Virus record (IMG/VR): IMGVR_UViG_2901984674_000003 | Length of the DNA: 64,000 nucleotides | Direction: 5' to 3' (one strand) | Source: a virus | Taxonomy: Duplodnaviria > Heunggongvirae > Uroviricota > Caudoviricetes | Shown here: piece after piece, positions 1 to 64,000 of the stretch | How positions within the stretch are numbered: position 1 is the first letter of the stretch | Layout: every line of letters begins with the position of its first letter | Made by a program: the position numbers and the translations under genes | The notes under the pieces: generated by a model | What the model was told of the DNA's origin: nothing | What the model saw: only the letters and a program-made list of their open reading frames with translations | The model's database searches: none

Positions 1-127
1 CCAACACCTAAGATAACGTTGATCCCAGCTTTAACAATATTTTGTCCCCAGTTTCTTGTGTTTTCACCACCAGCGCCAAAGACAACGTTGTTAATGGTTA
101 ATAACTGTGTTAATAACCAAGCTTGCA
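1..127 (-). CDS. Partial (N-terminal ~42 aa) small hypothetical protein, possibly bacteriocin-like or a membrane peptide. It continues past the window edge.
   Basis: The reverse complement gives ATG at 127-125 preceded by a GAAGGTGA RBS. Translation is MQAWLLTQLLTINNVVFGAGGENTRNWGQNIVKAGINVILGVG, and the frame stays open to the window edge. Confidence 0.3.
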
Positions 128-337
128 TTTGTATCACCTTCTAAGAAAAGTATTAGTAAGGATACATTTATTATATATTAAAACGTGTGCGAAGTGTTGT
201 AAAATATAATTCTTTGTTTACGAAAAAAATCGCCAAAGACTAGTGTTTGAGCATAATCTCTGACGATTTTAGAATTTTAGTGACAAATGGGCGAGAAGCC
301 AGTGGTTTTAACCACTGGAGGAATAGCCCTCACTTGT

Positions 338-362
338 AAGCTCGTTAGAGCTTGCTTTTTTA
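338..362 (+). terminator. Rho-independent-type hairpin (AAGCTCgttaGAGCTT plus T-run); may also be the left-end subterminal hairpin of the IS carrying TnpB-1
   Basis: Inverted repeat followed by TTTTTT, seen directly; a second hairpin CCAGTGGttttaaCCACTGG lies just upstream at 299-318. Confidence 0.35.
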
Positions 363-428
363 CCCTTGCCTCCTTTTTAGTATATTTCACTAACTATTTA
401 TGGTATAATAATTAGTGAAGAAAGTGAG

Positions 429-1655
429 GTGAACCTAATGGAAATGCAAGTTACAATCAAGACTAAACTAAAGATTTCTAACTCTGAGATAGCTTTGAGT
501 TTTTCTAAAACAATGGAACAATACCGTCAAGCATGTAATTATGTATCTGAATACATTTTTAATCATGATTTTGATATGAAACAAAGTAGATTAAATAAAG
601 AACTATATACTAAGTTGCGCAATCTATTTAGTCTTAAATCGCAAATGGCTCAATCTGTAATTAGAACTGTTATTGCACGCTATAAGACCGTCAAAACTCA
701 AATGGCACGTAGACCTTATAAATATCAAGACCAAAATACTGGTGAGTGGTACCGTGAAGTACGTGATCTAAATTGGTTACATAAACCAATTTCTTTTAAT
801 CGCCCACAAGTTGACCTTCAACGTAATCGTGATTGGTCTTATTTAAGTAGTGGTCTATTATCTATTAACACCCTTGATGGTCGTGTTAAAGTTGAGCCTA
901 TTTGTCATGGATTCAATCAGTATCTTGATGGTACTTGGAAATTTGGTTTAGCTAAATTACTTAAATCTAGTGGCAAGTGGTATTTACATATTTCAGCCAC
1001 TAAAGAAGTCGCTGATTTTGATAAACAAACCGTAAAACACGTTGTCGGTATCGACCGTGGTTTACGCTTTTTAGCTACCAGCTATGATGAAAAAGGTAAA
1101 ACTGCCTTTTTTGACGGCCAAGCAATCATGCGTAAACGTGCTAAATATCAAAAACTTCGTGCCACTTTACAAGCTAAAGGAACTAAGTCAGCTAAAAGAC
1201 GTTTAAAAAAATTATCTGGACGAGAGAACCGTTGGATAAGTGATGTTAATCATTGCTTGTCTAAGACACTTGTCCAAAAATATGGTGCTAATACTTTGTT
1301 TGTCTTAGAAAACCTTAACGGTGTTTCTTTTGAACGTACTGACTTACCTAAAGCTTTGCGTAATCAAAATAAATCATGGGCTTTTTATCAATTAGAACAA
1401 TTTCTAACTTATAAAGCACACTTACACAATAGTGAAGTTGTTGAAGTTTCTGCTAAATATACATCTCAACGTTGTCCTAAATGCGGAGTTATCAAAAAAG
1501 ATAATCGCAATCATGAAAAACATGAATATCATTGTGATAACTGTAGTTATCGTTCTAACGATGACCGTATCGGTGCCATGAATATCCAATTACTTGGAAC
1601 TCAGTATATTAGCGGACAAGAACAACCTAAATTTGAACTAACAACTAATGCGTAA
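429..1655 (+). CDS. tnpB: TnpB (IS200/IS605 OrfB family RNA-guided endonuclease), copy 1
   Basis: 408-aa ORF with RuvC-I (VGIDRG), RuvC-II (VLENL), a CPKCG...CDNCS zinc finger and RuvC-III (NDDRIGAMNI). No adjacent tnpA. A TGgTATAAT extended -10 lies at about 402-410. Confidence 0.85.
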   Translation: MNLMEMQVTIKTKLKISNSEIALSFSKTMEQYRQACNYVSEYIFNHDFDMKQSRLNKELYTKLRNLFSLKSQMAQSVIRTVIARYKTVKTQMARRPYKYQDQNTGEWYREVRDLNWLHKPISFNRPQVDLQRNRDWSYLSSGLLSINTLDGRVKVEPICHGFNQYLDGTWKFGLAKLLKSSGKWYLHISATKEVADFDKQTVKHVVGIDRGLRFLATSYDEKGKTAFFDGQAIMRKRAKYQKLRATLQAKGTKSAKRRLKKLSGRENRWISDVNHCLSKTLVQKYGANTLFVLENLNGVSFERTDLPKALRNQNKSWAFYQLEQFLTYKAHLHNSEVVEVSAKYTSQRCPKCGVIKKDNRNHEKHEYHCDNCSYRSNDDRIGAMNIQLLGTQYISGQEQPKFELTTNA

Positions 1656-1915
1656 ACGTGTTAGTTAAGTGGGTGCTGTCAACCACCCAATGATGTAGCC
1701 ACGTATAGTGTGGGAGCAACGAAGTTGCGTTATTACCACTGACCGTAAGGTTGTGAGTTACAAGCCTCAGTCTTTAGACTGGGGCAGTTGACTGCCTATG
1801 CCGTAGTTGTTTTGAGGGTTATCGTCAACTACATCTTGGATCTTTGCCCCACCATCAACGTTGTGTTTAATGACAATTTGGCGGAAAGAGGCTGGGGAAA
1901 AAGTCTCAAGACTTA
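1656..1915 (+). ncRNA. Putative omega-RNA / right-end region of the TnpB-1 element
   Basis: A 260-nt ORF-free, hairpin-rich stretch directly 3' of tnpB. TnpB-family omega-RNAs are encoded at the ORF 3' end and right end. It is followed by a long hairpin plus T-run at about 1917-1975. Confidence 0.4.
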
Positions 1916-2016
1916 AAAACCGTTAGAAATCACGTTACTAAAAACGTTGATTCCTAGCGGTTTTTAATATAACTATTTTCTAAAATTTATCTGAAAATAT
2001 AGTTTTTTTCCAGCCT

Positions 2017-2047
2017 CACCTACTTTAGTAGGTGGTTACTGTTGACC
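2017..2047 (-). ncRNA. 31-nt fragment identical to the 5' stem-loop of the IscB omega-RNA scaffold (GTCAACAGTAACCACCTACTAAAGTAGGTG), in reverse orientation. It doubles as a terminator-like hairpin for the minus-strand gene upstream.
   Basis: The reverse complement of 2017-2047 matches the start of the scaffolds at 22094 and 42370. Confidence 0.5.
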
Positions 2048-2470
2048 AACAGTTTGTTCTGGTGGATTTTGGTTTTGAACTACAGTTTGTTCAGGGTTTC
2101 CACCGCTAACTGTTTCTTCAACTACTTTTGTTCCGCCACCGTTGACATTACGTCTGATAACAGTTTTCTCAGGGTTACCTTGGTTTTGAACTACCGTTTG
2201 TTCTACGGTTTGTTCTGGGTTGCCGCCAACTGTTTGTTGGATTGTCCTTTGTCCACCGTTAGCATTGCGTCTGATAACAGTTTGTTGTGGATTTCCACTA
2301 CCACTGACTGTTTGTTGAATCGTTCTTTGTCCGCCGTTGATATTGCGTCTAATTATAGTTTGTTCAGGGTTACCTTGTCCTTGAACTACGGTTTATTCTA
2401 CGGTTTGTTGTGGATTACCACCACCAACTGTTTGTTGAACTACCTTTGTTCCATCGTTATTAGCAGGGTT
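2040..2470. repeat. Tandem ~70-90-nt coding repeats (about 5 units) at the 3' end of the 1243-aa membrane protein gene; they extend past its stop codon
   Basis: A repeated ACAGTTTGTTC(A/T)GGGTT...ATT(A/G)CGTCT(G/A)ATAAC motif. On the minus strand it encodes ...TVIRRNxNGGQRTIQQTV(S/G)GNPEQTV... repeats. The spurious + ORF 2042..2509 is its antisense. Confidence 0.7.
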
Positions 2471-5400
2471 GTTTTGAACGATAGTCTTGCTACCATTTCC
2501 ACTACCTGATACAGGGCTTGCTTTTCTCATTTGTTGAACTTGTTGAGCTAACTTGTCAGCGTTGTTGAACTCTTTTGGAGCTTTAGTTTCAAAGCTTACC
2601 TTATTCTTCATAACATCACCTAAAGTAGAACCGTCTTTAGTTTCCATCGAGTCAATGCTACCCTTTCTGCGAATCATATTTCTACGTCCGTAATCAGCAG
2701 CGTAATCAGTTAAGCCATTTTCATCAATAGCTAAGGCATTTTCATCAAATACACTGTCTGGTAAGTTGCCACTATTTTGTGCTAAGTCGTCCATAGCAGC
2801 TTGAGGGTCAAAGCCAATTTCATCTGGAGTAATACCGTAGCGATCCATTTGTGCCTTAAGGTGCTTAAAGTCTTCGTTAAGAACTTTGACTTTCTTTTCG
2901 TCTGGGTTGTCAACGAACTCATTAAGCTGGTTAGTAGCTTGTTGTGCAAGTTTTTGTAAGCTTTCTCTAACAGCTTTTGGATTGTTCAACTTCTCAGCAC
3001 GCTTGATAGAACTGTTTGCGTAAGTCTTAGCTTTCTTAGCATGAACTGCCTTAGCACTATCTAAGCTTGCTTGTTGTCTGTCTAAGTCTTGGAGTTGATC
3101 TTTCAACTTAGCCTTATTAGCATCGCTTATATTAGGATCTGCTAAAGCATCGCTTATGATAGCTCTACTGTTGTCAATATCATCTTGTTTAGCATTGATA
3201 CGGTCAAGTTCTTTATTAAGGTCTTGACGATACTTAGTATCAGCCTTGCTTAAGCCTTCAACATTATCGTTGAACTTAATCTTACCAACAGTGTCATCAG
3301 CAACTTGTTGAAGATTTGCTTTTTGATTTTGATGTTCTTTCTTATCTTGTTGAGCTTTTTCAAGTTCTTGCATAAGTTTGCGTTTCTTAGCCATTGCTTT
3401 ATCAACGGTCTTAGCATCGCTGTTAGGGTTAGTAGCAATACTGTCTTGGAACGCAATAGCCTTTTTAATGTTGTTGATACGATCGTCATCTTTACCGATT
3501 TGTTCATCAGCTTCATCAATTTGCTTGTATGCGTCAGTTAAAGCCTTGCCGTTTTCTAGGTTAGATAGATCGTTAGGGTGAATCTTGTTTCTAATCTTGT
3601 TGTCAATTTGTTCACTAGCCTTATCATCAACACCTAACTTACCGTTTTTAGCATTGCGTGATAGCTGAGCTAGTTTTTGAGTTTGACGTTGAGCTAAGCC
3701 TAAACGCTTGATACGTTCTAAGTTATTTTCACCAGCTGTATGAGTGTCATCACCAGTTACACCGTCTGCGTAATTGCCCATCATATGTTGAGCTAACAAT
3801 GCAGCACGGCTTAACTTACCTTGCGCTCCACTGATACGATTACCAGTTAAATCATCAAGTTTTCTGCCAAATCTAGTTTTCTTCATGCCACCGCCTGAAG
3901 CCCAGTTTTCAGCAGCGTTAATCATGTTTCTATTTCTTAATGCGCTTTGTTCACGTTTTTGATTACGTAAATCACTACCTCTACCTACAAGGTTTCTAGC
4001 TCCACCATTAGCTTGATCTTCTAATGATTGACCTGTAGATGAAGCCCATGTCCAAGGTAACATAATAAAGCCTGTTAACTTATCTCTAAGCCCTGATACA
4101 TTCTTGATGTAAGCAACCCAAAATACGATTGCTAAAAAGGCTGTAAAGAATAGTCCAATTCCACCTGCCATTGAACCATTATCAGCAGAAGAACTCAAAC
4201 GACTAAAGATACCACTTAATGAACCTGTAAAGAATTTGATTAACATGTTAGGTACGACTGTAGCCATAATGATTGAGCCTACAAGACCTAAACCATAAAC
4301 GATAACAGCAACCGAGTATTCATAATCACCTTTGATAATAGCCAGCATCCAGGCTCTAAGTGGACGCATGTTCATGTCTAAGATACCCATTGCTAAAAAG
4401 GCTTCAACAGCGGCGATGAATACCAATACTGTAAACAATGGAATAGCGATTAAACCACAAACACTAAAGAATGGTACTCCAACCATGGAAACATCGTAGT
4501 AAACAGCTCTATCATCAGCGAATTTAGCGATGTCTTTAAATGCTCCTGTAGGTGGTGAAGTAATTGAGAATGTACCACCTTGATCGTTCCAGTGTGTGTT
4601 TAAAACATAAAACATGGAAGGAACACTTAAAGCTGTACCGTCTGCTTTATCATTACGTCCATATGCGGCTGAGATTTGTTCTCCTGAAGGTCCTTCTTTA
4701 TAGTAGTCTTCAATTTTAGAACCTTCGTTTTTGTAACCGTAGACGTAACGGTCAGTCCAAATTGATGCAAGTGATTTGACGTTCTTTTCATCGCCGTCAA
4801 TCTTACCTACGTAATCATCTTTGGCTTTACTCATTGGATTTTGTTTCAAGTAGTCATCATCTAACTTAATTCCAGTTGATGAATAAGGTGTATCAAAATC
4901 GTAAATCCATTTACCACCTTTAGAGTCAACTAAAGATGAAATAGAACCATAAGCACCGTCAGTTTTAGATTGATCTCCTTGTAAGTAACTAATATAACTA
5001 TAGCCATCAAATACTTTACTTGATAGATAATCAATCGCTAAGTTAGTGTTAGGGAACAATCCTTTAGACATATCGTTTGCATGAAAAATCGTTTGTGTTA
5101 GCGAATCCGATGCACTTTGACCTGTAACTGGGTTAAACCCTGAGTATGGATTGTACTTAGTCATAACAAAACCTTTAGTTTTACCATTGGTTTTAACATT
5201 AGCGACAGTTAAGTCAAAGTTATACTTTTCTGCCCATGTCTTAACGTCCATTAAATAGCTGGCAAAAGGTGTGTTTGATGCTGAATCTTTTGATGTGTAC
5301 TCAGTAATGTCTGACAGTAATTCAAACCCTGCCATCATTGCAATTGGAACCATTAACAAACCAATGATTCGACCTTTAACCTTAGAGTAATCGGCATTTT

Positions 5401-6124
5401 GCATACCACGTTTGGTAACTGCCCAACAGAATGTACCAATCAAGGTTGTAACTCCAAGCACCATAAAGGTATTTATAAACCATTGAACCGAATCACTCTT
5501 CAAACCTAAAGCCGCTGCCATATCAAGTGCGGTTTTATTTTTGGCTAACGTTCCACCAATTAGGTTAAATACATTCCATTTAGCAAAGAAGTTAATAATT
5601 AAGTACCAAGAGTTAATCATAATATCCATGACTGCTCCTAATACCGTTAAAATTAACCCTACAAAAAATCTGCCTACATACGATAAGAGTAAGGCAAAAC
5701 CATTACCTTGAGTCGAAATATAATTATAGTAGGATAAAGTAGCCATCAGCTCTGAAAAACGCTTGGCTTGTGCTTTGTCCTTAGAGTTATCAATTAGTTC
5801 TTGATAACCAAAAGTACCACTAGCCCCACCAGAACCTAAAATACCACTTTTATCCGTTTGTCCTAAAATGCCTTTCATCATTTTATCTGTAAAGCTTTGT
5901 TTACTTGTTGACGAACGGTTTTTTAATAGGAAGTATTGATAAACTGTAGCGATGTTATCACTATCATCAGCTTTGGTAGTTTGTGACAACATACCAAAGC
6001 TACCAAAGATTGTTAGGAGCAAAACACCTAAAACAACAAATTTACTTTTAAAAAACTTAAGTAAGCTTTGTTTTTTTAGAGAAGGCCTAACACTTTTTAC
6101 ATAATCCAAGAAAATCGCCTCCAT
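2393..6124 (-). CDS. Large polytopic membrane protein (1243 aa) with a long C-terminal coiled-coil, low-complexity tail and tandem repeats. A VirB6/TcpH/TrbL-like conjugation channel component is possible.
   Basis: N-terminal TM segment, at least 8 further predicted TM helices centrally, and a Q/K/D/A-rich coiled-coil C-terminal half. It sits in a block with an FtsK-like ATPase and a lytic enzyme elsewhere in the window. Confidence 0.6.
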   Translation of the reverse strand: MEAIFLDYVKSVRPSLKKQSLLKFFKSKFVVLGVLLLTIFGSFGMLSQTTKADDSDNIATVYQYFLLKNRSSTSKQSFTDKMMKGILGQTDKSGILGSGGASGTFGYQELIDNSKDKAQAKRFSELMATLSYYNYISTQGNGFALLLSYVGRFFVGLILTVLGAVMDIMINSWYLIINFFAKWNVFNLIGGTLAKNKTALDMAAALGLKSDSVQWFINTFMVLGVTTLIGTFCWAVTKRGMQNADYSKVKGRIIGLLMVPIAMMAGFELLSDITEYTSKDSASNTPFASYLMDVKTWAEKYNFDLTVANVKTNGKTKGFVMTKYNPYSGFNPVTGQSASDSLTQTIFHANDMSKGLFPNTNLAIDYLSSKVFDGYSYISYLQGDQSKTDGAYGSISSLVDSKGGKWIYDFDTPYSSTGIKLDDDYLKQNPMSKAKDDYVGKIDGDEKNVKSLASIWTDRYVYGYKNEGSKIEDYYKEGPSGEQISAAYGRNDKADGTALSVPSMFYVLNTHWNDQGGTFSITSPPTGAFKDIAKFADDRAVYYDVSMVGVPFFSVCGLIAIPLFTVLVFIAAVEAFLAMGILDMNMRPLRAWMLAIIKGDYEYSVAVIVYGLGLVGSIIMATVVPNMLIKFFTGSLSGIFSRLSSSADNGSMAGGIGLFFTAFLAIVFWVAYIKNVSGLRDKLTGFIMLPWTWASSTGQSLEDQANGGARNLVGRGSDLRNQKREQSALRNRNMINAAENWASGGGMKKTRFGRKLDDLTGNRISGAQGKLSRAALLAQHMMGNYADGVTGDDTHTAGENNLERIKRLGLAQRQTQKLAQLSRNAKNGKLGVDDKASEQIDNKIRNKIHPNDLSNLENGKALTDAYKQIDEADEQIGKDDDRINNIKKAIAFQDSIATNPNSDAKTVDKAMAKKRKLMQELEKAQQDKKEHQNQKANLQQVADDTVGKIKFNDNVEGLSKADTKYRQDLNKELDRINAKQDDIDNSRAIISDALADPNISDANKAKLKDQLQDLDRQQASLDSAKAVHAKKAKTYANSSIKRAEKLNNPKAVRESLQKLAQQATNQLNEFVDNPDEKKVKVLNEDFKHLKAQMDRYGITPDEIGFDPQAAMDDLAQNSGNLPDSVFDENALAIDENGLTDYAADYGRRNMIRRKGSIDSMETKDGSTLGDVMKNKVSFETKAPKEFNNADKLAQQVQQMRKASPVSGSGNGSKTIVQNNPANNDGTKVVQQTVGGGNPQQTVE

Positions 6125-6163
6125 TTTCGTTAATAAAGTAATATAAAATGCAACTCTTTAAGC

Positions 6164-9031
6164 TTATAATTTCTCAATAGGAATATAGCTTACTTCAACT
6201 GTTGGTCTATCACCAGTATTAGTTGTAAAACTGGCATTTTTAGCTTCAAGCTTAAACACTCCATCAATCGGTTGATTATGCCTTAATCTTTGTGCTAACA
6301 AACGTGTAACCTTAGTTTTAATCGAACCGTCAATATAACGTGTAATTGATCTTGCCCCTGAAGTTTTAGCTTCACTACCAACTAAGTCTTCGGCAATCAT
6401 TACTGAGATTGGATCATCATCGCCATACGGTGTATTAGCAAATGACATTTGGTTTTGCCACCAGGCATGACTCATCTTCTTAGGCAACATAATATCTATG
6501 TTGTATCTAGCGTGAGTCATGTTTTGTTTAAACCTCTCTAACTGCATTCTTGCAATCATCGCCATAGTCTTTCTAGCTAGTGGTAAGAATGGTACAAACA
6601 AGGAAAATCTTTCCAAGAACTCAGGCTTGATACCATTGTTCAACCCAGCGTCACCATTTTGCAAAGCTTTACGTACGGACGACTCTCGCCTCCACCATTC
6701 TTCTTCTAGTTGTGGATCTAATTCATTAGGGTTAGATTGACGGTTTAAATTCATAACTTGTGACAAGTCACTAAAGATGTCAGACCCTAAGTTAGATGTA
6801 GCGATAATAACGGTTGAGTTTAACGAACGTTGGTTGCCGTATTTATCTACAACAATACCTTCATCAATCATTCGCATATAGGTGTCCATAACCGTTTTAT
6901 GCGACTTTTCAATTTCGTCTAACAAGATAACTTGCCGTTTGTTTACCGTCATTTGATCTGCGATAAAACGTTGAGCTTTAATAGCACTTTCAGGAGTTGC
7001 ATAATCACCACCGTTAAGAGTTAAGATAGCATCTCTACGTCCATAAAAAGCTTGAGCCAAAGCTTTGGCTGTTTCACTTTTACCTACCCCAGTTGAACCT
7101 ACAAAGAAAGCTGTAAACAAAGGTCGTTTAAAATTACGCTCGGAATAAAAAGCGGTATTAACAACATCAGCTAGTTGGTATAAGGCTAATGGTTGACCTA
7201 AAACAGACTCGTTGACAACCTTAATGATATGTTCTGGAGGAACGTCTGTGTCAATCTCATAATCTTCAGCTAAGAAAGCTTGTCTTACAATTTCGTGTGT
7301 AATTTTATTACCTTTATTTTCATCTAAAACATGCAACCTTCTAGCAATCCCTACACAACTGTCCAAAATTGTTAAAGACTTGTCTGGGTTAACTTGGTTT
7401 TGAATAAAGGCATCAGCGTATTTTACAATTTCACGTAAAATATCATCTGAACATTCTGGAACAAAGTCTAACTTACCTTCCCATGAATCAACACGTCTAC
7501 GTAAGATCGTAACTGTTGTATCTAAATTAGGCGGAGTCATAATAACTTTGCCTAAACGTCTATCAAAAGCAGCGTCATTAACGATATAATCACGATATTC
7601 ATAGTCAGTTGTAGCTCCAATTAATGGAAACTTAGCTCTAGCAAGTCCTTCCTTTAAAGCGTTCATTGCAGCAGAAGATCCAGCTTTATTACTATCTGGC
7701 TTACCATAATTATACAACTTATGAATTTCATCTATGAACAAAACCATCTGAAATTTTTTATCAGGGTTTGCTTCAACGGTTGCTTTTTTGATTTCGTTTA
7801 AAGTTGGAAGTAGGTCTTTCATCTTAGAAATCATATCATTTTCACTTAGAGTACCTAGCTTTTCAACGTTTAACTCTACTACCACTACTGGCAGTGTTGT
7901 CAGTGAACGATTGTAGATCCATTGTTCAACCAAAGCTGTTTTACCAATACCTTGCTTACCTAAAAGCAAAGCAGAAGGTTTTTCTGGTCGATACATGGTT
8001 GAATCAAGCTTCATGATTTCTTCTTTATAACCTATTAAGGTATTCTTGCCTTTTTCCATCTTAGATAAAGAGTCGTTATAATCCTTTTGAATATCTGGAG
8101 GAATAACTAGGTTAATATCTCGTTCATCGTATGCACCAATCCTAAAACCATTAGCTAAAAAGACTTGTTCTAAGACTTCGTGCGTAATCTCCCAGCCATC
8201 ATCAGGGTTTTCTAAATGTCTGTTAGTACATAAACCTACGGCTGAGGCTAAAATATCAAGCGACTTACCAGGGTTAGCTTGATTGTAGATATAAGCGTTA
8301 GTGTAATCAATTAAATCACTTAACGTTTTATCTGATATTTCTGGTACAAATTTACCTGCATTTAACCAAGTGTTTAAGCTAGTCTTTAAGATCTTAAAAA
8401 CAATTGGTTTAGCTGGCTGTGTAATATAAATCTTAGCAAAACGTCTGTCAAACGCTCCATCAGGCTTGATGTTAATGCGATATTCATAGTCAGTTGTCGC
8501 AGCGATTACTGGGAATACACCTTCAGCTGTTTCTTCCTTAAAAGCGTTCATCGCACCGCTAGAACCAGCCTTTTCACCAACCCCTTTAGTAGCTTCACCA
8601 TAGTTGTTTAACTTGTGAATTTCATCTATAAATAAAGCCATTTGGAAGTTGATACTAGGGTTAGCTTCTTTAGTAGCGTCTTTAATTATTTGCATGTTAG
8701 TCAAAAGCTTACGCATTCTTGAAACCATAACATCAGATCCAAGTTCGCCTAAACGTTCAATGTCTAACTGTACTACTATTAATGGAATAGAAGTTTTAGC
8801 TCGTGTTTTAACCCAGTATCTAACTAAGGAAGTTTTACCTGAACCTTGCATACCTAACAACATTCCAGTTGGAGCTTTAGGGTTATACAAGACTGCATTT
8901 AAATCACTGATTTGTTTGTCGTAACCTAAGATTTCTTTATCGTTAGTTTTAATTTCTTCCAAAGAATAGTTATACTCTTTAGCAATATCTTCAGGTATAA
9001 CTAGTTTTAGATCATTTTTTAATCCTAACAT
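6164..9031 (-). CDS. Clp/Hsp100-like AAA+ ATPase with three nucleotide-binding modules (D1-D1-D2). It lacks the N-domain and the middle domain.
   Basis: Walker A GMQGSGKTSLV with LFIDEIHKL and ATTDYEYR...FDRRF (D1). The same is repeated with GKQGIGKTALV, LFIDEIHKL and GATTDYEYR...FDRRL. A third module has GSTGVGKSETAKALAQ...ILLDEIEKSH...IIATSNLG, the ClpA/B D2 signature. Confidence 0.7.
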   Translation of the reverse strand: MLGLKNDLKLVIPEDIAKEYNYSLEEIKTNDKEILGYDKQISDLNAVLYNPKAPTGMLLGMQGSGKTSLVRYWVKTRAKTSIPLIVVQLDIERLGELGSDVMVSRMRKLLTNMQIIKDATKEANPSINFQMALFIDEIHKLNNYGEATKGVGEKAGSSGAMNAFKEETAEGVFPVIAATTDYEYRINIKPDGAFDRRFAKIYITQPAKPIVFKILKTSLNTWLNAGKFVPEISDKTLSDLIDYTNAYIYNQANPGKSLDILASAVGLCTNRHLENPDDGWEITHEVLEQVFLANGFRIGAYDERDINLVIPPDIQKDYNDSLSKMEKGKNTLIGYKEEIMKLDSTMYRPEKPSALLLGKQGIGKTALVEQWIYNRSLTTLPVVVVELNVEKLGTLSENDMISKMKDLLPTLNEIKKATVEANPDKKFQMVLFIDEIHKLYNYGKPDSNKAGSSAAMNALKEGLARAKFPLIGATTDYEYRDYIVNDAAFDRRLGKVIMTPPNLDTTVTILRRRVDSWEGKLDFVPECSDDILREIVKYADAFIQNQVNPDKSLTILDSCVGIARRLHVLDENKGNKITHEIVRQAFLAEDYEIDTDVPPEHIIKVVNESVLGQPLALYQLADVVNTAFYSERNFKRPLFTAFFVGSTGVGKSETAKALAQAFYGRRDAILTLNGGDYATPESAIKAQRFIADQMTVNKRQVILLDEIEKSHKTVMDTYMRMIDEGIVVDKYGNQRSLNSTVIIATSNLGSDIFSDLSQVMNLNRQSNPNELDPQLEEEWWRRESSVRKALQNGDAGLNNGIKPEFLERFSLFVPFLPLARKTMAMIARMQLERFKQNMTHARYNIDIMLPKKMSHAWWQNQMSFANTPYGDDDPISVMIAEDLVGSEAKTSGARSITRYIDGSIKTKVTRLLAQRLRHNQPIDGVFKLEAKNASFTTNTGDRPTVEVSYIPIEKL

Positions 9032-9046
9032 TTAGCTAAAGCCCCC

Positions 9047-9283
9047 TTATAATACTGCATCATCGTTAGTTCCGTCATGATTGTTCTTGTAAACGCTAGT
9101 TTCGTAACTATCAGCCCTATCTAAATCAAGCCCTGTTAATTCTTCTGGATCATAAGGCTTGATCGTCTTGGCTTGAACTTCGTGATAAGTGTCAGCAACA
9201 TCTTTAATAATGCTTTCTAGCGATGTTTCTGGATATTGCTCACAGTATCTAGTTACTGCTAACAAAAGTTCTGTTCTTGTCAT
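9047..9283 (-). CDS. Small hypothetical acidic protein
   Basis: 78-aa ORF, tightly spaced with the flanking genes. Confidence 0.35.
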   Translation of the reverse strand: MTRTELLLAVTRYCEQYPETSLESIIKDVADTYHEVQAKTIKPYDPEELTGLDLDRADSYETSVYKNNHDGTNDDAVL

Positions 9284-9301
9284 AATATCAACCCTTTCTC
9301 G

Positions 9302-10429
9302 TTATTGTTGCGCCTTAGCATCATCAGCTGTACCACTAAACATTTGCATATTGTTAGCTTGCAAACGTTTGAAGTTAGTTTGTTCAACACCTAAAGCGTC
9401 CTTTTTAATTCTATAATTTGCCATTCTTTGATAATTCTTATCAGCGGTTGCAACATCTTCTTTTAAAGCTGAAATAGATTGTTCCATTTGTTGCTTACCT
9501 GATAGCGCTGTTTGATCTTCAGGGTTTTCAGCTAAACGCTTGTCATATTCTTTGAGCGTAGCTTGTGCCATCTTGATTTTCTTGTGAGCATCGTTTATTT
9601 GCTTACGGTACTTAGCAAGGTTTTGCTTTACAAACAAGTTGTCAACTAACTTACGCTCATTGTTACCCCAGTTGTAGTCTACTCGTTTAGATGAAGCTGG
9701 GTTTACACGAATGTAGTAAACTGGTGGTCTTGTGTCTTCATTAGTTTGACTTTGAGTGCTAGTCATACTTGAAGAGTCATCTCCAGCCAACTGTTGTGTA
9801 ATAGATTTGTCTAGGGTTTCGTCTGTAACATTGTCTGATTGAATGTCAGAACTTGAAATCAACTGTCCCTTATCGTAAATCATGATAACAAAAGCCTCAT
9901 TTGGAAATGGAACCTTACTTTTAACCGTTAAAACACCGTTACCGTCAGTTCCAAAGAACCCATATTTAACTGATAGGTTTTCAATATGATAAGACTTGCT
10001 AGTAACAATGTATAACTTATACTTTTTACCAAATGAAGATAATTGTTGGTGAGCTGTATCATCATATTTAATTTCAGCTGCTAAGTTCTTGTTATCCTTA
10101 GAAACAATAACATTACCAACTGTTAAATCACCTTTAGACTCACCTTGAAACAATGGCAAGCTTGTACCTTTTTTCATAGTGATACGTGATAGCATTACCT
10201 TATAATCATGGTTATTCTTAAAGATTGTTCCAAAACTTAAACCAACAATCAAAAAACCAATAAGTGTGATTAAAGGCATGATACGGTACATCTTTACGTC
10301 AGCAAAGGTATGTTCCTTTTCGTTTACCTTTTGGTTGACCTTATCGACCTTTTCAACATTTTTATCTTTCTTTTTCTTCTTTTCTTTTTTAGGCTTTTCT
10401 TTAGATTTTTTCTTTGACTTTAAAAACAA
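9302..10429 (-). CDS. Membrane-anchored protein with a Lys-rich N-terminus, one TM helix and a C-terminal coiled-coil
   Basis: 375-aa ORF containing the TM segment IMPLITLIGFLIVGLSF. It is operonic with the neighbouring membrane proteins. Confidence 0.5.
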   Translation of the reverse strand: MFLKSKKKSKEKPKKEKKKKKDKNVEKVDKVNQKVNEKEHTFADVKMYRIMPLITLIGFLIVGLSFGTIFKNNHDYKVMLSRITMKKGTSLPLFQGESKGDLTVGNVIVSKDNKNLAAEIKYDDTAHQQLSSFGKKYKLYIVTSKSYHIENLSVKYGFFGTDGNGVLTVKSKVPFPNEAFVIMIYDKGQLISSSDIQSDNVTDETLDKSITQQLAGDDSSSMTSTQSQTNEDTRPPVYYIRVNPASSKRVDYNWGNNERKLVDNLFVKQNLAKYRKQINDAHKKIKMAQATLKEYDKRLAENPEDQTALSGKQQMEQSISALKEDVATADKNYQRMANYRIKKDALGVEQTNFKRLQANNMQMFSGTADDAKAQQ

Positions 10430-11171
10430 GTTGCACCCCTCCTACTGTTAATAAATAAATGAAGGCTATTAAAACCACAAATGCGCAACTCTTATAGCCT
10501 TCAAACATTAAGTTCATATCAATCTTAGTCCCATGTGATTGATAGTAGATAAACATAGATGTTAATCTTTGGATATTAAAATTCTTAGCTGATAAAAAGC
10601 TTTGCCAGTGTTGGTATTGCTGATAAGTCCAACCTGCCCAAATAATGTATGGTAGTAGTGCAAAGTATAAGTACCAGTTGTTTTTATCAACGTATTTTCT
10701 ACTTATATAAACAGCAAACATAGTAGTAATTGCAATGATAATAAAAGTAAGAAAATAGCTGATGTTAACTAATTTAACTGCTCGACCAACAGCTTTAACT
10801 GTAAGTTTGTTTTTAGGTAAGAGAAACGATAAAACAATAAAGCCTAAGCCACTGGAAGTCATTAGTAGAGCTAAGTTACTAAAAACAAAATTCCATACGC
10901 TTTGTTTCTTTACGGTCTTATACAAAATAAATCCGCCTAAAACAATAAGTAAAACAATACCTATCAAAAATACCCAGTCAGCAACATACTTCAACTCAAA
11001 AATATTGTTAGACATTACTGGTAAGTATTTAGGTTGTGTAATCGTTGCAACAACTACCATCATCAAAGTTATAACCAGCGTTACCATCAATCCCCAAAAG
11101 GTGTTTCTAGCAATCTTTTTAACAAGGTTTAAACGTTCCTGCTTATCTTTTTTGGCTTTCACACAAATCAC
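10401..11171 (-). CDS. Polytopic integral membrane protein (about 6 TM helices)
   Basis: 256-aa hydrophobic ORF. Confidence 0.5.
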   Translation of the reverse strand: MICVKAKKDKQERLNLVKKIARNTFWGLMVTLVITLMMVVVATITQPKYLPVMSNNIFELKYVADWVFLIGIVLLIVLGGFILYKTVKKQSVWNFVFSNLALLMTSSGLGFIVLSFLLPKNKLTVKAVGRAVKLVNISYFLTFIIIAITTMFAVYISRKYVDKNNWYLYFALLPYIIWAGWTYQQYQHWQSFLSAKNFNIQRLTSMFIYYQSHGTKIDMNLMFEGYKSCAFVVLIAFIYLLTVGGVQLVFKVKEKI

Positions 11172-11175
11172 TTCC

Positions 11176-11919
11176 TTACTTATTGAATTGTTGCTTGCTT
11201 AAGTTAAAGTAATTAACAATGTCGCTAGGTGCTTGATTCCAGCTCCATTTTTGACTTAAATTACCGTGAGTATCAATTCTCCAACTATCGTCAGGCTCAA
11301 GGCAAGTAATCACGTTAATTTCAGGTTTATCAGTGTTGTTTTGAATATCTGTTTTGTATTCAGAAATTGTATGCTGAACGTCAATTGTATATTCATATAA
11401 ACCTTTATCATTGGCTAAATAGATCTTTTTACCGTCTAACCAATGGTTGTCTTGTGCGTGTCGATTAACTAAATAAGGAGAGTTAAGCCCTACGTTTTGT
11501 TGAAGTGGGCTAAACATCTTCTTACCGTCAGTATAATTGTGAGCTACAAGTAAGAAATTACCTTGACCTATGCCTGCTTGATCGGCATCTTTACCCTTAG
11601 CTTCTAGCTGTTGCGCACCTACTAACAAAGCCTGTTCATCATAAGGTTTATTGTATATAGGAAGTAAAATTCCTAAGTCTGGAATAGCTACTGTACCAAC
11701 CCTGTTTAAACCTTCTTGATCGTTTTTAACGACGTTTTGCTTAATGTCTTCGATGTGGTTATTTGTTATCTCAGAGTCTGATACAACTAAAGGCTTACGG
11801 CTGGAACTAGCTACTGCTTGAGTGCTGTTAAAAAGGTTTGCAGAATAGATGTAATAACCGCCAAAGAATATCAAAGAAACAACACCTACGGTTAGCATGA
11901 TGTCTGGAAGTTTTCGCAT
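11176..11919 (-). CDS. Sortase-family transpeptidase (class A-like)
   Basis: N-terminal TM, AIPDLGILLPIY, LLVAHNYT (catalytic His region), INVITC (TLxTC-like Cys motif) and a downstream WRID Arg. The order matches the SrtA fold. Confidence 0.6.
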   Translation of the reverse strand: MRKLPDIMLTVGVVSLIFFGGYYIYSANLFNSTQAVASSSRKPLVVSDSEITNNHIEDIKQNVVKNDQEGLNRVGTVAIPDLGILLPIYNKPYDEQALLVGAQQLEAKGKDADQAGIGQGNFLLVAHNYTDGKKMFSPLQQNVGLNSPYLVNRHAQDNHWLDGKKIYLANDKGLYEYTIDVQHTISEYKTDIQNNTDKPEINVITCLEPDDSWRIDTHGNLSQKWSWNQAPSDIVNYFNLSKQQFNK

Positions 11920-12176
11920 TAAGATCCCCCCATCCAGGTAGGTCTGTTTTCGTCTGTGACTGGTACAACCGTTGTTCCATTGTCAATTAACAATGGTATA
12001 TTGCCGTCCTTTGCCCACTTAATAACAGTAGCTTCAGTGTAACCAGTTAGCTTAACCACACTATCAACCGTTATATATTTCATGTCGTTAAAATCTCGAC
12101 GCAATTTCATAATGCGTTGCTGTCTACGCTCGTAACTTGCGTTAGCCAAATTATCTAAAGTTGACAATAAAATCAC
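11919..12176 (-). CDS. Small DNA-binding (HTH / excisionase-like) protein
   Basis: An 85-aa ORF containing ITVDSVVKLTGYTEATVIKWAKDGNIP, a helix-turn-helix-like segment. Confidence 0.4.
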   Translation of the reverse strand: MILLSTLDNLANASYERRQQRIMKLRRDFNDMKYITVDSVVKLTGYTEATVIKWAKDGNIPLLIDNGTTVVPVTDENRPTWMGGS

Positions 12177-12379
12177 CTACTTTCTGTATACTTATATAAT
12201 ACCTTAATTCGTGATTAAAGTACGCTAAAAGTCAATTCTTTGTTAACAAAAAGAATTGACTTCACGTTTGCTTTATTTGGTTCTTTATATCATTATAGCT
12301 TACGTTATTTATAGCTTTGCGACTACATTTATTAATTACTTAGTATCTTAGTGCCTTAAGCTACTTATATATTTTGGCA

Positions 12380-13963
12380 CTAACGGCGGTAACCGTATCT
12401 TCTTTTAGCCTGTCTTTGCTTATTGAGGTACTCTGGGATTAGCTTTTCTGTGTATTGTACTAAAAAGCTATAACTAACCTTATACTCGTCGTTGTAATGG
12501 TCTGAAATTTCTCTTAATTGATTAAATAGCCAACCTTTGTTCAAGGTTTCTAAGTCGTTTATTTCTAGGAACTTGCGTATTGCAAAATAAATAGGTGATT
12601 TTATCTTTGGAACTTGTCCTTCCATTAAGCTTAATTTGTGCTTAGCAACAAAGATTGCCACAATGCGTTTGATGTTCCACTTAAAGTTAACACTAGAATT
12701 AGCTAGTTTCCTGAGTTCCAAATATTCTTGATCTTCGGCTGTAATTTCTTCTAGTTTAACGTCTTTGTCTTCAACCTTATCTGTGTTTGGTTCTACTTCT
12801 TTTTCAAATACCATAAACCTATGACCACAGTTAGGACAAACACGATACTCAATGCCATCTTCTTTTTTGGTTAACCAGTTTTCAAAAACACCTTTGCAAA
12901 TTTTGCAACAACAACTTTCAACCTTGCCTTCGTCCTTACTTTTTTCTAACGACCAAAAATGCTCGGTTGTAGGTAAGCCATGCTTTAGGTAATTACCAAC
13001 GTGGTCTATAATAATTGACTGTTTGTTAGGGCGATATCTCATACCTCGCATGGATTGTTGAATAAACACTGTTAGCGACTCAGTTGGGCGCATGAGAATA
13101 ACCGTGTTACAGTCTGGAACATTGAATCCTTCTGACACTAAGTCAACGTTACACAAAATCTGATATTCCTTGTTCTTAAACCCAGTCATAATTCTTTCTC
13201 GTTCTTCGGCTGGAGTTTCGCTATCAACATGAATAGCACTAATGCCAGCGTCTTGGAACTCTTTGGCATATTTCTTGGAAAACTCCACGCTGTGAGCATA
13301 TAAGATAGCTTGTTGTCCCTTAGCTTTATCAAGGTAGGTATCAACTACTTTACCAAAAATGTCGGCTTGATCTAAGGCTGATGAAATTGATTTATTAGTG
13401 TATTCACCACGGTTTTTCTTAAGCTTCTTTCTATTTAAGACCGACAATGAGTAATACTTGAATGGAGCTAGATAATGATTTTCAATCAACCATTTAACAC
13501 TCTTGCCCTCAACCATGGTATCGTACACATCTTTAAAACCTTCACCACTAAGTCTGACTGGAGTTGCGGTAAAGCCTAATCTCAAGGCTTTATCATAGTA
13601 TTTATATATTTCCATGTAAGAGTTAGCCTTAGAGTGATGTGTTTCATCGGTTACAATCATGTAAGGATCTGGCAATTTACCTAACCTGTTCTTAAGCTTA
13701 ATCACGGAAGTAACCGTTACATAATCCATGTTAACATTAGATGCAATCAAGTCTGATCGTATTTGCTCTACCAATTCCTTACGATGAACCATAAAATAAA
13801 CGTATTTTTCTTCGTCAGTTAACGTTTTGATAATATCAGAAATAATCACTGATTTACCTGAACCAGCTGGAGAAACAACCATAACCGCCTTTTTACCATG
13901 TGCAAACTCATGCCAAACTTTATAGATTATTTCTTTTTGATAGCCATACAATTCATAAGCCAC
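12380..13963 (-). CDS. Superfamily-2 DNA/RNA helicase (DEAH/res-subunit-like) with a C-terminal Cys4 zinc ribbon
   Basis: Walker A VSPAGSGKSV, DExH box VTDETHH, motif VI-like QQSMRGMR, and C-terminal CCCKIC...CPNCG. Confidence 0.7.
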   Translation of the reverse strand: MAYELYGYQKEIIYKVWHEFAHGKKAVMVVSPAGSGKSVIISDIIKTLTDEEKYVYFMVHRKELVEQIRSDLIASNVNMDYVTVTSVIKLKNRLGKLPDPYMIVTDETHHSKANSYMEIYKYYDKALRLGFTATPVRLSGEGFKDVYDTMVEGKSVKWLIENHYLAPFKYYSLSVLNRKKLKKNRGEYTNKSISSALDQADIFGKVVDTYLDKAKGQQAILYAHSVEFSKKYAKEFQDAGISAIHVDSETPAEERERIMTGFKNKEYQILCNVDLVSEGFNVPDCNTVILMRPTESLTVFIQQSMRGMRYRPNKQSIIIDHVGNYLKHGLPTTEHFWSLEKSKDEGKVESCCCKICKGVFENWLTKKEDGIEYRVCPNCGHRFMVFEKEVEPNTDKVEDKDVKLEEITAEDQEYLELRKLANSSVNFKWNIKRIVAIFVAKHKLSLMEGQVPKIKSPIYFAIRKFLEINDLETLNKGWLFNQLREISDHYNDEYKVSYSFLVQYTEKLIPEYLNKQRQAKRRYGYRR

Positions 13964-14201
13964 ACAACCACGTCCTTTCTAACCGTATTTTTATATCTTA
14001 AGCCACTAAGTTACTAAGCCACTAATAAACTTGTATCAAAAATGTATAAAAAATTAAAATGTATTTTTCAGAGAAAATAAAAGATCGTTGGTACAACAAC
14101 CTTTTTGACCATCGTGTATTTTTCGTAGAAAATAAGCTACCAAGACATTTAGATCTAAAATATACCAAGCCATTAAGCTACTTATCCATTCAGCTATTAT
14201 T

Positions 14202-15449
14202 TTACCGTATGTTAACAGCGTATACGACTCTGTTGCCTTGTCTCCTGATTACACCCTTAGATAACAATATGCCGACAAGTTTGTCATAGAGTTGGTACAA
14301 CTCTTGGTCTGTTTGTCTGACTGGGTATTCAAACTTTTTGGCCAAGCGTGTAACAAAGCCTACTGCCACATTAGCAATATTGACGCTTTCGTGAGCTTTG
14401 GTCTTACCTTGACCTAGTATTCCGTACAAGACAAGGATTAAGCCGTAATCATCTGGATCTAAAGCGTACATCTCACTTGTTTCTTCATCGAACAATTTAT
14501 CAAACAATAGTCTAGCTCTACGTGTGACTTCTTTTCGCTTGTTAGCAAGTCCTGAAAAGTCTTTGCGTAGCGTTTGCTTTCGCTTGGAACTATCAATTTG
14601 ATTAGCCTTTTCTTCTAAATTGGCTTGATGTTTTTCTTCCCAGCTTGCTTGCTCGTCTAAGTAGTACTTGAACTTAGCTTTTAACTTTTTGATTTTAGCT
14701 TCTTTTTTAGCTTGTCCAAGCTTTGCCTTACGTTCTTCTTCGACTCGTCTTTTTTCTTCTTCTCGCTTGCGTTTTTCTCTTTCTTGACGTTCTTTTTCCT
14801 CACGTTCTTTTCTAAGTTTTTCTTCTTCTTCAAGTTTACGCTCGTACTCTTCTCGACTTTTACGTGAGTTTACGTCTTGAACTAGTTTTTCTAGTTTCTT
14901 GTAGTCACGGTTATATATAGGTAGATTTTGTTCTTCAAACGCTGCTAAAAACTTAAGATCTTTAGTCTTGAAATACTCTTCAACTTCATAATCAAAGGCA
15001 AACTCTTGGATAAACTCATACATAAGCTTAGGGAAAGTGTAGCCCCTAGCGTACCAATAAAGGATTTCGTCTAGCCCTCGATCTATCTTGTGCTGACCGT
15101 TGAGAATTTCTCTAACTACAGCGTTACTAATGCCTGCTTCTTGTTTGAGATGCTCGCTACCAAAACCTAAGACCTCACCAGTGATGTTAGACTGACAATA
15201 ATACAGGTACTTAACACCCTTGCCACAACTACATTTTAATGTTGAGTCTTGTGGGTGCGATGGATCGTAATTATAGTTAATTTGCATTTCTAAAAACTTC
15301 CAGTCACCACCACTTTGGCTAAACTCAGTTAAAACTTCTGAATTATACTTGTACTTACGGTATTCGTTTAGCGTTTTTCGCTGTTCTGGCGATAATAATG
15401 CTAAGTAGATTTGACGTTCTTTTGATGTTAGATGGATTGCTTTTTTCAC
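14202..15449 (-). CDS. Hypothetical protein with an N-terminal Cys cluster and a central Glu/Lys/Arg-rich coiled-coil
   Basis: 415-aa ORF with CSCGKG...YYCQ and an EEEKLRKEREEKERQEREKRKREEEKRR low-complexity helix. Confidence 0.5.
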   Translation of the reverse strand: MKKAIHLTSKERQIYLALLSPEQRKTLNEYRKYKYNSEVLTEFSQSGGDWKFLEMQINYNYDPSHPQDSTLKCSCGKGVKYLYYCQSNITGEVLGFGSEHLKQEAGISNAVVREILNGQHKIDRGLDEILYWYARGYTFPKLMYEFIQEFAFDYEVEEYFKTKDLKFLAAFEEQNLPIYNRDYKKLEKLVQDVNSRKSREEYERKLEEEEKLRKEREEKERQEREKRKREEEKRRVEEERKAKLGQAKKEAKIKKLKAKFKYYLDEQASWEEKHQANLEEKANQIDSSKRKQTLRKDFSGLANKRKEVTRRARLLFDKLFDEETSEMYALDPDDYGLILVLYGILGQGKTKAHESVNIANVAVGFVTRLAKKFEYPVRQTDQELYQLYDKLVGILLSKGVIRRQGNRVVYAVNIR

Positions 15450-15453
15450 GTTA

Positions 15454-15966
15454 TCACCCCTTTACCTCAAATACAACAGTATTACCATTATTAATCGTGT
15501 GAACATGAATATCATTGTAAGCTTCAAGCCACCACAATTCCGTTCCACCCATGATAGACCATATATTACTCAAATCTTCTTTTAAAACTTTGCCACGCTT
15601 ATGTTGCTTATAGGTTCTATTTACAATTTCCTCAAGTATTCCAAATTCGTACTGATTACTTCTGGCTTGCATACACGCTTCGTCAGCAGTTGTCATATCA
15701 ATAGCACAATCTAGTTCACAAGCTTCATATGGTTTAGTAGGCTTACCAAACTCAATACTTAAGTGCTTTGCATTACGTGGATATGTAGGATTAGATACTT
15801 CGACTTTGTAACCTAAGTATTCTAATATTTCAACAACTCGGTTTACATATTCGTTATCAACAGTTTTGTCCAAGTAAAACAAGCCAATCTCAGCATTTTC
15901 ATAGATTGCGTCATCAATCTCAGTTAATACAGTTAATGGAATATTGTCTGTATTGATGTTTTTCAT
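15454..15966 (-). CDS. Hypothetical protein
   Basis: 170-aa ORF about 4 nt downstream of the previous gene. Confidence 0.45.
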   Translation of the reverse strand: MKNINTDNIPLTVLTEIDDAIYENAEIGLFYLDKTVDNEYVNRVVEILEYLGYKVEVSNPTYPRNAKHLSIEFGKPTKPYEACELDCAIDMTTADEACMQARSNQYEFGILEEIVNRTYKQHKRGKVLKEDLSNIWSIMGGTELWWLEAYNDIHVHTINNGNTVVFEVKG

Positions 15967-16074
15967 TGTTAATTTCTCCCTTCATTCTAAGCTATAAAGC
16001 CATAAATGTACTGATTACTAAAACAACAAAGCCACCAGTAGCATTGACTACCAGTGGCAACGTAGAAGAAAACG

Positions 16075-16515
16075 TTAGAGTGGCTTGAATCCTTGGTTTA
16101 ATATATCCAAGACATTATCATCGTTGTTTTCTGCTTTAATTTTAGTAATTTTAGGCTTTGTTTTGTTGTTTGTGCTACTTGTATCTTTAGCTACAAATTC
16201 ACTAGTAGATTTATGTTCCTGTTCACTAGTATCTATATTGCTATATCCACTTGTATCTTTAGCAATCATATTATTGTTTAGATTAGCTTGTCTTTCAACA
16301 AAGTATTCATGTTGATTTAAGAACTCTTGATGTGCGTAAAAGCGTAAGGCTCTACGCACGATATTAGATGTGTTTTCGCCTCTGTTCTTTTCTTTAATCA
16401 ACAAAGCAACAATATCAGCGTCTTCGATTGGATCAATCAAAGTTACTAAACGCTTAGTCTTTTTGTTTTTCTTAGCTGGGCGACCAACTTTTCTTTTTTC
16501 AGGCACTCGCCTCAC
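16075..16515 (-). CDS. parR: ParR-like ribbon-helix-helix centromere-binding protein (type II partition)
   Basis: Basic N-terminus, then an RHH-like LVTLIDPIEDADIVALL...NIVRRALRFY segment. It lies immediately downstream of the actin-like ATPase gene. Confidence 0.45.
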   Translation of the reverse strand: MRRVPEKRKVGRPAKKNKKTKRLVTLIDPIEDADIVALLIKEKNRGENTSNIVRRALRFYAHQEFLNQHEYFVERQANLNNNMIAKDTSGYSNIDTSEQEHKSTSEFVAKDTSSTNNKTKPKITKIKAENNDDNVLDILNQGFKPL

Positions 16516-16613
16516 ACCCTTTCGTTACCTAAGACATAAAGATATTTGTTCACTTTAGCCTTAGTGTATTCGTGTATTCTAACATTAGTATCTTAGTAGC
16601 TTAAGACATTAGG

Positions 16614-17720
16614 CTACATATTGCTGTTGAGGTATTTGTCATACTTCAAAAAGCCGTTAACGTTAGCATATTCAGCGTTGTCAACAAACACTACTGCAGC
16701 TTGTTTAGCAAAAGCTTTTTCAAACATATCGTGATTTAAGATGTTAGATGTGCCACCAGTAACTAACAAAGTGTCAATTTCAGCGATGTTCTTAAACGCT
16801 CCATAAACCTTATCAATTACGTTTGAAGTATAATGGTCAATTTCGCCTAAAACTAACTCGGTAATATCAAAGATATTATTAGCTGATTGCTTATATACAA
16901 ACTTAGCGTTGTCAAAACCACGTTCCAAGCCATCTCTTACCATAGCTTCAATTTTATGCACATCTGGGCTGATGCCTAATTCAAGCTCGATTAAAGATTT
17001 AACTGAGTTGTATAAAGTGTCTGCTCCAGTTGGTAGTTGTAAACGTGCTTGACGGTCTAAGTTAGCGTTGATTATTTGGTCTAATAACAATGTTCCACCG
17101 CCAACATCAATGATGCCAACACGATTTAAAGCTACGTTGTTACTATTAGGTTTTAATTCATCGTTTAACACAACGTCATAGAATGTTCCAATTGGCTGTG
17201 GCACTACCAAGACTTGAACTACACGTACAATTACTTCTTTACCATCAACTGTAACTAAGTGTCTACGTGGCTTAAAGTCTTGTCCGTCTTTTTCTAAAAA
17301 GATGCTCTTAATTTCATCAACTGTTTCTTTATTATAATCGCCTGTAGGAACACCTGCGATAACTGATACAGCTGTTAGTTCACTTTCAATATAATCCTTA
17401 GCTAGAAATGCTAAAGCAAACTCATTTAACAAACGGTAGATGTTGCGTTGGTATCTACCTTCAAAGCCAAGTGAGTCTTGGATCTTATCTTGAGAGTAAT
17501 TTAAGATACCAGCTCCCCAGTAATACTTTTGTGTATCACCATTTAAAGATAAGTCGATTACACCGTCTGGTTTAGATGTTGAAAAGACTGATGCTACATC
17601 TCTTTGATTAATTAAAGATGATGGAAATACATAACTGTCTTTACTATTTTTAAGTTTACTTTGTTTATTGCCAATATCTAATGCGAAAAAGTTTGTTGGT
17701 TGATTTTTCTTTTGAGTCAT
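16614..17720 (-). CDS. parM: Actin-like plasmid segregation ATPase (ParM/StbA family)
   Basis: FALDIGN (phosphate-1), GIIDVGGGT (phosphate-2) and LLVTGGTS (adenosine motif). A 460-nt AT-rich region upstream (17721-18180) is the likely parC/promoter region. Confidence 0.65.
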   Translation of the reverse strand: MTQKKNQPTNFFALDIGNKQSKLKNSKDSYVFPSSLINQRDVASVFSTSKPDGVIDLSLNGDTQKYYWGAGILNYSQDKIQDSLGFEGRYQRNIYRLLNEFALAFLAKDYIESELTAVSVIAGVPTGDYNKETVDEIKSIFLEKDGQDFKPRRHLVTVDGKEVIVRVVQVLVVPQPIGTFYDVVLNDELKPNSNNVALNRVGIIDVGGGTLLLDQIINANLDRQARLQLPTGADTLYNSVKSLIELELGISPDVHKIEAMVRDGLERGFDNAKFVYKQSANNIFDITELVLGEIDHYTSNVIDKVYGAFKNIAEIDTLLVTGGTSNILNHDMFEKAFAKQAAVVFVDNAEYANVNGFLKYDKYLNSNM

Positions 17721-18195
17721 ATTTATGATACCTTCCTTTATTAAAAATCAAACACACTCTTCTATTACTTTTAGTCTTAAGATGTGTTTCAAATAATTTC
17801 ATACTGTAATACTAACATTTTTATATACATTTGTAAATAATAAAAGTTCACAAAAAATATCATAGTTAGGATAAACCATAATTTTAATGCAATTAAATTA
17901 CAATAAAATCTCGACAATAGCAAGAATATAGGCTTTTGATTTTATTTTAGAGTTAATCAAAATAGCTACTTTTTATAAACTTTTATATAGGAAGAGAATT
18001 TAAATTGCATAAAAAGTGTACAAAATTATTTTAAAAAAGTATATTAAAAGTATTGCAATGAGTCACAAATAGGTGTATTATTATAACCGTAGATAAGGAA
18101 ATGTGTTATCATATAATTGCAATTTAGATTACTTTATTTCAAACCTACATTAAAACTATTTTTGAAAACTTAATATAATTTTGGAGGACTTTATT

Positions 18196-19254
18196 ATGAA
18201 CGAAGATATTTTCTCAAGCTTAATGGTTAACACTGAAGAAGGAACTACTACAGGAGTACCTCTAAGACCACAAGGAATCGAAGTCTTAAACCTTCGCCAC
18301 AACGGTCAAACTGGAGCTTTAACAATCCAGTTTCCAACTTTGCAAAGTGGTGATCGTGGAGAAGTACTTGACGCAAAGTCATACTCACTTATTCCATTGT
18401 TTATCACTAAGATTGCTACAAGCAGCAATGGTATTTCTTCTAATCCTTCATTATCTGGAGTTGGTTACTACGACTTATACAGATATGAAGATACAATGAA
18501 GGGACGTGTAAGCAACAGCTTAGGTATCTTTACAAGCAAGGGCTTAAAAGATCACTTCGCTGAAGAAGGGGCTAAAGTTAAGCATCGTATCTTTGGACTA
18601 TTGATTAAAAAAGACGGTGGTTCAATTAATAAAAACGAAAGCCTAAAAGATCTAAGCACTAGAAACGATGGTTTAGTAGTAGCTTACATCGACTTACTTC
18701 CAAGTAAGTACTTCGCTTTAGCTCAACAATTAAACTGCGATTATTCTAAGGTTGCTAACTTAATTGCTGGTAAAGTTCTTACCGTTGAAGGTGTTACAAA
18801 GACTAACCTAGATGTTTACTACAACAAGACATCTAAGGGTGGGGTGTTCTTACCTAAGTTTAGTTTAGACAACTTACAAGCAACATCTAAACAACGCTTA
18901 GCAAGTAAATCCAAAGACTTAATCACAAATGTTTTAAGTCCTTATATTAACGAAATTAAAGAAAATGACGTATTCTTAAACAGCCTTGTTTCTCACAATT
19001 TTATTCAACCTAAAACTGTTGAAAAATTAGGAAACATCGGTATCGTCAATGATAAAACCTTGAAATCATTCTTAGGCGAACCTGAAGATTGGAATAAGAT
19101 TGTATCTGTTGTAAACGATCAACCAACACTTCAATCTGGAATATCAACTACAGTTGATCCTACACCTAAAACTGAAAGTAATGTAGACGATTATTCTAAG
19201 TTCTTGGATAGCACTACTTCAGATGATTTCTCAAACGATGACTTACCATTCTAG
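18196..19254 (+). CDS. Hypothetical protein (353 aa)
   Basis: ATG at 18196 with a GGAGG RBS at 18183-18187 (the ORF track begins at TTG 18181). No recognisable motifs. Confidence 0.5.
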   Translation: MNEDIFSSLMVNTEEGTTTGVPLRPQGIEVLNLRHNGQTGALTIQFPTLQSGDRGEVLDAKSYSLIPLFITKIATSSNGISSNPSLSGVGYYDLYRYEDTMKGRVSNSLGIFTSKGLKDHFAEEGAKVKHRIFGLLIKKDGGSINKNESLKDLSTRNDGLVVAYIDLLPSKYFALAQQLNCDYSKVANLIAGKVLTVEGVTKTNLDVYYNKTSKGGVFLPKFSLDNLQATSKQRLASKSKDLITNVLSPYINEIKENDVFLNSLVSHNFIQPKTVEKLGNIGIVNDKTLKSFLGEPEDWNKIVSVVNDQPTLQSGISTTVDPTPKTESNVDDYSKFLDSTTSDDFSNDDLPF

Positions 19255-19263
19255 CCATCTTAT

Positions 19264-19332
19264 AGCAGGCATGGTTGCTTTGTTAGGGTTCGATTCTCTA
19301 ACTGCTAATAGAGCTAAGCTAAAGCTTGGCTC
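19264..19332 (+). ncRNA. Degenerate tRNA-like minihelix plus hairpin unit (family 1, copy c)
   Basis: GCAGGcatggttgct...GGGTTCGATTCtc...CTGCT followed by a small hairpin; same architecture as the copies below. Confidence 0.35.
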
Positions 19333-19397
19333 AAGGTTGCAAACATTGTTTGCATCGCTCCTTTCGTTTTATATGTTACTTTACTTACTAACTGGGT

Positions 19398-19467
19398 GTG
19401 GCACGCATGGTTGCTATAATAACGGTTCGATTCCGTTAGTGCCAATAGGGTTGCCATAGACCCTATT
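19398..19467 (+). ncRNA. tRNA-like minihelix (acceptor stem plus T-arm, no D or anticodon arms) followed by a short hairpin (family 1, copy a)
   Basis: TGGCAC gcatggttgctataata ACGG-TTCGATT-CCGT ta GTGCCAA, then ATAGGGttgccatagaCCCTAT. Confidence 0.55.
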
Positions 19468-19495
19468 CTCCTTTATTTTATTGAATTAATTAAAT

Positions 19496-19572
19496 TGGTT
19501 GGCAGAATGGTTGCATCAAGGTTCAAGTCCTTGGCTGCCAATAGGGTTTGCCATAAACCCTTATAGATTGCG
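19496..19572 (+). ncRNA. tRNA-like minihelix plus hairpin (family 1, copy b)
   Basis: TGGCAG aatggttgcat CAAGG-TTCAAGT-CCTTGG CTGCCA, then AGGGTTTgccataAAACCCT. Confidence 0.5.
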
Positions 19573-19769
19573 AATATGATGTTAATGGAGGCGAAATACT
19601 TTTAATAAAAACATAGAACTATATAGAATAAAATAGAAATATAAGCTGTAATTAAATTATAAAAAGAATAAATGTAGGTAATTTAAGCATTGTACATGTG
19701 TTTTCTTATTGCTTATATGATTTACGTAAATATAAAAGTAAATAAAAAATGACAAATCTTTGAAAGGCG

Positions 19770-20933
19770 GTGAAAATGATGATTCGAGTTCAGAAGGTAA
19801 GACTTTATCCAAATCAAACGATGAAAAAGGTGCTTGATGATCTATGTGATTATCGTAGATACTGTTGGAATCAAGGCTTAGCTTTATGGAATGATATGTA
19901 TGATAGTTCTTTGATTTTAGATGATAAAAAGTTAAAACCTAGTGAACACAAGGTTCGTAATGAGTTAGTATCTAATAAAGAAGACTGGCAATATCAATTA
20001 TCAGCTCGTTGTTTGCAATTAGCGATTTCCGATTTAGGTAAAGCTTGGAGTAAGTTTTTTAATAAATCACAAGTTGACTGGGGTAAGCCAAAATTCAAAT
20101 CTAAAAAAGCTCCTAGACAAGGGTTTAAAACTGATAGAGCTAAGATTATCAATGGTAAGCTAAGGCTTGACAAACCACACGGAATCAAAACTTGGTATGA
20201 TATTAGTTTTAAAGGTGCTAAGAGTTTAGATGGTGATTTAAAAGTTATCTCAGTTTACCGTGAAAATGGCAAGTACTGGGCTAGTTTACCTTTTGAAGTT
20301 GAAATAGCCAAGAAAACTAAAACTGGTAAGAAAACAGCAGTTGATATTAATGTCGGTCATTTTAACTATACCGAAGGTAAAGTTAATACACTACCTAATC
20401 ATTTAAGAAAACTCTATAAACGTATCAAACATTACCAACGTCAGTTAGCTAAAAAACGTGTCGTTAATGGAAGAAAAGCTACTCAATCGCATAATTATGT
20501 TAAAACGAGAGCCAAGTTACAACGTGATTATCGTAAAGTAACTAATATCCAACATGATATTGTGCATAAATTTACAACTAAATTAGCAAGTGATTACGAT
20601 AAGATAGCCATTGAAAATTTAGCAGTGAAGAAAATGCAGATGACGCACGTTGCATCTAAAGGCTTACAAAGATCATTATTTGGCTATTTTAGACAAATAT
20701 TAGCTTATAAAGCCGATTGGTATGGTAAGAAAATAGTCTTAGCAAGTCAATTTTATCCAAGCACACAAAGATGTTCCAAATGTGGTTATATTAAGACTGG
20801 CGAAGATAAAATTGGTCTTGATGGAAACCAAAAACATAAGACTAAACATAATGAATATATTTGTTATGAATGTGGTTCGGTTATGGATAGAGATGAAAAT
20901 GCAGTAAAAAATCTTCTGGCTTTAATAGCTTAG
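19770..20933 (+). CDS. tnpB: TnpB (IS605 OrfB family), copy 2
   Basis: 387-aa ORF with RuvC-I VDINVGH, RuvC-II IAIENL, a CSKCG...CYECG zinc finger and RuvC-III DRDENAVKNL. A hairpin-rich 3' flank at 20934-21060 is the likely right end or omega-RNA. Confidence 0.85.
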   Translation: MKMMIRVQKVRLYPNQTMKKVLDDLCDYRRYCWNQGLALWNDMYDSSLILDDKKLKPSEHKVRNELVSNKEDWQYQLSARCLQLAISDLGKAWSKFFNKSQVDWGKPKFKSKKAPRQGFKTDRAKIINGKLRLDKPHGIKTWYDISFKGAKSLDGDLKVISVYRENGKYWASLPFEVEIAKKTKTGKKTAVDINVGHFNYTEGKVNTLPNHLRKLYKRIKHYQRQLAKKRVVNGRKATQSHNYVKTRAKLQRDYRKVTNIQHDIVHKFTTKLASDYDKIAIENLAVKKMQMTHVASKGLQRSLFGYFRQILAYKADWYGKKIVLASQFYPSTQRCSKCGYIKTGEDKIGLDGNQKHKTKHNEYICYECGSVMDRDENAVKNLLALIA

Positions 20934-21445
20934 AAATATTATGGGGTGGGCTTACACCCTCAAGCTATCAGAGTTAGTCAATGTCATTACCCTCTAGTTA
21001 GGATATGGGAATACTAATGTTGACGGTAGTAAATAAAATTTAGGAAGGGAAAAATGTATTCTTTCTAATAATATAGAAATAATAGATATTTTTCTATATT
21101 ATTCTAATTTTATATAGCAGTAAGAGATGCGAATATTAATAATTTTCTAGTTTTTTTGAATAAATTATATCAAATGATACTACTTAAAAATACACTTCAC
21201 TCAACCTAATGGAGTTAACCAGTCAACAAGCTTTTAGAATTAATTCTAAAAGCTCTTGTGGACAACTTTACAACTCATTTGGCAGTCGTGCTTTGTTTCA
21301 AAAATCATTTGTAAGCTTCTTAAATTAGAAATTTAAGTTTAGCTTAGCTGGAACTAATCCGATTCCATCTGTACCATCAGTAAAAGCATTCGGTACTACT
21401 TTTTTAATATTTGTAAGATTCTTTATATTTCATTCGACTTACAAG

Positions 21446-21493
21446 TTGGCACGCATGGTTGCTGTAATAACGGTTCAATTCCGTTAGTGCTAA
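21446..21493 (+). ncRNA. tRNA-like minihelix (family 1, copy d), fused directly to scaffold S1
   Basis: TTGGCAC gcatggttgctgtaata ACGG-TTCAATT-CCGT ta GTGCTAA, followed by 'ttg' and then GAGGACGCTTG... Confidence 0.55.
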
Positions 21494-21496
21494 TTG

Positions 21497-21636
21497 GAGG
21501 ACGCTTGTTCTTGACAGCTCGGTAAATATTTCTAGCCTCTACGGTGTAACGTTGGTTAATCTAACGGTAAAACATCGCAAGCATGGAAAGTTCCCAAGAA
21601 GCTTGTGTCACTATTAAATACAGTTAGAAAACAACG
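21497..21636 (+). ncRNA. Conserved ~140-nt RNA scaffold S1 (tracrRNA/omega-RNA-like), start GAGGACGCTTGTTCTTGACAGCTCGG and internal GTTCCCAAGAAGCTT box
   Basis: One of six paralogous copies (21497, 23281, 33711, 34380, 36074, 37098). Each lies between a tRNA-like element and a repeat array. Confidence 0.6.
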
Positions 21637-21861
21637 GTTATGAACCTAGGTTAAATGACATAGGTGTAAGACCAGCAGTGTAAAAGCTTAAAAGCTGTTG
21701 TTGTTTTGAACTTAGGTTGAATGATGTAGGTTGAAGACTATATAAAATCTAGCATAGAAACTCTTGCATTTTGAACCTAGTTAAAATGACGTAAGTATAA
21801 GACAGAATACTGTATAGAGAGTTATGTTCTGAACTTAGCTAAAACAAACATAAGATAAGAC
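21637..21861 (+). CRISPR. CRISPR-like array A1: 4 repeats (36, 36, 35 and 33 nt, increasingly degenerate distally) with 30, 30 and 25-nt spacers
   Basis: The repeats are GTTATGAACCTAGGTTAAATGACATAGGTGTAAGAC, GTTTTGAACTTAGGTTGAATGATGTAGGTTGAAGAC, TTTTGAACCTAGTTAAAATGACGTAAGTATAAGAC and CTGAACTTAGCTAAAACAAACATAAGATAAGAC. The spacers are unique. Confidence 0.7.
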
Positions 21862-21982
21862 ATATCACAGGTTTATCTCACAAGCATTTTGGAATAAAAG
21901 CTAGTTCGATTCTAGCTATGCTTATTACCATTACTAAGCTTCGTAATGGTAACACACTTGCACTAAAACTATTACTTATAGG

Positions 21983-22046
21983 TTGGTAGAGTGGTTGTAT
22001 CGAGGTTCGATTCCTTGGCTACCAATAGGGTTGTCATAGACCCTAA
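21983..22046 (+). ncRNA. tRNA-like minihelix plus hairpin (family 1, copy e)
   Basis: TTGGTAG agtggttgtat CGAGG-TTCGATT-CCTTGG CTACCAA, then TAGGGttgtcatagaCCCTA. Confidence 0.5.
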
Positions 22047-22074
22047 AACTATTTCCTCTTATTGTAGGCTGCAA

Positions 22075-22335
22075 TGCCTTATTATATAAACTCCGTCAAC
22101 AGTAACCACCTACTAAAGTAGGTAACTTGTAGTAATACAAGTTTTGTTGTCTAGACTAAGTTCTTAGAGAACTACGTTATTTCAGTGATCATACCTAGAA
22201 ATGGTACCCTAGTTTCTAGCTCTATGAAGGCTCTGTAAACAAGCATAAGGTTAATGTGCTAGTCAACCTTGTAATAAGCTGAAATAACATTGTCGAAGGG
22301 TAACCACATGTATTTATTAACTCTGATAAATACGT
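22075..22335 (+). ncRNA. Orphan IscB omega-RNA-like scaffold (copy B) with no adjacent iscB ORF
   Basis: About 70% identical over about 240 nt to the region immediately upstream of iscB at 42370-42633. Shared blocks include CGTCAACAG(T)AACCACC(T)ACTAAAGTAGGT..CTTGTAG.AATACAAGTT and CGAAGGGTA(A)CCAC. The 5' flank (guide position) differs. Confidence 0.6.
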
Positions 22336-22378
22336 GATAAGGTCATTAATACCTTATATACTCCTTAAAATATTTGGT

Positions 22379-22443
22379 TGGCACGCATGGTTGCTATAAT
22401 AGTGGTTCGATCCCACTTGTGCTAATAGGGTGTAATAGCCCTA
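22379..22443 (+). ncRNA. tRNA-like minihelix plus hairpin (family 1, copy f)
   Basis: TTGGCAC gcatggttgctataat AGTGG-TTCGATC-CCACT t GTGCTAA, then TAGGGtgtaataGCCCTA. Confidence 0.5.
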
Positions 22444-22483
22444 ATGGTTGTATATTACTCCTTTTTAAAAAGTTACTTATAGG

Positions 22484-22549
22484 CTGGCACACATGGTTGT
22501 CTTGCAACAGTTCGATTCTGTTGGTGCCAATTGTAGCATTAAGCTACAA
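22484..22549 (+). ncRNA. tRNA-like minihelix (family 1, copy g)
   Basis: CTGGCAC acatggttgtcttgc AACAG-TTCGATT-CTGTT g GTGCCAA. Confidence 0.45.
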
Positions 22550-22627
22550 ACTCAAAACTTTTTCTCTTTAGAGTAATAAAAAAATTACTCTAACTAACAT
22601 AACTCCTTGATTTAATATATGATTTGG

Positions 22628-22696
22628 TTGGCACGTACGGTTACTTTATGGTAGTTCGACTCTACCAGTGCTAATTGCCTTTGGTAAAACGAAGGC
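22628..22696 (+). ncRNA. tRNA-like minihelix plus hairpin (family 1, copy h)
   Basis: TTGGCAC gtacggttactttatg GTAG-TTCGACT-CTAC ca GTGCTAA, then GCCTTTggtaaaacGAAGGC. Confidence 0.5.
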
Positions 22697-22761
22697 TAAA
22701 ATAACCCTTCTTATGGGGCAACAAAAATATCTTTCCTTTATAAGGTTTTTCTCTCAAATAG

Positions 22762-22831
22762 GTTGGCACGTACGGTTGCTTCTATAGTGGTTCGACTCCG
22801 CTAGTGCCAATAGGTTAGGGTTAATCCTAAC
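22762..22831 (+). ncRNA. tRNA-like minihelix plus hairpin (family 1, copy i)
   Basis: TTGGCAC gtacggttgcttctat AGTGG-TTCGACT-CCGCT a GTGCCAA, then GGTTAGGgttaatCCTAACC. Confidence 0.5.
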
Positions 22832-22993
22832 CGCCTACCTTATGTTATTTTTGGTGCTGGACTTTGCCTCCTGTACAAGGCTATGAAAAAAGTCAAAACG
22901 AACTGTTAAACAAACTAAGGCTGTACACCTGACAAGAGTGGGTGTTTGCAAGACAGTTCCTTGTATTTCGTTAGTTGGCCTTTGGAAATACAG

Positions 22994-23059
22994 TTGGTAA
23001 CACGGTTGTGACGTCAAGGTTCGACTCCTTGTTTACCAATAGGGCTAAGATAAGCCCTA
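22994..23059 (+). ncRNA. tRNA-like minihelix plus hairpin (family 1, copy j)
   Basis: TTGGTAA cacggttgtgacgt CAAGG-TTCGACT-CCTTG t TTACCAA, then TAGGGCTaagataAGCCCTA. Confidence 0.5.
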
Positions 23060-23084
23060 AATAAATCATAACATTAATTCAAGG

Positions 23085-23156
23085 TTGGCACGCATGGTTG
23101 CTATAATAACGGTTCGATTCCGTTAGTGCCAATAGCCTTTGCCAACGCAAGGGCTA
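23085..23156 (+). ncRNA. tRNA-like minihelix plus hairpin (family 1, copy k)
   Basis: TTGGCAC gcatggttgctataata ACGG-TTCGATT-CCGT ta GTGCCAA, then TAGCCTTTGccaacGCAAGGGCTA. Confidence 0.5.
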
Positions 23157-23215
23157 ACCAACTAATCGGAATGTATATGTACAACACTTTTTCCTCCCTT
23201 AATAAAAAGTGTGTG

Positions 23216-23277
23216 TAGCGATGTAGCTTAACGGTAGAGCAAGGCATGGGATACAGGTTCGACTCCTGTCATCGCTA
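23216..23277 (+). ncRNA. tRNA-like element (family 2, copy l): acceptor stem, D-arm and T-arm present, but the anticodon arm is collapsed to 13 nt. Fused to scaffold S2.
   Basis: TAGCGAT g TAGCTTAACGGTAGAGC aaggcatgggata CAGG-TTCGACT-CCTG tc ATCGCTA, followed by 'ttg' and then AAGGACGCTTG. Confidence 0.55.
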
Positions 23278-23280
23278 TTG

Positions 23281-23441
23281 AAGGACGCTTGTTCTTGACA
23301 GCTTGGTAAACATCTCTAACCTCTGCATAATCGCAACTTGCATTAGTTAGTTAGCGATTATGTAAGTCTAAAGAGTTCCCAAGAAGCTTATGTCAAAGTT
23401 AAATATAGGTTTTGAGCCTAGTTGAAAGCATAAGCTAAGAC
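23281..23441 (+). ncRNA. Scaffold S2 plus a single degenerate repeat (GGTTTTGAGCCTAGTTGAAAGCATAAGCTAAGAC). The guide position runs into the RBS and start of ORF 23462.
   Basis: Paralogous to S1, S3, S5 and S6. The lone repeat ends at 23441 and is followed by TAAATGATTATATCAAGGAGGTGGTT, which is the 5'UTR and GTG start of the next gene. Confidence 0.5.
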
Positions 23442-23461
23442 TAAATGATTATATCAAGGAG

Positions 23462-24217
23462 GTGGTTAAAATCATTACTCGAGATTATGCAATCAAAAAA
23501 TTCAACGCAATTTTAAACAATGTTAATAACGGTGGCACTGACGTATATGAAGTAACCAGTGCCAATATTTTTAGCTTATCTAAGGCTTTAAAATACATCA
23601 ATCAAGTAGATCCTAACACGGTTTTGTGGCAGCATACACCAACGCATCACGTAGCTTGTGTGTACGTAAAACAAAACACAGGCTTTGCTTATAACCGAGA
23701 TTATTTAGACTTGATTGCTAACGGTATCGACAGTGAAGAAAAGTTTAGAGAAGCTTGGCGACAAAGGAATGGCAAAAATACGAGGGGGCATTTTCCTGCA
23801 ATTGAAAAGAGTGCTACTAAAAGCCAACGAGTTAAGCATGAATCTTACATTGTTGCTGACTTAAATTCAGAAAATCCTAACTCTAAGATTCCAGGTAGCC
23901 TAAGTCCTAATCACGTTGATAGAACACACTTAATTTCATCGCAGATTACAGGCATTGAAAGACACAAGGGTTTACTTATTGATTTTGACAGTTGGCTAAA
24001 CCGTACACCAATGAACACGTTTGAAACTTACATTTTACGTATGTCAAACAAGCAAGACATTATTTGGTTAGCGTTTGTTTGGAGAGAAAACGATGGTTTA
24101 CATTGGAAGTACACAATGCTAGATAACCAAGGTACGATTCTACGTGAACGAGAATGGATAGACGATCGTTGGACTTACATTTGGAAATACGACCCTTATC
24201 AAGAAAATATCGACTAG
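23462..24217 (+). CDS. Hypothetical protein, possibly a non-specific nuclease-like fold (weak)
   Basis: 251 aa with a GTG start after an AAGGAGG RBS. VDRTHLISSQ...LN loosely resembles the DRGH motif of EndA/NucA-type nucleases. Low-confidence assignment. Confidence 0.4.
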   Translation: MVKIITRDYAIKKFNAILNNVNNGGTDVYEVTSANIFSLSKALKYINQVDPNTVLWQHTPTHHVACVYVKQNTGFAYNRDYLDLIANGIDSEEKFREAWRQRNGKNTRGHFPAIEKSATKSQRVKHESYIVADLNSENPNSKIPGSLSPNHVDRTHLISSQITGIERHKGLLIDFDSWLNRTPMNTFETYILRMSNKQDIIWLAFVWRENDGLHWKYTMLDNQGTILREREWIDDRWTYIWKYDPYQENID

Positions 24218-24232
24218 AAAGAAGGTTTACAT

Positions 24233-24505
24233 ATGAGTTCAAATGAAATCAAAAAAATTGCTGATGAAACTACTAAATTACTCCAAGACGCAGGCTACGA
24301 AGAAACTTTAATGGTACTTAGAAAAGGCGAAAGAACTATGATGGAAGGTCAACTAAGTCCTGAAACAACTATTAGGGTTATCACATCTTTGTTTGAACCA
24401 TTACACGAAGAAGTAAAAATCTTAATCGCAAGTTTGTTACTTGATAATTTAGGCATTCATGACTTGTTTGATGAAGATGATGAAGAAGACGATGACGAAT
24501 ACTAG
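24233..24505 (+). CDS. Small protein with a poly-acidic C-terminus (DEDDEEDDDEY), possibly a DNA-mimic or immunity-like protein
   Basis: 90-aa ORF, 15 nt after the preceding gene. Confidence 0.4.
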   Translation: MSSNEIKKIADETTKLLQDAGYEETLMVLRKGERTMMEGQLSPETTIRVITSLFEPLHEEVKILIASLLLDNLGIHDLFDEDDEEDDDEY

Positions 24506-24520
24506 AAAGGAAGTTTTAAT

Positions 24521-25588
24521 ATGACTAAAACTAACATTGAAGGAACATTTACAAAAGTATCAGATACATTAATTGAAGATGAAAAATACAAGGACTTAAG
24601 CGGTCTATCAATCTTGTTATATTCACTTTATGCAAGACGTTTAACTTGCTCTATTAATAGCGCTAAAAATGGAAATAAAGATTTTGTTGATGAAAAAGGT
24701 AATCCATACATTATCTTCACTAATGAAGAAGCAGCTGAAAAAGTACGTACAACTAGCAGAACTGTATCTAAGTTACGTAAAGAGTTAGTTAACCATGGCT
24801 TAATCAGTGTAAAAAGACTTGGTTTAAAGCATTACAAAATCTATGTGCATGAACCACAAGCAAGCGTTCAAAAGAAGACTCAAAGTACTGATAAGAGTAG
24901 TAGTAACAACGATATTAACAACGTGAATGAAGACCTGGTTGAAATTATCGACCAGTACGTGAGTGAAGATAATTCATTTACAGGCATGAAAAATAATCCT
25001 ATAAGTGAGAAAGACTCTAAGAGAGATATATATAATAATACAAATGAAACATATGAATCAAATCCTAACTTACAAAAAATTAGCGTTCAACCTTCTCCTT
25101 CTTCTATCGACTCAAAGGTAGATTATAACGTTAATAAAACAGCTATGTTAGCTTTAAGAAGTAGAGTAGCTAACGTTTTAACTCCTGCTGTATGGGGTAG
25201 AGTTGAAGTTTTAGCTCAAGGTGATTATAAACAAGCTAAGTTTATTGTTAACACTATCTTTAAAGCTAAAAGCCAAGTAACTAATAAATTATTGTCTAGT
25301 TCAAACTGGTTATACAATCCTGCAAGTCAAGAAGCTACAAGATTTGAAACTAACAACTTGTTAATCAAGGGTTTAGAATCTGCATTAATTAGAATGACTG
25401 AAATTATTTACAAAGGTCAAGAAAAGGTTAGAAACACTGAAAGCTTTATGTATTCTTACATTCGTAACAACATCGCTAATAGCATTAAGACATACTTGTC
25501 TGACAACTTTGAATTAGCTCAAGATGAACTGATTGAAGTCAATAGCTTAACTAGTTTTGGAACTAAACCACAATACGCTGTGGCTTAG
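24521..25588 (+). CDS. repA: Plasmid replication initiator, RepA_N family
   Basis: The N-terminus LSILLYSLYARRL...DEKGNPYIIFTNEEAAEKV...SRTVSKLRKELVNHGLISVKR fits the RepA_N winged-helix consensus of Firmicutes plasmids. Confidence 0.55.
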   Translation: MTKTNIEGTFTKVSDTLIEDEKYKDLSGLSILLYSLYARRLTCSINSAKNGNKDFVDEKGNPYIIFTNEEAAEKVRTTSRTVSKLRKELVNHGLISVKRLGLKHYKIYVHEPQASVQKKTQSTDKSSSNNDINNVNEDLVEIIDQYVSEDNSFTGMKNNPISEKDSKRDIYNNTNETYESNPNLQKISVQPSPSSIDSKVDYNVNKTAMLALRSRVANVLTPAVWGRVEVLAQGDYKQAKFIVNTIFKAKSQVTNKLLSSSNWLYNPASQEATRFETNNLLIKGLESALIRMTEIIYKGQEKVRNTESFMYSYIRNNIANSIKTYLSDNFELAQDELIEVNSLTSFGTKPQYAVA

Positions 25589-25608
25589 GTTAGTGTTGCC
25601 AAAAAGAG

Positions 25609-25803
25609 GTGATTTATATGGGTTTAGAAAAAGCTATTAAACATGGAAAAGAACATAGAAAGTCTTATTATGGGGCAAAAGCTGTAGACCAAACTTGTCG
25701 CAATCACGGTTCTTGTCCTTGGTGCATGGGTAATCGACTATACCATAGACGCAAACTAGAACAAGCTGCTAGTGACAGCGTTAAAGATTATTTAGTAAAG
25801 TAG
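25609..25803 (+). CDS. Small Cys-rich (zinc-ribbon-like) protein
   Basis: 64 aa containing CRNHGSCPWC. Confidence 0.35.
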   Translation: MIYMGLEKAIKHGKEHRKSYYGAKAVDQTCRNHGSCPWCMGNRLYHRRKLEQAASDSVKDYLVK

Positions 25804-25811
25804 GTGAGATT

Positions 25812-26363
25812 ATGGAAATTAAGACTCAAACTACTATGGCTGTAGCTAACTTTGCCATTGAATTAGCAATCAAACAAAAGCAAGATCTAAGCTATCTCAA
25901 GCTTTGTGAAGTCTTATTTTTCTTGCAAGGCTATTACCTGGACAAATACCAACAACCACTAATAGATTGTGTGTTCAAAAGTAATGTTCACGGTGTAATT
26001 AACAAAGAAATTATTAGTGAGTTTAAATTCTACGGTCCAGGTAATATCAAAAGCCCTAAAATCAACCTTGATTTTTCGAGTTTTTCTTTATTGCACGGTG
26101 GCGAAATTAAGAGTTATCAAGAAGAAGTAGATTTACCTAAAATTCAACTAGAAGAGTTACAGAAAGTTACTCAGACCTTAATTTCTAAGCCAAGTTGGCA
26201 GTTAGGCAAAGTTATCATCAGCCATGGAACTCACAAAGATCCTCTTGTTAACGAACTTAGCGAAATATTGGGACATAGAACATACGAATATGCAGAATAC
26301 ACTAATTTTGAAATCGAAGAATGCTTTGTTGATAACAAAAAGTGGTTGCTCTCAGTCATTTAA
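25812..26363 (+). CDS. Hypothetical protein
   Basis: 183-aa ORF. Confidence 0.45.
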   Translation: MEIKTQTTMAVANFAIELAIKQKQDLSYLKLCEVLFFLQGYYLDKYQQPLIDCVFKSNVHGVINKEIISEFKFYGPGNIKSPKINLDFSSFSLLHGGEIKSYQEEVDLPKIQLEELQKVTQTLISKPSWQLGKVIISHGTHKDPLVNELSEILGHRTYEYAEYTNFEIEECFVDNKKWLLSVI

Positions 26364-26384
26364 GAAAGATCTAACTGAAGGGAG

Positions 26385-26753
26385 ATGGTAAAAATTGCAA
26401 CATATAAAGAAGTAATTAATTATTTGAACTATTTAGACATGGGTGCAAAAAAAATTAATGAGATTGATGATTTCGAAAATGGGACTAAACCAATAGGAGA
26501 ATTATTACTGAATTATAGTCAATCTATAGATTTTGGAAATGGTAATACTTATATAAGTGTTATAGAAGAAGGACTATATAACATGACATATGGGAAAAGA
26601 GCTGAAAATGTAGAAGAGGGGTTTTCTAAGTTCAATGTAGGGGTTGAACGTTATAGAAAATACCTTGCTAAATCATGGTGGCAGTTTGGTGGAGGAATAG
26701 GGAAACAAAAACCAATATCAGAAGTACCCATGGTAACTAAGATTATTTTTTAA
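26385..26753 (+). CDS. Hypothetical protein
   Basis: 122-aa ORF. Confidence 0.4.
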   Translation: MVKIATYKEVINYLNYLDMGAKKINEIDDFENGTKPIGELLLNYSQSIDFGNGNTYISVIEEGLYNMTYGKRAENVEEGFSKFNVGVERYRKYLAKSWWQFGGGIGKQKPISEVPMVTKIIF

Positions 26754-26774
26754 AAAAGGAAAGGGAGTGCTATA

Positions 26775-27257
26775 ATGCACAATTTAAGTTTGAAATCGAT
26801 GCCTAATGCTGCTCTGGATTTTGAATCTGGTAATGGTGATATTAAGCAAAGAAAACTAGCTATTATTCAGGCAAAAAAACGTAGTTTGTACTTAAAAAAG
26901 ATATTAATAGGTTTTTTTGAAACAATTCATATAAAAGTTAAATCAATCAAAGTTAACGGAAGTTTATGCCAATATACATTTGTAATTCCACATTTAGGGG
27001 GATTAATTGATTTTAAAAAGTTAAATATAGTTATTTCAGACAATTTTCCTAAAAGTACAGTTCGTATATGGATGAAAAACGGAAAATTAATTATAGAATT
27101 AAGCAATATGATTAATATTCCTGTATTATTTAAAGATTTAGTTTTAATGAATGAAGAGTATGACGTAGTGAATACGGTGATAGGGCAAGATGGTTCGGAA
27201 ATAGTCGTAAGATTATCCAATTTGTTAGACCTGTTACTACAAATACACAAAATTTAA
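26775..27257 (+). CDS. Hypothetical protein whose 3' ~70 nt overlaps the iscB remnant in another frame (deletion/fusion junction)
   Basis: 160-aa ORF. Its last ~25 codons are encoded by DNA homologous to iscB codons 42-66, read out of frame. Confidence 0.4.
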   Translation: MHNLSLKSMPNAALDFESGNGDIKQRKLAIIQAKKRSLYLKKILIGFFETIHIKVKSIKVNGSLCQYTFVIPHLGGLIDFKKLNIVISDNFPKSTVRIWMKNGKLIIELSNMINIPVLFKDLVLMNEEYDVVNTVIGQDGSEIVVRLSNLLDLLLQIHKI

Positions 27258-28432
27258 CTTTAGGAGTAGATGCTGGTTTTCACTTAGGATTATCTGTTGT
27301 TGGAAACCAACGTGAATATTATGCGTCAGAAAGCTTAAGAAAGTCAGAAAAAGATCGAATTACTAGTCGAAGAGAATTAAGACGTACTCGAAGAGGACAT
27401 TTAAGATACCGTCAAGCTAGATTTGATAATCGTAGACGTAAAGACGGCTGGTTAGCTCCTAGTATTCAACACAGATTAGATTTTACAATTAAAGAAATCA
27501 AACGTTTATATACGTTTTTACCCATTACTAATTTAGTCGTTGAAGTTACACCATTTGATAATCAAAAACTAGCTAATCCAAATATTAAAGCCTGGCAGTA
27601 TCAAAAAGGTAAGATGTATGGTTTTAAGACGATTAAGGATTATCTACTAGCTAGAGATAACTATCGTGATGCTTTAGATGGTAAACAATACCCAGCTAGT
27701 CAGTTAAGAGTCCATCACTTAGTTCAAAGAAAAGATGGTGGTTCTAATCAGCCAGATAACTTAGTTTTATTGTCAGATATTAACCACAATCAAGCTAATC
27801 ACAATAATGGTGTCTTAGCTAAATTAAGACAAAATCGGCAAAAGACGATTGATTATCGTGGAGCTTATTTTATGAGCATTTTAGCAACAAGATTAAGCAA
27901 TTATTTTGATGAATATACGACAACTCAAGGTTATCTAACCGCTAACCTAAGACAAAAGTATAAGATTGAAAAATCTCACTTAAATGACGCTTTTGTGATT
28001 GCTGGTGGAACTGATACAACCCTTAGAACAAACAATGTTTATTCGAGACAAAAGTTAAGGAATAATAATCGTATATTACAGTTGTTTTATGACGCTAAGT
28101 ATATTGATTGTCGCGATGGTAAACAAAAAGCTGGTAAAGAGTTAAGTTCAGGGAGAACTAGACGATCCCAAGAGCTTAATTATGACAATTTAAGACAATT
28201 TAGAAAAGAAAAAGTTAAAAAGGGTCGTGTTTCGATTAGAAGAGGTCATTATCAATTAAGACCACATGATGTTGTGTTAAATACCAGAACTAACAGGATT
28301 GAAAGAGTCAAAGGAGTTAATAGTAGAGGAAAGGGCATTGTTTTCCAAAGCGGTAAATATGGCACAGTTAAAAATGTAATTAGCTTATATCATGTAAATG
28401 GAATGTTGGAAAAGAAAATGGAAAATATTTAG
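27190..28432 (+). pseudogene. iscB: 5'-truncated IscB paralogue. It lacks the N-terminal PLMP domain, has no start codon and has no upstream omega-RNA.
   Basis: About 85% nucleotide identity to iscB 42740-43992 from the ARWFGNSRK codons onward. It retains RuvC-I (GVDAGFHLGLSVVG), the HNH-like segment (VHHLVQRKDGGSNQPDNLVLLSDINHN) and RuvC-III (HLNDAFVIAGG). The ORF track only calls the part from the internal Met (27614). Confidence 0.7.
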
Positions 28433-28526
28433 TTTGTTTAGGCAAACTAGAGCTTATATTCCACGACTAAAATCGTAGGTTTTACGTCCGTTTGTAATAA
28501 AAATTAATCAAAAGGAGTGGTGATTA

Positions 28527-29345
28527 ATGGACAAAAAGAAGTATATTAAACGCTTAAAGAAAGATAAAAAACAAGAGCAAAAGCAAGCTGTTCCTAAAAT
28601 TCCAACCGCTGATAAGCACCATTCACCGTTTGGTTTTATCCTAAGTGGTTACAAGGAAGTCAAGCAAAATGCTAATCAAGCTAGAATAGCTACAGCTGCA
28701 CTCTTACTACAAACAAAGCCTGAAAAAAGCTCTAGTCGCTTTGTTTTACAAGATTACGTCAACACTAAATTAGACGTATTTGCAATCGTGTCTGACATTA
28801 AAATCGACCCTGAGGATCCATGGAATAGTCAACTGTTAGTTGAACAATCTTATTTTAGTGAATACAAGTATACTCAGGGCGCAACTAGAGTTGATATGTT
28901 CAGGAAACTAGCCACTCATTTATGGATTAGGTTTTCTGATATTACTAACTTTGAAAATAGCGATGATCAAACTATTTATATCTCAGTTGGCGATACAATT
29001 CATTTCACAGCGATGGTTGGCACTTATCGTGGCCGAATTGAACATGGATTCTACGCTACTAAGTTTGGTTTAAAAGACATTACGATTGAACAAGTAGGTA
29101 TGCCTTACGTTAAAGATGACGATCCACAAGAGAACATACTCATCTGTAGCAACTATCAACGTAAGGGTGATTGGGTAGCTAAACTAAAAGTTAACCCTAG
29201 AAATTTAGAAGTTAAAAAGAGCCGATACTTAAGCTATTACGAACGCTTTAAATACTTTGAAAACGGCTTGGAGGGAGTGAAGAAATATGGGTTGGTACCA
29301 AATCGACGTGGTAGACGGAAAAGTGCATGGGAACATTATAGTTAA
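28527..29345 (+). CDS. Hypothetical protein
   Basis: 272-aa ORF, followed by two hairpin terminators (29450-29480 and 29483-29527, the latter with a T-run). Confidence 0.5.
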   Translation: MDKKKYIKRLKKDKKQEQKQAVPKIPTADKHHSPFGFILSGYKEVKQNANQARIATAALLLQTKPEKSSSRFVLQDYVNTKLDVFAIVSDIKIDPEDPWNSQLLVEQSYFSEYKYTQGATRVDMFRKLATHLWIRFSDITNFENSDDQTIYISVGDTIHFTAMVGTYRGRIEHGFYATKFGLKDITIEQVGMPYVKDDDPQENILICSNYQRKGDWVAKLKVNPRNLEVKKSRYLSYYERFKYFENGLEGVKKYGLVPNRRGRRKSAWEHYS

Positions 29346-29482
29346 TGCTAATTCCATCGAAGAAGCTGAAGCAAAAGTTGCTAAAATGCAAAAAGAAAAG
29401 TAGGAAGAAGGACTAAATATAAGTTTGTGAGATGCTTGGTTATAAATAAAAAAAGTTCCTAGAAAATAGGCTAGGAACAAGA

Positions 29483-29527
29483 CTATATACTGATAAACCT
29501 GCACTTTCAGTATATAGTCTTTTTTTA
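29483..29527 (+). terminator. Rho-independent terminator
   Basis: AGACTATATACTG...CAGTATATAGTCT stem followed by TTTTTTT. Confidence 0.6.
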
Positions 29528-29751
29528 ATTAATCAAGTTTTTCTGGTTTTGATAATACAAGTAATATACAATATGTGTATGTTATGAAGTAGGACTAGCT
29601 ACCCTATGGATTAACTTAGTGAATTGTTGTAAGGCTGAACACCCCCTATTAGTAAATGCTTTAAATTATAATTGGAAGGAAGAAGAGTAATGGATTGCAA
29701 AGGAGAAATAAAAAAAACGAGGCTATCAAAAAAATATAAAATTGAAAGACG

Positions 29752-32700
29752 GTGACACAATTGCTAACAAAACCAGAAGATAAAAAAGTAAATGATGCAA
29801 TTAATAAATTAAACTCGCAAGAGTACGTAGGAGTTTTAAATAATTTAGCATCATCTGTAATGAGGCAGACAATCTCTGCACCAAATGAAGCAACAGTTGC
29901 CTCTATATTTGAAAGAGAGTTGTACTATTTTGTTAAAAAAGAATTTGATATTACATTAAATATAGAAAAAGAAGTGACTTCCCAAGACCTTGCTATCCAT
30001 AATTTCAAAGGAAGAATTGATGCTATTACGACAAATTTAGTTATCGAGTATAAAAAGCCAGAGAAGTTACGCAAAGACAAAGATATAAGAAAAGCTCAAA
30101 CGCAGTTATCAGACTACTTAAAACAATTGCGGAAAAATAACGAAAACTATTTTGGAATTATTACTGACGGAAGTTTTTATGTCAGTGTCTACTTTATAAA
30201 AGGCAGTTTAAAGTATGATGCGATACGTCAAATTGACGGAGCTTTTTTCATTACTTTGATAAAATCAATTTTAGGCACTAATAAGAAGCAATTAGTTTCT
30301 CGGAATATTATTGACGATTTTTCTCTTGAGGGTCACTCAGTTAGTGAACTTAGTAATCTTCAAAAAGAGTTGTTTAGATGCTTAAATAATGAAATGAAAT
30401 CTGAAAAGGTACTAATGCTATTTGACGAATGGATGGACATCTTTCACTTAAGTTTTAATGATGATGGGAAAAGTAATACGATTATGGAGCGTAGGGATTC
30501 TCTTTCTAAGGTTTTAGGTGTCCCTATCGAAAATAACGAACAAGAGTACCAAGGACTTTTTGCGTTGCAAACGGCATATGCCATTTTGGTTAAATGCTTT
30601 GCCTTAAAAATTATTCCTAAAATTGGTTTCAACAGTGATATAGTTTATTTTTCTGATTTATTGGAACAATCACCTAATAATATAAAAAAACTATTTTCTC
30701 AAGTTGAAGATGGCTACACTTTTAATGCGAGCAATATAATCAATCTTATTGAAGGTGATTTCTTTTCTTGGTATCTTGATGATTCTATTTGGTCAGAATC
30801 AATTGCACAATCAATTAAATCAATCCTTGTTAAGATAAACTCTTATTCAGACGCATCTTTATCATATCAGTTTGAAACACTAGATTTATTCAAAGAACTT
30901 TATATGAATGTAATGCCCCAACCTGTACGAAAAGCTTTTGGGGAGGTCTTTACTCCAGATTGGTTGGCTGATAATGTTGTTACAACCTGTTTAGAAATGA
31001 TTGATAATGAACAATGGACTTTTCTTGACCCAACATCAGGTTCAGGCACTTTTGTTTTTAAGGCAATTGAAAAAATTGTGGAAAGATTACTTCTTGATGG
31101 AAGAAGTAATAAGTATATTTTAGAACAAATACTCTCTCGAGTACACGGTATAGATTTATCACCGTTATCTGTTCTAACAGCTAGAGTTAGCTTTTTATTA
31201 GCAATTAGACCATTTATTGATGATAATAATATGGAAATCGAGATTCCAATATATCTAGGTGACTCTGCCCGTCTACCCTTAATAACTAAATTTAACGATA
31301 AGTCTTTTGTCTCATATAGTATTGCCACACGTCAGGGAGACATTAATTTAACATTACCATTGAGCTTTGTTGAATCTCCTGATTTTGTTAGAACTGTAAG
31401 ACAATGGCAAATGTTAGTAAAAGCAGAACACGTTGATTTACTTTCTAACGCAATAAAAAAGCAATTTGCTTGCGATGAAGATATTAATCATTTTGAAAAG
31501 GAAATACTATCATTCAGTAATCAATTAGTTTCGCTTCATAAAAAAATTGGGACGGAATATGGATTAAAGTTATTACAAACTTTATTTTACCAGCACGGAT
31601 AAAGAATATTGATATTATTGCTGGTAATCCGCCATGGGTTAAATGGGAAAATCTTCCCTCAATGTATGCAAATAAGATTAAGAATGTTGCTGGTGAAAGA
31701 GAACTATTTTCTAAAAAGAATAAGGGCCTAGGTGGGGGAATTAACTTAAATCTTGCAGCCCTTATATCGAATGTAACCGCAGATAATTGGTTAAGTAATG
31801 AAGGGGTTCAAGCGTTCTTGATGCCAGATACTTTCTTAAATTCCGATTCATATGAAGGTTGGAGAAATTTCCCAAGTACAAAAGAAAATAGTATGTTTTT
31901 AGCTAGAATAGATGATTGGTCAAATTCAGGTTCTCCATTTAAGCCAGTACAAGAGAAGTTTTTAACGTATTTTATAGTTAAAAATCCGTATAGTTCAACT
32001 TTAGTTAAGTATAATAAAAAATTTCCTAAAGGAATGAATATTCTTGATATCAATTCAAATAAATCATGGAGAGATGTAAAGAAATACTTCTCAAAAGAAA
32101 AAGGTTTATTGGTGCAATTATCCGATTCTAGCAATAGGTTTAGTAGAATATATAATGCTACATTGGATGATGTTGAAAAGCTGAAATTATTGTATGGCCA
32201 AAATGATTATAAGCCACGCCAAGGGGTTGAATTAACACCTAGAGAAGTTTACGTTTTTGAAAAAGATGATGATGGAACTTATCGAAACCTTGATATAAAA
32301 GGTACAAAAATTAAACCCAATCATTTTGAAAAACTCAAATTTGAAAAAAATATTATAAGACCATTGCTTCAAAGTAAACAAATAGGCGCATTTTCCATAA
32401 AAAATAGAGATAACATTCAATATGGTTTCTATCCATACGACGAAAAAGCAGATATAATTCCGATGGAAGCTTTGGCTGATAAATATCCTGCGATGTTAAA
32501 TTATCTCCTTGAACAAAAAGAGTTTATTGATAAGCAATCTGAAAGAAGTAAAACTATGTCCAGAGGTAGTGAATTTTATGCTCTCTCCAAAGTCGGAAGT
32601 TATACATCTTTTAAATATGCAGTTGCATTTCGGGATAATACTAAGATGGTGGCATCGTTTATAGACAACTCAAAAGATGGAATGATACCTGTAAAACATG

Positions 32701-33005
32701 CACCTTTTATTAGTGTCGATAAAAATGGTATACCCTTAACTAAAGATGAAGCAAAATATTTAACTGGGGTTATGAATATGCCAATAGTAAATACGTATTT
32801 TAAGACGACTTATTCTGATCGTTCATTTAGTATTAATTTTGATATGATGATACCAAAATATAAAAAGAATAAATTTCAAAAAGAAATTGTTAAATTAGTT
32901 ACATTTGCTTTGAATAGCAATAATGAGAACGAAAAAAAAGAGATTTCTAAACAAATTGAAGTTTTATATTTTGACATGTTAGATGAAATGGGAAAAGGAA
33001 GGTAA
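29752..33005 (+). pseudogene. Type IIG (MmeI-like) restriction-modification enzyme split into two ORFs (29752..31602 and 31542..33005) by a -1 frameshift at an A7 tract (31540-31546)
   Basis: ORF1 carries a PD-ExK-like motif (RIDAI...VIEYK) and SAM-binding motif I (FLDPTSGSGTFV). ORF2's frame opens at 31542 and encodes IIAGNPPW (motif IV) upstream of its first ATG (31662). Inserting one A in the A7 run fuses the frames into ...HKKNWDGIWIKVITNFILPARIKNIDIIAGNPPW.... Confidence 0.6.
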
Positions 33006-33029
33006 GTTTTTTATACCATTTGAAAAAAT

Positions 33030-33066
33030 ACCGAGAACTACGAAAATTAGTTCTCGGTATTTTTGT
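33030..33066 (+). terminator. Rho-independent terminator after the R-M gene
   Basis: ATACCGAGAACTAcgaaaatTAGTTCTCGGTAT followed by TTTTT. Confidence 0.65.
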
Positions 33067-33494
33067 ATGCTCTTTGTGTAAACTGGTATATAGTTCCCAT
33101 AAAAAAAGCTAATCATGATTTTAAATAATCATAACTAGCTTATACACCACAATAGTCTTAAACATTCACGCTTGAGGGCAAGCAGGTCGCAACTGTTTGT
33201 CCTCTTTTCATATACAATAATACATGGCATGGATCCAAAAGTAAAGAAAAACAAAAGAAGATATACAAGCTATTATAGACTTTGCTAACAAACAACTAAA
33301 AAAACGATACTAGAATGTTATTAACACATTGCAGTAGTTTATGTTAAAATAGAACTAGCAAAAAACAGTTAAGGCTCCTTAATGTTTGTTTTGCTGTTGA
33401 AAAAGAAAGTCACATCTAGGGTTACCTAAGCTTGTGGCTTTTTTTATTTTTTAACTTTTTTGAATTTTATTTTAAAAAAGTATACAAAAACATT

Positions 33495-33523
33495 TGACTT
33501 AGAGTGTGAGATAGTGTATCATA
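33495..33523 (+). promoter_or_regulatory. Sigma-70-type promoter driving the tRNA-like/scaffold/array locus
   Basis: TTGACT, a 17-nt spacer, then TATCAT, about 135 nt upstream of tRNA-like element m. Confidence 0.45.
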
Positions 33524-33657
33524 ATAAACGTAAGGCAAAGGGTTAAGCCTACAGGGACATCAGTAAACTACATGTAAGCCTCTATCGTTCCTGTAAGCAT
33601 TAGCACAAGCCTTATAATCTTAACTTTATCTTTATTCATTTATGTACATTTTATGTG

Positions 33658-33707
33658 TAGCGATGCCAAACGGTAGATCAATGCAGGTGCAATTCCTGCC
33701 ATCGCTA
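33658..33707 (+). ncRNA. tRNA-like minihelix (family 2, copy m; acceptor plus T-arm), fused to scaffold S3
   Basis: TAGCGATG ccaaacggtagatcaat GCAGG-TGCAATT-CCTGC CATCGCTA, followed by 'ttg' and then GAGGACGCTTG. Confidence 0.5.
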
Positions 33708-33710
33708 TTG

Positions 33711-33852
33711 GAGGACGCTTGTTCTCGACAGCTTGGTTAATATCTTTGACCTCTGTATAATCGCAAATTGCATTAGTTTGTTTACGATTATGCAAGTCTG
33801 AAGAGTTCCCAAGAAGCTTATGCCACAATTAAATACAGGTTAGAAAATAACG
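33711..33852 (+). ncRNA. Scaffold S3 (tracrRNA/omega-RNA-like)
   Basis: GAGGACGCTTGTTCTCGACAGCTTGG...GAGTTCCCAAGAAGCTTATG...AAATACAGGTTAGAAAATAACG. Confidence 0.6.
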
Positions 33853-34284
33853 GTTCTGAACCTAGGCTAAATGACATAGGTTGAAGACTTACGGTAGAAT
33901 GTATCTTCAATTTTTCTAGTTCTGAACCTAGGCTAAATGACATAGGTTGAAGACGCTACTACTCATTGTGAACTTAAACTGGTTGTTCTGAACCTAGGCT
34001 AAATGACATAGGTTGAAGACAGTACTAGCGGCTCATCTGCATATATACTAGTTCTGAACCTAGTTGAATTGACATAGGTGTAAGACCATTGAAGTTCGTA
34101 TGGTGGATATCATCTAGTTCTGAACCTAAGTTAAATAACATAGGTGTAAGACATAGGTTTAATGATTGCTCCAATGGTTGAAGTTCTGAGCCTAAGTTAA
34201 ATGGCATAGGTGTAAGACTCACGTTTATGTGAGTGATTATAATTCACAGTTCTGAGCCTAAGTTAAATGACATAGGTGCAAGAC
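33853..34284 (+). CRISPR. CRISPR-like array A3: 7 direct repeats of 36 nt separated by six unique 30-nt spacers, at an exact 66-nt period
   Basis: Repeats start at 33853, 33919, 33985, 34051, 34117, 34183 and 34249. Consensus is GTTCTGAACCTAGGCTAAATGACATAGGTTGAAGAC, with 1-5 nt drift in distal units. The repeat contains the palindrome AACCTAGGTT and a potential CCTAGG/CATAGG hairpin. Spacers are non-repetitive and differ in GC content from one another. Confidence 0.85.
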
Positions 34285-34314
34285 TGAAATCATGGGCTTA
34301 ATTAAAGTCAAAAC

Positions 34315-34376
34315 AACGATGTAGCTCAATGGTAGAGCAAAGCGAGGCGACGTAGGTTCGATTCCTACCATCGTTA
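34315..34376 (+). ncRNA. tRNA-like element (family 2, copy n; D-arm and T-arm present, anticodon arm reduced to 13 nt), fused to scaffold S4
   Basis: AACGATG TAGCTCAATGGTAGAGC aaagcgaggcgac GTAGG-TTCGATT-CCTAC CATCGTT a, followed by 'ttg' and then GAGGGTGCTTG. Confidence 0.55.
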
Positions 34377-34379
34377 TTG

Positions 34380-34505
34380 GAGGGTGCTTGCTCTTCACAG
34401 TTTGGTTAACATCTTCGCAAACAAAGTTGCTGATTGCATTTCTTTGTTGAAGAGTTCCCAAAAAGCGCTGATAGCACAAATAAAGACGTCCATTGTGGAA
34501 GACTA
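34380..34505 (+). ncRNA. Divergent scaffold S4 plus one degenerate repeat (...CCATTGTGGAAGAC), immediately upstream of tnpB-3
   Basis: GAGGGTGCTTGCTCTTCACAGTTTGG...GAGTTCCCAAAAAGCGCTG is paralogous to the other scaffolds at about 75% identity. Confidence 0.45.
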
Positions 34506-34544
34506 ATGTAGTGTAGTCAGCTGAAAGACTATACATAAATTACG

Positions 34545-36026
34545 TTGGTGTTTAAAAAGGAGTTGGAAAAAATGGAAGAAAAAGTTTTAGAAAGTCGTAG
34601 AATTAGAATTTATCCTACTAAGGATCAACAAGCATATTTAACGTTTAATATGTTTGCTAATATCAAGATGTGGAACGCATTACTAGCTGAAGTTTATAAG
34701 CCAGTTAGTGAGTTAGATGAAGTTCAAGCTTTACCTAGAAACAAACAAAGTAAAGAAGTTTATAAACGCATTGAAAGAATGTCATGGGAAGAGCAACGTG
34801 ATTTGTTCAAAGGTTTACGTGGACTTTCGACTAAGGCTATTTACGATGCTGATGAAACTGTGTTTGAAAGTGGTTGGACTTTAAAAGACGCTGATACTAG
34901 CATGTATAGTTACACTTTACGTACTTTAAAAACAGCGATGAGCAACCATTTGAAAAACCCTAGACACTTTGGTATTCCTAGGTTTAAGACAACAATGGAC
35001 GTTGAAAATCAAGGTAGTTATACCTCAGGCGCTCATGTTTGTGAAATCAGTGAAGACGGCAAGTACCTTAGAGTAGGTAAATTGAAAAGATTTAAGTTAG
35101 GCTTAATTGAGATGGCTAATCACTATCCTAGTGACGGACGTTTGTATAAAGTAACAATTAAGCATGAATCCAGCGATACTTGGTATGTATCATTTGTGTT
35201 TGAACAAGCTGAGCATACAGTAAAACGTCCTAGAACTGGTTTAGCAGCTGGTATTGACTTAAACGTAACAGGTAACAGTCATATTGTTTTACAAGATGGT
35301 ACTAGATACCAATTGCCATATGACAAAATCAGAAAATTAGAACAAAAGATTGAAAAAGAAAACGTAAAACGTAGTCGCAAGTATGAACAATGGAAAAAAG
35401 AGGTTGCAATCATTGAAGAAGACAATAAAAAATCCTTAATTCCAAAGCATGTTCCTACTTTAGCCGAACGTAGCAATTACCAAAAGAACAAAAAGAAGAT
35501 TGCTAAGTTACATTTACGCATTAAAAACTTGAAAAAAGACTATATTAAAAAAACATGTTCAAAGCTTGCTAATGAATATGATGTAATCGTTATGGAAGAC
35601 CTAGCTGTTTCAGATATGGAAAAGAATAAATACCGTGCTAGAGCAATCACTAGATCAAACTTCCGTGAAATTAGAGATACGCTTACTTATATGATGGACT
35701 GGGCTGATAAAAAGATTGTGTTTATTGATCGTTGGTCACCAACTTCAAAGCGTTGCCATACTTGTGGTTACATTAAGCACAACCTTAAATTAAGCGACCG
35801 TAAGTGGACTTGCCCTATCTGTAATTCTCACCATGATCAAGACATAAACGCAGCTAAAAACATCTTAGATGAAGGCTTAGACTTGCTAGACAAAATGAAT
35901 GATTCTTGCAAGAAATGTGGGCATGAGCGTACGGTTATTACAACAGACGAAAAGTGGACATGTACAAAGTGTGGAGCTAAAAATAAAACCACACCTAAAG
36001 AAGAAAATAGTAGCGATGTAGCCTAA
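34545..36026 (+). CDS. TnpB/Cas12-like RNA-guided nuclease (493 aa) flanked on both sides by scaffold plus CRISPR-like array modules. Candidate type V-U-like effector.
   Basis: The TnpB-type N-terminus (RIRIYPTKDQQAYL...), RuvC-I (AAGIDLNVTG), RuvC-II (VIVMEDLAV), zinc finger CHTCG...CPICN and RuvC-III (HDQDINAAKNI), plus an extra C-terminal CKKCG...CTKCG finger. Its stop codon lies inside tRNA-like element o. Confidence 0.85.
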   Translation: MVFKKELEKMEEKVLESRRIRIYPTKDQQAYLTFNMFANIKMWNALLAEVYKPVSELDEVQALPRNKQSKEVYKRIERMSWEEQRDLFKGLRGLSTKAIYDADETVFESGWTLKDADTSMYSYTLRTLKTAMSNHLKNPRHFGIPRFKTTMDVENQGSYTSGAHVCEISEDGKYLRVGKLKRFKLGLIEMANHYPSDGRLYKVTIKHESSDTWYVSFVFEQAEHTVKRPRTGLAAGIDLNVTGNSHIVLQDGTRYQLPYDKIRKLEQKIEKENVKRSRKYEQWKKEVAIIEEDNKKSLIPKHVPTLAERSNYQKNKKKIAKLHLRIKNLKKDYIKKTCSKLANEYDVIVMEDLAVSDMEKNKYRARAITRSNFREIRDTLTYMMDWADKKIVFIDRWSPTSKRCHTCGYIKHNLKLSDRKWTCPICNSHHDQDINAAKNILDEGLDLLDKMNDSCKKCGHERTVITTDEKWTCTKCGAKNKTTPKEENSSDVA

Positions 36027-36070
36027 CGGTAAGGCAAGGTAACAGATGCAGGTTCGACTCCTACCATCGT
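36009..36070 (+). ncRNA. tRNA-like element (family 2, copy o) overlapping the last 6 codons and stop of tnpB-3; fused to scaffold S5
   Basis: TAGCGATG TAGCCTAACGGTAAGGC aaggtaacagat GCAGG-TTCGACT-CCTAC CATCGTTA, followed by 'tag' and then GAGGACGCTTG. Confidence 0.55.
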
Positions 36071-36073
36071 TAT

Positions 36074-36215
36074 AGGAGGACGCTTGTTCTCGACAGCTTG
36101 GTAAATATCTTTAACCTCTACAGTATCAGTTAGTTAATCTAGCAGAAAGATATTGCAAGTAAGAAGAGTTCCCAAGAAACTTATGTCGAAATTAAATATA
36201 GGTTAGAAAACAACG
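36074..36215 (+). ncRNA. Scaffold S5, in the position expected for the tnpB-3 omega-RNA/tracr
   Basis: GAGGACGCTTGTTCTCGACAGCTTGGTAAATATCT...GAGTTCCCAAGAAACTTATG...AAATATAGGTTAGAAAACAACG. It is 3'-adjacent to tnpB-3, as omega-RNAs are for TnpB. Confidence 0.6.
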
Positions 36216-36450
36216 GTTCTGAACCTAGGTTAAATGACATAGGTGTAAGACATACTCGTGGTGTCTAATTATAAGACGTTCGTTCTGAACCTAGGTTAAA
36301 TGACATGGGTGCAAGACCGTGCCTTCGATTCCTTCGCTTGGGAGATCGTTCTGAACCTAGGTTAAATGACATAGGTGTAAGACGTCTCAGGAGGAAAAAA
36401 TCAAAAATATGAGTTCTGAACCTAGTTAGAATGACACATAGGCGCAAGAC
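36216..36450 (+). CRISPR. CRISPR-like array A5: 4 repeats (36, 36, 36 and 37 nt) with three 30-nt spacers
   Basis: Repeats at 36216, 36282, 36348 and 36414 match GTTCTGAACCTAGGTTAAATGACATAGGTGTAAGAC, and the last is degenerate. Spacer 2 is GC-rich (CGTGCCTTCGATTCCTTCGCTTGGGAGATC) and spacer 3 resembles a gene start (CAGGAGGAAAAAATCAAAAATATGAG). Confidence 0.8.
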
Positions 36451-36479
36451 ATATAGAGGAGCCGATCAAAAAAATATTC

Positions 36480-37094
36480 AACGTTCAAATAACGCTTCAA
36501 GCATAACCGATTGCATAAGGGCTTTAATCAAGTCTTATCGGACATCTGCCTGTAATTCGTAGTAGGTATAGTCTGAGTGATAGCTTAGACAAGCCGAGAG
36601 ATGATTGGTAACAATTATCAAACCTAGTAAAAGCTAGGACGTTTGGTAGGTGTGTGGAAATGTGTGACGTTAGTGCTTTGCTAACCGTTGGCACTGGATA
36701 AAATAGACGCTCACGGTGTGAGAATAACCCATTGGCAGCTTAGTGTGGTAGCTAAGTGATGTGATGGGAATAACCAAAGACAGTGTTTGCCTTGACGTTT
36801 AGGAAACTAAGCTATAACAACGGAAACAAGAACGAGTAGGGTAATGGCATCGAGATTACAGTAATTTCGCTACTGGACTTGAAATCCACATGCGACGATT
36901 AAGACAAATAAAATAATTCTGAATGATTGCCTGAAAGTTGGTACTTATCATAGTAGCCACGTTATATAAAGCAAAAGGAAGTAGCAAGGTAGCTCCTTGT
37001 TGCTCAGACCTTTTGAAACGTTCGCATAATAAGCGGTAGCACATTGTAAGCAGAGTGAAAGCTCGTGCTTGAAGTGTTGTTTGAGCGTTAAATA
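36480..37094 (+). other. About 600-nt ORF-free, relatively GC/purine-rich region between array A5 and scaffold S6. Candidate structured ncRNA or decayed gene.
   Basis: There is no ORF of 60 aa or more on the + strand, and composition differs markedly from the AT-rich intergenic DNA nearby. It occupies the slot where the other units carry a tRNA-like element. Confidence 0.3.
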
Positions 37095-37097
37095 TTG

Positions 37098-37222
37098 GAG
37101 GACGCTTGTTCTCGACAGCTTGGTAAAAATCTCTAGCCTCTACGGTGTTAGCTAGTTAATCTAGCAATAAAGCATTGCAAGCATGGAGAGTTCCCAGGAA
37201 GCTTATGTCAAAATTAAATATA
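37098..37222 (+). ncRNA. Scaffold S6
   Basis: GAGGACGCTTGTTCTCGACAGCTTGGTAAAAATCTCTAGCCTCTACGG...GAGTTCCCAGGAAGCTTATG. It is closest to S1. Confidence 0.55.
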
Positions 37223-37380
37223 GGTTCTAAACCTAGTTGAATTGACGTAGGTGTAAGACCTTAGATTTTTAGGAGTTGTTGTTCTGAACCTAATTGAATT
37301 AGCATAGGTATAAGACGAGGCTGTCTATTTGCTAATTAAATAATAAGTTTTGAACTTAGTTAAATGGCACAAGCAAAGAC
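37223..37380 (+). CRISPR. CRISPR-like array A6: 3 repeats (37, 36 and 34 nt) with 21- and 30-nt spacers
   Basis: GGTTCTAAACCTAGTTGAATTGACGTAGGTGTAAGAC, GTTCTGAACCTAATTGAATTAGCATAGGTATAAGAC and GTTTTGAACTTAGTTAAATGGCACAAGCAAAGAC. Confidence 0.65.
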
Positions 37381-37645
37381 AGGTCATATATTCGTTAATT
37401 TAAATATAATATCAAAATTCCAATCCATAGCTAAATCCAGCTGTGGATCAAGCTTTTTTATTGACAATTGAATGAAAAATAGTAATAATGTAATTGCAGG
37501 TAGAAATACACTGACTACTTTATGCAATGTCGACATGCACGAGGCACCTAGTTGATAGGTGTTTTTTATTTGTTTTTATAAACCTGCCACAATAATAATA
37601 ACCAAACTAAAAGCCACATCTACTTTAGGTGTGGCTCAAATTCTT

Positions 37646-37906
37646 TTATAATAGTTCTTTTAAAATTTCGTATTTTTTCTTTTCTTCATCGCTTAGTTGA
37701 ACTCTTTTTACTAGCTCATCTAGGACTTCGTAATTAAACTTCAATCCCCAGATTTGTTTCAAGAATTTAATTTCTCTTAGAGTGCTAGTGCTGACTTTAG
37801 TGTTTATCAGCTTTTGTTTTTCCTTGGACTTAGCGATTTTTTCATCAATATTACTTTTGTTTGATTGGTAGTTTTTACCAATCTTTGATTCTAGGATTCC
37901 AGCCAT
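37646..37906 (-). CDS. Small protein downstream of parA, possibly the cognate centromere-binding partner
   Basis: 86-aa ORF whose start overlaps the parA stop; function inferred from position only. Confidence 0.35.
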   Translation of the reverse strand: MAGILESKIGKNYQSNKSNIDEKIAKSKEKQKLINTKVSTSTLREIKFLKQIWGLKFNYEVLDELVKRVQLSDEEKKKYEILKELL

Positions 37907-37908
37907 AG

Positions 37909-38826
37909 TTAGTCTTCCCCTTCTTCATAAAATAAAATTTTGCTAATCAATTCGTTGGCCACAACTTCATACTCATCTAAGACGTACTTGTCGAAACGAT
38001 CTGATGTACCTACCCCTTGAATAGGGAATCGTTTCATACGTGACATATTAGGTAAGACGTGCTTAAAGACGACTTCATCGCTAAACAGTTCAATTGCACG
38101 TTTAAGCACGAGCTTGTCTACCGTGTTTCTAGGATCGTTTAGAGTAGCGAGTACACCAACGACTTCAACAGGTAGGTCGTACTTTTGTTTCAAGTCTACT
38201 AAAGCTGAGATATAAAGGTTAGCCCCAGCCAGTGAGTCATCTTGAGTTTGTAAGCTGATTAAAACGTAGTCGGTCATAACCACAGCGTTAGATCTAATTT
38301 CCTTGTTGGAAGGTGGAGTATCTAACACAATGAAATCATACTTTGGTTTAATGTCTGCAAACAGTGGTTCTAAGACGTGATCAAAGCTAAAATCATCTTT
38401 AGCCCCAGAGTTTAAGTAAACGTATCTAGCAAAGTCTTCAAACGAGTCGTCAGAAGGTACAATATCAAGGTTGTCAATGATGTTGATAATAGTATCTTCG
38501 ATGTTTTTTTCAAGGATAGCGTCAAGTAGGGTTTTGTTAAAACTAAAATCTTTTTCAAGCCCTTGTTCTTGTGCTTGACGCATACCAGTATTAATAAGCA
38601 TTTTAGTTGCGTTAGCTTGAGGGTCAAGGTCAACAACTAGCACTTTAAAACCTTTTTTAGCTAACAGGTAAGCCAAGATAACGGAACTAGCGGTTTTACC
38701 AACACCGCCTTTTTGGTTACCGATCGTGAGGCTAAAGGCTTGTTTACGAGCTTTGATTAAAGCTGATAACTTCTTGTCATTTTTGTTCATTTTAATTACC
38801 TCAAAATTATTTTCTCTACAATACAT
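37909..38826 (-). CDS. parA: ParA/Soj-family partition ATPase
   Basis: Deviant Walker A KGGVGKT in IGNQKGGVGKTASSVILAYLLA...VLVVDLDPQANAT. Confidence 0.8.
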   Translation of the reverse strand: MYCRENNFEVIKMNKNDKKLSALIKARKQAFSLTIGNQKGGVGKTASSVILAYLLAKKGFKVLVVDLDPQANATKMLINTGMRQAQEQGLEKDFSFNKTLLDAILEKNIEDTIINIIDNLDIVPSDDSFEDFARYVYLNSGAKDDFSFDHVLEPLFADIKPKYDFIVLDTPPSNKEIRSNAVVMTDYVLISLQTQDDSLAGANLYISALVDLKQKYDLPVEVVGVLATLNDPRNTVDKLVLKRAIELFSDEVVFKHVLPNMSRMKRFPIQGVGTSDRFDKYVLDEYEVVANELISKILFYEEGED

Positions 38827-39059
38827 TTTAGCAACTTATGGCATAAGATACAATGGAAAAATGCTACTTTTTATATACATATCTAAATGAATTAAGCTAC
38901 AAAAACATTTGGAGCTAAGTTACTCCAAACATTAAGCACTTGATTTAGCATACTTTTTGTAAACTATTTTTAACGAAATTTTCCAACCCTTAAGCTCCTC
39001 TTCATGATAGAATTGTATTATAGATTTCTTCAAGAACGAAGGTGGTGTAACTGTTATCA

Positions 39060-39311
39060 CGAGAAAAGCTAATCAAAGATGTAAGCAAAGATACTGGGCT
39101 TGATCCTGATGTTGTTGCAACAATCCTACAGTCTTACGACAAACATATCCAAGAGGGTGTACTAAACGGCGAGATTGTGTATCTAGGAATGCTGGGCAAA
39201 CTTCGGTTAAAAAAGCTTGCAAGTGGCTCTAAGGTAAGGATTAGTGCGAGTCCTTATTTTAGAAAAGAAATACAAAATGCAACTCTTAGTCAACGTAAGG
39301 GGGAAGAATAG
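39060..39311 (+). pseudogene. HU/IHF-like DNA-binding protein remnant with no in-frame start
   Basis: The frame encodes LIKDVSKDTGLDPDVVATILQSYDKHIQEGVLNGEIVYLGMLGKLRLKK...SPYFRKEIQ, which follows the HU fold order. A stop lies 12 nt upstream, and continuity with the upstream RBS-proximal frame would need a shift at the A4 run at 39064-39067. Confidence 0.3.
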
Positions 39312-39316
39312 ATGCA

Positions 39317-40276
39317 ATGAACAATTTACTTTTTGATGAACGTCCCTTAGTGATTTTACCATCGTTAGCCGTAGCTTTAGGCGACTTAGATGAAGCTGCG
39401 ATCTTACAGCAAATTCACTATTGGACGCAAAAGAATATGAATGTTGTTGACGGTTATAGCTGGGTTTATAACAGCATGGACGAATGGCAAAAACAGTTTC
39501 CATGGTTGTCAAAACGAAGCTTGGATAGAAAGTTCAAAAAACTCAAAGAAAAAAACTTGCTTGTAATCGAGAACCATAACAAAAAGAAGTTTGATAAGAC
39601 TAACTGGTATCGAATAAACTACGAAGAATTAAGTAAACTAAGTAGTTCTATGGCAGTTAGTAGTGTTAATCCAGCTGCTGAAGCTAAACCTGAAGTCCAA
39701 GCTGAAGCAAAAGCTGAAACTAAAGATAATCAAGTTAAAACTTCGGCCAAAACTAAAACTGAAACTAAAGCTAAAGCTGAGCCAAACGCTAATACAAAAG
39801 ATAAGTACAACTTTGATTACGCTAAGTTTATTGATTGGTTCAACGAAGTCACAGGTAAAAAATTCCGTGATACCGAAGATAAACGCAAGTTAATCAGAGC
39901 TAGGTTAAGCGAAGGCTTTAGCGAAGATGACTTTTATTTAATCACTAGGTTCAAGGCAGACGAATGGAAGGATAACGATAAGATGAAGCGCTATTTGAAG
40001 CCTGATACCTTGTTTATACCTAAGCATTTTGACAACTATTTGCAAGACGCTAAAGAATGGGAAGAAAAGCAAGCTAAGAAGCAAGCTAGAAAAAAGGTTA
40101 AGCCAAAGCCTAAGAAAAACGATGAACCAGATATTAGTGAAAACGATCGAAGTATTTTGGCTTACGTTGAAGAAAACCCAGATGTACTAAAAACTGACGA
40201 AGTAATAAGAAAGGAAGTCGAGCGTATTGAAAGAGCTAGAGCTAAGAGTCGCAGCAGTACTATTAAATCGGCCTGA
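39317..40276 (+). CDS. Replication initiator / replisome organiser (DnaD-like C-terminal domain) with a KAEAK-type repeat linker
   Basis: N-terminal winged-helix-like LVILPSLAVALGDLDEAAILQQIHYW, a central AEAKPEVQAEAKAETK repeat region, and a C-terminal YDFDYAKFIDWFNEVTGKKF...LKPDTLF domain typical of phage/plasmid DnaD-like initiators. It sits upstream of dnaB. Confidence 0.55.
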   Translation: MNNLLFDERPLVILPSLAVALGDLDEAAILQQIHYWTQKNMNVVDGYSWVYNSMDEWQKQFPWLSKRSLDRKFKKLKEKNLLVIENHNKKKFDKTNWYRINYEELSKLSSSMAVSSVNPAAEAKPEVQAEAKAETKDNQVKTSAKTKTETKAKAEPNANTKDKYNFDYAKFIDWFNEVTGKKFRDTEDKRKLIRARLSEGFSEDDFYLITRFKADEWKDNDKMKRYLKPDTLFIPKHFDNYLQDAKEWEEKQAKKQARKKVKPKPKKNDEPDISENDRSILAYVEENPDVLKTDEVIRKEVERIERARAKSRSSTIKSA

Positions 40277-41459
40277 ATTATTAGAAGCAAACTACGTTGA
40301 CCCTAAGTGGTTTGAAAGCTTTAACGTCAGGTGTGTAATAGACGCTTTATGTACGCTAGACCCAAACGAACGCTCATTGATTAATGTTTTCAATGAAGTT
40401 CAAAGCAAAAGCACAATTAAATATTCTGACTTGATTAAACTACAAGGAATGTCTATTACTAGCGCTAATCTAAGCAGTGATCTTAAGTCTATACATAAAG
40501 CTTATGCTGAACGAAACTTAGAACTTGGTATGCAAGCCTATCAAAACTCAAAAACTAAACAAGAGTTAGACAATTTATCAAACGCAATTACAGAGCTAAC
40601 TAGAGTTGATGAAGAAGAAGATAATGGTGAGTTAGACGAGGCGATTGAAGAATTGAAAGTTCGCCTAACTACTAATCAACCAGTTGGTGTTAAGAGTTAT
40701 CCTAAGCTAGATGAACTTTTAGCTGGAGGATTGTATGGATCTATGCTTTTTACAATCGGTGCTAGGCCAAGTGTTGGTAAGACAGCTTATGCAGTGAACC
40801 TTGCCTACCAAATCCTAGAGCGAGATCCAGAAGTCCAAGTTGACTTTTTTACCCTAGAAATGAACAAACGTGAGATGCTCAATCGTTTCATTTCACGTCA
40901 AGCTAAAGTATCAAGCATGAGATTGAAAAACCCTTCAAATGAACTAACCTTAGCAATCACTAGACTTATAAGCGATGGCATTAACTGGGTTAGAAACCAC
41001 AAACTAAGAATTTACGACCGTATCTTAAACCTCAGCGGAATTGTTAATGTAATTAGGAAAAACGCTGCTAAGTCTAAGCCTAATAAATATGTAGCCATCG
41101 TTGATTATATCGGTTTAGTTAAGGTTAACAGTCGCCAAGATCGCTGGATTCAAGTAGGTCAAATTACACGAGAACTTAAGATCTTGGCTAACGAGTATAA
41201 CATACCGATTGTAGCTTTGGCTCAATTAAATCGTGGGGTCGAAAGTAGACAGGTCAAAGAACCAATGCTATCTGACCTTAGAGAATCAGGCTCAATTGAA
41301 CAGGATAGTAACGTAGTTGCCTTCTTGTATCGACCTGACGAAGATGATAGGTCAGTAGTTAAATTATCCATTAAAAAGAACCGTGAAGGTCAACTTGGAG
41401 ATATTAGTTATTACTTTGAAGGACAATACATGTTGTTTAAAGAAGTAGATACTGAATAA
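40227..41459 (+). CDS. dnaB: DnaB-family replicative helicase
   Basis: Walker A GARPSVGKTAYAVNLA, FTLEMN, IVDYIGLV, ALAQLNRGVESRQ and SDLRESGSIEQDSNVVAFLYR. Confidence 0.75.
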   Translation: MKELELRVAAVLLNRPELLEANYVDPKWFESFNVRCVIDALCTLDPNERSLINVFNEVQSKSTIKYSDLIKLQGMSITSANLSSDLKSIHKAYAERNLELGMQAYQNSKTKQELDNLSNAITELTRVDEEEDNGELDEAIEELKVRLTTNQPVGVKSYPKLDELLAGGLYGSMLFTIGARPSVGKTAYAVNLAYQILERDPEVQVDFFTLEMNKREMLNRFISRQAKVSSMRLKNPSNELTLAITRLISDGINWVRNHKLRIYDRILNLSGIVNVIRKNAAKSKPNKYVAIVDYIGLVKVNSRQDRWIQVGQITRELKILANEYNIPIVALAQLNRGVESRQVKEPMLSDLRESGSIEQDSNVVAFLYRPDEDDRSVVKLSIKKNREGQLGDISYYFEGQYMLFKEVDTE

Positions 41460-41474
41460 GAAAGAGGGACGTAA

Positions 41475-42107
41475 ATGAGTATTTTTGATATTGATGACAT
41501 TACAAAAAATTCAGACGTGGCTAGAAGTCGTTTTATTGTTGAAACATTGGCTAATAAAATCACTGATCAAGCTAAACTAGCTGCTGAGTTAGGTTTATAC
41601 GAAATCGAGATCAACTATCACAAACTTTGGTTTAGCATTGATGATTACAGCTTAGGCAAACAAAGAATAGACTTGTATGAACTAGACTTAGATTCTTTTG
41701 TCGAACCATTGTATGACGAAGTTATTTCAAGAGGTTTTACTATGAGCTTTACACAAAGTTCGTTTGTAGGTGGCAAGCAAACTTTTGTTGTCAGCTGGAA
41801 AGAGCCTAAAGAACTAGTTAGGGTTGGTGTTTTTGTTCCAGCTTTGAAAATCAAGGAAACGGCTGATAAAAACAAAGATAGACAAGAGCTGGTTAATGAG
41901 TTGAACCAAGAGTTCATCAACTTTGCCTTAGTCGATCAAGGTGAAATTGCGGTAACCTTACACTTTGACTTTTTTGAAGGTGCAACTGATGAGAGTAGTG
42001 TGGTTAGACACCCACTCTACCGTTACATCAAAAAATATGAAGATAACCTAGACATTAGCGTTGAAGATAATGAATTGGTTGAAGTTAGGTACACAGATGA
42101 TGACTAG
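41475..42107 (+). CDS. Hypothetical acidic protein
   Basis: 210-aa ORF. Confidence 0.45.
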   Translation: MSIFDIDDITKNSDVARSRFIVETLANKITDQAKLAAELGLYEIEINYHKLWFSIDDYSLGKQRIDLYELDLDSFVEPLYDEVISRGFTMSFTQSSFVGGKQTFVVSWKEPKELVRVGVFVPALKIKETADKNKDRQELVNELNQEFINFALVDQGEIAVTLHFDFFEGATDESSVVRHPLYRYIKKYEDNLDISVEDNELVEVRYTDDD

Positions 42108-42116
42108 AAGAAAGAA

Positions 42117-42332
42117 GTGTTAGACATGAAAGATAGAACAGGCGATGTGTTGATTGCATTTTTACTTGTAATATTATTTTTCGCTTTCATTGCAGTTGAA
42201 TGGGACTATATAGGCAAAATTATTTTTGCTTTACTCTTCGGCTCATCTTTTCTTTTGCCTAGTATGTGGATCGTTATCTTTGTTGCGACAATTACTTTCA
42301 TTTTTCTGCAAAAGGTTGCTGTAAATGAATAA
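42117..42332 (+). CDS. Small membrane protein (2 TM)
   Basis: 71-aa hydrophobic ORF. Confidence 0.4.
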   Translation: MLDMKDRTGDVLIAFLLVILFFAFIAVEWDYIGKIIFALLFGSSFLLPSMWIVIFVATITFIFLQKVAVNE

Positions 42333-42349
42333 GGTAACGTACAAAGATT

Positions 42350-42633
42350 TGCTAGAGCGTTATGGTACGCGTCAACAGAACCACCGACTAAAGTAGGTGG
42401 CTTGTAGAAATACAAGTTGGTTGATTAGCCTAAGTTTTAAGTAACTACGTTAGGGTTGAATAGATAGGTACTTTGGAATACCACCCTAGTTCCAAACACT
42501 ACGGTTGATTATTAAACAGAGTTGAGTTCAGACTCAGTGTAATTAACATTAAACCAACCTATAACATTGGCGAAGGGTACACACGTACCAACTCTATGTT
42601 AGGTGCGAATTACGATTGAAAGGAGCTGGCATA
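42350..42633 (+). ncRNA. IscB omega-RNA (copy A): a guide-position flank plus about 250-nt scaffold immediately upstream of iscB
   Basis: The scaffold begins CGTCAACAGAACCACCGACTAAAGTAGGTGG. It is homologous to the orphan copy at 22094 and to the fragment at 2017-2047. IscB omega-RNAs are encoded 5' of the ORF. Confidence 0.6.
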
Positions 42634-43992
42634 ATGTCAGAAATTAAAAAAGTTGATTATATTTATGTAGTAGACTCCAACGGTACACCACTCATGCCAA
42701 CTTCAAGATTAGGCATGGTTCGCCGTTGGTTAAAAACAGGTCAAGCAAGATGGTTCGGAAATAGTCGTAAGACTATCCAATTTGTTAGACCTGTTACTAC
42801 AAATATTCAAAAATTAACACTAGGAGTAGATGCTGGCTTTCACTTAGGTTTATCCGTTGTAGGTAATCAACGTGAATATTATGCAGCTGAAAGCTTAAGA
42901 AAGTCAGAAAAAGATCGAATTACTAGCCGAAGAGAGTTAAGAAGAACTAGAAGGAATCGTTTAAGATACCGTAAGGCTAGATTTGATAATCGCAGACGCA
43001 AAGACGGTTGGTTAGCTCCTAGTATTCAACATAGATTAGATTTTACAATTAAAGAAATCAAACGCTTATATACGTTTTTGCCAATTACTAACTTAGTGGT
43101 TGAAGTTACACCGTTTGACAACCAAAAACTACTAAATCCAAGCATTAAAAGCTGGCAGTATCAAAAAGGCAAGATGTATGGCTTTAAGACCATTAAAGAT
43201 TACTTACTAGCTAGAGATAATTATCGTGATGCTTTAGATGGCAAACAATATCCAGCTAGTAAATTAAGAGTCCATCACTTAGTACAAAGAAAAGATGGTG
43301 GATCTAATCAGCCAGATAATTTGGTTTTACTGTCAGATGTTAATCATAATCAAGCTAATCACAATAACGGTGTCTTGGCTAAATTAAGACAAAATCGCCA
43401 AAAAAGCATCGATTATCGTGGAGCTTATTTTATGAGTATTTTAGCAACAAGATTAAGTGATTATTTTGATGAATATACAACAACTCAAGGTTATCTAACG
43501 GCTAATTTAAGACAAAAGTATCGAATTGGAAAATCGCACTTAAATGATGCGTTTATTATTGCTGGTGGAACTGATGTAACACTTAGAACAAGCAACGTTT
43601 ACTCAAGGCAAAAACTAAGAAACAACAATCGAAGTTTACAGAAGTTCTATGATGCTAAATATATTGATCGTCGTGATGGTAAACAAAAAACTGGTAAAGA
43701 GTTAAGTTCAGGTAGAACTAGACGTTCAAGAGAGCTTAATTACACCAATTTAAGACAATTTAGAAAAGAAAAAGTTAAAAAAGGTCGTGTTTCGATTAGA
43801 AGAAATCACTACCAATTAAGACCACATGATGTTGTGTTAAATACCAAAACTAACAGAATTGAAAGAGTTAAAAGTGTTAATAGTAGAGGAAAAAACGTTA
43901 TTCTTCAAACTGGTAAATCTAGCACAGTTAAAAACATTGTTAGCTTATATCATGTAAATGGAATGTTAGAAACGAAAGTGGAAAATATTTAG
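42634..43992 (+). CDS. iscB: IscB-family RNA-guided nuclease (RuvC-HNH; Cas9-ancestor type), 453 aa
   Basis: ATG 42634 after an AAAGGAG RBS (the track uses TTG 42616). The ORF has an N-terminal PLMP-like segment (VVDSNGTPLMPTSRLGMVRRWLKTGQARW), RuvC-I (GVDAGFHLGLSVVG), an Arg-rich bridge helix (RRELRRTRRNRLRYR), RuvC-II (VVEVTPFDN), an HNH-like insert (RVHHLVQRKDGGSNQPDNLVLLSDVNHNQANH, with the Cys ligands absent) and RuvC-III (SHLNDAFIIAGG). Confidence 0.8.
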   Translation: MSEIKKVDYIYVVDSNGTPLMPTSRLGMVRRWLKTGQARWFGNSRKTIQFVRPVTTNIQKLTLGVDAGFHLGLSVVGNQREYYAAESLRKSEKDRITSRRELRRTRRNRLRYRKARFDNRRRKDGWLAPSIQHRLDFTIKEIKRLYTFLPITNLVVEVTPFDNQKLLNPSIKSWQYQKGKMYGFKTIKDYLLARDNYRDALDGKQYPASKLRVHHLVQRKDGGSNQPDNLVLLSDVNHNQANHNNGVLAKLRQNRQKSIDYRGAYFMSILATRLSDYFDEYTTTQGYLTANLRQKYRIGKSHLNDAFIIAGGTDVTLRTSNVYSRQKLRNNNRSLQKFYDAKYIDRRDGKQKTGKELSSGRTRRSRELNYTNLRQFRKEKVKKGRVSIRRNHYQLRPHDVVLNTKTNRIERVKSVNSRGKNVILQTGKSSTVKNIVSLYHVNGMLETKVENI

Positions 43993-44096
43993 TTTATTTA
44001 GGTAAACTAGGACTTATATCACACGACTAAAGTCGTAGGTTTTACGTCCATTTGTAATAAACAAGCTGGTCTAATGCAGGTTGAAAGGAAGGTCAA

Positions 44097-44414
44097 GTGA
44101 TGACAAGTATTACTTATGGAGGGAGTAAGTATATCTATGTTGGCACAAGACATAGGTTAACCAAAAAAATAGAATACTATGTCGATCCTGAACCAAGAGT
44201 GGACGATAGTATGGACGTAACTAACTGGCGATACGAAATACTAACTGTTATAAGATACCGATGGTTAGTACGAAAACTATCTCAATATGCAAAAGTTCAA
44301 TATCATATAGGCTTGTATTTTATCTCTTCTGTACATAAACTGTCTGAAAAGCAGTTATTAGAAAAAGCCAAATGGGCTGGCACGAGCGTTGGTTATTGCA
44401 TTAGAGTTTTGTAG
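44097..44414 (+). CDS. Hypothetical small protein, paralogue 1 of a tandem pair
   Basis: YGGSKYIYVGTRHRLTKKIEYYVDPEPRV...WRYEILTV aligns with YRGKQWSYVGTRHMLLKKVECYVNTKPGV...WQFDILIV of the next ORF. Confidence 0.45.
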   Translation: MMTSITYGGSKYIYVGTRHRLTKKIEYYVDPEPRVDDSMDVTNWRYEILTVIRYRWLVRKLSQYAKVQYHIGLYFISSVHKLSEKQLLEKAKWAGTSVGYCIRVL

Positions 44415-44446
44415 ATAAGAATGATAAGCAACTTGGTAGAAAGGAG

Positions 44447-44821
44447 ATGTTTTTACAATATATGAAAACGAAAAAGAACAAAGATATAGTCTACAGAGGT
44501 AAGCAATGGTCATATGTTGGTACAAGGCACATGTTGCTGAAAAAGGTTGAATGCTACGTCAATACAAAACCTGGAGTAAGACAGGATCGTGATGGTACAA
44601 GTTGGCAATTCGATATTCTAATTGTTGAAAAAGATAGATGGTTCTTGCATTTGATATTTGAAAATATGGGAACTCATTACTTTAATCTCAATTACATATC
44701 AACACCACAACAATCTCAACCAATTTCTAAAAATAAGATAGTTAGGGTTGCTAAGATATGGTTTGACAATGCGGAAAAGTACGGAAAAAGATCTAATACC
44801 AATTGGAACGATTTAATTTAG
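44447..44821 (+). CDS. Hypothetical small protein, paralogue 2
   Basis: See the previous entry. Confidence 0.45.
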   Translation: MFLQYMKTKKNKDIVYRGKQWSYVGTRHMLLKKVECYVNTKPGVRQDRDGTSWQFDILIVEKDRWFLHLIFENMGTHYFNLNYISTPQQSQPISKNKIVRVAKIWFDNAEKYGKRSNTNWNDLI

Positions 44822-44836
44822 AAAGGATTTGGTTAA

Positions 44837-46195
44837 ATGTTACATATGATAGGTTTAGGATTATTAGTTGTTTTAGTAGTTGGAATAGTTATTGTTTTAC
44901 TTAATTCGTACAAGAAAGTGGCTCCAAACGAAGTCTTGTTAGTAACAGGTGCGTTGCTAACAGGCCCTTATGTCCAAGAAAACAAAGACACAAATACTAG
45001 AATTAAAGTTGTTAAGGGCGGTGGAACTTTTGTTATTCCAATCGTCCAACAAGGATTTGTACAAAGTTTAGATACATTTAATGTTGATGTCGATGTAAGG
45101 AACGTGATGACGAAAGGCATGGTTAAGGTTAACGCTTCTGCCAATGCTGTATTAAGAGTTGGTTCTACACCAGACATGATTGCTACAGCGTCCGAAAAGA
45201 TTTTAGGTTTAGATGAAGAAGAACGTGAGAACCAAATGAAACAAGTAGTTTATGGCGGAGTTCGTGAAGTACTTTCAGGCTTAACTCCACAAGAAGCTAA
45301 CGATAGAGCTAAGTTTAGAGAAGAAGTTGTGGCAGGCATTGAAGAAACATTCTCGAACATGGGGCTAGAAATTACAGCTTTCCAGATCAAAGATATTAAC
45401 GATGACGAAGGTTATTTTGAATCGTTATCTGCTCAAGAAGTGGCTGATAAAAAGTCTAAAGCACGTCAAGCTCAAGCTGTAGCTGATAAGGAAGCAACTT
45501 TGGTCGAAGCCCAAAACGCACAAGAAGCACAAAAGGCTAAGTTAGAAGCTGATAAATTAATTGCTCAAAATCAACGTGATACAGATTTGGCTAAGGCTGA
45601 ATATACGGCTGAAGTTAAGAAACAACAAGCTGTAGCTGACAATGCTTATAAAATTGCTGAAGTAGAACAACAACAATACGTTAACGAAAAGTTGGTTAAA
45701 ACTAACGAAACTCAATATCAAGCTACGATTATCACTAAACAAAAGGCAGACGCTCAAGCTTTGGTTATCGACAGTAAAGCAAAAGCAGAACAAATCCAAA
45801 TTGAAACTGAAGCTCAAGCTAATCAAACTAAGGTATTAGCTGAAGCTAATTCTGAAAAGATTACTAAAGAAGGTAAAGCTCAAGCTGACGCTCAAAAAGC
45901 TTTGGCAGAAGCTTTGGAAAAGAACGGACAATACGCATTGCAAAAGGCTATTATTGACGCTTTACCACAGATTGCTGATAGCTTTGCTCAATCAGTTGCT
46001 AACATTGATAGTCTAACTGTATTTGACGGTGCTGACGGTGTTGGTCGTCAAAGTGTAGCTGGGTTAAGTGAAACTCTAAGTTTTGTTAAGCAAGCAACAG
46101 GTATTGACTTAGCTGATTACATGCAAAAACAAGCAGTTGGAACAAGAACTATCGAAGGTCAAGTTCCAGTTACAGAAGAGCCAAGTCAAGAGTAA
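44837..46195 (+). CDS. Flotillin-like SPFH/band-7 family protein
   Basis: N-terminal TM, an SPFH core, then a long Ala/Gln/Lys/Glu heptad coiled-coil (AQEAQKAKLEADKLIAQNQRD...). Confidence 0.7.
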   Translation: MLHMIGLGLLVVLVVGIVIVLLNSYKKVAPNEVLLVTGALLTGPYVQENKDTNTRIKVVKGGGTFVIPIVQQGFVQSLDTFNVDVDVRNVMTKGMVKVNASANAVLRVGSTPDMIATASEKILGLDEEERENQMKQVVYGGVREVLSGLTPQEANDRAKFREEVVAGIEETFSNMGLEITAFQIKDINDDEGYFESLSAQEVADKKSKARQAQAVADKEATLVEAQNAQEAQKAKLEADKLIAQNQRDTDLAKAEYTAEVKKQQAVADNAYKIAEVEQQQYVNEKLVKTNETQYQATIITKQKADAQALVIDSKAKAEQIQIETEAQANQTKVLAEANSEKITKEGKAQADAQKALAEALEKNGQYALQKAIIDALPQIADSFAQSVANIDSLTVFDGADGVGRQSVAGLSETLSFVKQATGIDLADYMQKQAVGTRTIEGQVPVTEEPSQE

Positions 46196-46211
46196 GAAAG
46201 CAGGTGAACTT

Positions 46212-46355
46212 ATGCCAGATCAAGATCCAAAAGCGTTGTTTAAACAAAGCTTACAAGAGTTAAAAGAAGCAGTTGCTGAGCTTAAGCAATCTTGGAAAGA
46301 GTTAAATCAAAGGCTTGATGAACTACATCAAGAAATTTTAGGAAGGTGGTGGTAG
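46212..46355 (+). CDS. Small coiled-coil protein (47 aa). The track ORF 46137..46355 begins at an in-gene TTG.
   Basis: ATG at 46212 after an AGGTGA RBS; overlaps the end of the flotillin gene. Confidence 0.3.
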   Translation: MPDQDPKALFKQSLQELKEAVAELKQSWKELNQRLDELHQEILGRWW

Positions 46356-46358
46356 GAT

Positions 46359-46829
46359 ATGCCCAACAGTATAGCAAACCTAGCAATTAGCGCACATAGC
46401 TTAGTTTACATCTTGACCTACGTATCTTGTGGGTTGTTGGTACTAGCGATAGCGTTATTGCTTTTTCAAAAGTTCGATAGACGTAAAGCTAGACCGATTG
46501 TTAAGTACACAGTCAAACCTATGAAGGTACTCACTGTTACTATTATGGTTTTAGCAGGATTAGCAACTGGTTTTTATTTAGGAGTAAGTTCAGCGTTTGC
46601 CTCAGCTTACAGTAAGCCAGTTGTGTATACAGTTCAAGGAGTTAATAAAGATAACATTGTTGTAAAGAGTGATACAGGCAAGGTTAAAAAGGTTGATTAT
46701 GACGCTGCAAGAAACCTAAGCAAAAAGCAAGGTTTCAAGAAAGGTCAAAAGATTGATTTAGGTTCTAAAGAGCTAGTCAAAAGCACTCCAAAGGACGTTA
46801 GGAAATTGCTTGATAAATACCCTATATAA
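46359..46829 (+). CDS. Membrane protein (2 TM), possibly flotillin-associated
   Basis: 156-aa ORF with hydrophobic segments at 10-40 and 55-80. Confidence 0.45.
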   Translation: MPNSIANLAISAHSLVYILTYVSCGLLVLAIALLLFQKFDRRKARPIVKYTVKPMKVLTVTIMVLAGLATGFYLGVSSAFASAYSKPVVYTVQGVNKDNIVVKSDTGKVKKVDYDAARNLSKKQGFKKGQKIDLGSKELVKSTPKDVRKLLDKYPI

Positions 46830-46841
46830 ATAGGTAGAAAA

Positions 46842-47279
46842 ATGGAAAAACCAGATTATTATTACATGACAACCGAGCGTTGGTTCAACAAAATCATGGA
46901 AGAAAATAACTATCAAAAATCCAAAGCAGTTGAAGTCCATTTGAGAATAGCTAAGCATTATGCCACGATTGTAAATTCGTTGGTTAAGAACTTAAAAGAT
47001 CAATCTGAGTCAACACAAGCTAAACTGTATATCTTTATTAATCAAAACAATGACAAACGCATTAAGAAAATGTGGGACGCAGTAGACACAGCTAAGCTAG
47101 AAAAGATGCAAGGCTGGAAGTTTGTAGAAGATGGTGAAACTTTCATCTATTATCTACAAGTTAAATACAAGGGAAATCTAAGAGAAGTGAGCGATGAAGA
47201 AAACATGCAAATTAACCTGATAACATGGTACGATCAAGCTTATCGCAAACAAGTTAATGAAGGTATTTTATTAGCTTAA
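46842..47279 (+). CDS. Hypothetical protein
   Basis: 145-aa ORF. Confidence 0.45.
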   Translation: MEKPDYYYMTTERWFNKIMEENNYQKSKAVEVHLRIAKHYATIVNSLVKNLKDQSESTQAKLYIFINQNNDKRIKKMWDAVDTAKLEKMQGWKFVEDGETFIYYLQVKYKGNLREVSDEENMQINLITWYDQAYRKQVNEGILLA

Positions 47280-47333
47280 ATAATCGTATTTTAGATTTCT
47301 TGCACAACAATAATTAAGAAAGTAGGAATAAAC

Positions 47334-47573
47334 ATGATTTTACTTAAAAGAGATATTAACGATGGAGAATACTTACTAACAGCAGAAGAAGGAGCAAGCC
47401 TAGGTTCTAACTTTGTTGATCCAGAAGCTCCTAAGACAGAACAAGGTATTCAAATGGTACAACACATTGAAGCACACAATATTCGAGCAGTGGCATTTAC
47501 TTTATCTAAGAAAGGTGTAGTACCGCTTTATACCAACAGACAACTTCAAGTGCCAGCTGAAAACTTAGAGTAA
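47334..47573 (+). CDS. Hypothetical protein
   Basis: 79-aa ORF. Confidence 0.4.
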   Translation: MILLKRDINDGEYLLTAEEGASLGSNFVDPEAPKTEQGIQMVQHIEAHNIRAVAFTLSKKGVVPLYTNRQLQVPAENLE

Positions 47574-47758
47574 GCTGGGTTGTTTATGAGTAATAAGAAG
47601 ATTTATTTCATCAAGGAGCTTTGTCATATCATTGCTTACCTAACGATTTTATTAATCATATTTCTAAGGTTGTTTGGAGCAATTGACGTAAGCTGGGACA
47701 AGATCCTTATTACAACAGTTATTATCTATATTTTGCAATAATTCAATGGAGGAATTTT

Positions 47759-48598
47759 ATGAAGAATATTTACAAAGGTTTATTAATGTCTAGTGCGATG
47801 GTAGGTGCTGCTATTTCAGTAAGTTCTAAGGCTAATGCCGACCAAGTTACGGTCAAAAGTGGAGATACTTTGTCACAAATCGCAAATAAAGCTGGAACAA
47901 CGGTTGAGAGCCTAAAGATTAACAATAACTTACAAGATGTAAATAAGATTTATACAGGGCAAGAAATTAAGGTTGATAACAACGCTCAATCTAGCGTTAA
48001 GACTTATACGGTTAAGGCTGGGGACTCACTATGGAAGATTGCTCAAGCTAATGGTTTAAGCGTTGATGAACTAAAGTCAGTCAATCATTTAACTGGTAAC
48101 TTAATTTTAGTAGGACAGGTCTTGAATTTAGAAAAAGGTCAAAGCCAAGACAACACGCAAGCACAAACTCAAGCACCAAGCGATGCACAAGACAACACGC
48201 AAGCACAAGCAAGTCAAACACAAGCTCAAACTCCATATCAGCAAGTGCAACAAACACAAACTCAAATTCAAAATCGACAAAACTTGTACAACTGGCAAGC
48301 TAAGCAAAGTGCAAACAACGTGCAATCAAATGTGCAAGCTAGTGCTAACAGTGGTTACACATCTAATGTATCAGGCTCAGACCAAGCTGCTAAAGCATGG
48401 ATTGCTCAACGTGAATCCAGCAATAACTACAACGCAAGAAACGGTCAATACATTGGTAAATACCAACTTTCATCTTCATATTTAAATGGAGATTACTCAC
48501 CAGCTAATCAAGAACGTGTAGCCGACCAATACGTAACTAGTCGTTATGGCTCTTGGACTGGCGCACAACAATTCTGGCAAAGCCATGGTTGGTACTAA
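47759..48598 (+). CDS. Secreted peptidoglycan-binding protein: signal peptide, 2x LysM, a Q/T/A-rich linker and a C-terminal Apf-like / lytic-transglycosylase-like domain
   Basis: LysM motifs (VKSGDTLSQIANKAG..., VKAGDSLWKIAQANG...). The C-terminus AWIAQRESSNNYNARNGQYIGKYQL...WQSHGWY is typical of Lactobacillus Apf/SLT-like domains. Confidence 0.65.
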   Translation: MKNIYKGLLMSSAMVGAAISVSSKANADQVTVKSGDTLSQIANKAGTTVESLKINNNLQDVNKIYTGQEIKVDNNAQSSVKTYTVKAGDSLWKIAQANGLSVDELKSVNHLTGNLILVGQVLNLEKGQSQDNTQAQTQAPSDAQDNTQAQASQTQAQTPYQQVQQTQTQIQNRQNLYNWQAKQSANNVQSNVQASANSGYTSNVSGSDQAAKAWIAQRESSNNYNARNGQYIGKYQLSSSYLNGDYSPANQERVADQYVTSRYGSWTGAQQFWQSHGWY

Positions 48599-48608
48599 TA
48601 AGAAGTAG

Positions 48609-49091
48609 GTGGTTTTATTGAAGTCAAAGTCATACTTTCAAACAATAGCTATCACAATTACTGGCATTTTAACCATTGCCATTATTGTAGGGGCTATTTT
48701 AGGGATTACACATAGGAATAATAAAAGTTCGTATCAAACAGTTGATACACCGATTAATTTAAGCATAAGTCAACTAAACAAGCATCAAGGTGAGGCTTAT
48801 CTAGTGTTAAGACGAACAGGTTGCAAGCATTGTGAACAAATGGAATCAACAATTGTGCCTAAGGTTAAACAACTAAGAAAACAAGGTAAGACAGTGTATG
48901 TTTTAGATTTAGCTAAAATGGATAAAAAACAATTATCATATATCGCTAAAAGTTTCCCTGTTTTACTAGTCGATCAAAACCGTATCAAAACACCAACTGT
49001 AGCTAAGATTAAGTCTTTAGGCAATCGTTGGTTAGTAGTTAAGTTCGATAACACTAACTCTAGGGCAAACATAAGCGAGGTGCTGAAATAA
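48609..49091 (+). CDS. Membrane-anchored thioredoxin-like protein (CxxC)
   Basis: N-terminal TM, and TGCKHCEQM inside a thioredoxin-fold-like context. Confidence 0.5.
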   Translation: MVLLKSKSYFQTIAITITGILTIAIIVGAILGITHRNNKSSYQTVDTPINLSISQLNKHQGEAYLVLRRTGCKHCEQMESTIVPKVKQLRKQGKTVYVLDLAKMDKKQLSYIAKSFPVLLVDQNRIKTPTVAKIKSLGNRWLVVKFDNTNSRANISEVLK

Positions 49092-49838
49092 ATGAATAGT
49101 ATCAACGTACCATGGATTTATTTATTGCCTTGGATAATGTTTGCTTTAATGTTAATCGCAAATATTAATTTAATGGTTTACACAAGCCCTAGTAGTGATG
49201 AAGCAGTAAACCTAGACGGTGGGCTTAAAGGACTTTTTCAAAAGGTTTTTACTAAAAAATCAAATAAAGTTAAGATCATTGCTGTTTATATAGCCATCAC
49301 ACTGGTTGAATTTATCCTTGTCTTTGGCTTGTGGTACTTCCTTAAATACAGTTTTCTTCATAAGATATTTGATTTTATAAACAAGGCAATTAACGCTGCA
49401 TTGAATGCTTTACCATTAACGGCTTTACTATCGTACGTAATGGTTCCGTTAATTATTTTATATATAATCTACATTACGCTAGGCATTAGAGCTTACCGTA
49501 AAAAGAAAGCTAGCTTTGAGGCTTGGAAAAAGAAACAAACAAAGCTTAAAGAAAAGCGAGCTAAGGAGCAATTACCAATGCCTAGTTTAACCATTAATGA
49601 TGTAAGTTCATTTTTGGCTTTCAAGCGAACTAAAGATTTAGTTGGAGCTAGGTATAAAGATGAAACATGGTTCCAATTATTTAATGAAGAACAATTGGCT
49701 AGGGTTAAAAAAGCTAGGCCTGACTTGCTTATCACAGTTGACAGATACCCTAGTATCTTGATGATAAACAAGGATAAGGCTGATGTTGTTTCACCAAGTC
49801 AAGCTATCAAAATCGTTAAGGGCGGTGGTGTAAAGTGA
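49092..49838 (+). CDS. Integral membrane protein
   Basis: 248-aa ORF with about 4 TM helices. Confidence 0.5.
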   Translation: MNSINVPWIYLLPWIMFALMLIANINLMVYTSPSSDEAVNLDGGLKGLFQKVFTKKSNKVKIIAVYIAITLVEFILVFGLWYFLKYSFLHKIFDFINKAINAALNALPLTALLSYVMVPLIILYIIYITLGIRAYRKKKASFEAWKKKQTKLKEKRAKEQLPMPSLTINDVSSFLAFKRTKDLVGARYKDETWFQLFNEEQLARVKKARPDLLITVDRYPSILMINKDKADVVSPSQAIKIVKGGGVK

Positions 49839-52669
49839 ATTTTGAATCAATTATTTGGTTTATCTTACATTATGTTTTGCCTTATGGTATCGCCTTTGCT
49901 GTGTTGTTTTGGTTGATTGAATTTAGCTTTAGAGCATGGATTAAAGCCAACATTGATATTGCTTGGGATAAGGTTATCACTGGCGCAATTATAGTTGGGT
50001 GCTTTGCTGGTCTTTGGGCTTTTTGGCATTGGACTTTACACCCTATACTATTGAAGCAACCAATTTGGGTTATGCTTGCAGCTAGGTTTCATACCTTTTG
50101 GGAATTATTCTTACAATCACCGTTTATGCAATCCATTCATCAAAAGTATGAACTAGTTTCGCACTGGATTAGCACTAAGATTGGTGATTATCGTTGGTAC
50201 TACTGGCAAGCGTTTGTTGTTACCTTCTTTTTTGGAGCGATTATCGACAGCATTGCCTTAGTTTGGAGAGTATCTTTCCCACGAACAGCTAACGTAGTTG
50301 TTCCAGCTTATCTAACATTCCCTAGAGTATTCTTATACCTAGTCGGTAGACAAACACCGATGGCAGACTTTATTCTAGCTGGTAAACTTAGAGCTAAAAT
50401 CAAAGAAAACCTAAACGACAGTTACGAAGCTGCGGTACAAGGTTATCAAGACAATGGACAACCGTTTAAAGATGGAGCAGGGGGAACTGCTGCTACACAA
50501 ACTAAAAAAGCTACGGCGGTAGCGATGAGAAGAACTAAGATTAAGATTAAAACTACCGCTAATGGAGTCAGAGAAGCACAAATCTTAATCAGACAGTCAA
50601 GAGAAACTGAAACCGACCGCTCAATTGAAAATGCCCTTAAAGGCTTAGGCGATCGTATTTCTGGCAACTCAATCTTCTTTCCATCAGACCCTACATACAA
50701 CTCTAAGTTAAAGGGTTATACCTTTAACTCTTCAGTTAGTTATGAAGCTGATGAACAACTAGGTGCATGGAAGGATATTTTTACTAATCCATTTAACCCT
50801 GACAATAGCACTAGTCAAGGTGGTAAAGGTTACTTAGTTTCATACTTTGAAAAAATTGGTTCGATCCTTAATTACATCGGTCATTTAACACCTTACGCTA
50901 TTTACAGACGTTTTATCAAATTGTCTGAATATAGATATGCGATTGATGAAAGTGCAGAAGTAGCTAACTTCAAGGTTCAACAAAATCTTGACCTAAGCGT
51001 AATTCCACCTGCTATTGATCCTAAAACTAAAAATGATGCAAAAACCCAACGTACAATTGCCATGCGTAAAGCCAAAGCTCGTATTCCAGATGTAACTATG
51101 GCTTTGAACGCTGTTAAGATCAACGGTCAATTCAAGAAGGTTGAAGTCGGCGGTAACAACGCTATTTACGAATATGTACTACCGCAAGACCCTAACTTGC
51201 CTGATAACTTTGATCGTATTCAAAAACAAATTGCTAACTACCTACGTATTAAAGCAACACCAATCGTTACTTTATCAGCAGGTATCTTAAAGCTTTCTAT
51301 TGATAATGGTGTAAACGTGCCAGCTTCATTTAGCGATATGATCCTAGCTCGCAAAAAGGGTGTATCAAACCTTATTTCAGGTATGTTAGGTGTTGATGAA
51401 TTAGGTAATCCTATCTACTTTGAACTAGGTGATAGCAACCCTCACGCTATCTTATTTGGTAAGACTGGTACAGGTAAGACAGTTACAATCATGACTATTG
51501 TTTATTCGGTTATGTCAGCTGTTGACCCTAGCCAAGTTAAGATGGTATTTATTGACGGTAAAGGTAACTCCTTTGAATTTATGCGCAACGATAAAGGACA
51601 CCCTAATCCATACGTTTATGCTCAACCTGCTGATGCGTCAGGGGATATTGAATATGCCAGAGCTTTAATCAAGCACCTTGAAAACGAAGTTAGAAGAAGA
51701 ATTGCTATCTTTAAAGAAAACTCAGTGCAAAAGTTGGCCGAATTTAATAAGAAATTCCCAGACCAAAAGATGCCTGAACTTTTAGTAATCGTTGACGAAT
51801 TTTCTGCAATCATGGATAAAGACAACGATCTAAAACCAACTGAAGTAAGCAAACTAGGAACAGCCGATAGGTTTGAATACTTAGCTAAGATGGCTCGTTC
51901 TACAGGTATACGTTTGTTATTCGCTAACCAAACAGCTCGTAAAGATAAGATTAGAGGTAACATTACCGCTAACATCACAGGTCGTGTATCGTTAGGACTT
52001 AGTGAAGCTATTGAATCTGACATTGCTTTGCCAGACACTGGTATCAAGGCTCACTTTATCTCACAACCTGGTGAGTTTTACTCTATCATGAACGGTGTTG
52101 CTAACTTTGAACACGGTAACTCACCATATCTTTCAGAAGATACCATGAACGCTTTGAACGACAGCTTAACCAAGAAGTTTGGTAGAAACGATTATGTAAT
52201 CAGTCGTGAAGAAGTTTTAGCAGAAATGGAAACTACGGTTTCTGACGGCGATGGTACCAACACTGACTATATAGATACAGAAGACGTTGCTATCCCAGAC
52301 CCTAAACCAACACCAGATTGGACTTTGGATAAGCTCAAAGCTTTAGATAAAAAGTACTGGTTCTACCTATACAATCACCGTGAAGAACTGATTGAAAATA
52401 ACACGAATAAAAAGGCACCTGAACTTCCTAAGCTTGACGACGAAAATAAAGATGGAGATCAAGGCAAGGCTGTTGGAAAATCAATTTTCCGTAAAAACCG
52501 TGAATCAAATTCACCTTACAATTCTTTCAAGAAGGAACTTGAAGAGTGGTATAAAGCTCAAAAAGACGCTGAAACCGTTGATTCTCATAGGTCTACTGGA
52601 AGTATTGTCGCAAGTTCAAGCGATAAGGTTAAAGATGTGACTGAAGGTAACGACAAGGGTCAACTCTAG
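49835..52669 (+). CDS. FtsK/SpoIIIE-family DNA-translocase-like ATPase with N-terminal TM helices; candidate conjugative coupling protein (TcpA-like)
   Basis: GTG start overlapping the previous stop. Walker A ILFGKTGTGKTVTIMT, Walker B LLVIVDEFSA and FANQTARK. Confidence 0.7.
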   Translation: MNFESIIWFILHYVLPYGIAFAVLFWLIEFSFRAWIKANIDIAWDKVITGAIIVGCFAGLWAFWHWTLHPILLKQPIWVMLAARFHTFWELFLQSPFMQSIHQKYELVSHWISTKIGDYRWYYWQAFVVTFFFGAIIDSIALVWRVSFPRTANVVVPAYLTFPRVFLYLVGRQTPMADFILAGKLRAKIKENLNDSYEAAVQGYQDNGQPFKDGAGGTAATQTKKATAVAMRRTKIKIKTTANGVREAQILIRQSRETETDRSIENALKGLGDRISGNSIFFPSDPTYNSKLKGYTFNSSVSYEADEQLGAWKDIFTNPFNPDNSTSQGGKGYLVSYFEKIGSILNYIGHLTPYAIYRRFIKLSEYRYAIDESAEVANFKVQQNLDLSVIPPAIDPKTKNDAKTQRTIAMRKAKARIPDVTMALNAVKINGQFKKVEVGGNNAIYEYVLPQDPNLPDNFDRIQKQIANYLRIKATPIVTLSAGILKLSIDNGVNVPASFSDMILARKKGVSNLISGMLGVDELGNPIYFELGDSNPHAILFGKTGTGKTVTIMTIVYSVMSAVDPSQVKMVFIDGKGNSFEFMRNDKGHPNPYVYAQPADASGDIEYARALIKHLENEVRRRIAIFKENSVQKLAEFNKKFPDQKMPELLVIVDEFSAIMDKDNDLKPTEVSKLGTADRFEYLAKMARSTGIRLLFANQTARKDKIRGNITANITGRVSLGLSEAIESDIALPDTGIKAHFISQPGEFYSIMNGVANFEHGNSPYLSEDTMNALNDSLTKKFGRNDYVISREEVLAEMETTVSDGDGTNTDYIDTEDVAIPDPKPTPDWTLDKLKALDKKYWFYLYNHREELIENNTNKKAPELPKLDDENKDGDQGKAVGKSIFRKNRESNSPYNSFKKELEEWYKAQKDAETVDSHRSTGSIVASSSDKVKDVTEGNDKGQL

Positions 52670-52721
52670 GTGTCAAATAGTCTTAATAAAAAAGTAAACA
52701 AAAATATTTGCTTTTATTTTG

Positions 52722-52760
52722 AAAGCCTTACAATCGTTGAATTGTAGGGCTTTTTCGATG
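52722..52760 (+). terminator. Rho-independent terminator
   Basis: GCCTTACAATcgttgaATTGTAGGGC followed by TTTTT. Confidence 0.6.
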
Positions 52761-52917
52761 CAACAAAAAATAAAGAAAACGTTTGAATAGGCTAATAATA
52801 ATTAATTTTTATTTGCTTTAGGCTTATTTTTTATTTACACTAATTGAGTAAAGAAAGAAATGCAATATGTGTTTCTTGCAAAAAATAAAATTAAGAGTTA
52901 AGGACAGGTAAAGATAT

Positions 52918-53634
52918 ATGACAAAACCAAATAAAGAAATTATTAAACTGTTTGAACGAGTAACAACCAAAGACCCTAGAATAACTGTAAAATATTTCAG
53001 TTCAATCTTTGGTTTTTTCAACTACTATTCAACCTCAGCTATGGGGACATTTTTAAGGCTTGCTAAAGACCCTGATGACGAAAGAACTTATGACGCTTTA
53101 GTTGACGCTTTGAAAATCCTTGATGAGTCCTTGATTGACTACAGCAATCTAACCATGCAAGATGTGGTTGACGCTTACGCTGAATACAACTTGTACAAGA
53201 AGAATATTTCTAGGTCACAATTATCTGTATTAGCAAACTTAAGTGACGGTAGTTTATCCAAGATTTTAAACAACAGTAATCCTAATGCTAAGCCTAACGC
53301 TTATGCAATTGATGTGTACGAAATGCTACGCTTAGACTTAATTCCTTCCTATAAGTTGGATTATAACTTTACCAATACACTTCAAAACTACCGTCAAATT
53401 CGCAACCTTATTTTCCGTGTTAGATTAGGCGATGGGTCTAACGCTTTATCTAACGCTGAACTAGCGAATAAATTGAACTTCGATGTAGATTTGTTTAATA
53501 ACCCTGAAAAGATTTGTAAGGACGCTCGTATCTACAATGAAATAGCTAATACGCTCTATAGATTGTTACCTAACTATTCGTTTGACTTCTCTAAGCGTAA
53601 AGACCAAGACACAACTTACATGGGGTTGATTTAA
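52918..53634 (+). CDS. Hypothetical protein with a possible HTH segment
   Basis: 238-aa ORF containing ISRSQLSVLANLSDGSLSKILNN. Confidence 0.45.
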   Translation: MTKPNKEIIKLFERVTTKDPRITVKYFSSIFGFFNYYSTSAMGTFLRLAKDPDDERTYDALVDALKILDESLIDYSNLTMQDVVDAYAEYNLYKKNISRSQLSVLANLSDGSLSKILNNSNPNAKPNAYAIDVYEMLRLDLIPSYKLDYNFTNTLQNYRQIRNLIFRVRLGDGSNALSNAELANKLNFDVDLFNNPEKICKDARIYNEIANTLYRLLPNYSFDFSKRKDQDTTYMGLI

Positions 53635-53635
53635 C

Positions 53636-54415
53636 ATGACTTTAATACAAAAACAATTTGAAGAATTACGTGAATTAGACCCTAGAATTAACGAAAAAAT
53701 GATTATTAAAAGCATTAATGTCGTAGACAGAAACAAGCAAAGTGTTATCAATTATTTAAACGGTACGATAGAGCCTTCGCCTGAGTTCTTAAGAGCTTGG
53801 AATAACATAATTTACCCAGGCTATAAAAAGAAGGTTGATAGCTACCCTAAAATAGGCGAACTTTACGCTTCAATTGACGATATATTAAAAGAAAAGGGTA
53901 GCCTTTATCAAAAGATTTTAAAACAAGCTCGTACATTTGATGTTGTGCTAGAGTTGGCGATGGAATTGCACGAAAAGGCTGATTACTACGATATGTACGA
54001 TATACTCAAGGGTAATCGTATCATGGGAAATATCTTAATTTACGCTAAATCTAAGTATATTTATAACGAGTTCCTAAAGCGTGATAAGATGATTAGCGAC
54101 ACCAATTTCTTAAAGATAATTGGCATGACAAACGACGCTAGTAAAGAGTTTCGTGACAACAATTACATTAGCGTAGATAAAGCTACACCTAACTTTGATG
54201 AATGCGTCGTCTTGGCTAGTAAAATAAACCATGTCAAACCAATTAGTGAAGATGAACTAAAAGAGTTTATACAAGGCATTGACAAAGATGTGCTTAAACA
54301 ATATGCCTCTAGTGTATTTAGACGTAAGGACTACTTTGACGTGTCGTTGAACAAAACGTTGCTAAAGAAGTATTACATGTTCTACTACGCTTATACGATT
54401 AGACAGAGTGCTTAG
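53636..54415 (+). CDS. Hypothetical protein
   Basis: 259-aa ORF, 2 nt after the previous gene. Confidence 0.45.
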   Translation: MTLIQKQFEELRELDPRINEKMIIKSINVVDRNKQSVINYLNGTIEPSPEFLRAWNNIIYPGYKKKVDSYPKIGELYASIDDILKEKGSLYQKILKQARTFDVVLELAMELHEKADYYDMYDILKGNRIMGNILIYAKSKYIYNEFLKRDKMISDTNFLKIIGMTNDASKEFRDNNYISVDKATPNFDECVVLASKINHVKPISEDELKEFIQGIDKDVLKQYASSVFRRKDYFDVSLNKTLLKKYYMFYYAYTIRQSA

Positions 54416-54552
54416 TCTATGATAGCATTAAAACAATGCTAGACATAAGGGCTAGTCGGTCGGCAGGCGACGGAAAAATCCTGTGATGATGACAAGAGTT
54501 AGGATTTATCCTAGCTCTTTTTTTATGCAAAAAGTTAAGTTAATAAAAATAG

Positions 54553-55566
54553 TTGAGTTATTTGCTGAAATTAGGGTATGCTAAGGGGTGTGGATCAAGG
54601 CTGGTTAACACTCAAGTACAACAATATAAGCAAAAACTTGATGAATATCAAAAAACACTTAATTCAGATCAGATAAATCCTGACTTAATTAGGCAAGAAT
54701 TAATACTTGGTAATGAAACAGACGCTAATATTAGCTATAAAGCATTGCGTAATGATATCAAAATAGGTTATGACAACAATAAAGATATGGCCGCTATGAA
54801 AGATTCAAAAACAAGTGTAACGGTAGACACTGATAATACAGGCAATCTAACTGGTAATATCATAGAAGTAACGTATTCTAATTTAAGTAAAAGCACTTAT
54901 AAAGGTAGGAAAATATCTAAAATTGTCGCAACATATAGTGATGCTATTAGAGGTAAACAAGCACCGTGGAACGTGCGATTACGTATAATGTCTAATCCTT
55001 TTGAAGGATTTTGGTATTGGCAAACTTTTGAGGTAAAAGTTGATTATAAATATTACGATGAGAACAACAATTTAATTAATTTTGACAATGATGATAGTGC
55101 TTGGATAACTGCTGGATCGCTAAATGCTGGTGGGATGAGACGAGAAGAAGTGACTCTAAACAGTAAAGGTAAAGTATATAGTTTTAGTGGATCTTCAGTT
55201 ACAATCCATGATGGAAATACACTATACTCAAACAAAGCAACCGATTTACCTAGTTATGGACACTCTTGGGAAGAACCAGATCATGATCCACAACCATATC
55301 CATGGGGAACTGAAGACTGGGATAAAGGTTTAGATGATCCACATGCTTATTTTGGAGCTGGAATTTTCAAAATAAATGGTTCTAATCTTAATACTACATA
55401 TCGCACAACTAGAGCTAATAATCTACCTGAAAATTATCCTGTTTGGGGGACATGGGCAACCATATCAACAACTATCCCTAAGTCAAACAGTGGTATCGTA
55501 CCACCGACAGTTCACTATCATCATACGAACGTTGCTTTGCTGTTGCACCAACTAAAAAAGTGCTAA
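54553..55566 (+). pseudogene. 5'-truncated fragment of an adhesin gene (antigen I/II-like V-region paralogue) ending in the conserved ...HYHHTNVAL junction motif
   Basis: It has no plausible ATG or RBS (the track starts at TTG). It is paralogous to residues about 400-625 of the 57764 adhesin (YKGRKISKIV..., ...GAGIFKINGSNL..., ...TVHYHHTNVAL). Confidence 0.5.
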
Positions 55567-55589
55567 AGCACACTTTTTTAAAAACTAGG

Positions 55590-56525
55590 TTAATTCTCTA
55601 GTTCTTTAAGATGTTTTAGCACTTTGTTATTATCCTTGTTTTCAAGCTCTTGTATGATATGCAGATAGGTTTTTTGTGTAGTTAGGGTGCTTGCATGACC
55701 CAGCCTCTTAGACACGCTTAAAATTGACACTCCGCTAAACAGCAATAGGGACGCATGAGTATGCCTTAGTCCATGAATTGTAATAGGGGAGATACCAGCT
55801 CGTTTGCATAGCGTGTTTAAACGACTGTTGATTGTTGAGTTAAATATCTTTTGGTTGTCTTTAACGAAGATTGGAGCGTTTGGATCAAGTCCTTTTAACA
55901 GTCTTTTAAAGTTTTTCAACAGGCTTGGATCAACGATAACTTTGCGGTTGGAACTTTCGTTTTTAGTAGGTTGAAAGCCACCACCAAACTTGTAGTTCCA
56001 AGATTTGTTGACAACTATTTGCTTACCTTTAAAATCAAAGTCGTTTGGAGTTAAAGCCAAAGCTTCAGCAAACCTTAACCCAGTCTTGCTAATTAGATAA
56101 ACAAACCAGTCCCAGTTAACTTGGTCTTTGGGTAAGTCCAACTGTTGCATTAAAGCTTTAAGCTCAAACAAGTCCAAAAACTTTTTCTTTTTATCGACCT
56201 TAGGCTTACCTTTAATGATAGCTTTTCTCGTAGGGTCTTGTTTGATTAAACCATCTTCATAGGCATCGACAAAAGCTGCTTTTAAGTGATGATGAAAGTC
56301 CATTGTAGTTTCTCTAACATGATCTTTAGCATATTCGTTCAACAACAGTTGGTATCTCTTTCTATTCAACTCATTCATATGAAGGTTAGGGCATAGTCGT
56401 TTAAGATGCTGGTATGCAAGTTCATACTTAAGGTAAGTAGAGTGTCGTACCGCACCTTTCTTATACAATTCAATCCATTCCTTGTAATATTTATGTACTA
56501 ATTTTTTACTTACTCTTTGTGTCAT
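55590..56525 (-). CDS. int: Tyrosine site-specific recombinase (phage integrase family)
   Basis: C-terminal catalytic region RFAEALAL...HGLRHTHASLL...LGHASTLTTQKTYLH (R, HxxR and Y). Confidence 0.85.
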   Translation of the reverse strand: MTQRVSKKLVHKYYKEWIELYKKGAVRHSTYLKYELAYQHLKRLCPNLHMNELNRKRYQLLLNEYAKDHVRETTMDFHHHLKAAFVDAYEDGLIKQDPTRKAIIKGKPKVDKKKKFLDLFELKALMQQLDLPKDQVNWDWFVYLISKTGLRFAEALALTPNDFDFKGKQIVVNKSWNYKFGGGFQPTKNESSNRKVIVDPSLLKNFKRLLKGLDPNAPIFVKDNQKIFNSTINSRLNTLCKRAGISPITIHGLRHTHASLLLFSGVSILSVSKRLGHASTLTTQKTYLHIIQELENKDNNKVLKHLKELEN

Positions 56526-56679
56526 TTTTTTATTCCTTTCTATAATTATAATTTATGTTTTAACATAGATTTAACTTATCATTTAAGCCGAAAATCAAGG
56601 CTAATTTCAAGTATTATTTTACCAAAAGTGACTCGTAATAAAATTCAAAATACGATTATATCAAGGTTTACTCAAGCTA

Positions 56680-57598
56680 TTAATGTTGCAAAGCAACGTT
56701 CGTATGATGATAGTTGAGTGTTGGTGGGGTTGGTGGAGTACTTTTAATAGGTAATGGAATACCACCTAGATTCTGATGATAGAAGCCCATAAAACCTGAA
56801 CCATCAGGAGCATCGTTTCCCCAAGCTGGGTCAGCGGCACTGAATACATATGAAACAGTGCTTGAGTTAGGTACTAAGAACCATGATTGATACTGCGTAT
56901 TCTTGCCCTCAGAGAAGTCATCAACGTTATTTGTGTTAATAGATCCAAGATAACCATTTCCACTATAATCTTTATTTTCAGAACCACGTAATGCGCTAAC
57001 AGCATTATAAACTGCAACTGATTGGTGAGCATCAACGTCACCTACACCAATTAGACTAGTTATATTAATTGGTGTATTAGTACCATGTTCTAAGAATGTA
57101 AGTCCATATCTAACAGCACCAATTCCAGCTACGTCAGAACCGATATACTTCTCTCCAACCATAATCATTGGAGGTAGACCATATCTTCCACTGTAATCTA
57201 GTCCTAATCCTTGTACAGTAACTTTAAGATCAATGCTTTTGCCTGATTTAGTATCGGTAAAGGCATTATTATATTTCCAAGTTGTTCCTTGTGCCAGTTT
57301 ATATATATCACCAAAAGCCTTAGATGAAATATAACCCTTTAATCCTGGATCTACCTTAGGATTAGATAGAATTGAGTTTAATTCACTTTGGCTAAAACTT
57401 TGTAAAGTTCCTTTATCAAAAGTCATATTACTTCCAGCGCTAACATAAGAAACATTAGGTAGATTTTGTCCTAAGAAATCTAAAACTTGTTTAACAGACC
57501 AGCCTGTTTTAGCTGCAGCCGCTTCTAAGAATTGTTGGTTATCCTTTTCCCACTTAGCATAAGAATCTTTGTATTGTTGTACTTGAACGTAAATCGCT
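56680..57598 (-). pseudogene. 5'-truncated adhesin fragment on the opposite strand (a paralogue of the N-terminal and V-region of the 57764 adhesin), ending ...LNYHHTNVALQH
   Basis: The frame is open from the stop at about 57598-57600. The first Met is at 57426, and no start or RBS is present. ...VQQYKDSYAKWEKDNQQF... parallels ...VQQYKKDLDNYNQKL... in the intact gene. Confidence 0.5.
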
Positions 57599-57763
57599 TT
57601 CTAAAACTAGCTAAAATCATTAATCCAAAGACTAAAAATAACGATATTTCAAGCTAAAATTTAAAATATTTTCGTAAACAAAGAATTATATTTTGCAACA
57701 CTTCGATAAACCTTTAATGTATCATGTAAATATAACCATTAACTATTATAAGGAGGAATTTAG

Positions 57764-60700
57764 ATGGTTTCAAAAAACAATATGATGCTGTTGGAAAACA
57801 AGCAGAACCGTAAGAATATGCGTTACGGTATTCGCAAGTTTTCTTCTGGTACCGCTAGTGTATTGTTAGGCTTTACTGTTGCTGGAACAGTGATGATGAT
57901 GGCTAATCATAAAGAAGCAAGTGCTGATACTGTAGGCACCCAAAGTAATACAAATAGCATTTCTTCAACAACGCAAAATGCTTCAGTACCAATTCAATCT
58001 CCAAAGAGCCAAGACGTACAAAATGCTGTTAACAACGCTGTAAATCAAGGGGTACAAGTTACTCAAAACAACAGCCAAACAATTGTTGCTCATAATACAA
58101 CAGAAGTACAACAAGCTCAACAACAAGTTAGCCAAGCTAACCAACAACAAGCTGATAGAATTAACGGTGTAGCTCAACAACAAAAGCAACTAAACGATCA
58201 GTATGCTAAAGATAAGGCTGAATATGATACTTGGCAAGCTAATACTAAAGATGCTACAACAGTAAACAAGCAAAATTCAGACAAATTGCAAGCTGCAGTT
58301 CAAGCTGCAAAAGCTGCTGGAGTTCAAGTTACTCAAAATCAAACACAAACTTTAACAGCTACAAACTCTACTTATAATAGCGTTAAACAAGACGTTAATA
58401 ATAAGTACAACCAACAAGTTTCTAGTTTGAATAGCATTACAGATGCACAAAAAGACCTTAATAACAGGTATAATAGTGCAAAAGCTGATGCACAAAATCT
58501 TAACTCAGATAGTAACGCAACTCGTAATTCACTTGATTCAGCTATAAGGAATGCCCAATCAACTAATGGGGTAAAACTTATAGATGATGGTACACGCAAT
58601 GTTACTGTTGATGTAAATAATTACGCTGCTAAAAAAGCTGAAATTGAGCGTGATAACAAGCAACAAGCAGATAGTATTAATTCTCAAGTACAACAATACA
58701 AAAAGGATTTAGACAACTATAATCAAAAACTCAATCAAGCTGGTAAAAATGTAGTCGATTCACGCTCATTAATTCAAAAATTAACAATTGAGAGTGAACC
58801 TAATGCTAAGTTAACTATCACTAATGCAAATAACATTAATGTTAATCCAATTGAAAATCTAAAGTTTAATTTACTTGATAATATGGGTAATGGATACGGT
58901 ATCGGTATAAAAGATAGCAGTAAAGTAGCAAGTTTCGATGCAACTTTTACTAATTTAAGTAGATTATCTTATAAAGGCAAAAAGATTAGCAAAGTCATCA
59001 TGCACTTTTCTGGTACTGGTGAAAATTGGGGAATGAACTTAGCAAATAACTTATACTATGGTTTTCATTCTTGGAACGGAGCTAAAAATATTAGATTTGA
59101 ATGGTTCTATGAAGATGGAACTAAAGTGAATTTCGAGAATGGTACGGCATATTTAACTGTTGCTTCATTAAATACCTATCTTCAAAGGAATCAATGGGGG
59201 CATGAACGCACTACCGTTATTTCGGGTGGAAAGGCATTAGCCTTATATGGATCATCTGTATCACTTCATAATGGCAATGAATTGTATTCGTCTAAAGCTA
59301 ATAGTATTGATACAAGCGGCAGAGCCAGAGCAACAGATGGTGCAGATTCTAAACCAGACCAAAAATTAATTGATAACTTTTTCCCTAACCAAAAAGATAT
59401 TACTAATACCAATATTCCTTATAAGTGGGATACCGCCAATTCTCCAGATCGTTATTATGGAGCTGGATTAATAGCTTTAAATGGTAGTGATTTAACGATT
59501 AAAGTTGACGTTAAAAATGATGATAGACCTAATGGTACAGAACCTTGGAACGCTCAATGGGCTAACTTTGGAACAATCATTCCAGAGACTCCTAATATTA
59601 ACAGACCAGAGCTAACAGTTCACTATCATCATACGAACGTTGCTTTGCAACCACCAACTCCGCTTAAAGCTAACTTTACGGAGTACCAAATTAAGGCAAC
59701 AGGGACTGGCGATGAGATTAATACTCCACCACAACCAACACACTTATCTACTTCCTATACCAACTACAACATTGTCTATCAAGCAACTTCTGATAAGAAT
59801 TGGAAGGAAGGTAGCCAAACTGTAAATGGTAAGTTGGAAATTAACGATGATGTAGCTCATGCCAAGGTTGATATGACGGTTCCAAGTCCATCAACTGTAG
59901 ACGGTAAATTGACTCATGTTTCATTAACTGATAACTATAGTAGATTTGCTAAGTTTGTAACTGTAACAGGAGCTAACGTTTATGAAAACGAACGTAATGC
60001 GACAGCTGATTACAATATCACTAACGCAAATAACGTTGTTACAGCTACACGTAAAAACCCAGCTACAGTCAATGGTGGTACTGTATCGTTGGTAGTTGAC
60101 TTTAAGGTTAACCCTGATGTACCTTCAGGAACTAAGTTGGTTAACTCAGGTTCAGGTACAATCAATACTCAAACTGTACCAACACCTGATGCACAAATCG
60201 TAACCTTTACTCAAAAGCCAACTAAGCATTGGATTGAAGGTAGTCAAGTAGTTGATGGCAAGACTTATATCAACGATGATATTGTCACAACTAAGGTTGA
60301 TATGGACTTACCTGATCCTAAGCAATTAGCTAAGACTTTATCTTACGTTTCAGTTACTGATGATTATCGTGACTTTAAAGACAAAGCTGTTTTACAGTCT
60401 TACAAAGTTCTTGAAAATGGTACTGATGTAACATCTCAATATACGGTTACAAACAACGCTGGTTTACTCCAAGCTGTACGTAAGAATGCAGCTACTACTC
60501 CAGCTGGTAAGGTTTCCTTGATTGCTACGTTTGCTGTTAACCATGATGTTAAGTCTGGCACAACCTTCACAAACCGTGGTTCTGGTCGTATCAACAACCA
60601 TACAGTTGATACAAACACTCCACAAATTGTTACATTTAAGCAAGATACAAGCAAACACTGGGTTGAAGGTAGCCAAGTAGTTGATGACAAGACATATATC

Positions 60701-63700
60701 AACGAAGACATGGTACACGGTCAAGTAACCATGACTCTACCTAATAGAGATAGTTTAGCTAAAGCTTTAACAGACGTTACTTTAGTTGATGATTACAGTG
60801 ATTATGCAAACAAAGTATCTTACGTAAATGCACAAGTATTTGAAAACGGTACTGACGTAACAAGTCAATACACTATTACAAATGCTGGTAACAAGATTAC
60901 AGCTACACGTAAGAACCCAGGTGATACTCCTTCTGGTAGTGTTCGCTTAGTTGCTAACTTTAAGTTAAATAACAACTTGCCTTCTGGTACTAAGTTAATT
61001 AACCGTGGTTCTGGTCGTATCAACAACAATACGGTTAATACAAATGAAGCTAAGATCCTAACTTATGTTCAATCTACGGATAAACACTGGGTTGAAGGCT
61101 CACAAACAGTTGATGGTAAGACTTACATTGCTAATGATGTAGTTCACGGTCAAGTAAGTATGACTTTACCTGATCCTAAAACTTTAGCTACACCATTGAA
61201 GAATATAACTGTTGTTGATGACTACCGTAACTTCATGAATAAGGTTGATTATCAATCAGCACAAGTTCTGGAAAATGGTGAAGATGTAACAAGTCAATAC
61301 ACTATTACTAATGCTAACGGTCAAGTTACTGCAACACGTAAGAATGCCAGTGCAGCTCCAGCAGGTAAAGTTCAATTAAACGTAAACTGGCGCATTCATA
61401 ATGATGTTGCAAGTGGTACAACTTTAGTAAATGCAGGTTCTGGACGCATTAACGATCATACCGTACCAACTCCTAACCGTAACATTGTTACTTATAAGCA
61501 AGATGGGTTAAAGGATTGGATTAACGCTCAAGGTCAAATCGTTAACGGTAAGACTTATATTGATAATGATACAGTTCACGCTAAGTTAGTTATGACTTTA
61601 CCTGATCCAAAAGCTTTAGCTACACCATTAACTAAAGTTCAATTGGACGACAATTATTCTAAGTTCGCAGGCTTAGTTGATTATGTAAGTTCACAAGTGC
61701 TTGAAAACGGTACTGATGTAACAAGTCAATATACTATTACTAACGCTAACGGTCATGTAATTGCAACTCGTAAAGATGCAAGTAAGACTCCAGGCGGAAA
61801 CGTTGAGTTTAGAGTAAACTTCAAGATTCATACTGATGTGCCTTCTGGTACAACTCTAATGAACTCTGGTGAAGTAACGTTGAACTCTGAAACAGTTCCA
61901 ACACCAACTCCAAACATTGTTACTTACAAGCCTGATACAGATAAGCATTGGGTAGAAGGTAGCCAAGTGGTTGACGGTAAGACATACATTGCTAATGATG
62001 TTGTTAACGGTCAAGTAACCATGACATTACCTGAACCAAGCAAGTTAGCTGAAAAACTAAAACGTGTAGTTGTTACTGACGATTTCTCCAAGTTCGCTGA
62101 CAAGGTAGATTACAAGTCTGCTAAAGTACTTGAAAATGGTACTGATGTAACAGCTCAATACGATATTAAGGTAGCTAACGGCAAAGTTATCGCAACTCGT
62201 AAGGACGCTTCTACAACACCTGCTGGTAAGGTTGTCTTACAAGCATTCTGGAAAGTTCATAACGACATTGAAAGTAACACTCAACTTGTTAACTCAGGTT
62301 CAGGTCAAATCAATGATGAAGTTGTTCCAACTCCTGATCGTACAATTGTTACTTACAAACAAGATACTGAAAAGCACTGGAGAGATGATGGCGGACAAAT
62401 CGTTGATGGCAAGATTGCAATCAATGATGACATTGTTACAGCTAGAGTTGATATGACTTTACCTAAGGGAGAAAACTTAGCTAAACCATTAGATAAGATT
62501 CAATTGGTTGATGATTTCTCCAAGTTTGCTGACAAGGTTACACTACAAGCCGTACATGTTTACGAAAACGGTAAAGATGTTACAGACCAATATGATATTC
62601 ATGTTGAAAATGGTAGAGTTGTAGCTACACGCAAGGACGCAAGCAAGGTTTACGACCATACAGGTGCTGCTAACGCTACAATGAAGGCTACTTTAAAGGC
62701 TAATGAAGCTCTAAACGTTAACGACTTAGTACACACAGCTAGTGCTAACGTTAACGATAGTAAAGTATCAACTGTAAACAGACTTGCATTTAACCGTTTG
62801 TTTGCTAAATCATTCATTACAAGCAACATTGCTGTAACAAGTGATAACAATATCAAGAGCCAAATTGATATGGCTGTTCCAACAAACGTAGATGCTAAGA
62901 CACCTATGACTGTAACAAGCGATTACTCTAATTTTGCTAAATACGTAAATGTTAAGGACGCTACAGTCTACGAAAATGGTAAGAATGTAACAGCTGACTA
63001 CACTATCAAAGATGATAAAGCAGGTCATGTAACTGCTATTAAGAAAGACGGTAGTGAATCTGACGGTGGCCAAGTATCGTTAGTTGTTGATTACGAAGTA
63101 AACCACGATATTCCAAATGGTACAATCCTTGAAAACCACGGTTCTGGTACATTGAACGGACAAGATGTACCAACAAATACACCAAGTATCACAACTTACA
63201 ACCAAGATACAAGCAAACACTGGGTTGAAGGCGATCAAAACGTTGATGGTAAGATCTACGTTAACGGTTCAACAGCTCATGCACAAGTAAGCATGACTCT
63301 ACCTGATCAATCCAAGTTAATCAATAAGCTTTCAAACGTAAGCATTGACGATGATTACTCCAAGTTTGCTAAATTAGTAGATTACAAGTCTGCTAAAGTG
63401 CTTGAGAACGGTAAAGATGTAACGTCTGAATACACAATCAAGAACGCTAACGGTCATGTTACAGCTGTACGTAAAGATGCAAGCAAGACCCCAGCAGGTA
63501 ACGTTCAACTTCTAGTTGACTTTGAAATTCACAAAGATGTTAAGTCTGGTACAGAGCTTGTCAATGGTGGTTCTGGTACACTTAATAAGAACACTGTACC
63601 AACAAATACACCTTCAATCTGGACTTACACTCCTGATGGTGAAAAGCACTGGGTATTAGATGGTAACGTTACAGATAGCAAGATTTACTTCTCTGGCGAC

Positions 63701-64000
63701 AAAGCAGTTGCTCAAGTTTCTGTTGATTTACCTGATACAAGCAAACTTGCCACTCCATTAAGCAAGTTAGTCTTAGTTGATAACTACTCTGATTTTGCTG
63801 ATAAAGTTAAGTTAGATAGTGCTAAGGTGCTTGAAAATGGAAAGGACGTAACGTCTGAATACGACTTGACTAATAAAGATGGTAAGGTAATTGCTACTCG
63901 TAAAGATGCAACTAAAACACCTTCTGGTAAGGCTGTTTTAGTAACAACATTTACTATCAACAATGGTATTGAAAATGCGACAGCATTACACAACAAGGGT
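57764..64000 (+). CDS. Large cell-surface adhesin (partial, more than 2078 aa, running off the window) with a YSIRK-type signal peptide, an Ala/Gln-rich coiled region, a lectin-like domain, the HYHHTNVAL-PPTP junction and at least 14 tandem ~133-aa Ig-like repeats
   Basis: ATG 57764 after an AGGAGG RBS. Signal RYGIRKFSSGTASVLLG. Repeat unit ...TYKQDTSKHWVEGSQVVDGKTYI.NDDVVHGQVTMTLPD...LA.PL..V.VTDDYS.FA.KVDY.SAKVLENGTDVTSQYTITNANG.VTATRKDAS.TPAG.V.L...F.IH.DV.SGT.L.N.GSG.IN...VPTP. No stop before position 64000 on manual translation. It is absent from the ORF track because it has no stop in the window. Confidence 0.8.
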   Translation, partial: MVSKNNMMLLENKQNRKNMRYGIRKFSSGTASVLLGFTVAGTVMMMANHKEASADTVGTQSNTNSISSTTQNASVPIQSPKSQDVQNAVNNAVNQGVQVTQNNSQTIVAHNTTEVQQAQQQVSQANQQQADRINGVAQQQKQLNDQYAKDKAEYDTWQANTKDATTVNKQNSDKLQAAVQAAKAAGVQVTQNQTQTLTATNSTYNSVKQDVNNKYNQQVSSLNSITDAQKDLNNRYNSAKADAQNLNSDSNATRNSLDSAIRNAQSTNGVKLIDDGTRNVTVDVNNYAAKKAEIERDNKQQADSINSQVQQYKKDLDNYNQKLNQAGKNVVDSRSLIQKLTIESEPNAKLTITNANNINVNPIENLKFNLLDNMGNGYGIGIKDSSKVASFDATFTNLSRLSYKGKKISKVIMHFSGTGENWGMNLANNLYYGFHSWNGAKNIRFEWFYEDGTKVNFENGTAYLTVASLNTYLQRNQWGHERTTVISGGKALALYGSSVSLHNGNELYSSKANSIDTSGRARATDGADSKPDQKLIDNFFPNQKDITNTNIPYKWDTANSPDRYYGAGLIALNGSDLTIKVDVKNDDRPNGTEPWNAQWANFGTIIPETPNINRPELTVHYHHTNVALQPPTPLKANFTEYQIKATGTGDEINTPPQPTHLSTSYTNYNIVYQATSDKNWKEGSQTVNGKLEINDDVAHAKVDMTVPSPSTVDGKLTHVSLTDNYSRFAKFVTVTGANVYENERNATADYNITNANNVVTATRKNPATVNGGTVSLVVDFKVNPDVPSGTKLVNSGSGTINTQTVPTPDAQIVTFTQKPTKHWIEGSQVVDGKTYINDDIVTTKVDMDLPDPKQLAKTLSYVSVTDDYRDFKDKAVLQSYKVLENGTDVTSQYTVTNNAGLLQAVRKNAATTPAGKVSLIATFAVNHDVKSGTTFTNRGSGRINNHTVDTNTPQIVTFKQDTSKHWVEGSQVVDDKTYINEDMVHGQVTMTLPNRDSLAKALTDVTLVDDYSDYANKVSYVNAQVFENGTDVTSQYTITNAGNKITATRKNPGDTPSGSVRLVANFKLNNNLPSGTKLINRGSGRINNNTVNTNEAKILTYVQSTDKHWVEGSQTVDGKTYIANDVVHGQVSMTLPDPKTLATPLKNITVVDDYRNFMNKVDYQSAQVLENGEDVTSQYTITNANGQVTATRKNASAAPAGKVQLNVNWRIHNDVASGTTLVNAGSGRINDHTVPTPNRNIVTYKQDGLKDWINAQGQIVNGKTYIDNDTVHAKLVMTLPDPKALATPLTKVQLDDNYSKFAGLVDYVSSQVLENGTDVTSQYTITNANGHVIATRKDASKTPGGNVEFRVNFKIHTDVPSGTTLMNSGEVTLNSETVPTPTPNIVTYKPDTDKHWVEGSQVVDGKTYIANDVVNGQVTMTLPEPSKLAEKLKRVVVTDDFSKFADKVDYKSAKVLENGTDVTAQYDIKVANGKVIATRKDASTTPAGKVVLQAFWKVHNDIESNTQLVNSGSGQINDEVVPTPDRTIVTYKQDTEKHWRDDGGQIVDGKIAINDDIVTARVDMTLPKGENLAKPLDKIQLVDDFSKFADKVTLQAVHVYENGKDVTDQYDIHVENGRVVATRKDASKVYDHTGAANATMKATLKANEALNVNDLVHTASANVNDSKVSTVNRLAFNRLFAKSFITSNIAVTSDNNIKSQIDMAVPTNVDAKTPMTVTSDYSNFAKYVNVKDATVYENGKNVTADYTIKDDKAGHVTAIKKDGSESDGGQVSLVVDYEVNHDIPNGTILENHGSGTLNGQDVPTNTPSITTYNQDTSKHWVEGDQNVDGKIYVNGSTAHAQVSMTLPDQSKLINKLSNVSIDDDYSKFAKLVDYKSAKVLENGKDVTSEYTIKNANGHVTAVRKDASKTPAGNVQLLVDFEIHKDVKSGTELVNGGSGTLNKNTVPTNTPSIWTYTPDGEKHWVLDGNVTDSKIYFSGDKAVAQVSVDLPDTSKLATPLSKLVLVDNYSDFADKVKLDSAKVLENGKDVTSEYDLTNKDGKVIATRKDATKTPSGKAVLVTTFTINNGIENATALHNKG

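Follow-up and report, generated by a model that had tools for sequence, protein, structure and literature searches.

Anticodon-less tRNA-like elements abut guide RNA scaffolds of a TnpB-derived nuclease locus and look like natural RNA punctuation

What do tRNA look-alikes do directly in front of guide RNA scaffolds? The window, i.e. the whole 64,000-nt stretch of DNA analyzed here, is part of a Ligilactobacillus salivarius megaplasmid. Its locus carries a compact type V or TnpB-derived ("TranC-like") RNA-guided nuclease, six scaffold copies of ~140 nt, and short CRISPR arrays. Since the look-alikes stand immediately before the guide scaffolds, host tRNA-trimming enzymes probably cut the guide RNAs from a long transcript. 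Coordinates are those of the window, and the features given with coordinates lie on its plus strand.

The junction between tRNA-like element and scaffold

The six scaffold copies start at 21496, 23280, 33710, 34379 (a diverged copy), 36075, and 37097. Five of them follow a tRNA-like element with a discriminator A at its end; TT or TA comes next, then GGAGG or GAAGG, and these scaffolds begin 2 nt past the discriminator base. The preliminary description, in its title, had an element fused to every scaffold. This applies to S1 to S5, while S6 (37097..37223), the sole window copy without a tRNA-like element upstream, follows a ROOL RNA (36483..37083; Rfam 241 bits) that takes the element's place. 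Scaffolds of the S6 type, with ROOL upstream, thus indicate that the tRNA-like element is not indispensable.

S1 (21496..21636) is tracr/reRNA-like and opens with the hairpin GAGGAC-GCUU-GUUCUU. S2 (23280..23441) carries a single repeat, and its 'guide' position enters the RBS of the ORF at 23462. S3 and S5 occupy 33710..33852 and 36075..36215. The diverged S4 (34379..34529) has a repeat-like tail, and its first hairpin, GAGGGU-GCUU-GCUCUU, is compensatory with respect to the other scaffold copies (A-U to G-C). The first hairpin covaries among the scaffolds, its first pair being G-C, A-U, or G·U. Pairing is predicted between the scaffold 3′ end and the repeat; S2 and S6 are unsplit and reRNA-like, and S1, S3, and S5 are split-like. 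The scaffold start had been called invariant, with GGAGGAC as the predicted RNase Z product. Neither point holds: S2 reads GAAGGAC and S4 reads GGAGGGUGC, and a cut past the discriminator would leave 5′-UUGGAGGAC or 5′-UAGGAGGAC, with two extra nucleotides.

With 16 elements in 64 kb, adjacency by chance is expected at ~5e-4 per scaffold, and a chance explanation is negligible. The junctions are not independent events because the copies are related by duplication. We find the same junction in three related replicons and five metagenome contigs, and also in the P0002 lineage, whose nuclease is only 74% identical. In the window and two related replicons, 19 of 22 scaffolds begin at the discriminator plus 2-3 nt, and the remaining three follow ROOL. 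The exact fusion is absent from distant relatives (L006, L008, and L010), where 12-35 nt intervene between the scaffold and either ROOL or a mini-tRNA with its hairpin. In relatives, ROOL is directly flanked by tRNA-Arg. Conservation of the junction among close copies partly reflects shared descent.

Structure of the tRNA-like elements

The Rfam tRNA model (threshold 29 bits) matches family-2 elements l (23217..23277), n (34315..34376), and o (36012..36072) with 50, 52, and 41.9 bits, respectively. In the model alignment, the anticodon arm is deleted in all three, with 6-8 nt in place of 17. Element l retains acceptor, D-arm, and T-arm, and its anticodon arm is reduced to 12 nt. These copies are thus tRNA-like with a collapsed anticodon arm, as first described; ARAGORN called no tRNA in the window. 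Family-2 acceptor variants are compensatory (AGCGATG/CATCGCT, AACGATG/CATCGTT, and AACAATG/CATTGTT). The atypical T-loop of family-2 element m (33659..33707), UGCAAUU, is non-canonical and counts against tRNA-type processing.

The family-1 form (42-47 nt) has three helices, namely an acceptor of 6 bp, a mini D-stem of 3 bp whose loop reads YGGU, and a canonical T-arm; it matches no Rfam family. Analyzing 41 distinct copies, we find 98.1% paired cells and double-sided change in 12 of 14 pairs. There are 136 compensatory cells; shuffles gave 33 ± 7 and slid controls no more than 21. G53:C61 and the T-loop UUCRAYU show little or no variation. Family-1 elements are real RNA structures. They had been thought, together with m, to keep the acceptor plus T-arm only; m indeed lacks the D-stem, but family-1 retains the covarying mini D-stem and its GG loop. 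The family-1 acceptor/T stack has 11 bp and one bulged base, the canonical one having 12 bp, and its helix could be lengthened by U(-1):A73 and G(-2)·U(+1). The exact position of the family-1 cut could thus differ by 1-2 nt.

Could the family-1 repeats be minus-strand features, either small ORFs (AAGGAG RBS and an ATG within the loop of the hairpin) or promoters of the sigma-70 type (TTGGCA-18-TATTAT)? SD-like motifs and ATGs do lie on the minus strand beside several copies, and three copies match the promoter consensus on that strand. However, lengths of 42, 43, 45, 46, and 47 nt shift the frame, many copies are broken by stop codons, and the predicted peptides have only the T-loop-encoded ESN in common. 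The -10-like hexamer is missing from most copies, and the substitutions preserve RNA pairing, not codons. We regard such a minus-strand origin as hardly credible.

Three nucleotides distinguish family-1 element d (21447..21493), which is fused to S1 (…GTGCTA-A-TT-GGAGGACGC), from copies b and k, which precede plain hairpins. Near-identical mini-tRNAs with either a plain hairpin or a scaffold suggest separable modules. In the 19263-23132 region, 11 additional tRNA-like elements have plain hairpins and no scaffolds downstream. Three are family-1 elements (19263-19308, 19399-19445, and 19500-19541), all with A-UAG and then a plain hairpin downstream; one is a third-type mini element (21882..21924; acceptor AAGCAT/ATGCTT), followed by a 10-bp hairpin (z = -5.0 including the hairpin). 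The other seven are family-1 elements (21984, 22379, 22485, 22629, 22764, 22995, and 23086; region 21984..23132), all of which lead into U(A/U)G and then a hairpin, and an orphan HEARO RNA (22095-22307) sits amid them.

Alternatively, the elements might be tRNA genes in decay, or might mark boundaries between modules at the DNA level, such as hot spots of recombination or integration. Their adjacency to scaffolds would then be a by-product of cassette duplication or shuffling, with no role in RNA processing. Orthologous family-2 positions exhibit graded loss of the anticodon and D region (49 to 62 nt), module breakpoints fall at the element 3′ end, and related phages carry tyrosine integrases. 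Yet neither decay nor a DNA site would preserve the compensatory pattern of three RNA helices and, with it, an intact T-loop; the tRNA-like copies lie on the transcribed strand in every case, and the +1 position is invariant. We consider it quite improbable.

Predicted processing of a long precursor

A promoter-like site (TTGACT-17-TATCAT; 33494..33522) lies upstream of element m, giving a leader of about 135 nt, and a terminator-like hairpin with a T run (37423..37448) is the likely end of the transcription unit. The unit is framed by these single sites, whose positions imply one precursor transcript. We infer that everything from m to the terminator is co-transcribed. The long precursor, ~33530 to 37450, would thus read m-S3-array-n-S4-nuclease gene-o-S5-array-ROOL-S6-array.

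The nuclease gene (34545..36026; probable ATG start codon at 34563) encodes a 493-aa TnpB/Cas12f-like protein (Pfam OrfB_IS605 and Cas12f1-like_TNB), in which D238, E351, D433, and four zinc-finger cysteines are invariant across the clade. Its last five codons and stop codon (36024-36026) lie inside element o (36012-36072), which confirms the overlap claimed previously. If RNase P cut at element o, the nuclease mRNA would lose its stop codon and be left as a non-stop transcript, which counts against tRNA-type processing.

Array A (21637..21881) has four repeats, and its last spacer (20 nt) adjoins the next tRNA-like element. Array C (33853..34314) has seven 36-nt repeats and seven 30-nt spacers, the final one directly adjoining the 5′ end of element n. 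The CRISPR-like array after S5 (36216..36482; four repeats) ends at the ROOL RNA, and the one after S6 (37224..37381) has three repeats. Three spacers match rival L. salivarius megaplasmids (pMP1046B, pMP118, and a ZLp4b plasmid); two belong to array C and one, matching pMP118, to the array after S5. All three protospacers have TTTCA or TTTAC directly 5′. The arrays look functional and the guides look real.

Would host tRNA enzymes accept such a precursor? Among 63 elements, none encodes CCA, 62 have a discriminator A, and all 63 have U at +1 past the discriminator. A hairpin begins 0-4 nt past the discriminator in all 63, and the scaffold 5′ hairpin occupies this same slot. RNase Z contacts the T-arm and acceptor only (PMC5449637), and the tRNAs of Streptococcus and Lactococcus are all CCA-less and RNase Z-processed (PMC8549757). 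B. subtilis RNase Z is stimulated ~200-fold when a uracil lies no more than 2 nt past the discriminator (PMC10100781, citing Pellegrini 2012). In the non-scaffold modules, the hairpin onset at +1 may hinder RNase Z.

We propose that the anticodon-less look-alikes would act as punctuation marks within long precursors. Host RNase P would cut at the element 5′ end, making the 3′ end of the preceding crRNA or mRNA. Host RNase Z, activated by the invariant U at +1, would cut just past the discriminator A, yielding a scaffold-array RNA with a 5′-monophosphate UUG/UAG overhang before the first hairpin. This hairpin would in turn shield the new 5′ end from the 5′-3′ exonuclease RNase J. Both cuts and this shielding are inferred from the sequence. 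The mini-tRNA plus hairpin module recurs throughout the non-coding RNA islands of the plasmid as a general device, of which the scaffold fusion would be one use.

Punctuation of scaffold-array precursors by the tRNA-like elements via host RNase P and RNase Z appears to be the best explanation, toward which we lean with moderate confidence. This reading, already put forward in the preliminary description, agrees with the covarying helices, the lack of CCA, the U at +1, the single promoter and terminator, the recurring junction, and the spacer abutting n. It fits less well with ROOL before S6, the distant relatives lacking the exact fusion, and the two extra 5′ nucleotides.

The element may instead stay uncut as the 5′ structural domain of the scaffold, stabilizing or folding the guide RNA (cf. 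the engineered 'tRNA scaffold') or contacting the nuclease. This would suit the very tight fusion (2-3 nt) and the centroid fold, which keeps the scaffold hairpin as a domain apart from the tRNA-like acceptor and D-arm. However, family-1, family-2, m, and even ROOL all precede near-identical scaffolds, so that a specific contact has not been conserved. Unrelated hairpins also have these elements upstream, and the invariant U at +1 and the missing CCA are RNase Z features (PMC10100781). A retained domain is unlikely in our opinion.

In a role in trans, the mini-tRNAs would act as decoys or sponges; their targets might be host factors that bind tRNA, nucleases involved in defence, or CCA-adding or modification enzymes, and release of the neighbor would be only a side effect. 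The majority of the 16 copies in 64 kb are not beside a scaffold, related phages carry Pnkp/Rnl1-type RNA repair enzymes and odd pseudo-tRNAs, and ROOL and GOLLD RNAs likewise cluster with tRNA islands (PMC12286853). Lacking an anticodon arm, though, the elements cannot decoy anticodon nucleases. A trans function also leaves unexplained why a hairpin or scaffold always lies 0-4 nt past the discriminator and why spacers abut the element 5′ end. It would be compatible with processing and not exclusive of it; as the main role, we give it little chance.

Comparison with known systems

Xie et al. reportedly engineered, in 2015, polycistronic tRNA-gRNA arrays with guide RNAs flanked by tRNA units. 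In Haloferax, endogenous RNase P and RNase Z excise crRNAs from engineered tRNA-flanked icrRNAs, and Cas processing is not needed (PMC4326828). The architecture and the proposed RNase P/Z logic are the same here. Those designs are artificial and rely on full tRNAs or t-elements, whereas this locus is natural, employs anticodon-less mini-tRNAs, and punctuates the scaffold 5′ and array 3′ ends only, not each spacer. Full-text literature combining tRNA-like elements with TnpB, crRNA, or tracrRNA returned engineered designs only. The locus looks like a natural case of tRNA punctuation of guide RNAs, until now known only from engineered tRNA-gRNA arrays.

To our knowledge, guide ends in known TnpB/Cas12 systems are set by the effector itself or by RNase III. 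Like them, this locus encodes a nuclease of the TnpB/Cas12f superfamily with scaffold and array downstream of its gene, the common arrangement for omega RNA and type V arrays (PMC10691335). Guide biogenesis in those systems involves omega/reRNA self-processing, tracrRNA with RNase III, or TranC 'RNA splitting'; neither that TnpB/Cas12 survey (PMC10691335) nor the 2026 TranC preprint (10.64898/2026.03.27.714800) mentions tRNA.

In the MHV68 TMERs, a tRNase Z cut at the tRNA-like 3′ end frees the downstream RNA (PMC4838037). They resemble this locus in having a non-decoding tRNA-like element and then structured hairpin RNAs on one transcript, in several tandem copies on a mobile or viral genome. 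TMERs belong to a eukaryotic setting: Pol III transcribes them, using the internal promoter of the tRNA, and their cargo is pre-miRNA that Dicer cuts later. In contrast, this locus has a bacterial host, an upstream sigma-70-type promoter, a Cas12/TnpB scaffold-CRISPR RNA or simple hairpin as cargo, and a predicted cleavage. Mitochondrial tRNA punctuation and MALAT1-mascRNA work along similar lines: long precursors contain tRNAs or tRNA-like structures, and these serve as RNase P/Z signals that make the ends of neighboring RNAs (PMC3790967, PMC8457004). The domain of life and the cargo differ, and mitochondrial tRNAs are also functional decoders, while the elements of this locus cannot decode.

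ROOL and GOLLD are described as 'often near tRNA islands' in phages (PMC12286853), an association without an accepted explanation. Here, ROOL likewise lies inside the locus, where it fills the slot of the tRNA-like elements before a scaffold.

Junctions between tRNA-like elements and structured RNAs

The preliminary description held in its title that a tRNA-like element is fused to the 5′ end of every guide RNA scaffold. We find this fusion in five of the six scaffold copies (S1 to S5), where the discriminator A is followed by TT or TA and then by GGAGG or GAAGG. The sixth, S6, comes instead 13 nt after the ROOL RNA (36483-37083). The scaffolds are about 140 nt each and start at 21496, 23280, 33710, 34379, 36075 and 37097. 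When the window and two related replicons are taken together, 19 of 22 scaffolds lie directly after a tRNA-like element and three after ROOL, and the ROOL-linked scaffolds carry no tRNA-like element. Metagenome contigs exhibit the same tRNA-like/scaffold junction pattern, and a nuclease lineage at 74% identity (L064) adds two further junctions, A-UC-AGAGGG(U/C)GCUUGCUCUUG.

We compared 63 elements of the plasmid lineage. The discriminator is A in 62 of them, +1 is U in all 63, and +2 is A or U. None encodes CCA; the trinucleotides after the discriminator are TAG (35), TTG (21), TTT (5) and TTA (2). A hairpin starts 0-4 nt past the discriminator in every element. The first hairpin of the scaffold, GAGGAC-GCUU-GUUCUY, starts at +3 or +4 and covaries (first pair G-C, A-U or G·U; A-U to G-C in S4). 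Since the junction features are common to the 63 elements and the scaffold hairpin starts at the same place, the scaffold fusion reads as a special case of a module consisting of a mini-tRNA, U(A/U)G and a structured RNA. One alternative is that the element is retained as a 5′ stabilising domain of the scaffold, which fits the invariant U and the abutting hairpins less well than processing at the junction does.

Copies b and k precede plain hairpins, and only 3 nt set them apart from element d, which precedes S1. Near-identical scaffolds are found after the 42-47 nt mini form of the element (family-1), after the longer form (family-2), or after ROOL. The tRNA-like and downstream modules are evidently separable, with the discriminator as the breakpoint. 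In more distant relatives, a U and then a hairpin come after true tRNAs as well.

The hairpins after mini-tRNAs were rejected as general intrinsic terminators, a T-rich tail being present in only one. Two metagenome contigs begin 4 nt before the scaffold GGAGG and a Logan contig stops inside a scaffold; we rejected such contig ends as RNA ends and attributed them to assembly breaks at repeats. Anti-Shine-Dalgarno-like motifs (CUCCU/UUCCUC) recur 3′ of hairpins at 19446-23216 (e.g., 19468, 22052, 22462, 22600, 22735 and 23195), and hairpin RNAs that carry CUCCU motifs, if released, might have a regulatory role of their own, perhaps as anti-SD small RNAs. Read on the minus strand, these motifs give AAGGAG and then an ATG in the hairpin loop, and three family-1 copies contain sigma-70-like minus-strand promoters, TTGGCA/TTAGCA-18-TATTAT (19416-19445, 22396-22425 and 23103-23132). 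Explaining the modules by minus-strand small ORFs or promoters was rejected on both counts: frame-breaking indels seem to exclude coding, and the −10-like hexamer is missing from other family-1 copies.

The elements as miniature tRNAs

Against Rfam RF00005, elements l, n and o (before S2, S4 and S5) scored 50, 52 and 41.9 bits, and these were the only 3 of 16 elements to pass the gathering threshold of 29. Family-1 and element m (before S3) gave no match to RF00005 even at E ≤ 1, and family-1 gave none at E ≤ 1 against all Rfam families. ARAGORN called no tRNA or tmRNA in the window. A tmRNA tRNA-like domain, with its acceptor split between distant 5′ and 3′ ends and its tag reading frame, was ruled out by this absence of a tmRNA call and by the elements being contiguous and 42-62 nt long.

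Family-1 had been described as acceptor plus T-arm only. Performing pair counts on 41 distinct copies (some from the window, the rest from three related replicons and from five metagenome contigs), with the shorter mini-tRNAs anchored by N padding, we find a covarying mini D-stem as well. The acceptor and T-arm model alone left 91.5% of cells paired, with 7:66 never paired. Addition of a 3-bp mini D-stem (GCA/UGC, GUA/UAC or ACA/UGU, with a YGGU loop) increased pairing to 98.1%; 5-6 nt separate this stem from the T-arm. In the three-helix model, both sides change at 12 of 14 pairs, and 136 compensatory cells were observed; shuffled controls gave 33 ± 7 and slid controls no more than 21. Pairing reaches 98.5% in the T stem, where four of five pairs covary, and 100% in the 6-bp acceptor, where five of six do. 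G53:C61 is invariant in the 41 copies, whose T-loop reads UUCRAYU; that of element m, UGCAAUU, is atypical. The covarying helices, the invariant pair and the T-loop together identify family-1, on comparative grounds, as a three-helix miniature tRNA that has kept the elbow-forming parts and lost the anticodon arm.

In family-2, a normal D-arm is retained in l, n and o, as the preliminary description stated. The Rfam alignments of these elements show 6-8 nt where the 17-nt anticodon arm is expected, and no decoding stem-loop. Between orthologous positions, family-2 has graded deletions that leave lengths of 49 to 62 nt, and its acceptor variants are compensatory. The pattern resembles the reductive evolution of a real tRNA in which only the acceptor, T-arm and elbow stayed under selection. 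The acceptor/T stack has 7+5 bp in family-2 and 6+5 bp with one unpaired junction base in family-1, against a canonical 12 bp; U(−1):A73 and a −2:+1 pair are possible helix extensions in family-1.

That the elements are DNA-level module boundaries or decayed tRNA genes fits the covariation less well than a role as RNA processing signals does. We regard the mini-tRNA as a well-supported new RNA family, judged from its alignment, that is absent from Rfam. Searching viral contigs of IMG/VR with the family-1 pattern returned the two known related replicons only, so within that database the exact sequence type does not seem to extend beyond this plasmid lineage.

Proposed processing by RNase P and RNase Z

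Transcription could start from a promoter-like site ~135 nt upstream of element m (TTGACT-17-TATCAT, 33494-33522), after which no convincing terminator-like site occurs before 37423-37448. One promoter-like and one terminator-like site imply a shared precursor, presumably running m-S3-array-n-S4-nuclease gene-o-S5-array-ROOL-S6-array. Array C, which follows S3, closes with a spacer of exactly 30 nt that runs up to the first base of element n. Similarly, the last spacer of array A after S1 (20 nt) adjoins a tRNA-like element at 21882. With the spacers so placed, a cut at the 5′ end of the element would also define the 3′ end of the terminal crRNA. A non-decoding tRNA mimic directly abuts a functional RNA at this locus, and the two probably share a transcript. 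Mini-tRNAs with an independent function in trans would fit this arrangement less well. Taken jointly, the covariation, a U at +1 in every element and the way in which hairpins and spacers abut are better explained by processing than by any of the rivals considered.

RNase Z cuts past the discriminator of CCA-less precursors. The enzyme makes contact with the T-arm and acceptor (PMC5449637), and in B. subtilis it is stimulated ~200-fold when a uracil lies no more than 2 nt downstream of the discriminator (PMC10100781). In streptococci and lactococci, tRNAs are all CCA-less and RNase Z is required (PMC8549757). By sequence, the elements carry all of these RNase Z determinants, being CCA-less with U at +1, an acceptor and a T-arm. 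An RNase Z cut would free 5′-P-UUGGAGGAC or UAGGAGGAC, with a hairpin at the very end. In Bacillota, a 5′ end with a terminal hairpin should resist 5′-3′ decay by RNase J1, and by inference the freed scaffold end would do so too. In family-1, the 11-bp stack with its bulge and the possible −1:73 and −2:+1 pairs leave the predicted cut site at ±1-2 nt.

RNase P acting at the 5′ side of an element would release upstream RNAs. The overlap of element o with the nuclease stop codon, noted earlier, holds: the last five codons and the stop (36024-36026) lie inside o. RNase P at this element would take off the stop codon, which suggests, by analogy with TnpB processing its own mRNA, a trade-off between mRNA and guide output. 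That TnpB does so was reportedly found by Nety et al. in 2023. The RNase P cut at the 5′ end of o would fall 12 nt before the stop and give a non-stop message (36012-36026), while an RNase Z cut alone would leave a nuclease mRNA with a tRNA-like 3′ end.

Overall, tRNA-type processing of the scaffolds is plausible, and the comparative evidence strengthens it. A broader proposal is that an undescribed, anticodon-less three-helix mini-tRNA family is a general punctuation of ncRNA operons in megaplasmids and phages of Lactobacillales, where Cas12/TnpB-type guides, hairpin RNAs, HEARO and ROOL would be matured by host RNase P and RNase Z and not by the effector or RNase III. We hold this proposal tentatively, at somewhat less than even chances.

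Should RNase P and RNase Z indeed act at this locus, guide maturation in a natural RNA-guided nuclease system would be left to the essential tRNA-processing enzymes of its host; we found no natural CRISPR or TnpB system in the literature that does so. Guide production would then be hard for a rival element to block, and nuclease mRNA and guide output would be coupled at element o. With a length of 42-47 nt, the elements would offer very small tags of natural origin for processing multiplexed guides in Gram-positive bacteria, and would be a natural forerunner of engineered tRNA-gRNA arrays, a design that genome engineers reportedly adopted in 2015. The mini-tRNA may also help to explain why large phage RNAs (ROOL, GOLLD) occur in tRNA islands.

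The closest natural analogue is the MHV68 TMER, a tRNA-like element with downstream hairpins that is cut by tRNase Z (PMC4838037). MALAT1-mascRNA and mitochondrial punctuation are further analogues of tRNA-like processing signals, and engineered tRNA-gRNA arrays and Haloferax icrRNAs (PMC4326828) are the closest in design. Full-text literature searches for natural tRNA-like elements on TnpB, Cas12, crRNA or CRISPR guides returned engineered designs only, and tRNA is unmentioned in a TnpB/Cas12 survey (PMC10691335) and in the TranC preprint (10.64898/2026.03.27.714800). We rate the processing interpretation as a natural variation on tRNA punctuation that is new, as is the mini-tRNA RNA family.

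The nuclease system, its replicon and its relatives

The 493-aa nuclease (34545-36026) matches Pfam OrfB_IS605 and Cas12f1-like_TNB. It belongs to a small clade with ~30% identity to ordinary TnpBs and separate from them. D238, E351 and D433 (labelled RuvC-I, II and III by position only) and the zinc-finger cysteines C404/C407/C423/C426 are invariant across this clade. Among GTDB species genomes, a scan found no nuclease relatives, and the scaffold-core pattern gave chance matches only. Downstream of each scaffold come repeats of 36 nt (consensus GTTCTGAACCTAGGTTAAATGACATAGGTGTAAGAC) with spacers that are mostly 30 nt long, and no cas1 or cas2 was found near the system (scaffold-array units at 21496-21881, 33710-34314, 36075-36482 and 37097-37381). 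Three spacers match other L. salivarius megaplasmids (pMP1046B, 29/30; pMP118 and the ZLp4b plasmid, 93-97% identity), where the protospacers are flanked 5′ by TTTCA, TTTAC and TTTCA (a small sample, n = 3); no spacer matches the window itself. Given the spacer matches, the 5′ motif and the lack of self-matches, the locus looks like a working plasmid-borne type V/TnpB-derived system directed against rival plasmids, and its RNAs can fairly be called guide RNAs. It suggests that a compact type V/TranC-like system wages plasmid-versus-plasmid warfare.

In the MFE fold, the scaffold is predicted to pair with the repeat (GCUUAUGUCA with UGACAUAGGU, and UAGGUU with AACCUA), and this pairing is compatible with all copies, mainly by wobble changes. 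S2 and S6 enter the first repeat via a short closed loop, UAGGUU-CUA-AACCUA, which is reRNA-like (23400-23441 and 37200-37259), and S1, S3 and S5 have a 12-14 nt insertion at that loop (21615-21672, 33830-33888 and 36195-36251). Later repeats would need to pair with a separate scaffold acting in trans, which resembles the TnpB-to-Cas12 route of 'RNA splitting'. The guide position of S4 overlies the RBS and start of the nuclease gene (34530-34570), and that of S2 the RBS of ORF 23462 (23442-23470); these could serve self-regulation or could merely be omega-RNA-like guides from flanking DNA. In a metagenome relative (L063, 160-260), element n and the 5′ half of S4 are deleted (…AAGAC-TTGGAG-AGTTCCC…), so S4 seems dispensable or decaying.

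The nearest annotated relative of the window is Ligilactobacillus salivarius ZSA5 plasmid NZ_CP123973.1, which is linear and 166.6 kb long (92% identity over 33500-37500). Genes in the window include those for ParM/Alp7A, ParA, a RepA_N initiator and DnaB. GenBank phages searched with the locus DNA, one large ORF and the spacers gave no match, and two related replicons are classed as viral in IMG/VR. Three TnpB-type genes are present (429-1655, 19770-20933 and 34545-36026), and the Rfam RNAs comprise a HEARO with an IscB gene, an orphan HEARO, ROOL and Transposase-1. The orphan HEARO (IscB omega RNA, 22095-22307) sits in the mini-tRNA island with no adjoining iscB gene; the second lies directly 5′ of a 458-aa IscB with RRXRR and HNH (RNA and gene together, 42371-43992). 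The Transposase-1 motif lies 32 nt past the stop of a 387-aa TnpB (gene and motif together, 19770-21023), the expected position of an omega RNA. In one related replicon (L001), 11966-12181 is homologous to window 1578-1792 (the 3′ end and flank of tnpB 429-1655) directly after the first S1-array repeat, which suggests insertion of an IS into that array.

In more distant relatives the spacing differs: L006 and L008 (65-70% protein identity) have tRNA-Arg, ROOL, 12 nt and then the scaffold, and in L010 (50% identity) the scaffold begins 17 nt after a mini-tRNA with its hairpin. Given this spacing, the exact fusion is lineage-specific, and tRNA punctuation of the island appears general. ROOL, which lies between a CRISPR array and S6 (36483-37097), may be part of the same processed precursor. 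Its placement within 12-21 nt of a scaffold is kept to 65-70% identity, and in relatives a tRNA-Arg(UCU) lies directly 5′ of it (L006, 8639-9330; L008, 8968-9660). Relatives at 65-71% identity carry, 3′ of the nuclease, tRNA-sized elements with improbable anticodons (AUC, AUA, 4-nt) and a ~340-nt structured region of no known type (L006, 11434-12724; L008, 11442-12815; L068, 1715-2310). A Pnkp/Rnl1-type RNA repair gene (AAA_33, Metallophos and RNA_lig_T4_1) lies close by in those relatives.

What the first reader, a model, noticed from the sequence alone, without database searches (positions are those of the whole stretch)
31536..31665. Type IIG R-M gene split by a single-base slip in an A7 homopolymer; candidate phase-variable restriction system
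ORF1 (PD-ExK plus motif I) ends at 31602, and the motif-IV (NPPW) frame opens at 31542, 20 codons before its first ATG. The two frames overlap exactly at AAAAAAA (31540-31546). Adding one A gives a continuous MmeI-like enzyme of about 1060 aa. Homopolymer-mediated on/off switching of Type IIG/III R-M genes is a known phase-variation mechanism. On a mobile element that also carries RNA-guided nucleases, this would let the element toggle restriction.
Basis: seen in the sequence. Interest (0 to 1): 0.55.

Follow-up and report, generated by a model that had tools for sequence, protein, structure and literature searches.

The report
Frameshifted restriction-methylase gene, not a switch
A restriction-modification gene on a Ligilactobacillus salivarius plasmid has been knocked out by the loss of one A from a run of eight, which looks like an ordinary inherited mutation in one pig-gut lineage and not a programmed on/off switch.

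Summary
The A7 run at 31540-31546 joins two reading frames. Adding one A gives a 1084-aa protein that is 99% identical to intact proteins from other L. salivarius strains, and all of those carry A8 at this site. The protein matches a Type IIG restriction-methylase profile over its full length: PD-(D/E)xK nuclease, gamma-class adenine methylase and a C-terminal recognition domain. It is not a member of the MmeI family.

The phase-variation reading is not supported:
- The run is only A8/A7 and is simply the codons Lys-Lys-Asn in a 31% GC gene.
- The gene has a second A8 and two A7 runs. The window has 28 A/T runs of at least 7.
- A7 occurs reliably in only one set of nearly identical pig isolates (four strains, identical over 9.3 kb). 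All other lineages I read have an in-frame run: A8, or A9 in two chromosomal copies. That covers 12 L. salivarius copies including the type strain, plus the L. agilis orthologue.
- Other strains inactivated the gene differently, by a 367-bp deletion.

In the A7 state the catalytic NPPW motif precedes the first start codon of ORF2. The allele is therefore null for both methylation and restriction.

An apparent mutation hot spot at 30193-30206 is most likely an adapter-trimming artefact.

The parts
29752..31602 (+). ORF1: the N-terminal 616 codons of the Type IIG gene. The last 18 codons, after the A run, are out of frame. It contains the nuclease motif D90...E99-Y-K101 (30019-30054) and the methylase SAM-binding motif I, D426-P-x-x-G-S-G-x-F434 (31027-31053). 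Homologues start three codons in, at TTG 29761 (MLTKPED).
   Evidence: The product is an exact match to PAY29268.1 of L. salivarius.
31540..31546 (+). A7 run. It is the derived, frameshifted state of an A8 run that encodes Lys597-Lys598-Asn599 (AAA AAA AAT).
   Evidence: A8 is present in the 10 other L. salivarius copies that keep the AAT codon and in the L. agilis orthologue. Two chromosomal copies have A9 in frame. A7 is present in the window, in L002-L004 and in the error-prone assembly L008.
31542..33005 (+). The C-terminal part of the gene in the other frame. It holds methylase motif IV, NPPW (31626-31637), the rest of the methylase domain and the target-recognition domain. The first start codon in this frame is ATG 31662, after NPPW. 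The annotated 447-aa ORF2 therefore lacks the catalytic motif.
   Evidence: ORF2 equals PAY29269.1 and three other accessions.
30193..30206 (+). A 14-mer resembling the Tn5/Nextera adapter (ancestral TTTATAAAAGACAG, window TTTATAAAAGGCAG). It is the only site at which the four A7 assemblies differ. This is probably an assembly artefact, so the D151G change in the window ORF1 is doubtful.
33174..33204 (+). A terminator-like hairpin followed by a T run, about 170 bp after the gene's stop codon.
   Evidence: a consensus scan only.

Best explanation
The window comes from a large plasmid of Ligilactobacillus salivarius, carried by a pig-gut isolate of the Korean 'KLA' lineage. The plasmid carries a single-chain Type IIG restriction-modification gene of about 1081-1084 codons. 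The domain order is N-terminal PD-(D/E)xK nuclease, a helical region, a gamma-class N6-adenine methylase (motif I, then motif IV NPPW), and a C-terminal target-recognition domain.

In the ancestor of this lineage, replication slippage removed one A from an A8 run that encodes Lys-Lys-Asn. Translation from the normal start now ends 18 out-of-frame codons later. The NPPW motif and the recognition domain lie in a frame that has no start codon until after NPPW. The allele is therefore null for methylation and for sequence-specific cutting at once. This is harmless to the host because both activities sit in one polypeptide.

The deletion was then inherited unchanged by the clonal isolates.

Shown here:
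- the frames and their junction;
- the ancestral A8 state;
- family membership of the protein;
- the distribution of A7, A8 and A9 alleles among assemblies.

Inferred, not shown:
- slippage as the mutational mechanism;
- loss of enzyme function;
- that the change is not a programmed switch. Back-mutation to A8 would restore the gene and is possible, but at ordinary mutation rates.
For: - **Ancestral state.** Intact 1081-1084-aa proteins at 99% identity exist, and more than 900 homologues of about 1080 aa were found. At the DNA level, A8 is present in:
  - L001, L005, L006 and L007;
  - metagenome contigs L013, L014 and L017;
  - type strain DSM 20555;
  - the L. agilis orthologue at 77% nucleotide identity.
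- **Family.** The PADLOC REase_MTase_IIG model PDLC03630 matches residues 30-1064 at E=1.5e-130. D90, E99, K101, motif I and NPPW are invariant in 38 homologues. The AlphaFold model has mean pLDDT 83. Foldseek matches CamA and M.BseCI over the methylase plus recognition region, and PglX and DrdV over the full length.
- **Null allele.** There is no ATG, GTG or TTG between 31542 and 31662, and NPPW lies at 31626-31637.
- **Inheritance.** A7 is present in the window and in KLA001, KLA003 and KLA004. These are identical over 9344 bp apart from the adapter-like site. They were isolated in 2005-2006 on different farms and form one tight lineage (PMC5653324).
- **An ordinary run.**
  - The intact gene has A8 runs at nt 1789 and 3182 and A7 runs at 933 and 2594.
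  - AAA makes up 75 of its 103 Lys codons.
  - The window has 28 A/T runs of at least 7.
- **Independent decay by another route.** Chromosomal copies in L009, L010 and L033 carry a 367-bp out-of-frame deletion.
- **Assembly quality.** Against the ZSA5 plasmid, the window shows only two length differences in runs of 7 or more. By contrast, L008 has eight homopolymer deletions within 3.4 kb.
Against: - The A7 deletion is the only credible lesion in the window's copy. A single +1 slip would restore the gene, so a low-rate reversible switch is not excluded.
- The four A7 isolates are so similar that they provide little evolutionary time in which a reversion could have been seen.
- No read-level data were available, so heterogeneity within a culture is untested.
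- The sequencing platform of the KLA genomes could not be read directly, because the methods paper is not held. I infer Illumina/Nextera from the adapter-like artefact, which is indirect evidence.
- Loss of methylation and restriction is inferred from sequence and has not been measured.
Confidence: 0.75

Rival explanations
1. A true phase-variable (contingency) locus. Frequent reversible A7/A8 slippage turns the Type IIG enzyme on and off within populations. This would let the plasmid or host toggle restriction and methylation.
For: - The length change sits in a homopolymer inside the ORF and is the only lesion.
- A fused restriction-methylase gene can be switched off without self-restriction. 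cj0031 of Campylobacter jejuni is a documented Type IIG example, switching between G9 and G10 (PMC4889913).
- Three states exist at this site across the species: A7, A8 and A9T.
Against: - The run is A8/A7. Surveys call poly-A/T tracts phase-variable only from 10 upward, and even those cut-offs may include tracts too stable for switching (PMC6321876).
- All four clonal isolates have A7, and all other lineages have an in-frame run. In cj0031, a single culture is visibly mixed, with 75 G10 and 13 G9 colonies.
- The run is not over-represented and simply encodes Lys-Lys-Asn.
- A9T is an in-frame T-to-A substitution, not a length change.
- Other strains inactivated the gene by a deletion.
- The only independent A7 is in L008, an assembly with eight homopolymer deletions.
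Confidence: 0.12
2. A sequencing or assembly error. The real plasmid has A8, the gene is intact, and the split exists only in the draft assemblies.
For: - All reliable A7 calls come from one sequencing project.
- The same assemblies carry a demonstrable artefact 1.3 kb upstream, at the adapter-like site.
- L008 shows that homopolymer undercalls at this very run do occur in some assemblies.
Against: - Four independently sequenced and assembled strains give the same A7 with no other homopolymer difference over 9.3 kb.
- The same project called A9 and A8-type runs correctly in other strains, such as L009 and L033.
- The window shows very few homopolymer differences from a complete plasmid.
- The adapter artefact points to Illumina data, where consensus errors at 7-8-nt runs are rare. 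This last point rests on general knowledge.
Confidence: 0.08
3. Recoding. The A7 allele still yields some full-length enzyme, either through -1 ribosomal frameshifting on the A run or through RNA polymerase slippage that adds an A to the mRNA. The gene would then be leaky and not null.
For: - A -1 shift of Lys-tRNA from AAA (31543-31545) to AAA (31542-31544) would produce exactly the A8 protein sequence (read).
- A runs are known slippery sites for both ribosomes and RNA polymerase (general knowledge).
- RNA downstream folds somewhat better than shuffled controls, with z = -2.2.
Against: - All other copies read and the hundreds of homologues are single uninterrupted ORFs, so a frameshift is not the native way this gene is expressed.
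- The heptamer is T-AAA-AAA, not a canonical X-XXY-YYZ slippery site.
- There is no Shine-Dalgarno-like stimulator upstream.
- The stable hairpin starts about 40 nt downstream, which is too far to stimulate frameshifting.
- A7 is shorter than the runs that give efficient transcriptional slippage (general knowledge).
Confidence: 0.05

Closest known systems
Cj0031/Cj0032 of Campylobacter jejuni NCTC11168 (phase-variable Type IIG enzyme, PMC4889913)
   Same: A single-chain Type IIG restriction-methylase. A 1-nt change in an intragenic homopolymer splits it into two annotated ORFs, with conserved methylase motifs on both sides of the tract. Both activities are lost together.
   Different: Cj0031 has a G9/G10 tract that is visibly mixed within one culture and shifts during host passage. 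Here the run is A8/A7, uniform within a clone and in frame in all other lineages. No switching has been observed.
REBASE-derived Type IIG family (PADLOC model PDLC03630 REase_MTase_IIG; Pfam Eco57I methylase domain PF07669)
   Same: A full-length profile match. The domain order is the same, with a PD-(D/E)xK nuclease, methylase motifs I then IV (NPPW), and a C-terminal recognition domain.
   Different: The window's copy is frameshifted. No member close to it has a published recognition sequence that I could find.
MmeI (Type IIG/IIL prototype)
   Same: The same overall plan, with nuclease, helical spacer, gamma-class methylase and recognition domain in one chain of about 1000 aa.
   Different: - No significant match to the MmeI Pfam domains: PF20473 scores 13 bits against a cut-off of 27.
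- No PDB sequence hit.
- MmeI is absent from the top 50 Foldseek matches, whereas CamA, M.BseCI, PglX, DrdV and LlaBIII are present.
Frameshifted or truncated restriction-modification pseudogenes, common in bacterial genomes (for example the many inactive R-M genes of Helicobacter pylori, PMC3936762)
   Same: A strain-specific null allele of an accessory defence gene, caused by a small indel. Other strains of the species carry intact copies or copies broken in a different way.
   Different: Nothing substantive. This is the category it fits best.

Membership tests
Type IIG restriction-modification enzyme | Full-length similarity to curated Type IIG enzyme models | tested here: met
   PADLOC PDLC03630 matches at E=1.5e-130, covering residues 30-1064 of 1084 against profile positions 9-1065 of 1100. 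This applies to the restored (A8) reading.
Type IIG restriction-modification enzyme | N-terminal PD-(D/E)xK nuclease motif in the same polypeptide as the methylase | tested here: met
   D90, E99, Y100 and K101 are invariant in 38 homologues. They lie on adjacent strands in the AlphaFold model. Catalysis itself was not tested.
Type IIG restriction-modification enzyme | Gamma-class N6-adenine methylase, with SAM-binding motif I before catalytic motif IV (NPPW/Y/F) | tested here: met
   - D426-P-x-x-G-S-G-x-F434 and G625-N-P-P-W629 are invariant.
- The Pfam Eco57I domain scores 31.1 bits against a cut-off of 25.3, spanning residues 464-713.
- Foldseek matches CamA and M.BseCI at E of about 1e-18.
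Type IIG restriction-modification enzyme | Sequence-specific methylation, and cleavage at a fixed distance from the site | not testable with these tools
   This needs a methylome or biochemical assays. No literature on this enzyme was found.
MmeI family | Significant matches to the MmeI-specific domains (MmeI_Mtase and others) or to the MmeI structure | tested here: not met
   - PF20473 has E=0.052, with 13.2 bits against a cut-off of 27, and no other MmeI domain is listed.
- There is no PDB sequence hit.
- MmeI is not in the top 50 structural matches.
Simple-sequence-repeat phase-variable (contingency) locus | A repeat tract inside the ORF whose length change shifts the frame | tested here: met
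   A8 is in frame and A7 is out of frame.
Simple-sequence-repeat phase-variable (contingency) locus | A tract long enough to be hypermutable (poly-A/T of 10 or more and poly-G/C of 7 or more in the PhasomeIt survey, PMC6321876) | tested here: not met
   The longest state seen that is a length variant is A8. A9 arises by substitution.
Simple-sequence-repeat phase-variable (contingency) locus | Tract length varies among closely related isolates or within one culture | tested here: not met
   All four near-identical KLA assemblies have A7. All other lineages have an in-frame run. Variation within a culture cannot be tested without reads.
Simple-sequence-repeat phase-variable (contingency) locus | A tract that stands out from the background composition and coding needs | tested here: not met
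   - The gene has two A8 and two A7 runs.
- The window has 28 A/T runs of at least 7.
- The run is Lys-Lys-Asn written with the preferred AAA codon.
- Residues 597-599 vary across the family.
BREX PglX methylase | Full-length PglX match and neighbouring brx genes | tested here: not met
   NCBIfam PglX models score 13-38 bits against cut-offs of 400-900, and only over about 100 residues. No brx genes appear in the annotated ZSA5 plasmid neighbourhood.

The most novel reading that the evidence does not exclude
The A8/A7 run could be a low-rate but biologically used reversible switch of a plasmid-borne Type IIG enzyme in a Gram-positive gut commensal. The OFF state would have been selected in the KLA lineage, for example to admit foreign DNA during the period of antibiotic use on farms, and would be recoverable by a single +1 slip. 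That would extend homopolymer-driven phase variation of restriction enzymes to Lactobacillaceae, and to poly-A runs shorter than those currently accepted.
Probability: 0.1. Interest if true: 0.5.

Novelty: new member of a known kind. Interest (0 to 1): 0.15.

Why it matters
As it stands, this matters little. It is a strain-specific null allele of an uncharacterised member of a known Type IIG family, produced by the commonest kind of frameshift.

It has three practical uses:
- KLA-lineage strains should lack this enzyme's methylation and restriction. That could make them easier to transform, and it offers a natural on/off pair (KLA versus ZSA5 or DSM 20555) for assigning the enzyme's recognition motif.
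- The two 'hypothetical protein' entries should be annotated as one pseudogene.
- The adapter-like site shows how read trimming can create false 'hypermutation' in draft genomes. This is a useful caution for comparative work on these assemblies.

Tried and rejected
1. **Hot spot 30193-30206 as escape from an RNA-guided nuclease, or as an IS200/IS605 insertion scar.** I searched for a guide or spacer matching the ancestral site and found only the gene itself. The searches covered:
   - the window and all loci with 11-mers;
   - the window with up to 3 mismatches;
   - PLSDB plasmids;
   - one genome per species.

   I rejected this idea in favour of an artefact:
   - The site is the window's only match (12 of 14) to the Tn5/Nextera mosaic end.
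   - Every singleton change lowers that match.
   - One assembly deletes exactly the 14-mer, and two others break there.
2. **Hot spot as selection on the protein.** Rejected. Residues 150-152 form a beta-hairpin turn that varies across the family.
3. **Hot spot as templated mutation from a quasi-palindrome.** Rejected. The observed changes are not the ones the inverted repeat would template (read).
4. **The plasmid's own CRISPR-like arrays as the source of a guide.** Three of their four protospacers have TTTCA on the 5' side, which the hot spot lacks. No spacer matches the gene.
5. **Sequencing platform of the KLA genomes.** The methods paper is not held.
6. **PDB sequence searches with the protein and with a 38-sequence profile.** These gave only distant methylase hits.
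7. **Defining transposon ends and target motifs from presence/absence differences between the window and ZSA5.** The flanks were too diverged to read.
8. **L008 as an independent A7 occurrence.** Discounted, because all eight of its indels are homopolymer deletions.
Full report

Yes. The sequence reads ...ttcgcttcat aaaaaaa ttgggacgg..., with the A run at 31540-31546.
- ORF1 runs from 29752 to 31602. It passes through the run as cat-aaa-aaa-att and stops 18 codons later.
- The second frame opens at 31542, just after a taa at 31539-31541. It encodes ...IIAGNPPWVKW..., with NPPW at 31626-31637. Its first ATG, GTG or TTG is at 31662, and it ends at 33005.
- Adding one A gives a 1084-codon ORF with no internal stop.

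**2. Is the fused reading the real gene?**

Yes.
- A search with the fused protein found 917 relatives. Most are 1070-1100 aa and cover 95-100% of the query.
- The top hit is a 1084-aa protein at 99% identity.
- In an alignment of 38 of these relatives, the residues on both sides of the junction are conserved: L592 and L595 before it, and W600-D601-G602-x-W604 directly after it. The three residues encoded by the run (597-599, Lys-Lys-Asn here) vary.
- One Pfam Eco57I-methylase hit spans residues 464-713, across the junction.

**3. Organism and replicon**

ORF1 and ORF2 are exact matches to GenBank proteins of Ligilactobacillus salivarius, PAY29268.1 and PAY29269.1. The window aligns along its length with the 166.6-kb plasmid of strain ZSA5, NZ_CP123973.1. 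That plasmid carries replication, partition and transfer-type genes and several TnpB and IscB genes.

**4. What the run looks like elsewhere**

I aligned the gene from the first ten other sources fetched, then read the run in the copies found later.

| State of the run | Where it occurs |
|---|---|
| A8, gene intact | ZSA5 plasmid (L007), megaplasmid CP151159 (L005), L006, ENA metagenome contig (L001) |
| A8, gene intact | three further metagenome contigs (L013, L014, L017) |
| A8, gene intact | type strain DSM 20555 (L032) |
| A8 | L. agilis orthologue, 77% nucleotide identity |
| CAA AAA AAT (A7 but in frame) | a more distant orthologue (L027) |
| A8, gene broken by a 367-bp deletion | chromosomal copy L010 |
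| A9 followed by one T (an in-frame T-to-A substitution), gene broken by the same deletion | chromosomal copies L009 and L033 |
| A7, out of frame | the window, L002, L003, L004 |
| A7, out of frame | L008 |

L008 differs from its closest relative by eight single-base deletions, all in homopolymers. That is the signature of an error-prone long-read assembly, so I do not count it as evidence.

**5. Who carries A7**

L002, L003 and L004 are strains KLA001, KLA003 and KLA004. The window's strain belongs to the same project, with locus tag A8C44. According to PMC5653324:
- these are 'SBP' pig isolates taken in 2005-2006 on different Korean farms;
- they form one tight lineage.

Over 9344 bp (window 27662-37005) the four sequences are identical except at 30193-30206. 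A single deletion event, inherited clonally, therefore explains every reliable A7.

**6. Is the run special?**

No.
- The intact gene is 31% GC.
- It uses AAA for 75 of its 103 Lys codons.
- It contains A8 runs at nt 1789 and 3182 and A7 runs at nt 933 and 2594.
- The window holds 28 A/T runs of 7 or more.

The run that slipped is simply one of the two longest in the gene.

Surveys of phase variation use 10 or more for poly-A/T tracts, and they warn that even such cut-offs include tracts too stable to switch (PMC6321876). The documented Type IIG example, cj0031, has G9/G10, and a single culture contained 75 G10 and 13 G9 colonies (PMC4889913). Nothing comparable is visible here.

**7. Other routes to inactivation**

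In several pig isolates the gene sits in the chromosome, inside the comG operon, together with an IS1595-family transposase gene and a 135-codon ORF. Those copies carry a 367-bp out-of-frame deletion. The species therefore loses this gene in different ways, as expected for an accessory defence gene.

**8. What the protein is**

- The restored protein matches the PADLOC/REBASE-derived Type IIG model PDLC03630 over its whole length, at E=1.5e-130.
- D90...E99-x-K101, the SAM motif D426-P-x-x-G-S-G-x-F and G625-N-P-P-W are invariant.
- An AlphaFold model built from the 38-sequence alignment has mean pLDDT 83 and pTM 0.80.
- Foldseek against the PDB matches CamA and M.BseCI (adenine methylases with C-terminal recognition domains) at E of about 1e-18. 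PglX/BrxX, DrdV and LlaBIII match over longer stretches.
- MmeI-specific Pfam domains do not match, PDB sequence searches give only distant methylases, and MmeI is not among the top 50 structural matches.

'Type IIG' is supported. 'MmeI-like' holds only for the domain order.

**9. Consequence of A7**

ORF1 keeps the nuclease, the helical region and the first half of the methylase. It lacks motif IV and the recognition domain. The second frame cannot be translated from any standard start codon until after NPPW, and there is no obvious ribosome-binding site before ATG 31662. I infer that both methylation and sequence-specific cleavage are lost. This has not been measured.

**10. Rivals**

- **A low-rate reversible switch** cannot be excluded. 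A7 is the only credible lesion, and the four isolates are too similar to reveal a rare reversion. I give it about 0.12.
- **An assembly error** is unlikely (about 0.08).
  - Four independent assemblies agree.
  - The same project called other run lengths correctly in other strains.
  - The window shows few homopolymer differences from a complete plasmid.
- **Recoding** by ribosomal or transcriptional slippage is unlikely (about 0.05).
  - The gene is uninterrupted in all the other copies read.
  - The site is not a canonical slippery heptamer.
  - The only stable downstream hairpin starts about 40 nt away.

**11. A detour that turned out to be an artefact**

The four A7 assemblies differ only at 30193-30206, and each differs in its own way.

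| Assembly | State at the site (ancestral: TTTATAAAAGACAG) |
|---|---|
| window | A30203G |
| KLA001 | G30202A |
| KLA003 | A30199C |
| KLA004 | the 14-mer TTTATAAAAGACAG is deleted |
| L009 (chromosomal) | A-to-G at the base equivalent to 30199 |
| L033 (chromosomal) | A-to-T at the same base |
| L010 | a scaffold gap |
| L035 (metagenome contig) | the contig ends here |

I first treated this as possible escape from an RNA-guided nuclease, but I found no matching guide or spacer anywhere.

The ancestral 14-mer matches the 3' end of the Tn5/Nextera mosaic end at 12 of 14 positions. The full adapter is AGATGTGTATAAGAGACAG, quoted from my own knowledge of the adapter.
- It is the only such match on either strand of the window.
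- Shuffled windows give 0.58 matches of the last 12 bases with at most one mismatch.
- Every singleton change lowers the match to the adapter.
- The KLA004 deletion removes exactly the 14-mer.

The likeliest reading is that adapter trimming cut the reads crossing this site, so reads with errors in the motif survived and set the consensus. The D151G change in the window's ORF1 is therefore probably not real.

A by-product is that these are probably Illumina/Nextera assemblies. Consensus errors at 7-8-nt runs are rare in such data, which slightly strengthens the case that A7 is real.

**12. Verdict**

The gene identification is right in outline. The phase-variation idea is not supported by any of the comparative evidence available. 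The finding is best filed as a young, clonally inherited frameshift null allele of an uncharacterised Type IIG enzyme. Interest is low.

Noticed in passing
window 33853-34284, 36216-36383, 37224-37316 and 21637-21803 (+ strand); also L014 6333-6698 and the ZSA5 plasmid (L011/L012): CRISPR-like arrays of a 36-nt repeat (GTTCTGAACCTAGGTTAAATGACATAGGTGTAAGAC) with 30-nt spacers, period 66. The first array starts about 850 bp after the Type IIG gene.
- Spacer content differs between the KLA plasmid, ZSA5 and a metagenome contig.
- Four spacers match other L. salivarius plasmids with 1-2 mismatches. The targets include pMP118, pMP1046B and pBNS11-37kb.
- Three of the four targets have TTTCA directly on the 5' side.
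- None of the spacers matches a phage record.
- No cas genes are annotated nearby. A 493-aa TnpB/Cas12f-like gene (34545-36026) sits between two of the arrays.

This looks like plasmid-against-plasmid targeting by a small type V-like system.
   Followed up: partly
window 30193-30206: A false mutation hot spot. This 14-mer resembles the Nextera/Tn5 mosaic end at 12 of 14 positions. It is altered differently, deleted, or left as a gap in every short-read draft assembly of this gene that I examined. The likely cause is adapter trimming. The window's base G30203 is doubtful.
   Followed up: yes
window 36483-37083, 22095-22307, 42371-42584 and 20965-21023; tRNA-like hits at 23217-23277, 34315-34376 and 36012-36072: Rfam matches above the gathering scores:
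- a ROOL RNA;
- two HEARO (IscB guide) RNAs;
- a Transposase-1 (TnpB-associated) RNA;
- three short tRNA-like elements that flank the TnpB gene and the arrays.

Further copies of a 50-nt tRNA-like 3' half occur at 19399, 21447, 22379 and 23086.
   Followed up: no
L009, L010 and L033 (chromosomal contigs of other L. salivarius strains): The Type IIG gene travels as a cassette with an IS1595-family transposase gene and a 135-codon ORF of unknown function. The cassette is inserted between comGB-like and comGA-like genes of the competence operon. Those copies carry a 367-bp internal deletion. The 135-codon ORF is absent upstream of the plasmid copy in the window.
   Followed up: partly
window 27185-28432: An IscB-like gene directly upstream of the Type IIG region. 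It aligns to the ZSA5 iscB only from 111 nt into that gene, and no HEARO RNA precedes it. It is probably a 5'-truncated remnant.
   Followed up: no
L008 (GCA_037026665.1, contig JBANDJ010000002.1): This assembly has eight single-base deletions in 3.4 kb, all in homopolymers. They break the gene into four ORFs. This is probably long-read error and not biology, so the assembly should not be used as evidence about run lengths.
   Followed up: yes

Follow-up and report, generated by a model that had tools for sequence, protein, structure and literature searches.

A TnpB-derived nuclease accompanied by omega-RNA-like scaffolds and CRISPR arrays on a Ligilactobacillus salivarius megaplasmid: a probable TranC-type system

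Introduction

Transposon-CRISPR intermediates named TranC, for example LaTranC (PDB 9jfo/9jfq), were reportedly described by Jin et al. in Cell in 2025. Several TnpB descendants are repressors. Polycistronic tRNA-gRNA arrays and the Haloferax 'icrRNA' are laboratory constructs, in which RNase P and RNase Z cut the flanking tRNA or tRNA-like structures and thereby free the guide RNAs. In the Haloferax construct the icrRNA is flanked by tRNA-like elements (PMC4326828). TranC systems, as summarised in a follow-up paper (bioRxiv 10.64898/2026.03.27.714800), have 32-38-nt repeats and arrays of few units. In type IV-A3 systems the chromosomal Cas1-Cas2 proteins add spacers in trans (Benz et al., bioRxiv 10.1101/2023.06.23.546257). 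For ROOL RNA, published work gives neither a function nor a link to CRISPR or TnpB.

Here we analyse a nuclease locus in a 64,000-nucleotide stretch of DNA, referred to below as the window, whose carrier is a Ligilactobacillus salivarius megaplasmid. The original prediction, made from the letters alone, placed the locus between TnpB and type V CRISPR, as an intermediate without adaptation genes, and every test that we ran supported it. We think, with a probability of roughly 0.8, that the locus encodes a working CRISPR system of the TranC kind, carried by a plasmid, TnpB-derived, type V-like and adaptation-less, which acts against competing plasmids.

Organisation of the locus

The locus is a single unit extending from promoter to terminator (33494-37448, + strand). 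It comprises one nuclease gene, four copies of a structured scaffold of about 145 nt, three arrays, three tRNA-like elements and a ROOL RNA. Two additional scaffold modules (21492-21861 and 23276-23442) lie outside the interval delimited originally (33495-37400). In the list below R1 is the covariance model of the scaffold.

21446-21861, + strand: remote module consisting of a tRNA-like minihelix, scaffold S1 (21492-21636, R1 138.4 bits) and a 4-repeat array (21637-21861)
23217-23442, + strand: remote module consisting of a tRNA-like element (23217-23277), scaffold S2 (23276-23409) and a lone degenerate repeat
33494-33522, + strand: sigma-70-type promoter, TTGACT-17-TATCAT, 10 of 12 consensus matches, which would serve the whole unit
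33654-33708, + strand: tRNA-like element 1, degenerate, acceptor stem and T arm (fold), abutting S3
33706-33852, + strand: scaffold S3, omega-RNA/tracrRNA-like, with 3' anti-repeat (R1 133.9 bits)
33853-34284, + strand: CRISPR array A, 7 repeats (36 nt) and 6 unique 30-nt spacers
34315-34376, + strand: tRNA-like element 2 with acceptor, D and T arms and no anticodon arm (Rfam tRNA 52 bits; fold)
34375-34500, + strand: scaffold S4, degenerate, 5' leader of the nuclease mRNA (R1 87.3 bits)
34572-36026, + strand: predicted gene of the TnpB-derived RNA-guided nuclease, 484 aa from ATG 34572 (Pfam OrfB_IS605 and Cas12f1-like_TNB; the ORF opens at TTG 34545)
36012-36072, + strand: tRNA-like element 3, overlapping the nuclease stop codon and abutting S5 (Rfam tRNA 41.9 bits; fold)
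36071-36215, + strand: scaffold S5 with 3' anti-repeat (R1 142.5 bits)
36216-36450, + strand: CRISPR array B, 4 repeats (the last degenerate) and 3 spacers
36483-37083, + strand: ROOL RNA (RF03087 in Rfam; the match covers model positions 1-574 of 574 and reaches 241 bits, the gathering score being 99.1)
37093-37223, + strand: scaffold S6, anti-repeat/first-repeat loop deleted (R1 132.8 bits)
37224-37381, + strand: CRISPR array C, 3 decaying repeats, spacers of 21 and 29 nt
37423-37458, + strand: terminator-like hairpin with T run, closing the unit

Nearly all elements predicted for the locus, the promoter at its start included, were present where they had been placed. It must be noted that the promoter was assigned only by its place, ahead of the first module and behind a terminator-like hairpin, and that promoter-like sites were no more frequent in the region than in shuffled sequences. 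In agreement with the prediction, cas1, cas2 and cas4 were not found in the window, nor could we find there homologues of the type II-A genes cas1, cas2, csn2 and cas9; on the 161 kb of a 95%-identical plasmid (NZ_CP123973.1) no Cas1, Cas2 or Cas4 is annotated.

The nuclease and its clade

The nuclease had been given as 493 aa; the likely start codon is ATG 34572, preceded by an AAGGAG ribosome-binding site, and a length of 484 aa is thus more likely. That it is a TnpB homologue with RuvC and zinc-finger parts was borne out by the OrfB_IS605 and Cas12f1-like_TNB domains, in which the catalytic and zinc residues are intact: RuvC D238/E351/D433 and the zinc-binding cysteines C404/C407/C423/C426 are invariant across the clade. 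In phmmer searches against PDB the similarity was stronger to ISDra2 TnpB (8e-28) than to Cas12f (about 1e-5), and that to LaTranC (6e-16) was confined to the C-terminal RuvC. Foldseek gave a similar picture for the structural model (AF2, pLDDT 81), with 6.6e-20 for ISDra2 TnpB (8h1j), 1.4e-16 for LaTranC (9jfq) and 6e-13 for AsCas12f. The PADLOC profiles of Cas12u4 and Cas12f also match the nuclease, at about 1e-31 to 1e-33, and these profiles match TnpBs in general too. No solved Cas12f or Cas12n is as near to the nuclease in sequence and fold as TnpB, and in size and fold the nuclease is TnpB-like, closer to TnpB than to the established Cas12 subtypes.

The clade of the nuclease is small, and its members are single-copy in their mobile genetic elements. 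The nuclease does not fall inside ordinary IS-borne TnpBs: in every relative with flanking DNA on record (37-98% identity) the gene is accompanied by a scaffold and/or an array. Both adjoin it in L002, L004, L007, L008, L179 and L182, and L181, whose contig starts inside the array, has an array only.

Scaffolds and their relation to omega RNA

All six predicted scaffold copies were recovered by R1 (starting at 21492, 23276, 33706, 34375, 36071 and 37093) with scores of 87-142 bits. Folding with covariance showed compensatory changes at 13 of the 16 pairs, 95.6% of the cells were paired compared with 83.4% in shuffles, and the covariation score was 0.40 as against 0.07-0.16 for slid controls. 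The sequences behind the covariation counts are only partly related, and their alignment was fitted to the model. In five of the six scaffolds the anti-repeat forms a duplex of -16 to -25 kcal/mol with the repeat (shuffles about -10 +/- 2.7). In the fold of S3 it pairs with the first repeat of the adjoining array (-15.8 kcal/mol, shuffles -9.6 +/- 2.6), and S5 forms a hairpin with its first repeat (-21.1 kcal/mol). S4 has lost its repeat complementarity, the duplex of only -7.0 kcal/mol being at shuffle level. The lone repeat predicted after this scaffold does exist; it is very degenerate and the scaffold before it has no anti-repeat.

Searched against canonical tnpB genes, the scaffold model gave seven weak matches (21-26 bits), on the same strand and about 20 nt past the stop codon. 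Because these matches fall at the omega-RNA position, and because of the covariation, we conclude that the scaffold and the TnpB omega RNA are homologous. The idea that the 3' end of an omega-RNA-like scaffold has become the repeat agrees with these matches and with the relative L004, where the scaffold is joined directly to the 3' half of the repeat and resembles an unsplit omega RNA. The distant relative L179 has an unrelated repeat sequence, with which its own anti-repeat pairs at -20.2 kcal/mol, compared with -6 to -12 for non-cognate repeats. The repeat core of L182 (family D1) resembles the terminal hairpin of the scaffold itself.

tRNA-like elements and ROOL RNA

The predicted tRNA-like elements were confirmed, including the one that overlaps the nuclease stop codon. 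Elements 2 and 3 reach the Rfam tRNA threshold; element 1 carries the T-loop variant GGTGCAATTCC at 33686, and the Rfam tRNA model matches its equivalent in L018 (4229-4283) with 38 bits. When the remote element at 23217-23277 is aligned to Rfam tRNA, 6 nt stand in place of the 17-nt anticodon arm. We reject the possibility that these are tRNA genes, as there is no anticodon arm, ARAGORN called no tRNA, and the folds consist of acceptor, D and T arms only.

What had been seen as a 600-nt ORF-free region is indeed there, but its identity had been missed: it is the ROOL RNA at 36483-37083, whose 3' end lies 10 nt ahead of scaffold S6. The same ROOL-then-scaffold junction is found in L001, L002, L004, L017, L018, L099 and L182. 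The 5' ends of the scaffolds are abutted by anticodon-less tRNA-like elements and by the 3' end of ROOL.

Arrays and spacer turnover

The 36-nt repeat, GTTCTGAACCTAGGTTAAATGACATAGGTGTAAGAC, recurs with a period of 66 nt, and the arrays of seven, four and three repeats were all found at the predicted places. Their terminal repeats are degenerate. All spacers differ from one another and none recurs elsewhere in the window, so the array units do not match local DNA. Array contents differ among 95-98%-identical plasmids, the new spacers sitting at the scaffold-proximal end. These are genuine, fast-changing CRISPR arrays.

One could still imagine that the nuclease is a standard IS200/IS605-type TnpB served by one omega RNA, and that the 'arrays' are dead tandem duplications of the transposon right end. 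ISDra2 TnpB being closest to the nuclease fits this explanation, and a repeat core similar to the scaffold terminal hairpin, such as that of L182, is what one would expect if an omega-RNA end had been duplicated. We nevertheless consider it extremely unlikely, for no tnpA adjoins the locus, there are no multiple IS copies, and the clade is small and single-copy. Nor would it explain why the unique spacers are precisely 30 nt long, vary between 95-98%-identical plasmids with a polarity towards the leader, and find their matches in foreign plasmids beside a consistent flank.

Spacer targets and flanking motif

For six spacers we found matches in other plasmids of the Lactobacillaceae, in five cases plasmids of L. 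salivarius; two of the matches are identical at 30 of 30 positions. The original prediction had not included these rival plasmids as targets. Spacers A1 and A2 match L. salivarius pMP1046B and pMP118-type megaplasmids, and B3 matches pMP118 with one indel. The 5' flanks of the protospacers are tttCA, tttCA, tttAC, tttTA, tttTG and gttAA, i.e. 5'-TTT stands at -5 to -3 in five of only six protospacers found, two of which have at least 2 mismatches or an indel. There is no 3' consensus beside the protospacers. We found no convincing phage matches, no self-targeting spacers and no matches to the promoters of the element itself.

A RuvC-only effector, an array and foreign-matching spacers with a 5' motif are features of type V, and all are present. 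An adaptation module of its own (cas1, cas2, with or without cas4), also expected of type V, is missing here, as it is from the V-U and TranC groups.

Instead of cleavage-based exclusion, the nuclease might serve RNA-guided regulation or maintenance of its own element, by TldR- or Cas12c/m-like repression or by homing-type megaplasmid upkeep. Repressors are known among TnpB descendants (PMC13565253), and the S2 and S4 modules, with a lone degenerate repeat, lie directly before protein-coding genes. On the other hand, S4 has lost its anti-repeat, the RuvC triad and the zinc finger are invariant across the clade, and the spacers match other plasmids rather than the element's promoters; regulation or maintenance therefore appears very improbable to us.

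Relation to the host type II-A system

The repeat resembles that of the host type II-A system, whose sequence we confirmed from L090 and the PMC11288051 supplement. The alignment score was 15, compared with 3.8 +/- 1.7 for shuffles, and none of 5000 shuffles scored as high. The plasmid arrays thus share the 36-nt repeat, the 30-nt spacers and a II-A-related repeat with type II-A arrays. In one relative the repeats resemble type I-E repeats. The 36/30 geometry occurs also in relatives whose repeats are unlike the II-A repeat, so the geometry alone is not host mimicry.

This likeness in length, sequence and orientation could mean that the arrays are orphan type II-A-like arrays, which hijack the host Cas9 against rival plasmids or act as a decoy (RNA anti-CRISPR) against the host II-A system, with the TnpB-like gene as a bystander. 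Mimicry of repeats by phages and plasmids, and of Cas9 guides by viruses, is on record, L. salivarius included. But the host tracrRNA anti-repeat pairs at -34.9 kcal/mol with the II-A repeat and at only -14.3 kcal/mol with the plasmid repeat, the conserved motif is 5' of the protospacer whereas a Cas9 motif would be 3', and the arrays have their own cis anti-repeats on omega-RNA-like scaffolds. Moreover, array and scaffold accompany the nuclease clade even where the repeats are not of II-A type. We regard both the hijacking and the decoy variant as very unlikely. A true type II-A array can be rejected on the weak tracrRNA pairing, the lack of a 3' consensus and the absence of cas9-cas1-cas2-csn2.

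Under our preferred reading of a TranC-type system, the resemblance to host II-A repeats (I-E in one relative) suggests, on sequence grounds, that spacers are acquired in trans, because the element encodes no integrase. Type IV-A3 offers a precedent both for acquisition in trans and for inter-plasmid conflict (bioRxiv 10.1101/2023.06.23.546257). The 3' PAM of L. salivarius II-A is predicted to be NNaWNW (PMC11288051), and the protospacers lack the 3' PAM expected if host Cas9 had selected the spacers. Acquisition by II-A in trans would thus need a Cas9-independent step followed by selection; alternatively, another integrase could be involved. The leader-repeat junctions of the plasmid arrays are unlike that of the host II-A array.

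Proposed mechanism

The anatomy of the unit suggests that the promoter at 33494 drives a precursor of about 3.9 kb, which would carry, in this order, a tRNA-like element, scaffold, array A, a tRNA-like element, degenerate scaffold, nuclease mRNA, a tRNA-like element, scaffold, array B, ROOL, scaffold, array C and terminator. Host RNase P and RNase Z may cut at the 5' ends of the scaffolds, which would free the modules and the mRNA. The anti-repeat, which makes up the final ~35 nt of the scaffold, would pair in cis with the adjoining first repeat to give a natural single-guide RNA, and, judged by complementarity, presumably also in trans with the repeats further along, in the manner of a tracrRNA and its crRNAs. 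Using the spacer 3' of the repeat, the nuclease would cleave DNA carrying the observed 5' T-rich motif. The spacers are directed at other plasmids of L. salivarius, namely pMP118-type megaplasmids, pMP1046B and small mobilisable ones, and the likely role is plasmid exclusion or competition. The arrays turn over fast, with new 30-nt spacers entering at the scaffold-proximal end. The host II-A Cas1-Cas2-Csn2 proteins may be the source of spacers, as the likeness of the repeats and the 36/30 geometry hint; this is the least secure step. Taken together, the system looks like a plasmid-against-plasmid weapon.

Comparison with known systems

ISDra2 TnpB (PDB 8h1j/8exa) is the closest solved relative of the nuclease in sequence and fold, and LaTranC is the second. 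The nuclease is about 75 aa longer than ISDra2 TnpB, with a larger N-terminal helical region, a longer RuvC-I/RuvC-II helical hairpin and a second C-terminal zinc ribbon. The scaffold, homologous to the RNA encoded just past canonical tnpB, and the 5' T-rich target-adjacent motif are shared with IS200/IS605 TnpB, but our locus lacks a transposase and IS ends, is not multi-copy, and has exchangeable 30-nt spacers in arrays instead of a fixed flanking guide. Cas12f (V-F) and Cas12n (V-U4) have in common with it a small RuvC and zinc-finger effector, a tracrRNA-like scaffold, a repeat-spacer crRNA and a 5' PAM, whereas many V-F loci differ in possessing cas1/cas2/cas4.

Type IV-A3 systems (bioRxiv 10.1101/2023.06.23.546257) are similar in residing on large plasmids, in having variable arrays without an adaptation module, in repeats resembling those of a co-resident chromosomal system, and in spacers that target other plasmids. 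They differ in their class 1 effector, which has several subunits and acts by silencing instead of cutting, and their PAM fits adaptation by the I-E donor, whereas the 5' TTT found here mismatches the host Cas9 PAM. The ROOL RNA is a full-length, high-scoring copy of RF03087 and lies, as in the literature, in a mobile genetic element among tRNA-type elements; what differs is that here, and in at least one differently arranged family of mobile elements, it ends 10-25 nt before a guide-RNA scaffold. With engineered tRNA-flanked guides the locus would share the release by RNase P and RNase Z that we propose for the scaffold 5' ends. In the literature searched we found no natural guide-RNA locus of tRNA-flanked layout, and the TranC follow-up paper (bioRxiv 10.64898/2026.03.27.714800) does not mention tRNA.

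With TranC the locus shares a TnpB-sized, TnpB-fold nuclease beside a short CRISPR array, without adaptation genes, as well as repeats in the 32-38-nt range and arrays of few units. Judged by sequence, its guide would likewise be made up of an omega/reRNA-derived tracr part and a repeat-spacer part. Each array opens with a scaffold, repeat and spacer fused in cis, an arrangement that would accord with the use of both a single-molecule reRNA and CRISPR RNAs for cleavage by TranC. The nuclease is distant from LaTranC (about 20% identity in the fold alignment) and is outside its clade, at least 24 TranC clades having been published. In contrast to TranC, one nuclease is provided here with six scaffold-array modules, every scaffold continues in cis into its own array, and the modules are punctuated by tRNA-like elements and ROOL RNA. 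The TranC category, described already in 2025, is not new. What is apparently new is the tRNA-like/ROOL punctuation of guide-RNA modules, the provision of several scaffold-array modules for one nuclease, the plasmid targets, and repeats that resemble those of the host type II-A system or, in one relative, type I-E repeats.

Organization and surroundings of the locus

The locus consists of scaffold-array modules arranged around the gene of a TnpB-derived nuclease, in the order listed here.

Elements of the locus and related modules in the window
33494-37458, + strand: whole unit, with the following parts in 5' to 3' order
First, + strand: promoter-like site TTGACT-17-TATCAT
Second, + strand: degenerate tRNA-like element, before scaffold S3
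Next, + strand: scaffold S3, then array A (seven 36-nt repeats)
Next, + strand: tRNA-like element, degenerate scaffold S4, nuclease gene
Next, + strand: tRNA-like element overlapping the nuclease stop codon, scaffold S5, array B (four repeats)
Next, + strand: full-length ROOL RNA (Rfam, 241 bits), scaffold S6, array C (three repeats)
Last, + strand: terminator-like hairpin
21446-21861 and 23217-23442, elsewhere in the window: two further scaffold modules with the same repeat

The inventory of elements claimed in the original prediction was borne out with three amendments. The 600-nt region described as ORF-free is present, but it is the ROOL RNA; the nuclease ORF is present, but it most likely starts at ATG 34572 after an AAGGAG site, giving 484 aa in agreement with the PGAP annotation and the database cluster representative; and the lone repeat placed after S4 is barely recognisable. 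Scaffolds S2 and S4, each with a lone degenerate repeat (23410-23470 and 34500-34571), sit immediately before protein-coding genes. Because of this position their would-be guides cover the ribosome-binding site of the downstream gene; the placement may reflect decay or a regulatory arrangement.

The GC content of the window is 35%. The 'unnamed2' plasmid of Ligilactobacillus salivarius ZSA5 (NZ_CP123973.1, 166.6 kb, deposited as linear; hereafter the sister plasmid, L001) is 95% identical to the window across the matched two-thirds of the locus, and nuclease genes of 95-98% identity are present in two IMG/VR records. Genes typical of plasmids surround the locus (ParA/ParM, RepA/RepB, a DnaB-type helicase, FtsK/SpoIIIE, a sortase and a surface-exclusion protein). 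A phage origin of the locus was rejected, as megablast of the locus against phages gave no match. The neighbourhood of the locus is defence-like.

A type IIG restriction-modification gene lies directly upstream (29752-33005), split into two ORFs of 616 and 447 aa. Since the sister plasmid has a single 1081-aa gene at the same place, the copy in the window is possibly inactivated or possibly contains a sequencing frameshift. The more distant relative L008 (2787-7760) has a defence gene of the SIR2/Dsr1 type (1066 aa) immediately before its nuclease gene, in prophage-like surroundings.

The nuclease

Pfam recognises OrfB_IS605 and Cas12f1-like TNB zinc ribbon domains in the nuclease. A database search placed it in a small, sharply set apart clade of about 25 clusters (36-95% identity, 420-509 aa), beyond which identity falls to about 30% and the proteins are ordinary TnpBs of about 380 aa. 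The RuvC residues D238, E351 and D433 are invariant across the clade, as are C404, C407, C423 and C426. The nearest solved sequence is ISDra2 TnpB (8e-28), with LaTranC, a solved TranC example (6e-16, C-terminal part only), and Cas12n/Cas12f far behind. Ranking by fold, with an AlphaFold model (pLDDT 81), gave the same order: ISDra2 TnpB (6.6e-20), ISFba1 TnpB, LaTranC (1.4e-16), Fanzor2 and AsCas12f. The PADLOC Cas12 profiles (Cas12f/Cas12u) match the nuclease but cannot tell it from TnpB, thus they were not used for classification. A protein scan of GTDB species representatives found no relative and a metagenome scan only one close relative; the genomic context of relatives was taken from exact-protein look-ups.

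The window also encodes a canonical 387-aa TnpB (19770-20933), which is 28% identical to the array-linked nuclease and is followed right after the stop codon by a different RNA, Rfam Transposase-1 (TnpB and RNA together span 19770-21023). Three T-loop motifs lie just upstream of this gene (19287-19530).

Scaffold, anti-repeat and repeat

Ten scaffold copies from five lineages align well, sharing a 5' hairpin, a long-range CUUGG/CCAAG stem and an inner stem, with compensatory changes in 9 of 16 pairs. In an alignment of 34 copies, whose pairing counts are biased towards structure because it was fitted to the model, 95.6% of cells were paired vs 83.4% in shuffles and double changes occurred in 13 of 16 pairs; the covariation score was 0.40, compared with 0.07-0.16 when the partners were slid. 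No Rfam family matched the scaffold, even at E up to 5. The covariance model built from the copies recovers every locus of the clade, and it finds weak matches (21-26 bits) at 7 of 85 loci of ordinary TnpBs of about 30% identity. All seven are on the same strand, about 20 nt past the tnpB stop, the site encoding omega RNAs. Judged by sequence and predicted pairing, the scaffold appears to be an omega-RNA homologue that carries an anti-repeat.

Complementarity to the repeat is found in the final ~35 nt of the scaffold and is kept in five of the six copies (-16 to -25 kcal/mol vs about -10 +/- 2.7 for shuffles); S4 is the copy that has lost it. In minimum-free-energy folds the scaffold 3' end pairs with the adjoining first repeat across an 8-nt loop, so that the first array unit resembles a natural single-guide RNA. 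Three relatives bear on the origin of the repeat. In L179 (37% nuclease identity) the repeat sequence is unrelated, yet its own anti-repeat pairs with it at -20.2 kcal/mol vs -6 to -12 kcal/mol with foreign repeats. In L004 the scaffold is continuous with the repeat's 3' half, which a guide follows, resembling an unsplit omega RNA, and in L182 the terminal hairpin of the scaffold is 75-79% identical to repeat cores. Together they fit the earlier idea of a repeat descended from the 3' end of an omega RNA.

Arrays in the relatives and their turnover

A scaffold and/or an array adjoins the nuclease gene in every relative with recorded flanking DNA.

Arrays of the more distant relatives (nuclease identity; repeat/spacer length)
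L002, L004, L182: 65-70%; 36/30
L007: 50%; 36/29
L008: 47%; 28-nt repeat, 33-nt spacers
L179: 37%; 36/30
L181: array only, the contig starting within the array

The four L. salivarius plasmids of 95-98% identity (window, L001, L017 and L018) contain 41 distinct spacers, most of them private to one plasmid. In this comparison the shared spacers (A3, A6 and B2-like) are at the scaffold-distal ends, and the terminal repeats are degenerate. This polarity is as expected for integrase-driven, leader-proximal acquisition with the scaffold side as leader. On these comparisons the arrays are real, tied to the nuclease and active in turnover. The view that they are tandem IS-end debris was rejected on the uniqueness of the spacers, their turnover and their matches to foreign DNA.

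In the sister plasmid an IS-type insertion with a 418-aa TnpB and no TnpA occupies a spacer/repeat junction of array C (L001 9786-11345; NZ_CP123973.1 ~106722-108281). TnpB genes of the same length are annotated at two more sites of NZ_CP123973.1, one of them between scaffolds S1 and S2.

Targets of the spacers

Outside the arrays, no spacer match was found in the window or in the ZSA5 plasmid. Among 72,556 plasmids, matches were limited to those of Lactobacillaceae (the arrays of the related ZSA5 plasmid aside).

Plasmid matches of spacers
Spacer A1: pMP1046B, 29/30
Spacer A2: three pMP118-type megaplasmids, 27-28/30
Spacer B3: pMP118 and the counterpart megaplasmid of strain CECT 5713 (NC_017499.1), one indel
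One L018 spacer: many small mobilisable L. salivarius plasmids, 30/30; pCTN1046, 28/30
One L017 spacer: an L. salivarius megaplasmid, 30/30
Another L017 spacer: GH70-bearing plasmids of L. plantarum and relatives, 28/30

A search of 50,697 phage records with the spacers gave chance-level matches only, and the spacers of the non-salivarius relatives had no match in the plasmid or phage collections. The 5' flanks of the six protospacers were tttCA, tttCA, tttAC, tttTA, tttTG and gttAA, with TTT at -5 to -3 in five of the six; the 3' flanks had no consensus. A T-rich motif on the 5' side, together with a guide that follows the repeat, is the TnpB/type V arrangement. Several of the mismatches, small in number, fall within ten positions of the PAM, as would be expected of escape variants. 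The best-supported role of the system would be to exclude or compete with other plasmids of the same host.

In L002 one spacer (5854-5883) has 26/30 identity to a conserved part of the ROOL gene of L002 itself (5166-5195), and this own copy has no TTT flank. This suggests that ROOL-bearing relatives may target one another.

Source of the spacers

The predicted absence of adaptation genes was confirmed: a search of the window found no Cas1, Cas2, Cas4, Csn2 or Cas9, and the annotation of the sister plasmid lists none over 161 kb. A possible donor of spacers is the type II-A system of the host. The plasmid repeat is similar to that of the type II-A system of L. salivarius, GTTTCAGAAGTATGTTAAATCAATAAGGTTAAGACC, which was confirmed in a cas9-cas1-cas2-csn2 locus (L090) and is also in the supplementary table of PMC11288051. 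The alignment score of the two repeats is 15 vs 3.8 +/- 1.7 in shuffles (0/5000 as high), and orientation, 36-nt repeat and 30-nt spacer are common to both. Three observations count against a simple II-A donor: the protospacer motif is a 5' TTT, not a 3' Cas9 PAM; the 36/30 geometry also occurs in relatives with repeats unlike that of II-A; and the leader-repeat junctions of the plasmid and host II-A arrays are dissimilar by eye, thus the junction lends acquisition in trans no support. Because of the absence of adaptation genes and these three counterpoints, we take acquisition in trans as necessary and the II-A machinery as a hypothetical donor, at roughly even odds.

The L008 repeat (28 nt, with 33-nt spacers) is similar to that of the type I-E system of L. 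salivarius (score 9 vs 2.5 +/- 1.3, p about 7e-4). This likeness recalls the type IV-A3 systems of plasmids, whose similar repeats and leaders let them borrow the I-E Cas1-Cas2 of the host (bioRxiv 10.1101/2023.06.23.546257).

Resemblance to the II-A repeat does not mean that the arrays serve Cas9. Simple hijack of host Cas9 by the arrays was rejected on the side of the PAM and on tracrRNA pairing: for the anti-repeat of the host tracrRNA, the duplex with the plasmid repeat has only -14.3 kcal/mol vs -34.9 kcal/mol for that with its own, and the duplex of the plasmid anti-repeat with the II-A repeat has only -5.9 kcal/mol. The contig L090 (DVII01000112.1) was binned as 'Candidatus Coprovivens excrementavium'; the repeat of its cas9-cas1-cas2-csn2 locus is identical to the L. 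salivarius II-A consensus, and the contig may belong to L. salivarius and have been binned wrongly.

tRNA-like elements and ROOL

Acceptor, D and T arms make up the tRNA-like elements; for the one at 23217-23277 the Rfam alignment shows 6 nt in place of the 17-nt anticodon arm. Their 3' ends coincide with position 1 of the scaffold model in the window, L001, L017, L018 and the relative L099, and in L007 this role is taken by a tRNA-like minihelix. The window contains 16 copies of the T-loop motif GGTTCRAYYCC vs 2.6 expected, 14 of the 16 being on the + strand and 13 of these 14 in RNA-rich stretches. Acceptor/T-arm minihelices are recognised by both RNase P and RNase Z, so the simplest reading is that these enzymes would cut the precursor into scaffold-array modules and mRNA, in the manner of engineered tRNA-gRNA arrays.

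Upstream of the fourth scaffold of the locus there is ROOL instead of a tRNA-like element, ending 10 nt before the scaffold. L001, L017, L018 and L099 share this junction of ROOL and scaffold (10-25 nt), and it recurs in a differently organised family of mobile elements (L002, L004, L182) with the order tRNA-Arg, ROOL, scaffold, array, nuclease, tRNAs. Not every ROOL shows this link, since that of pMP118 has other neighbours. In published work ROOL has no assigned function and no link to CRISPR or TnpB.

An ORF-poor RNA island (window 21870-23210, + strand) contains about eight tRNA-like minihelices (GGTTGGCACGCATGGTTGC...GGTTCGATTCC...GTGCCAAT), most of which have a small hairpin (AGGGnnnnnCCCTAA) after them; a decoding function as tRNAs is impossible for these minihelices. 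At 22095-22307 there is a full-length HEARO RNA, the omega RNA of IscB (129 bits), with no IscB ORF after it, hence an orphan guide RNA. An intact IscB (RRXRR) gene (42616-43992) does lie immediately after another HEARO, at 42371-42584.

Discussion

The observations can be joined in a single reading, which we consider rather unlikely as a whole, with about one chance in four of being correct. The locus would represent an undescribed birth stage of a CRISPR system, in which the 3' hairpin of an omega RNA was duplicated into repeats, the repeat ends converged on those of the host CRISPR (II-A for L. salivarius and I-E-like for the lineage of L008), and host Cas1-Cas2 is parasitised for spacers. 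The modules would be matured by tRNA-processing enzymes at anticodon-less tRNA mimics, and the ROOL nanocage RNA would be a conserved working part, which may define the tracrRNA 5' end, stabilise the guide RNAs or package them. If true, this would be the first functional context for ROOL.

Intermediates between TnpB and Cas12 were reportedly defined only in 2025, mainly from metagenomes and heterologous assays. The system described here belongs to a bacterium that can be cultivated, its plasmids are sequenced and its natural protospacers lie in known rival plasmids, therefore the target of defence, the supply of spacers without an integrase and the maturation of guides can be tested directly. 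The compact nuclease (484 aa) and the simple T-rich motif are of practical interest.

TranCs, the transposon-CRISPR intermediates (Jin et al. 2025), are reported to have a TnpB-fold nuclease, an omega-RNA-derived tracr part, a CRISPR array and no adaptation genes. By these defining genomic features our system qualifies as TranC-type and would be predicted to work like one; it is not in the clade of LaTranC, the sole published TranC clade compared. The parts of the locus also fell outside IS-borne TnpB, type II-A arrays and true tRNAs. The original prediction, an intermediate between TnpB and type V, is supported and its observation stands, but its novelty is lower than was assumed: because the system has the defining features of TranC, the category is already known. 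As far as the searchable literature shows, four features appear to be new: an architecture of several modules whose scaffolds are fused in cis, the punctuation of these modules by tRNA-like elements and ROOL, natural targets on plasmids in a species that can be cultivated, and the likeness of the repeats to host CRISPR types. The system offers three leads: a natural counterpart to engineered tRNA-gRNA processing; a conserved physical link of an RNA-guided nuclease module to ROOL, an RNA that has lacked an assigned function since 2017; and a class 2 plasmid system that may borrow the adaptation machinery of its host via repeat likeness, which would be the second such case after the class 1 type IV-A3.
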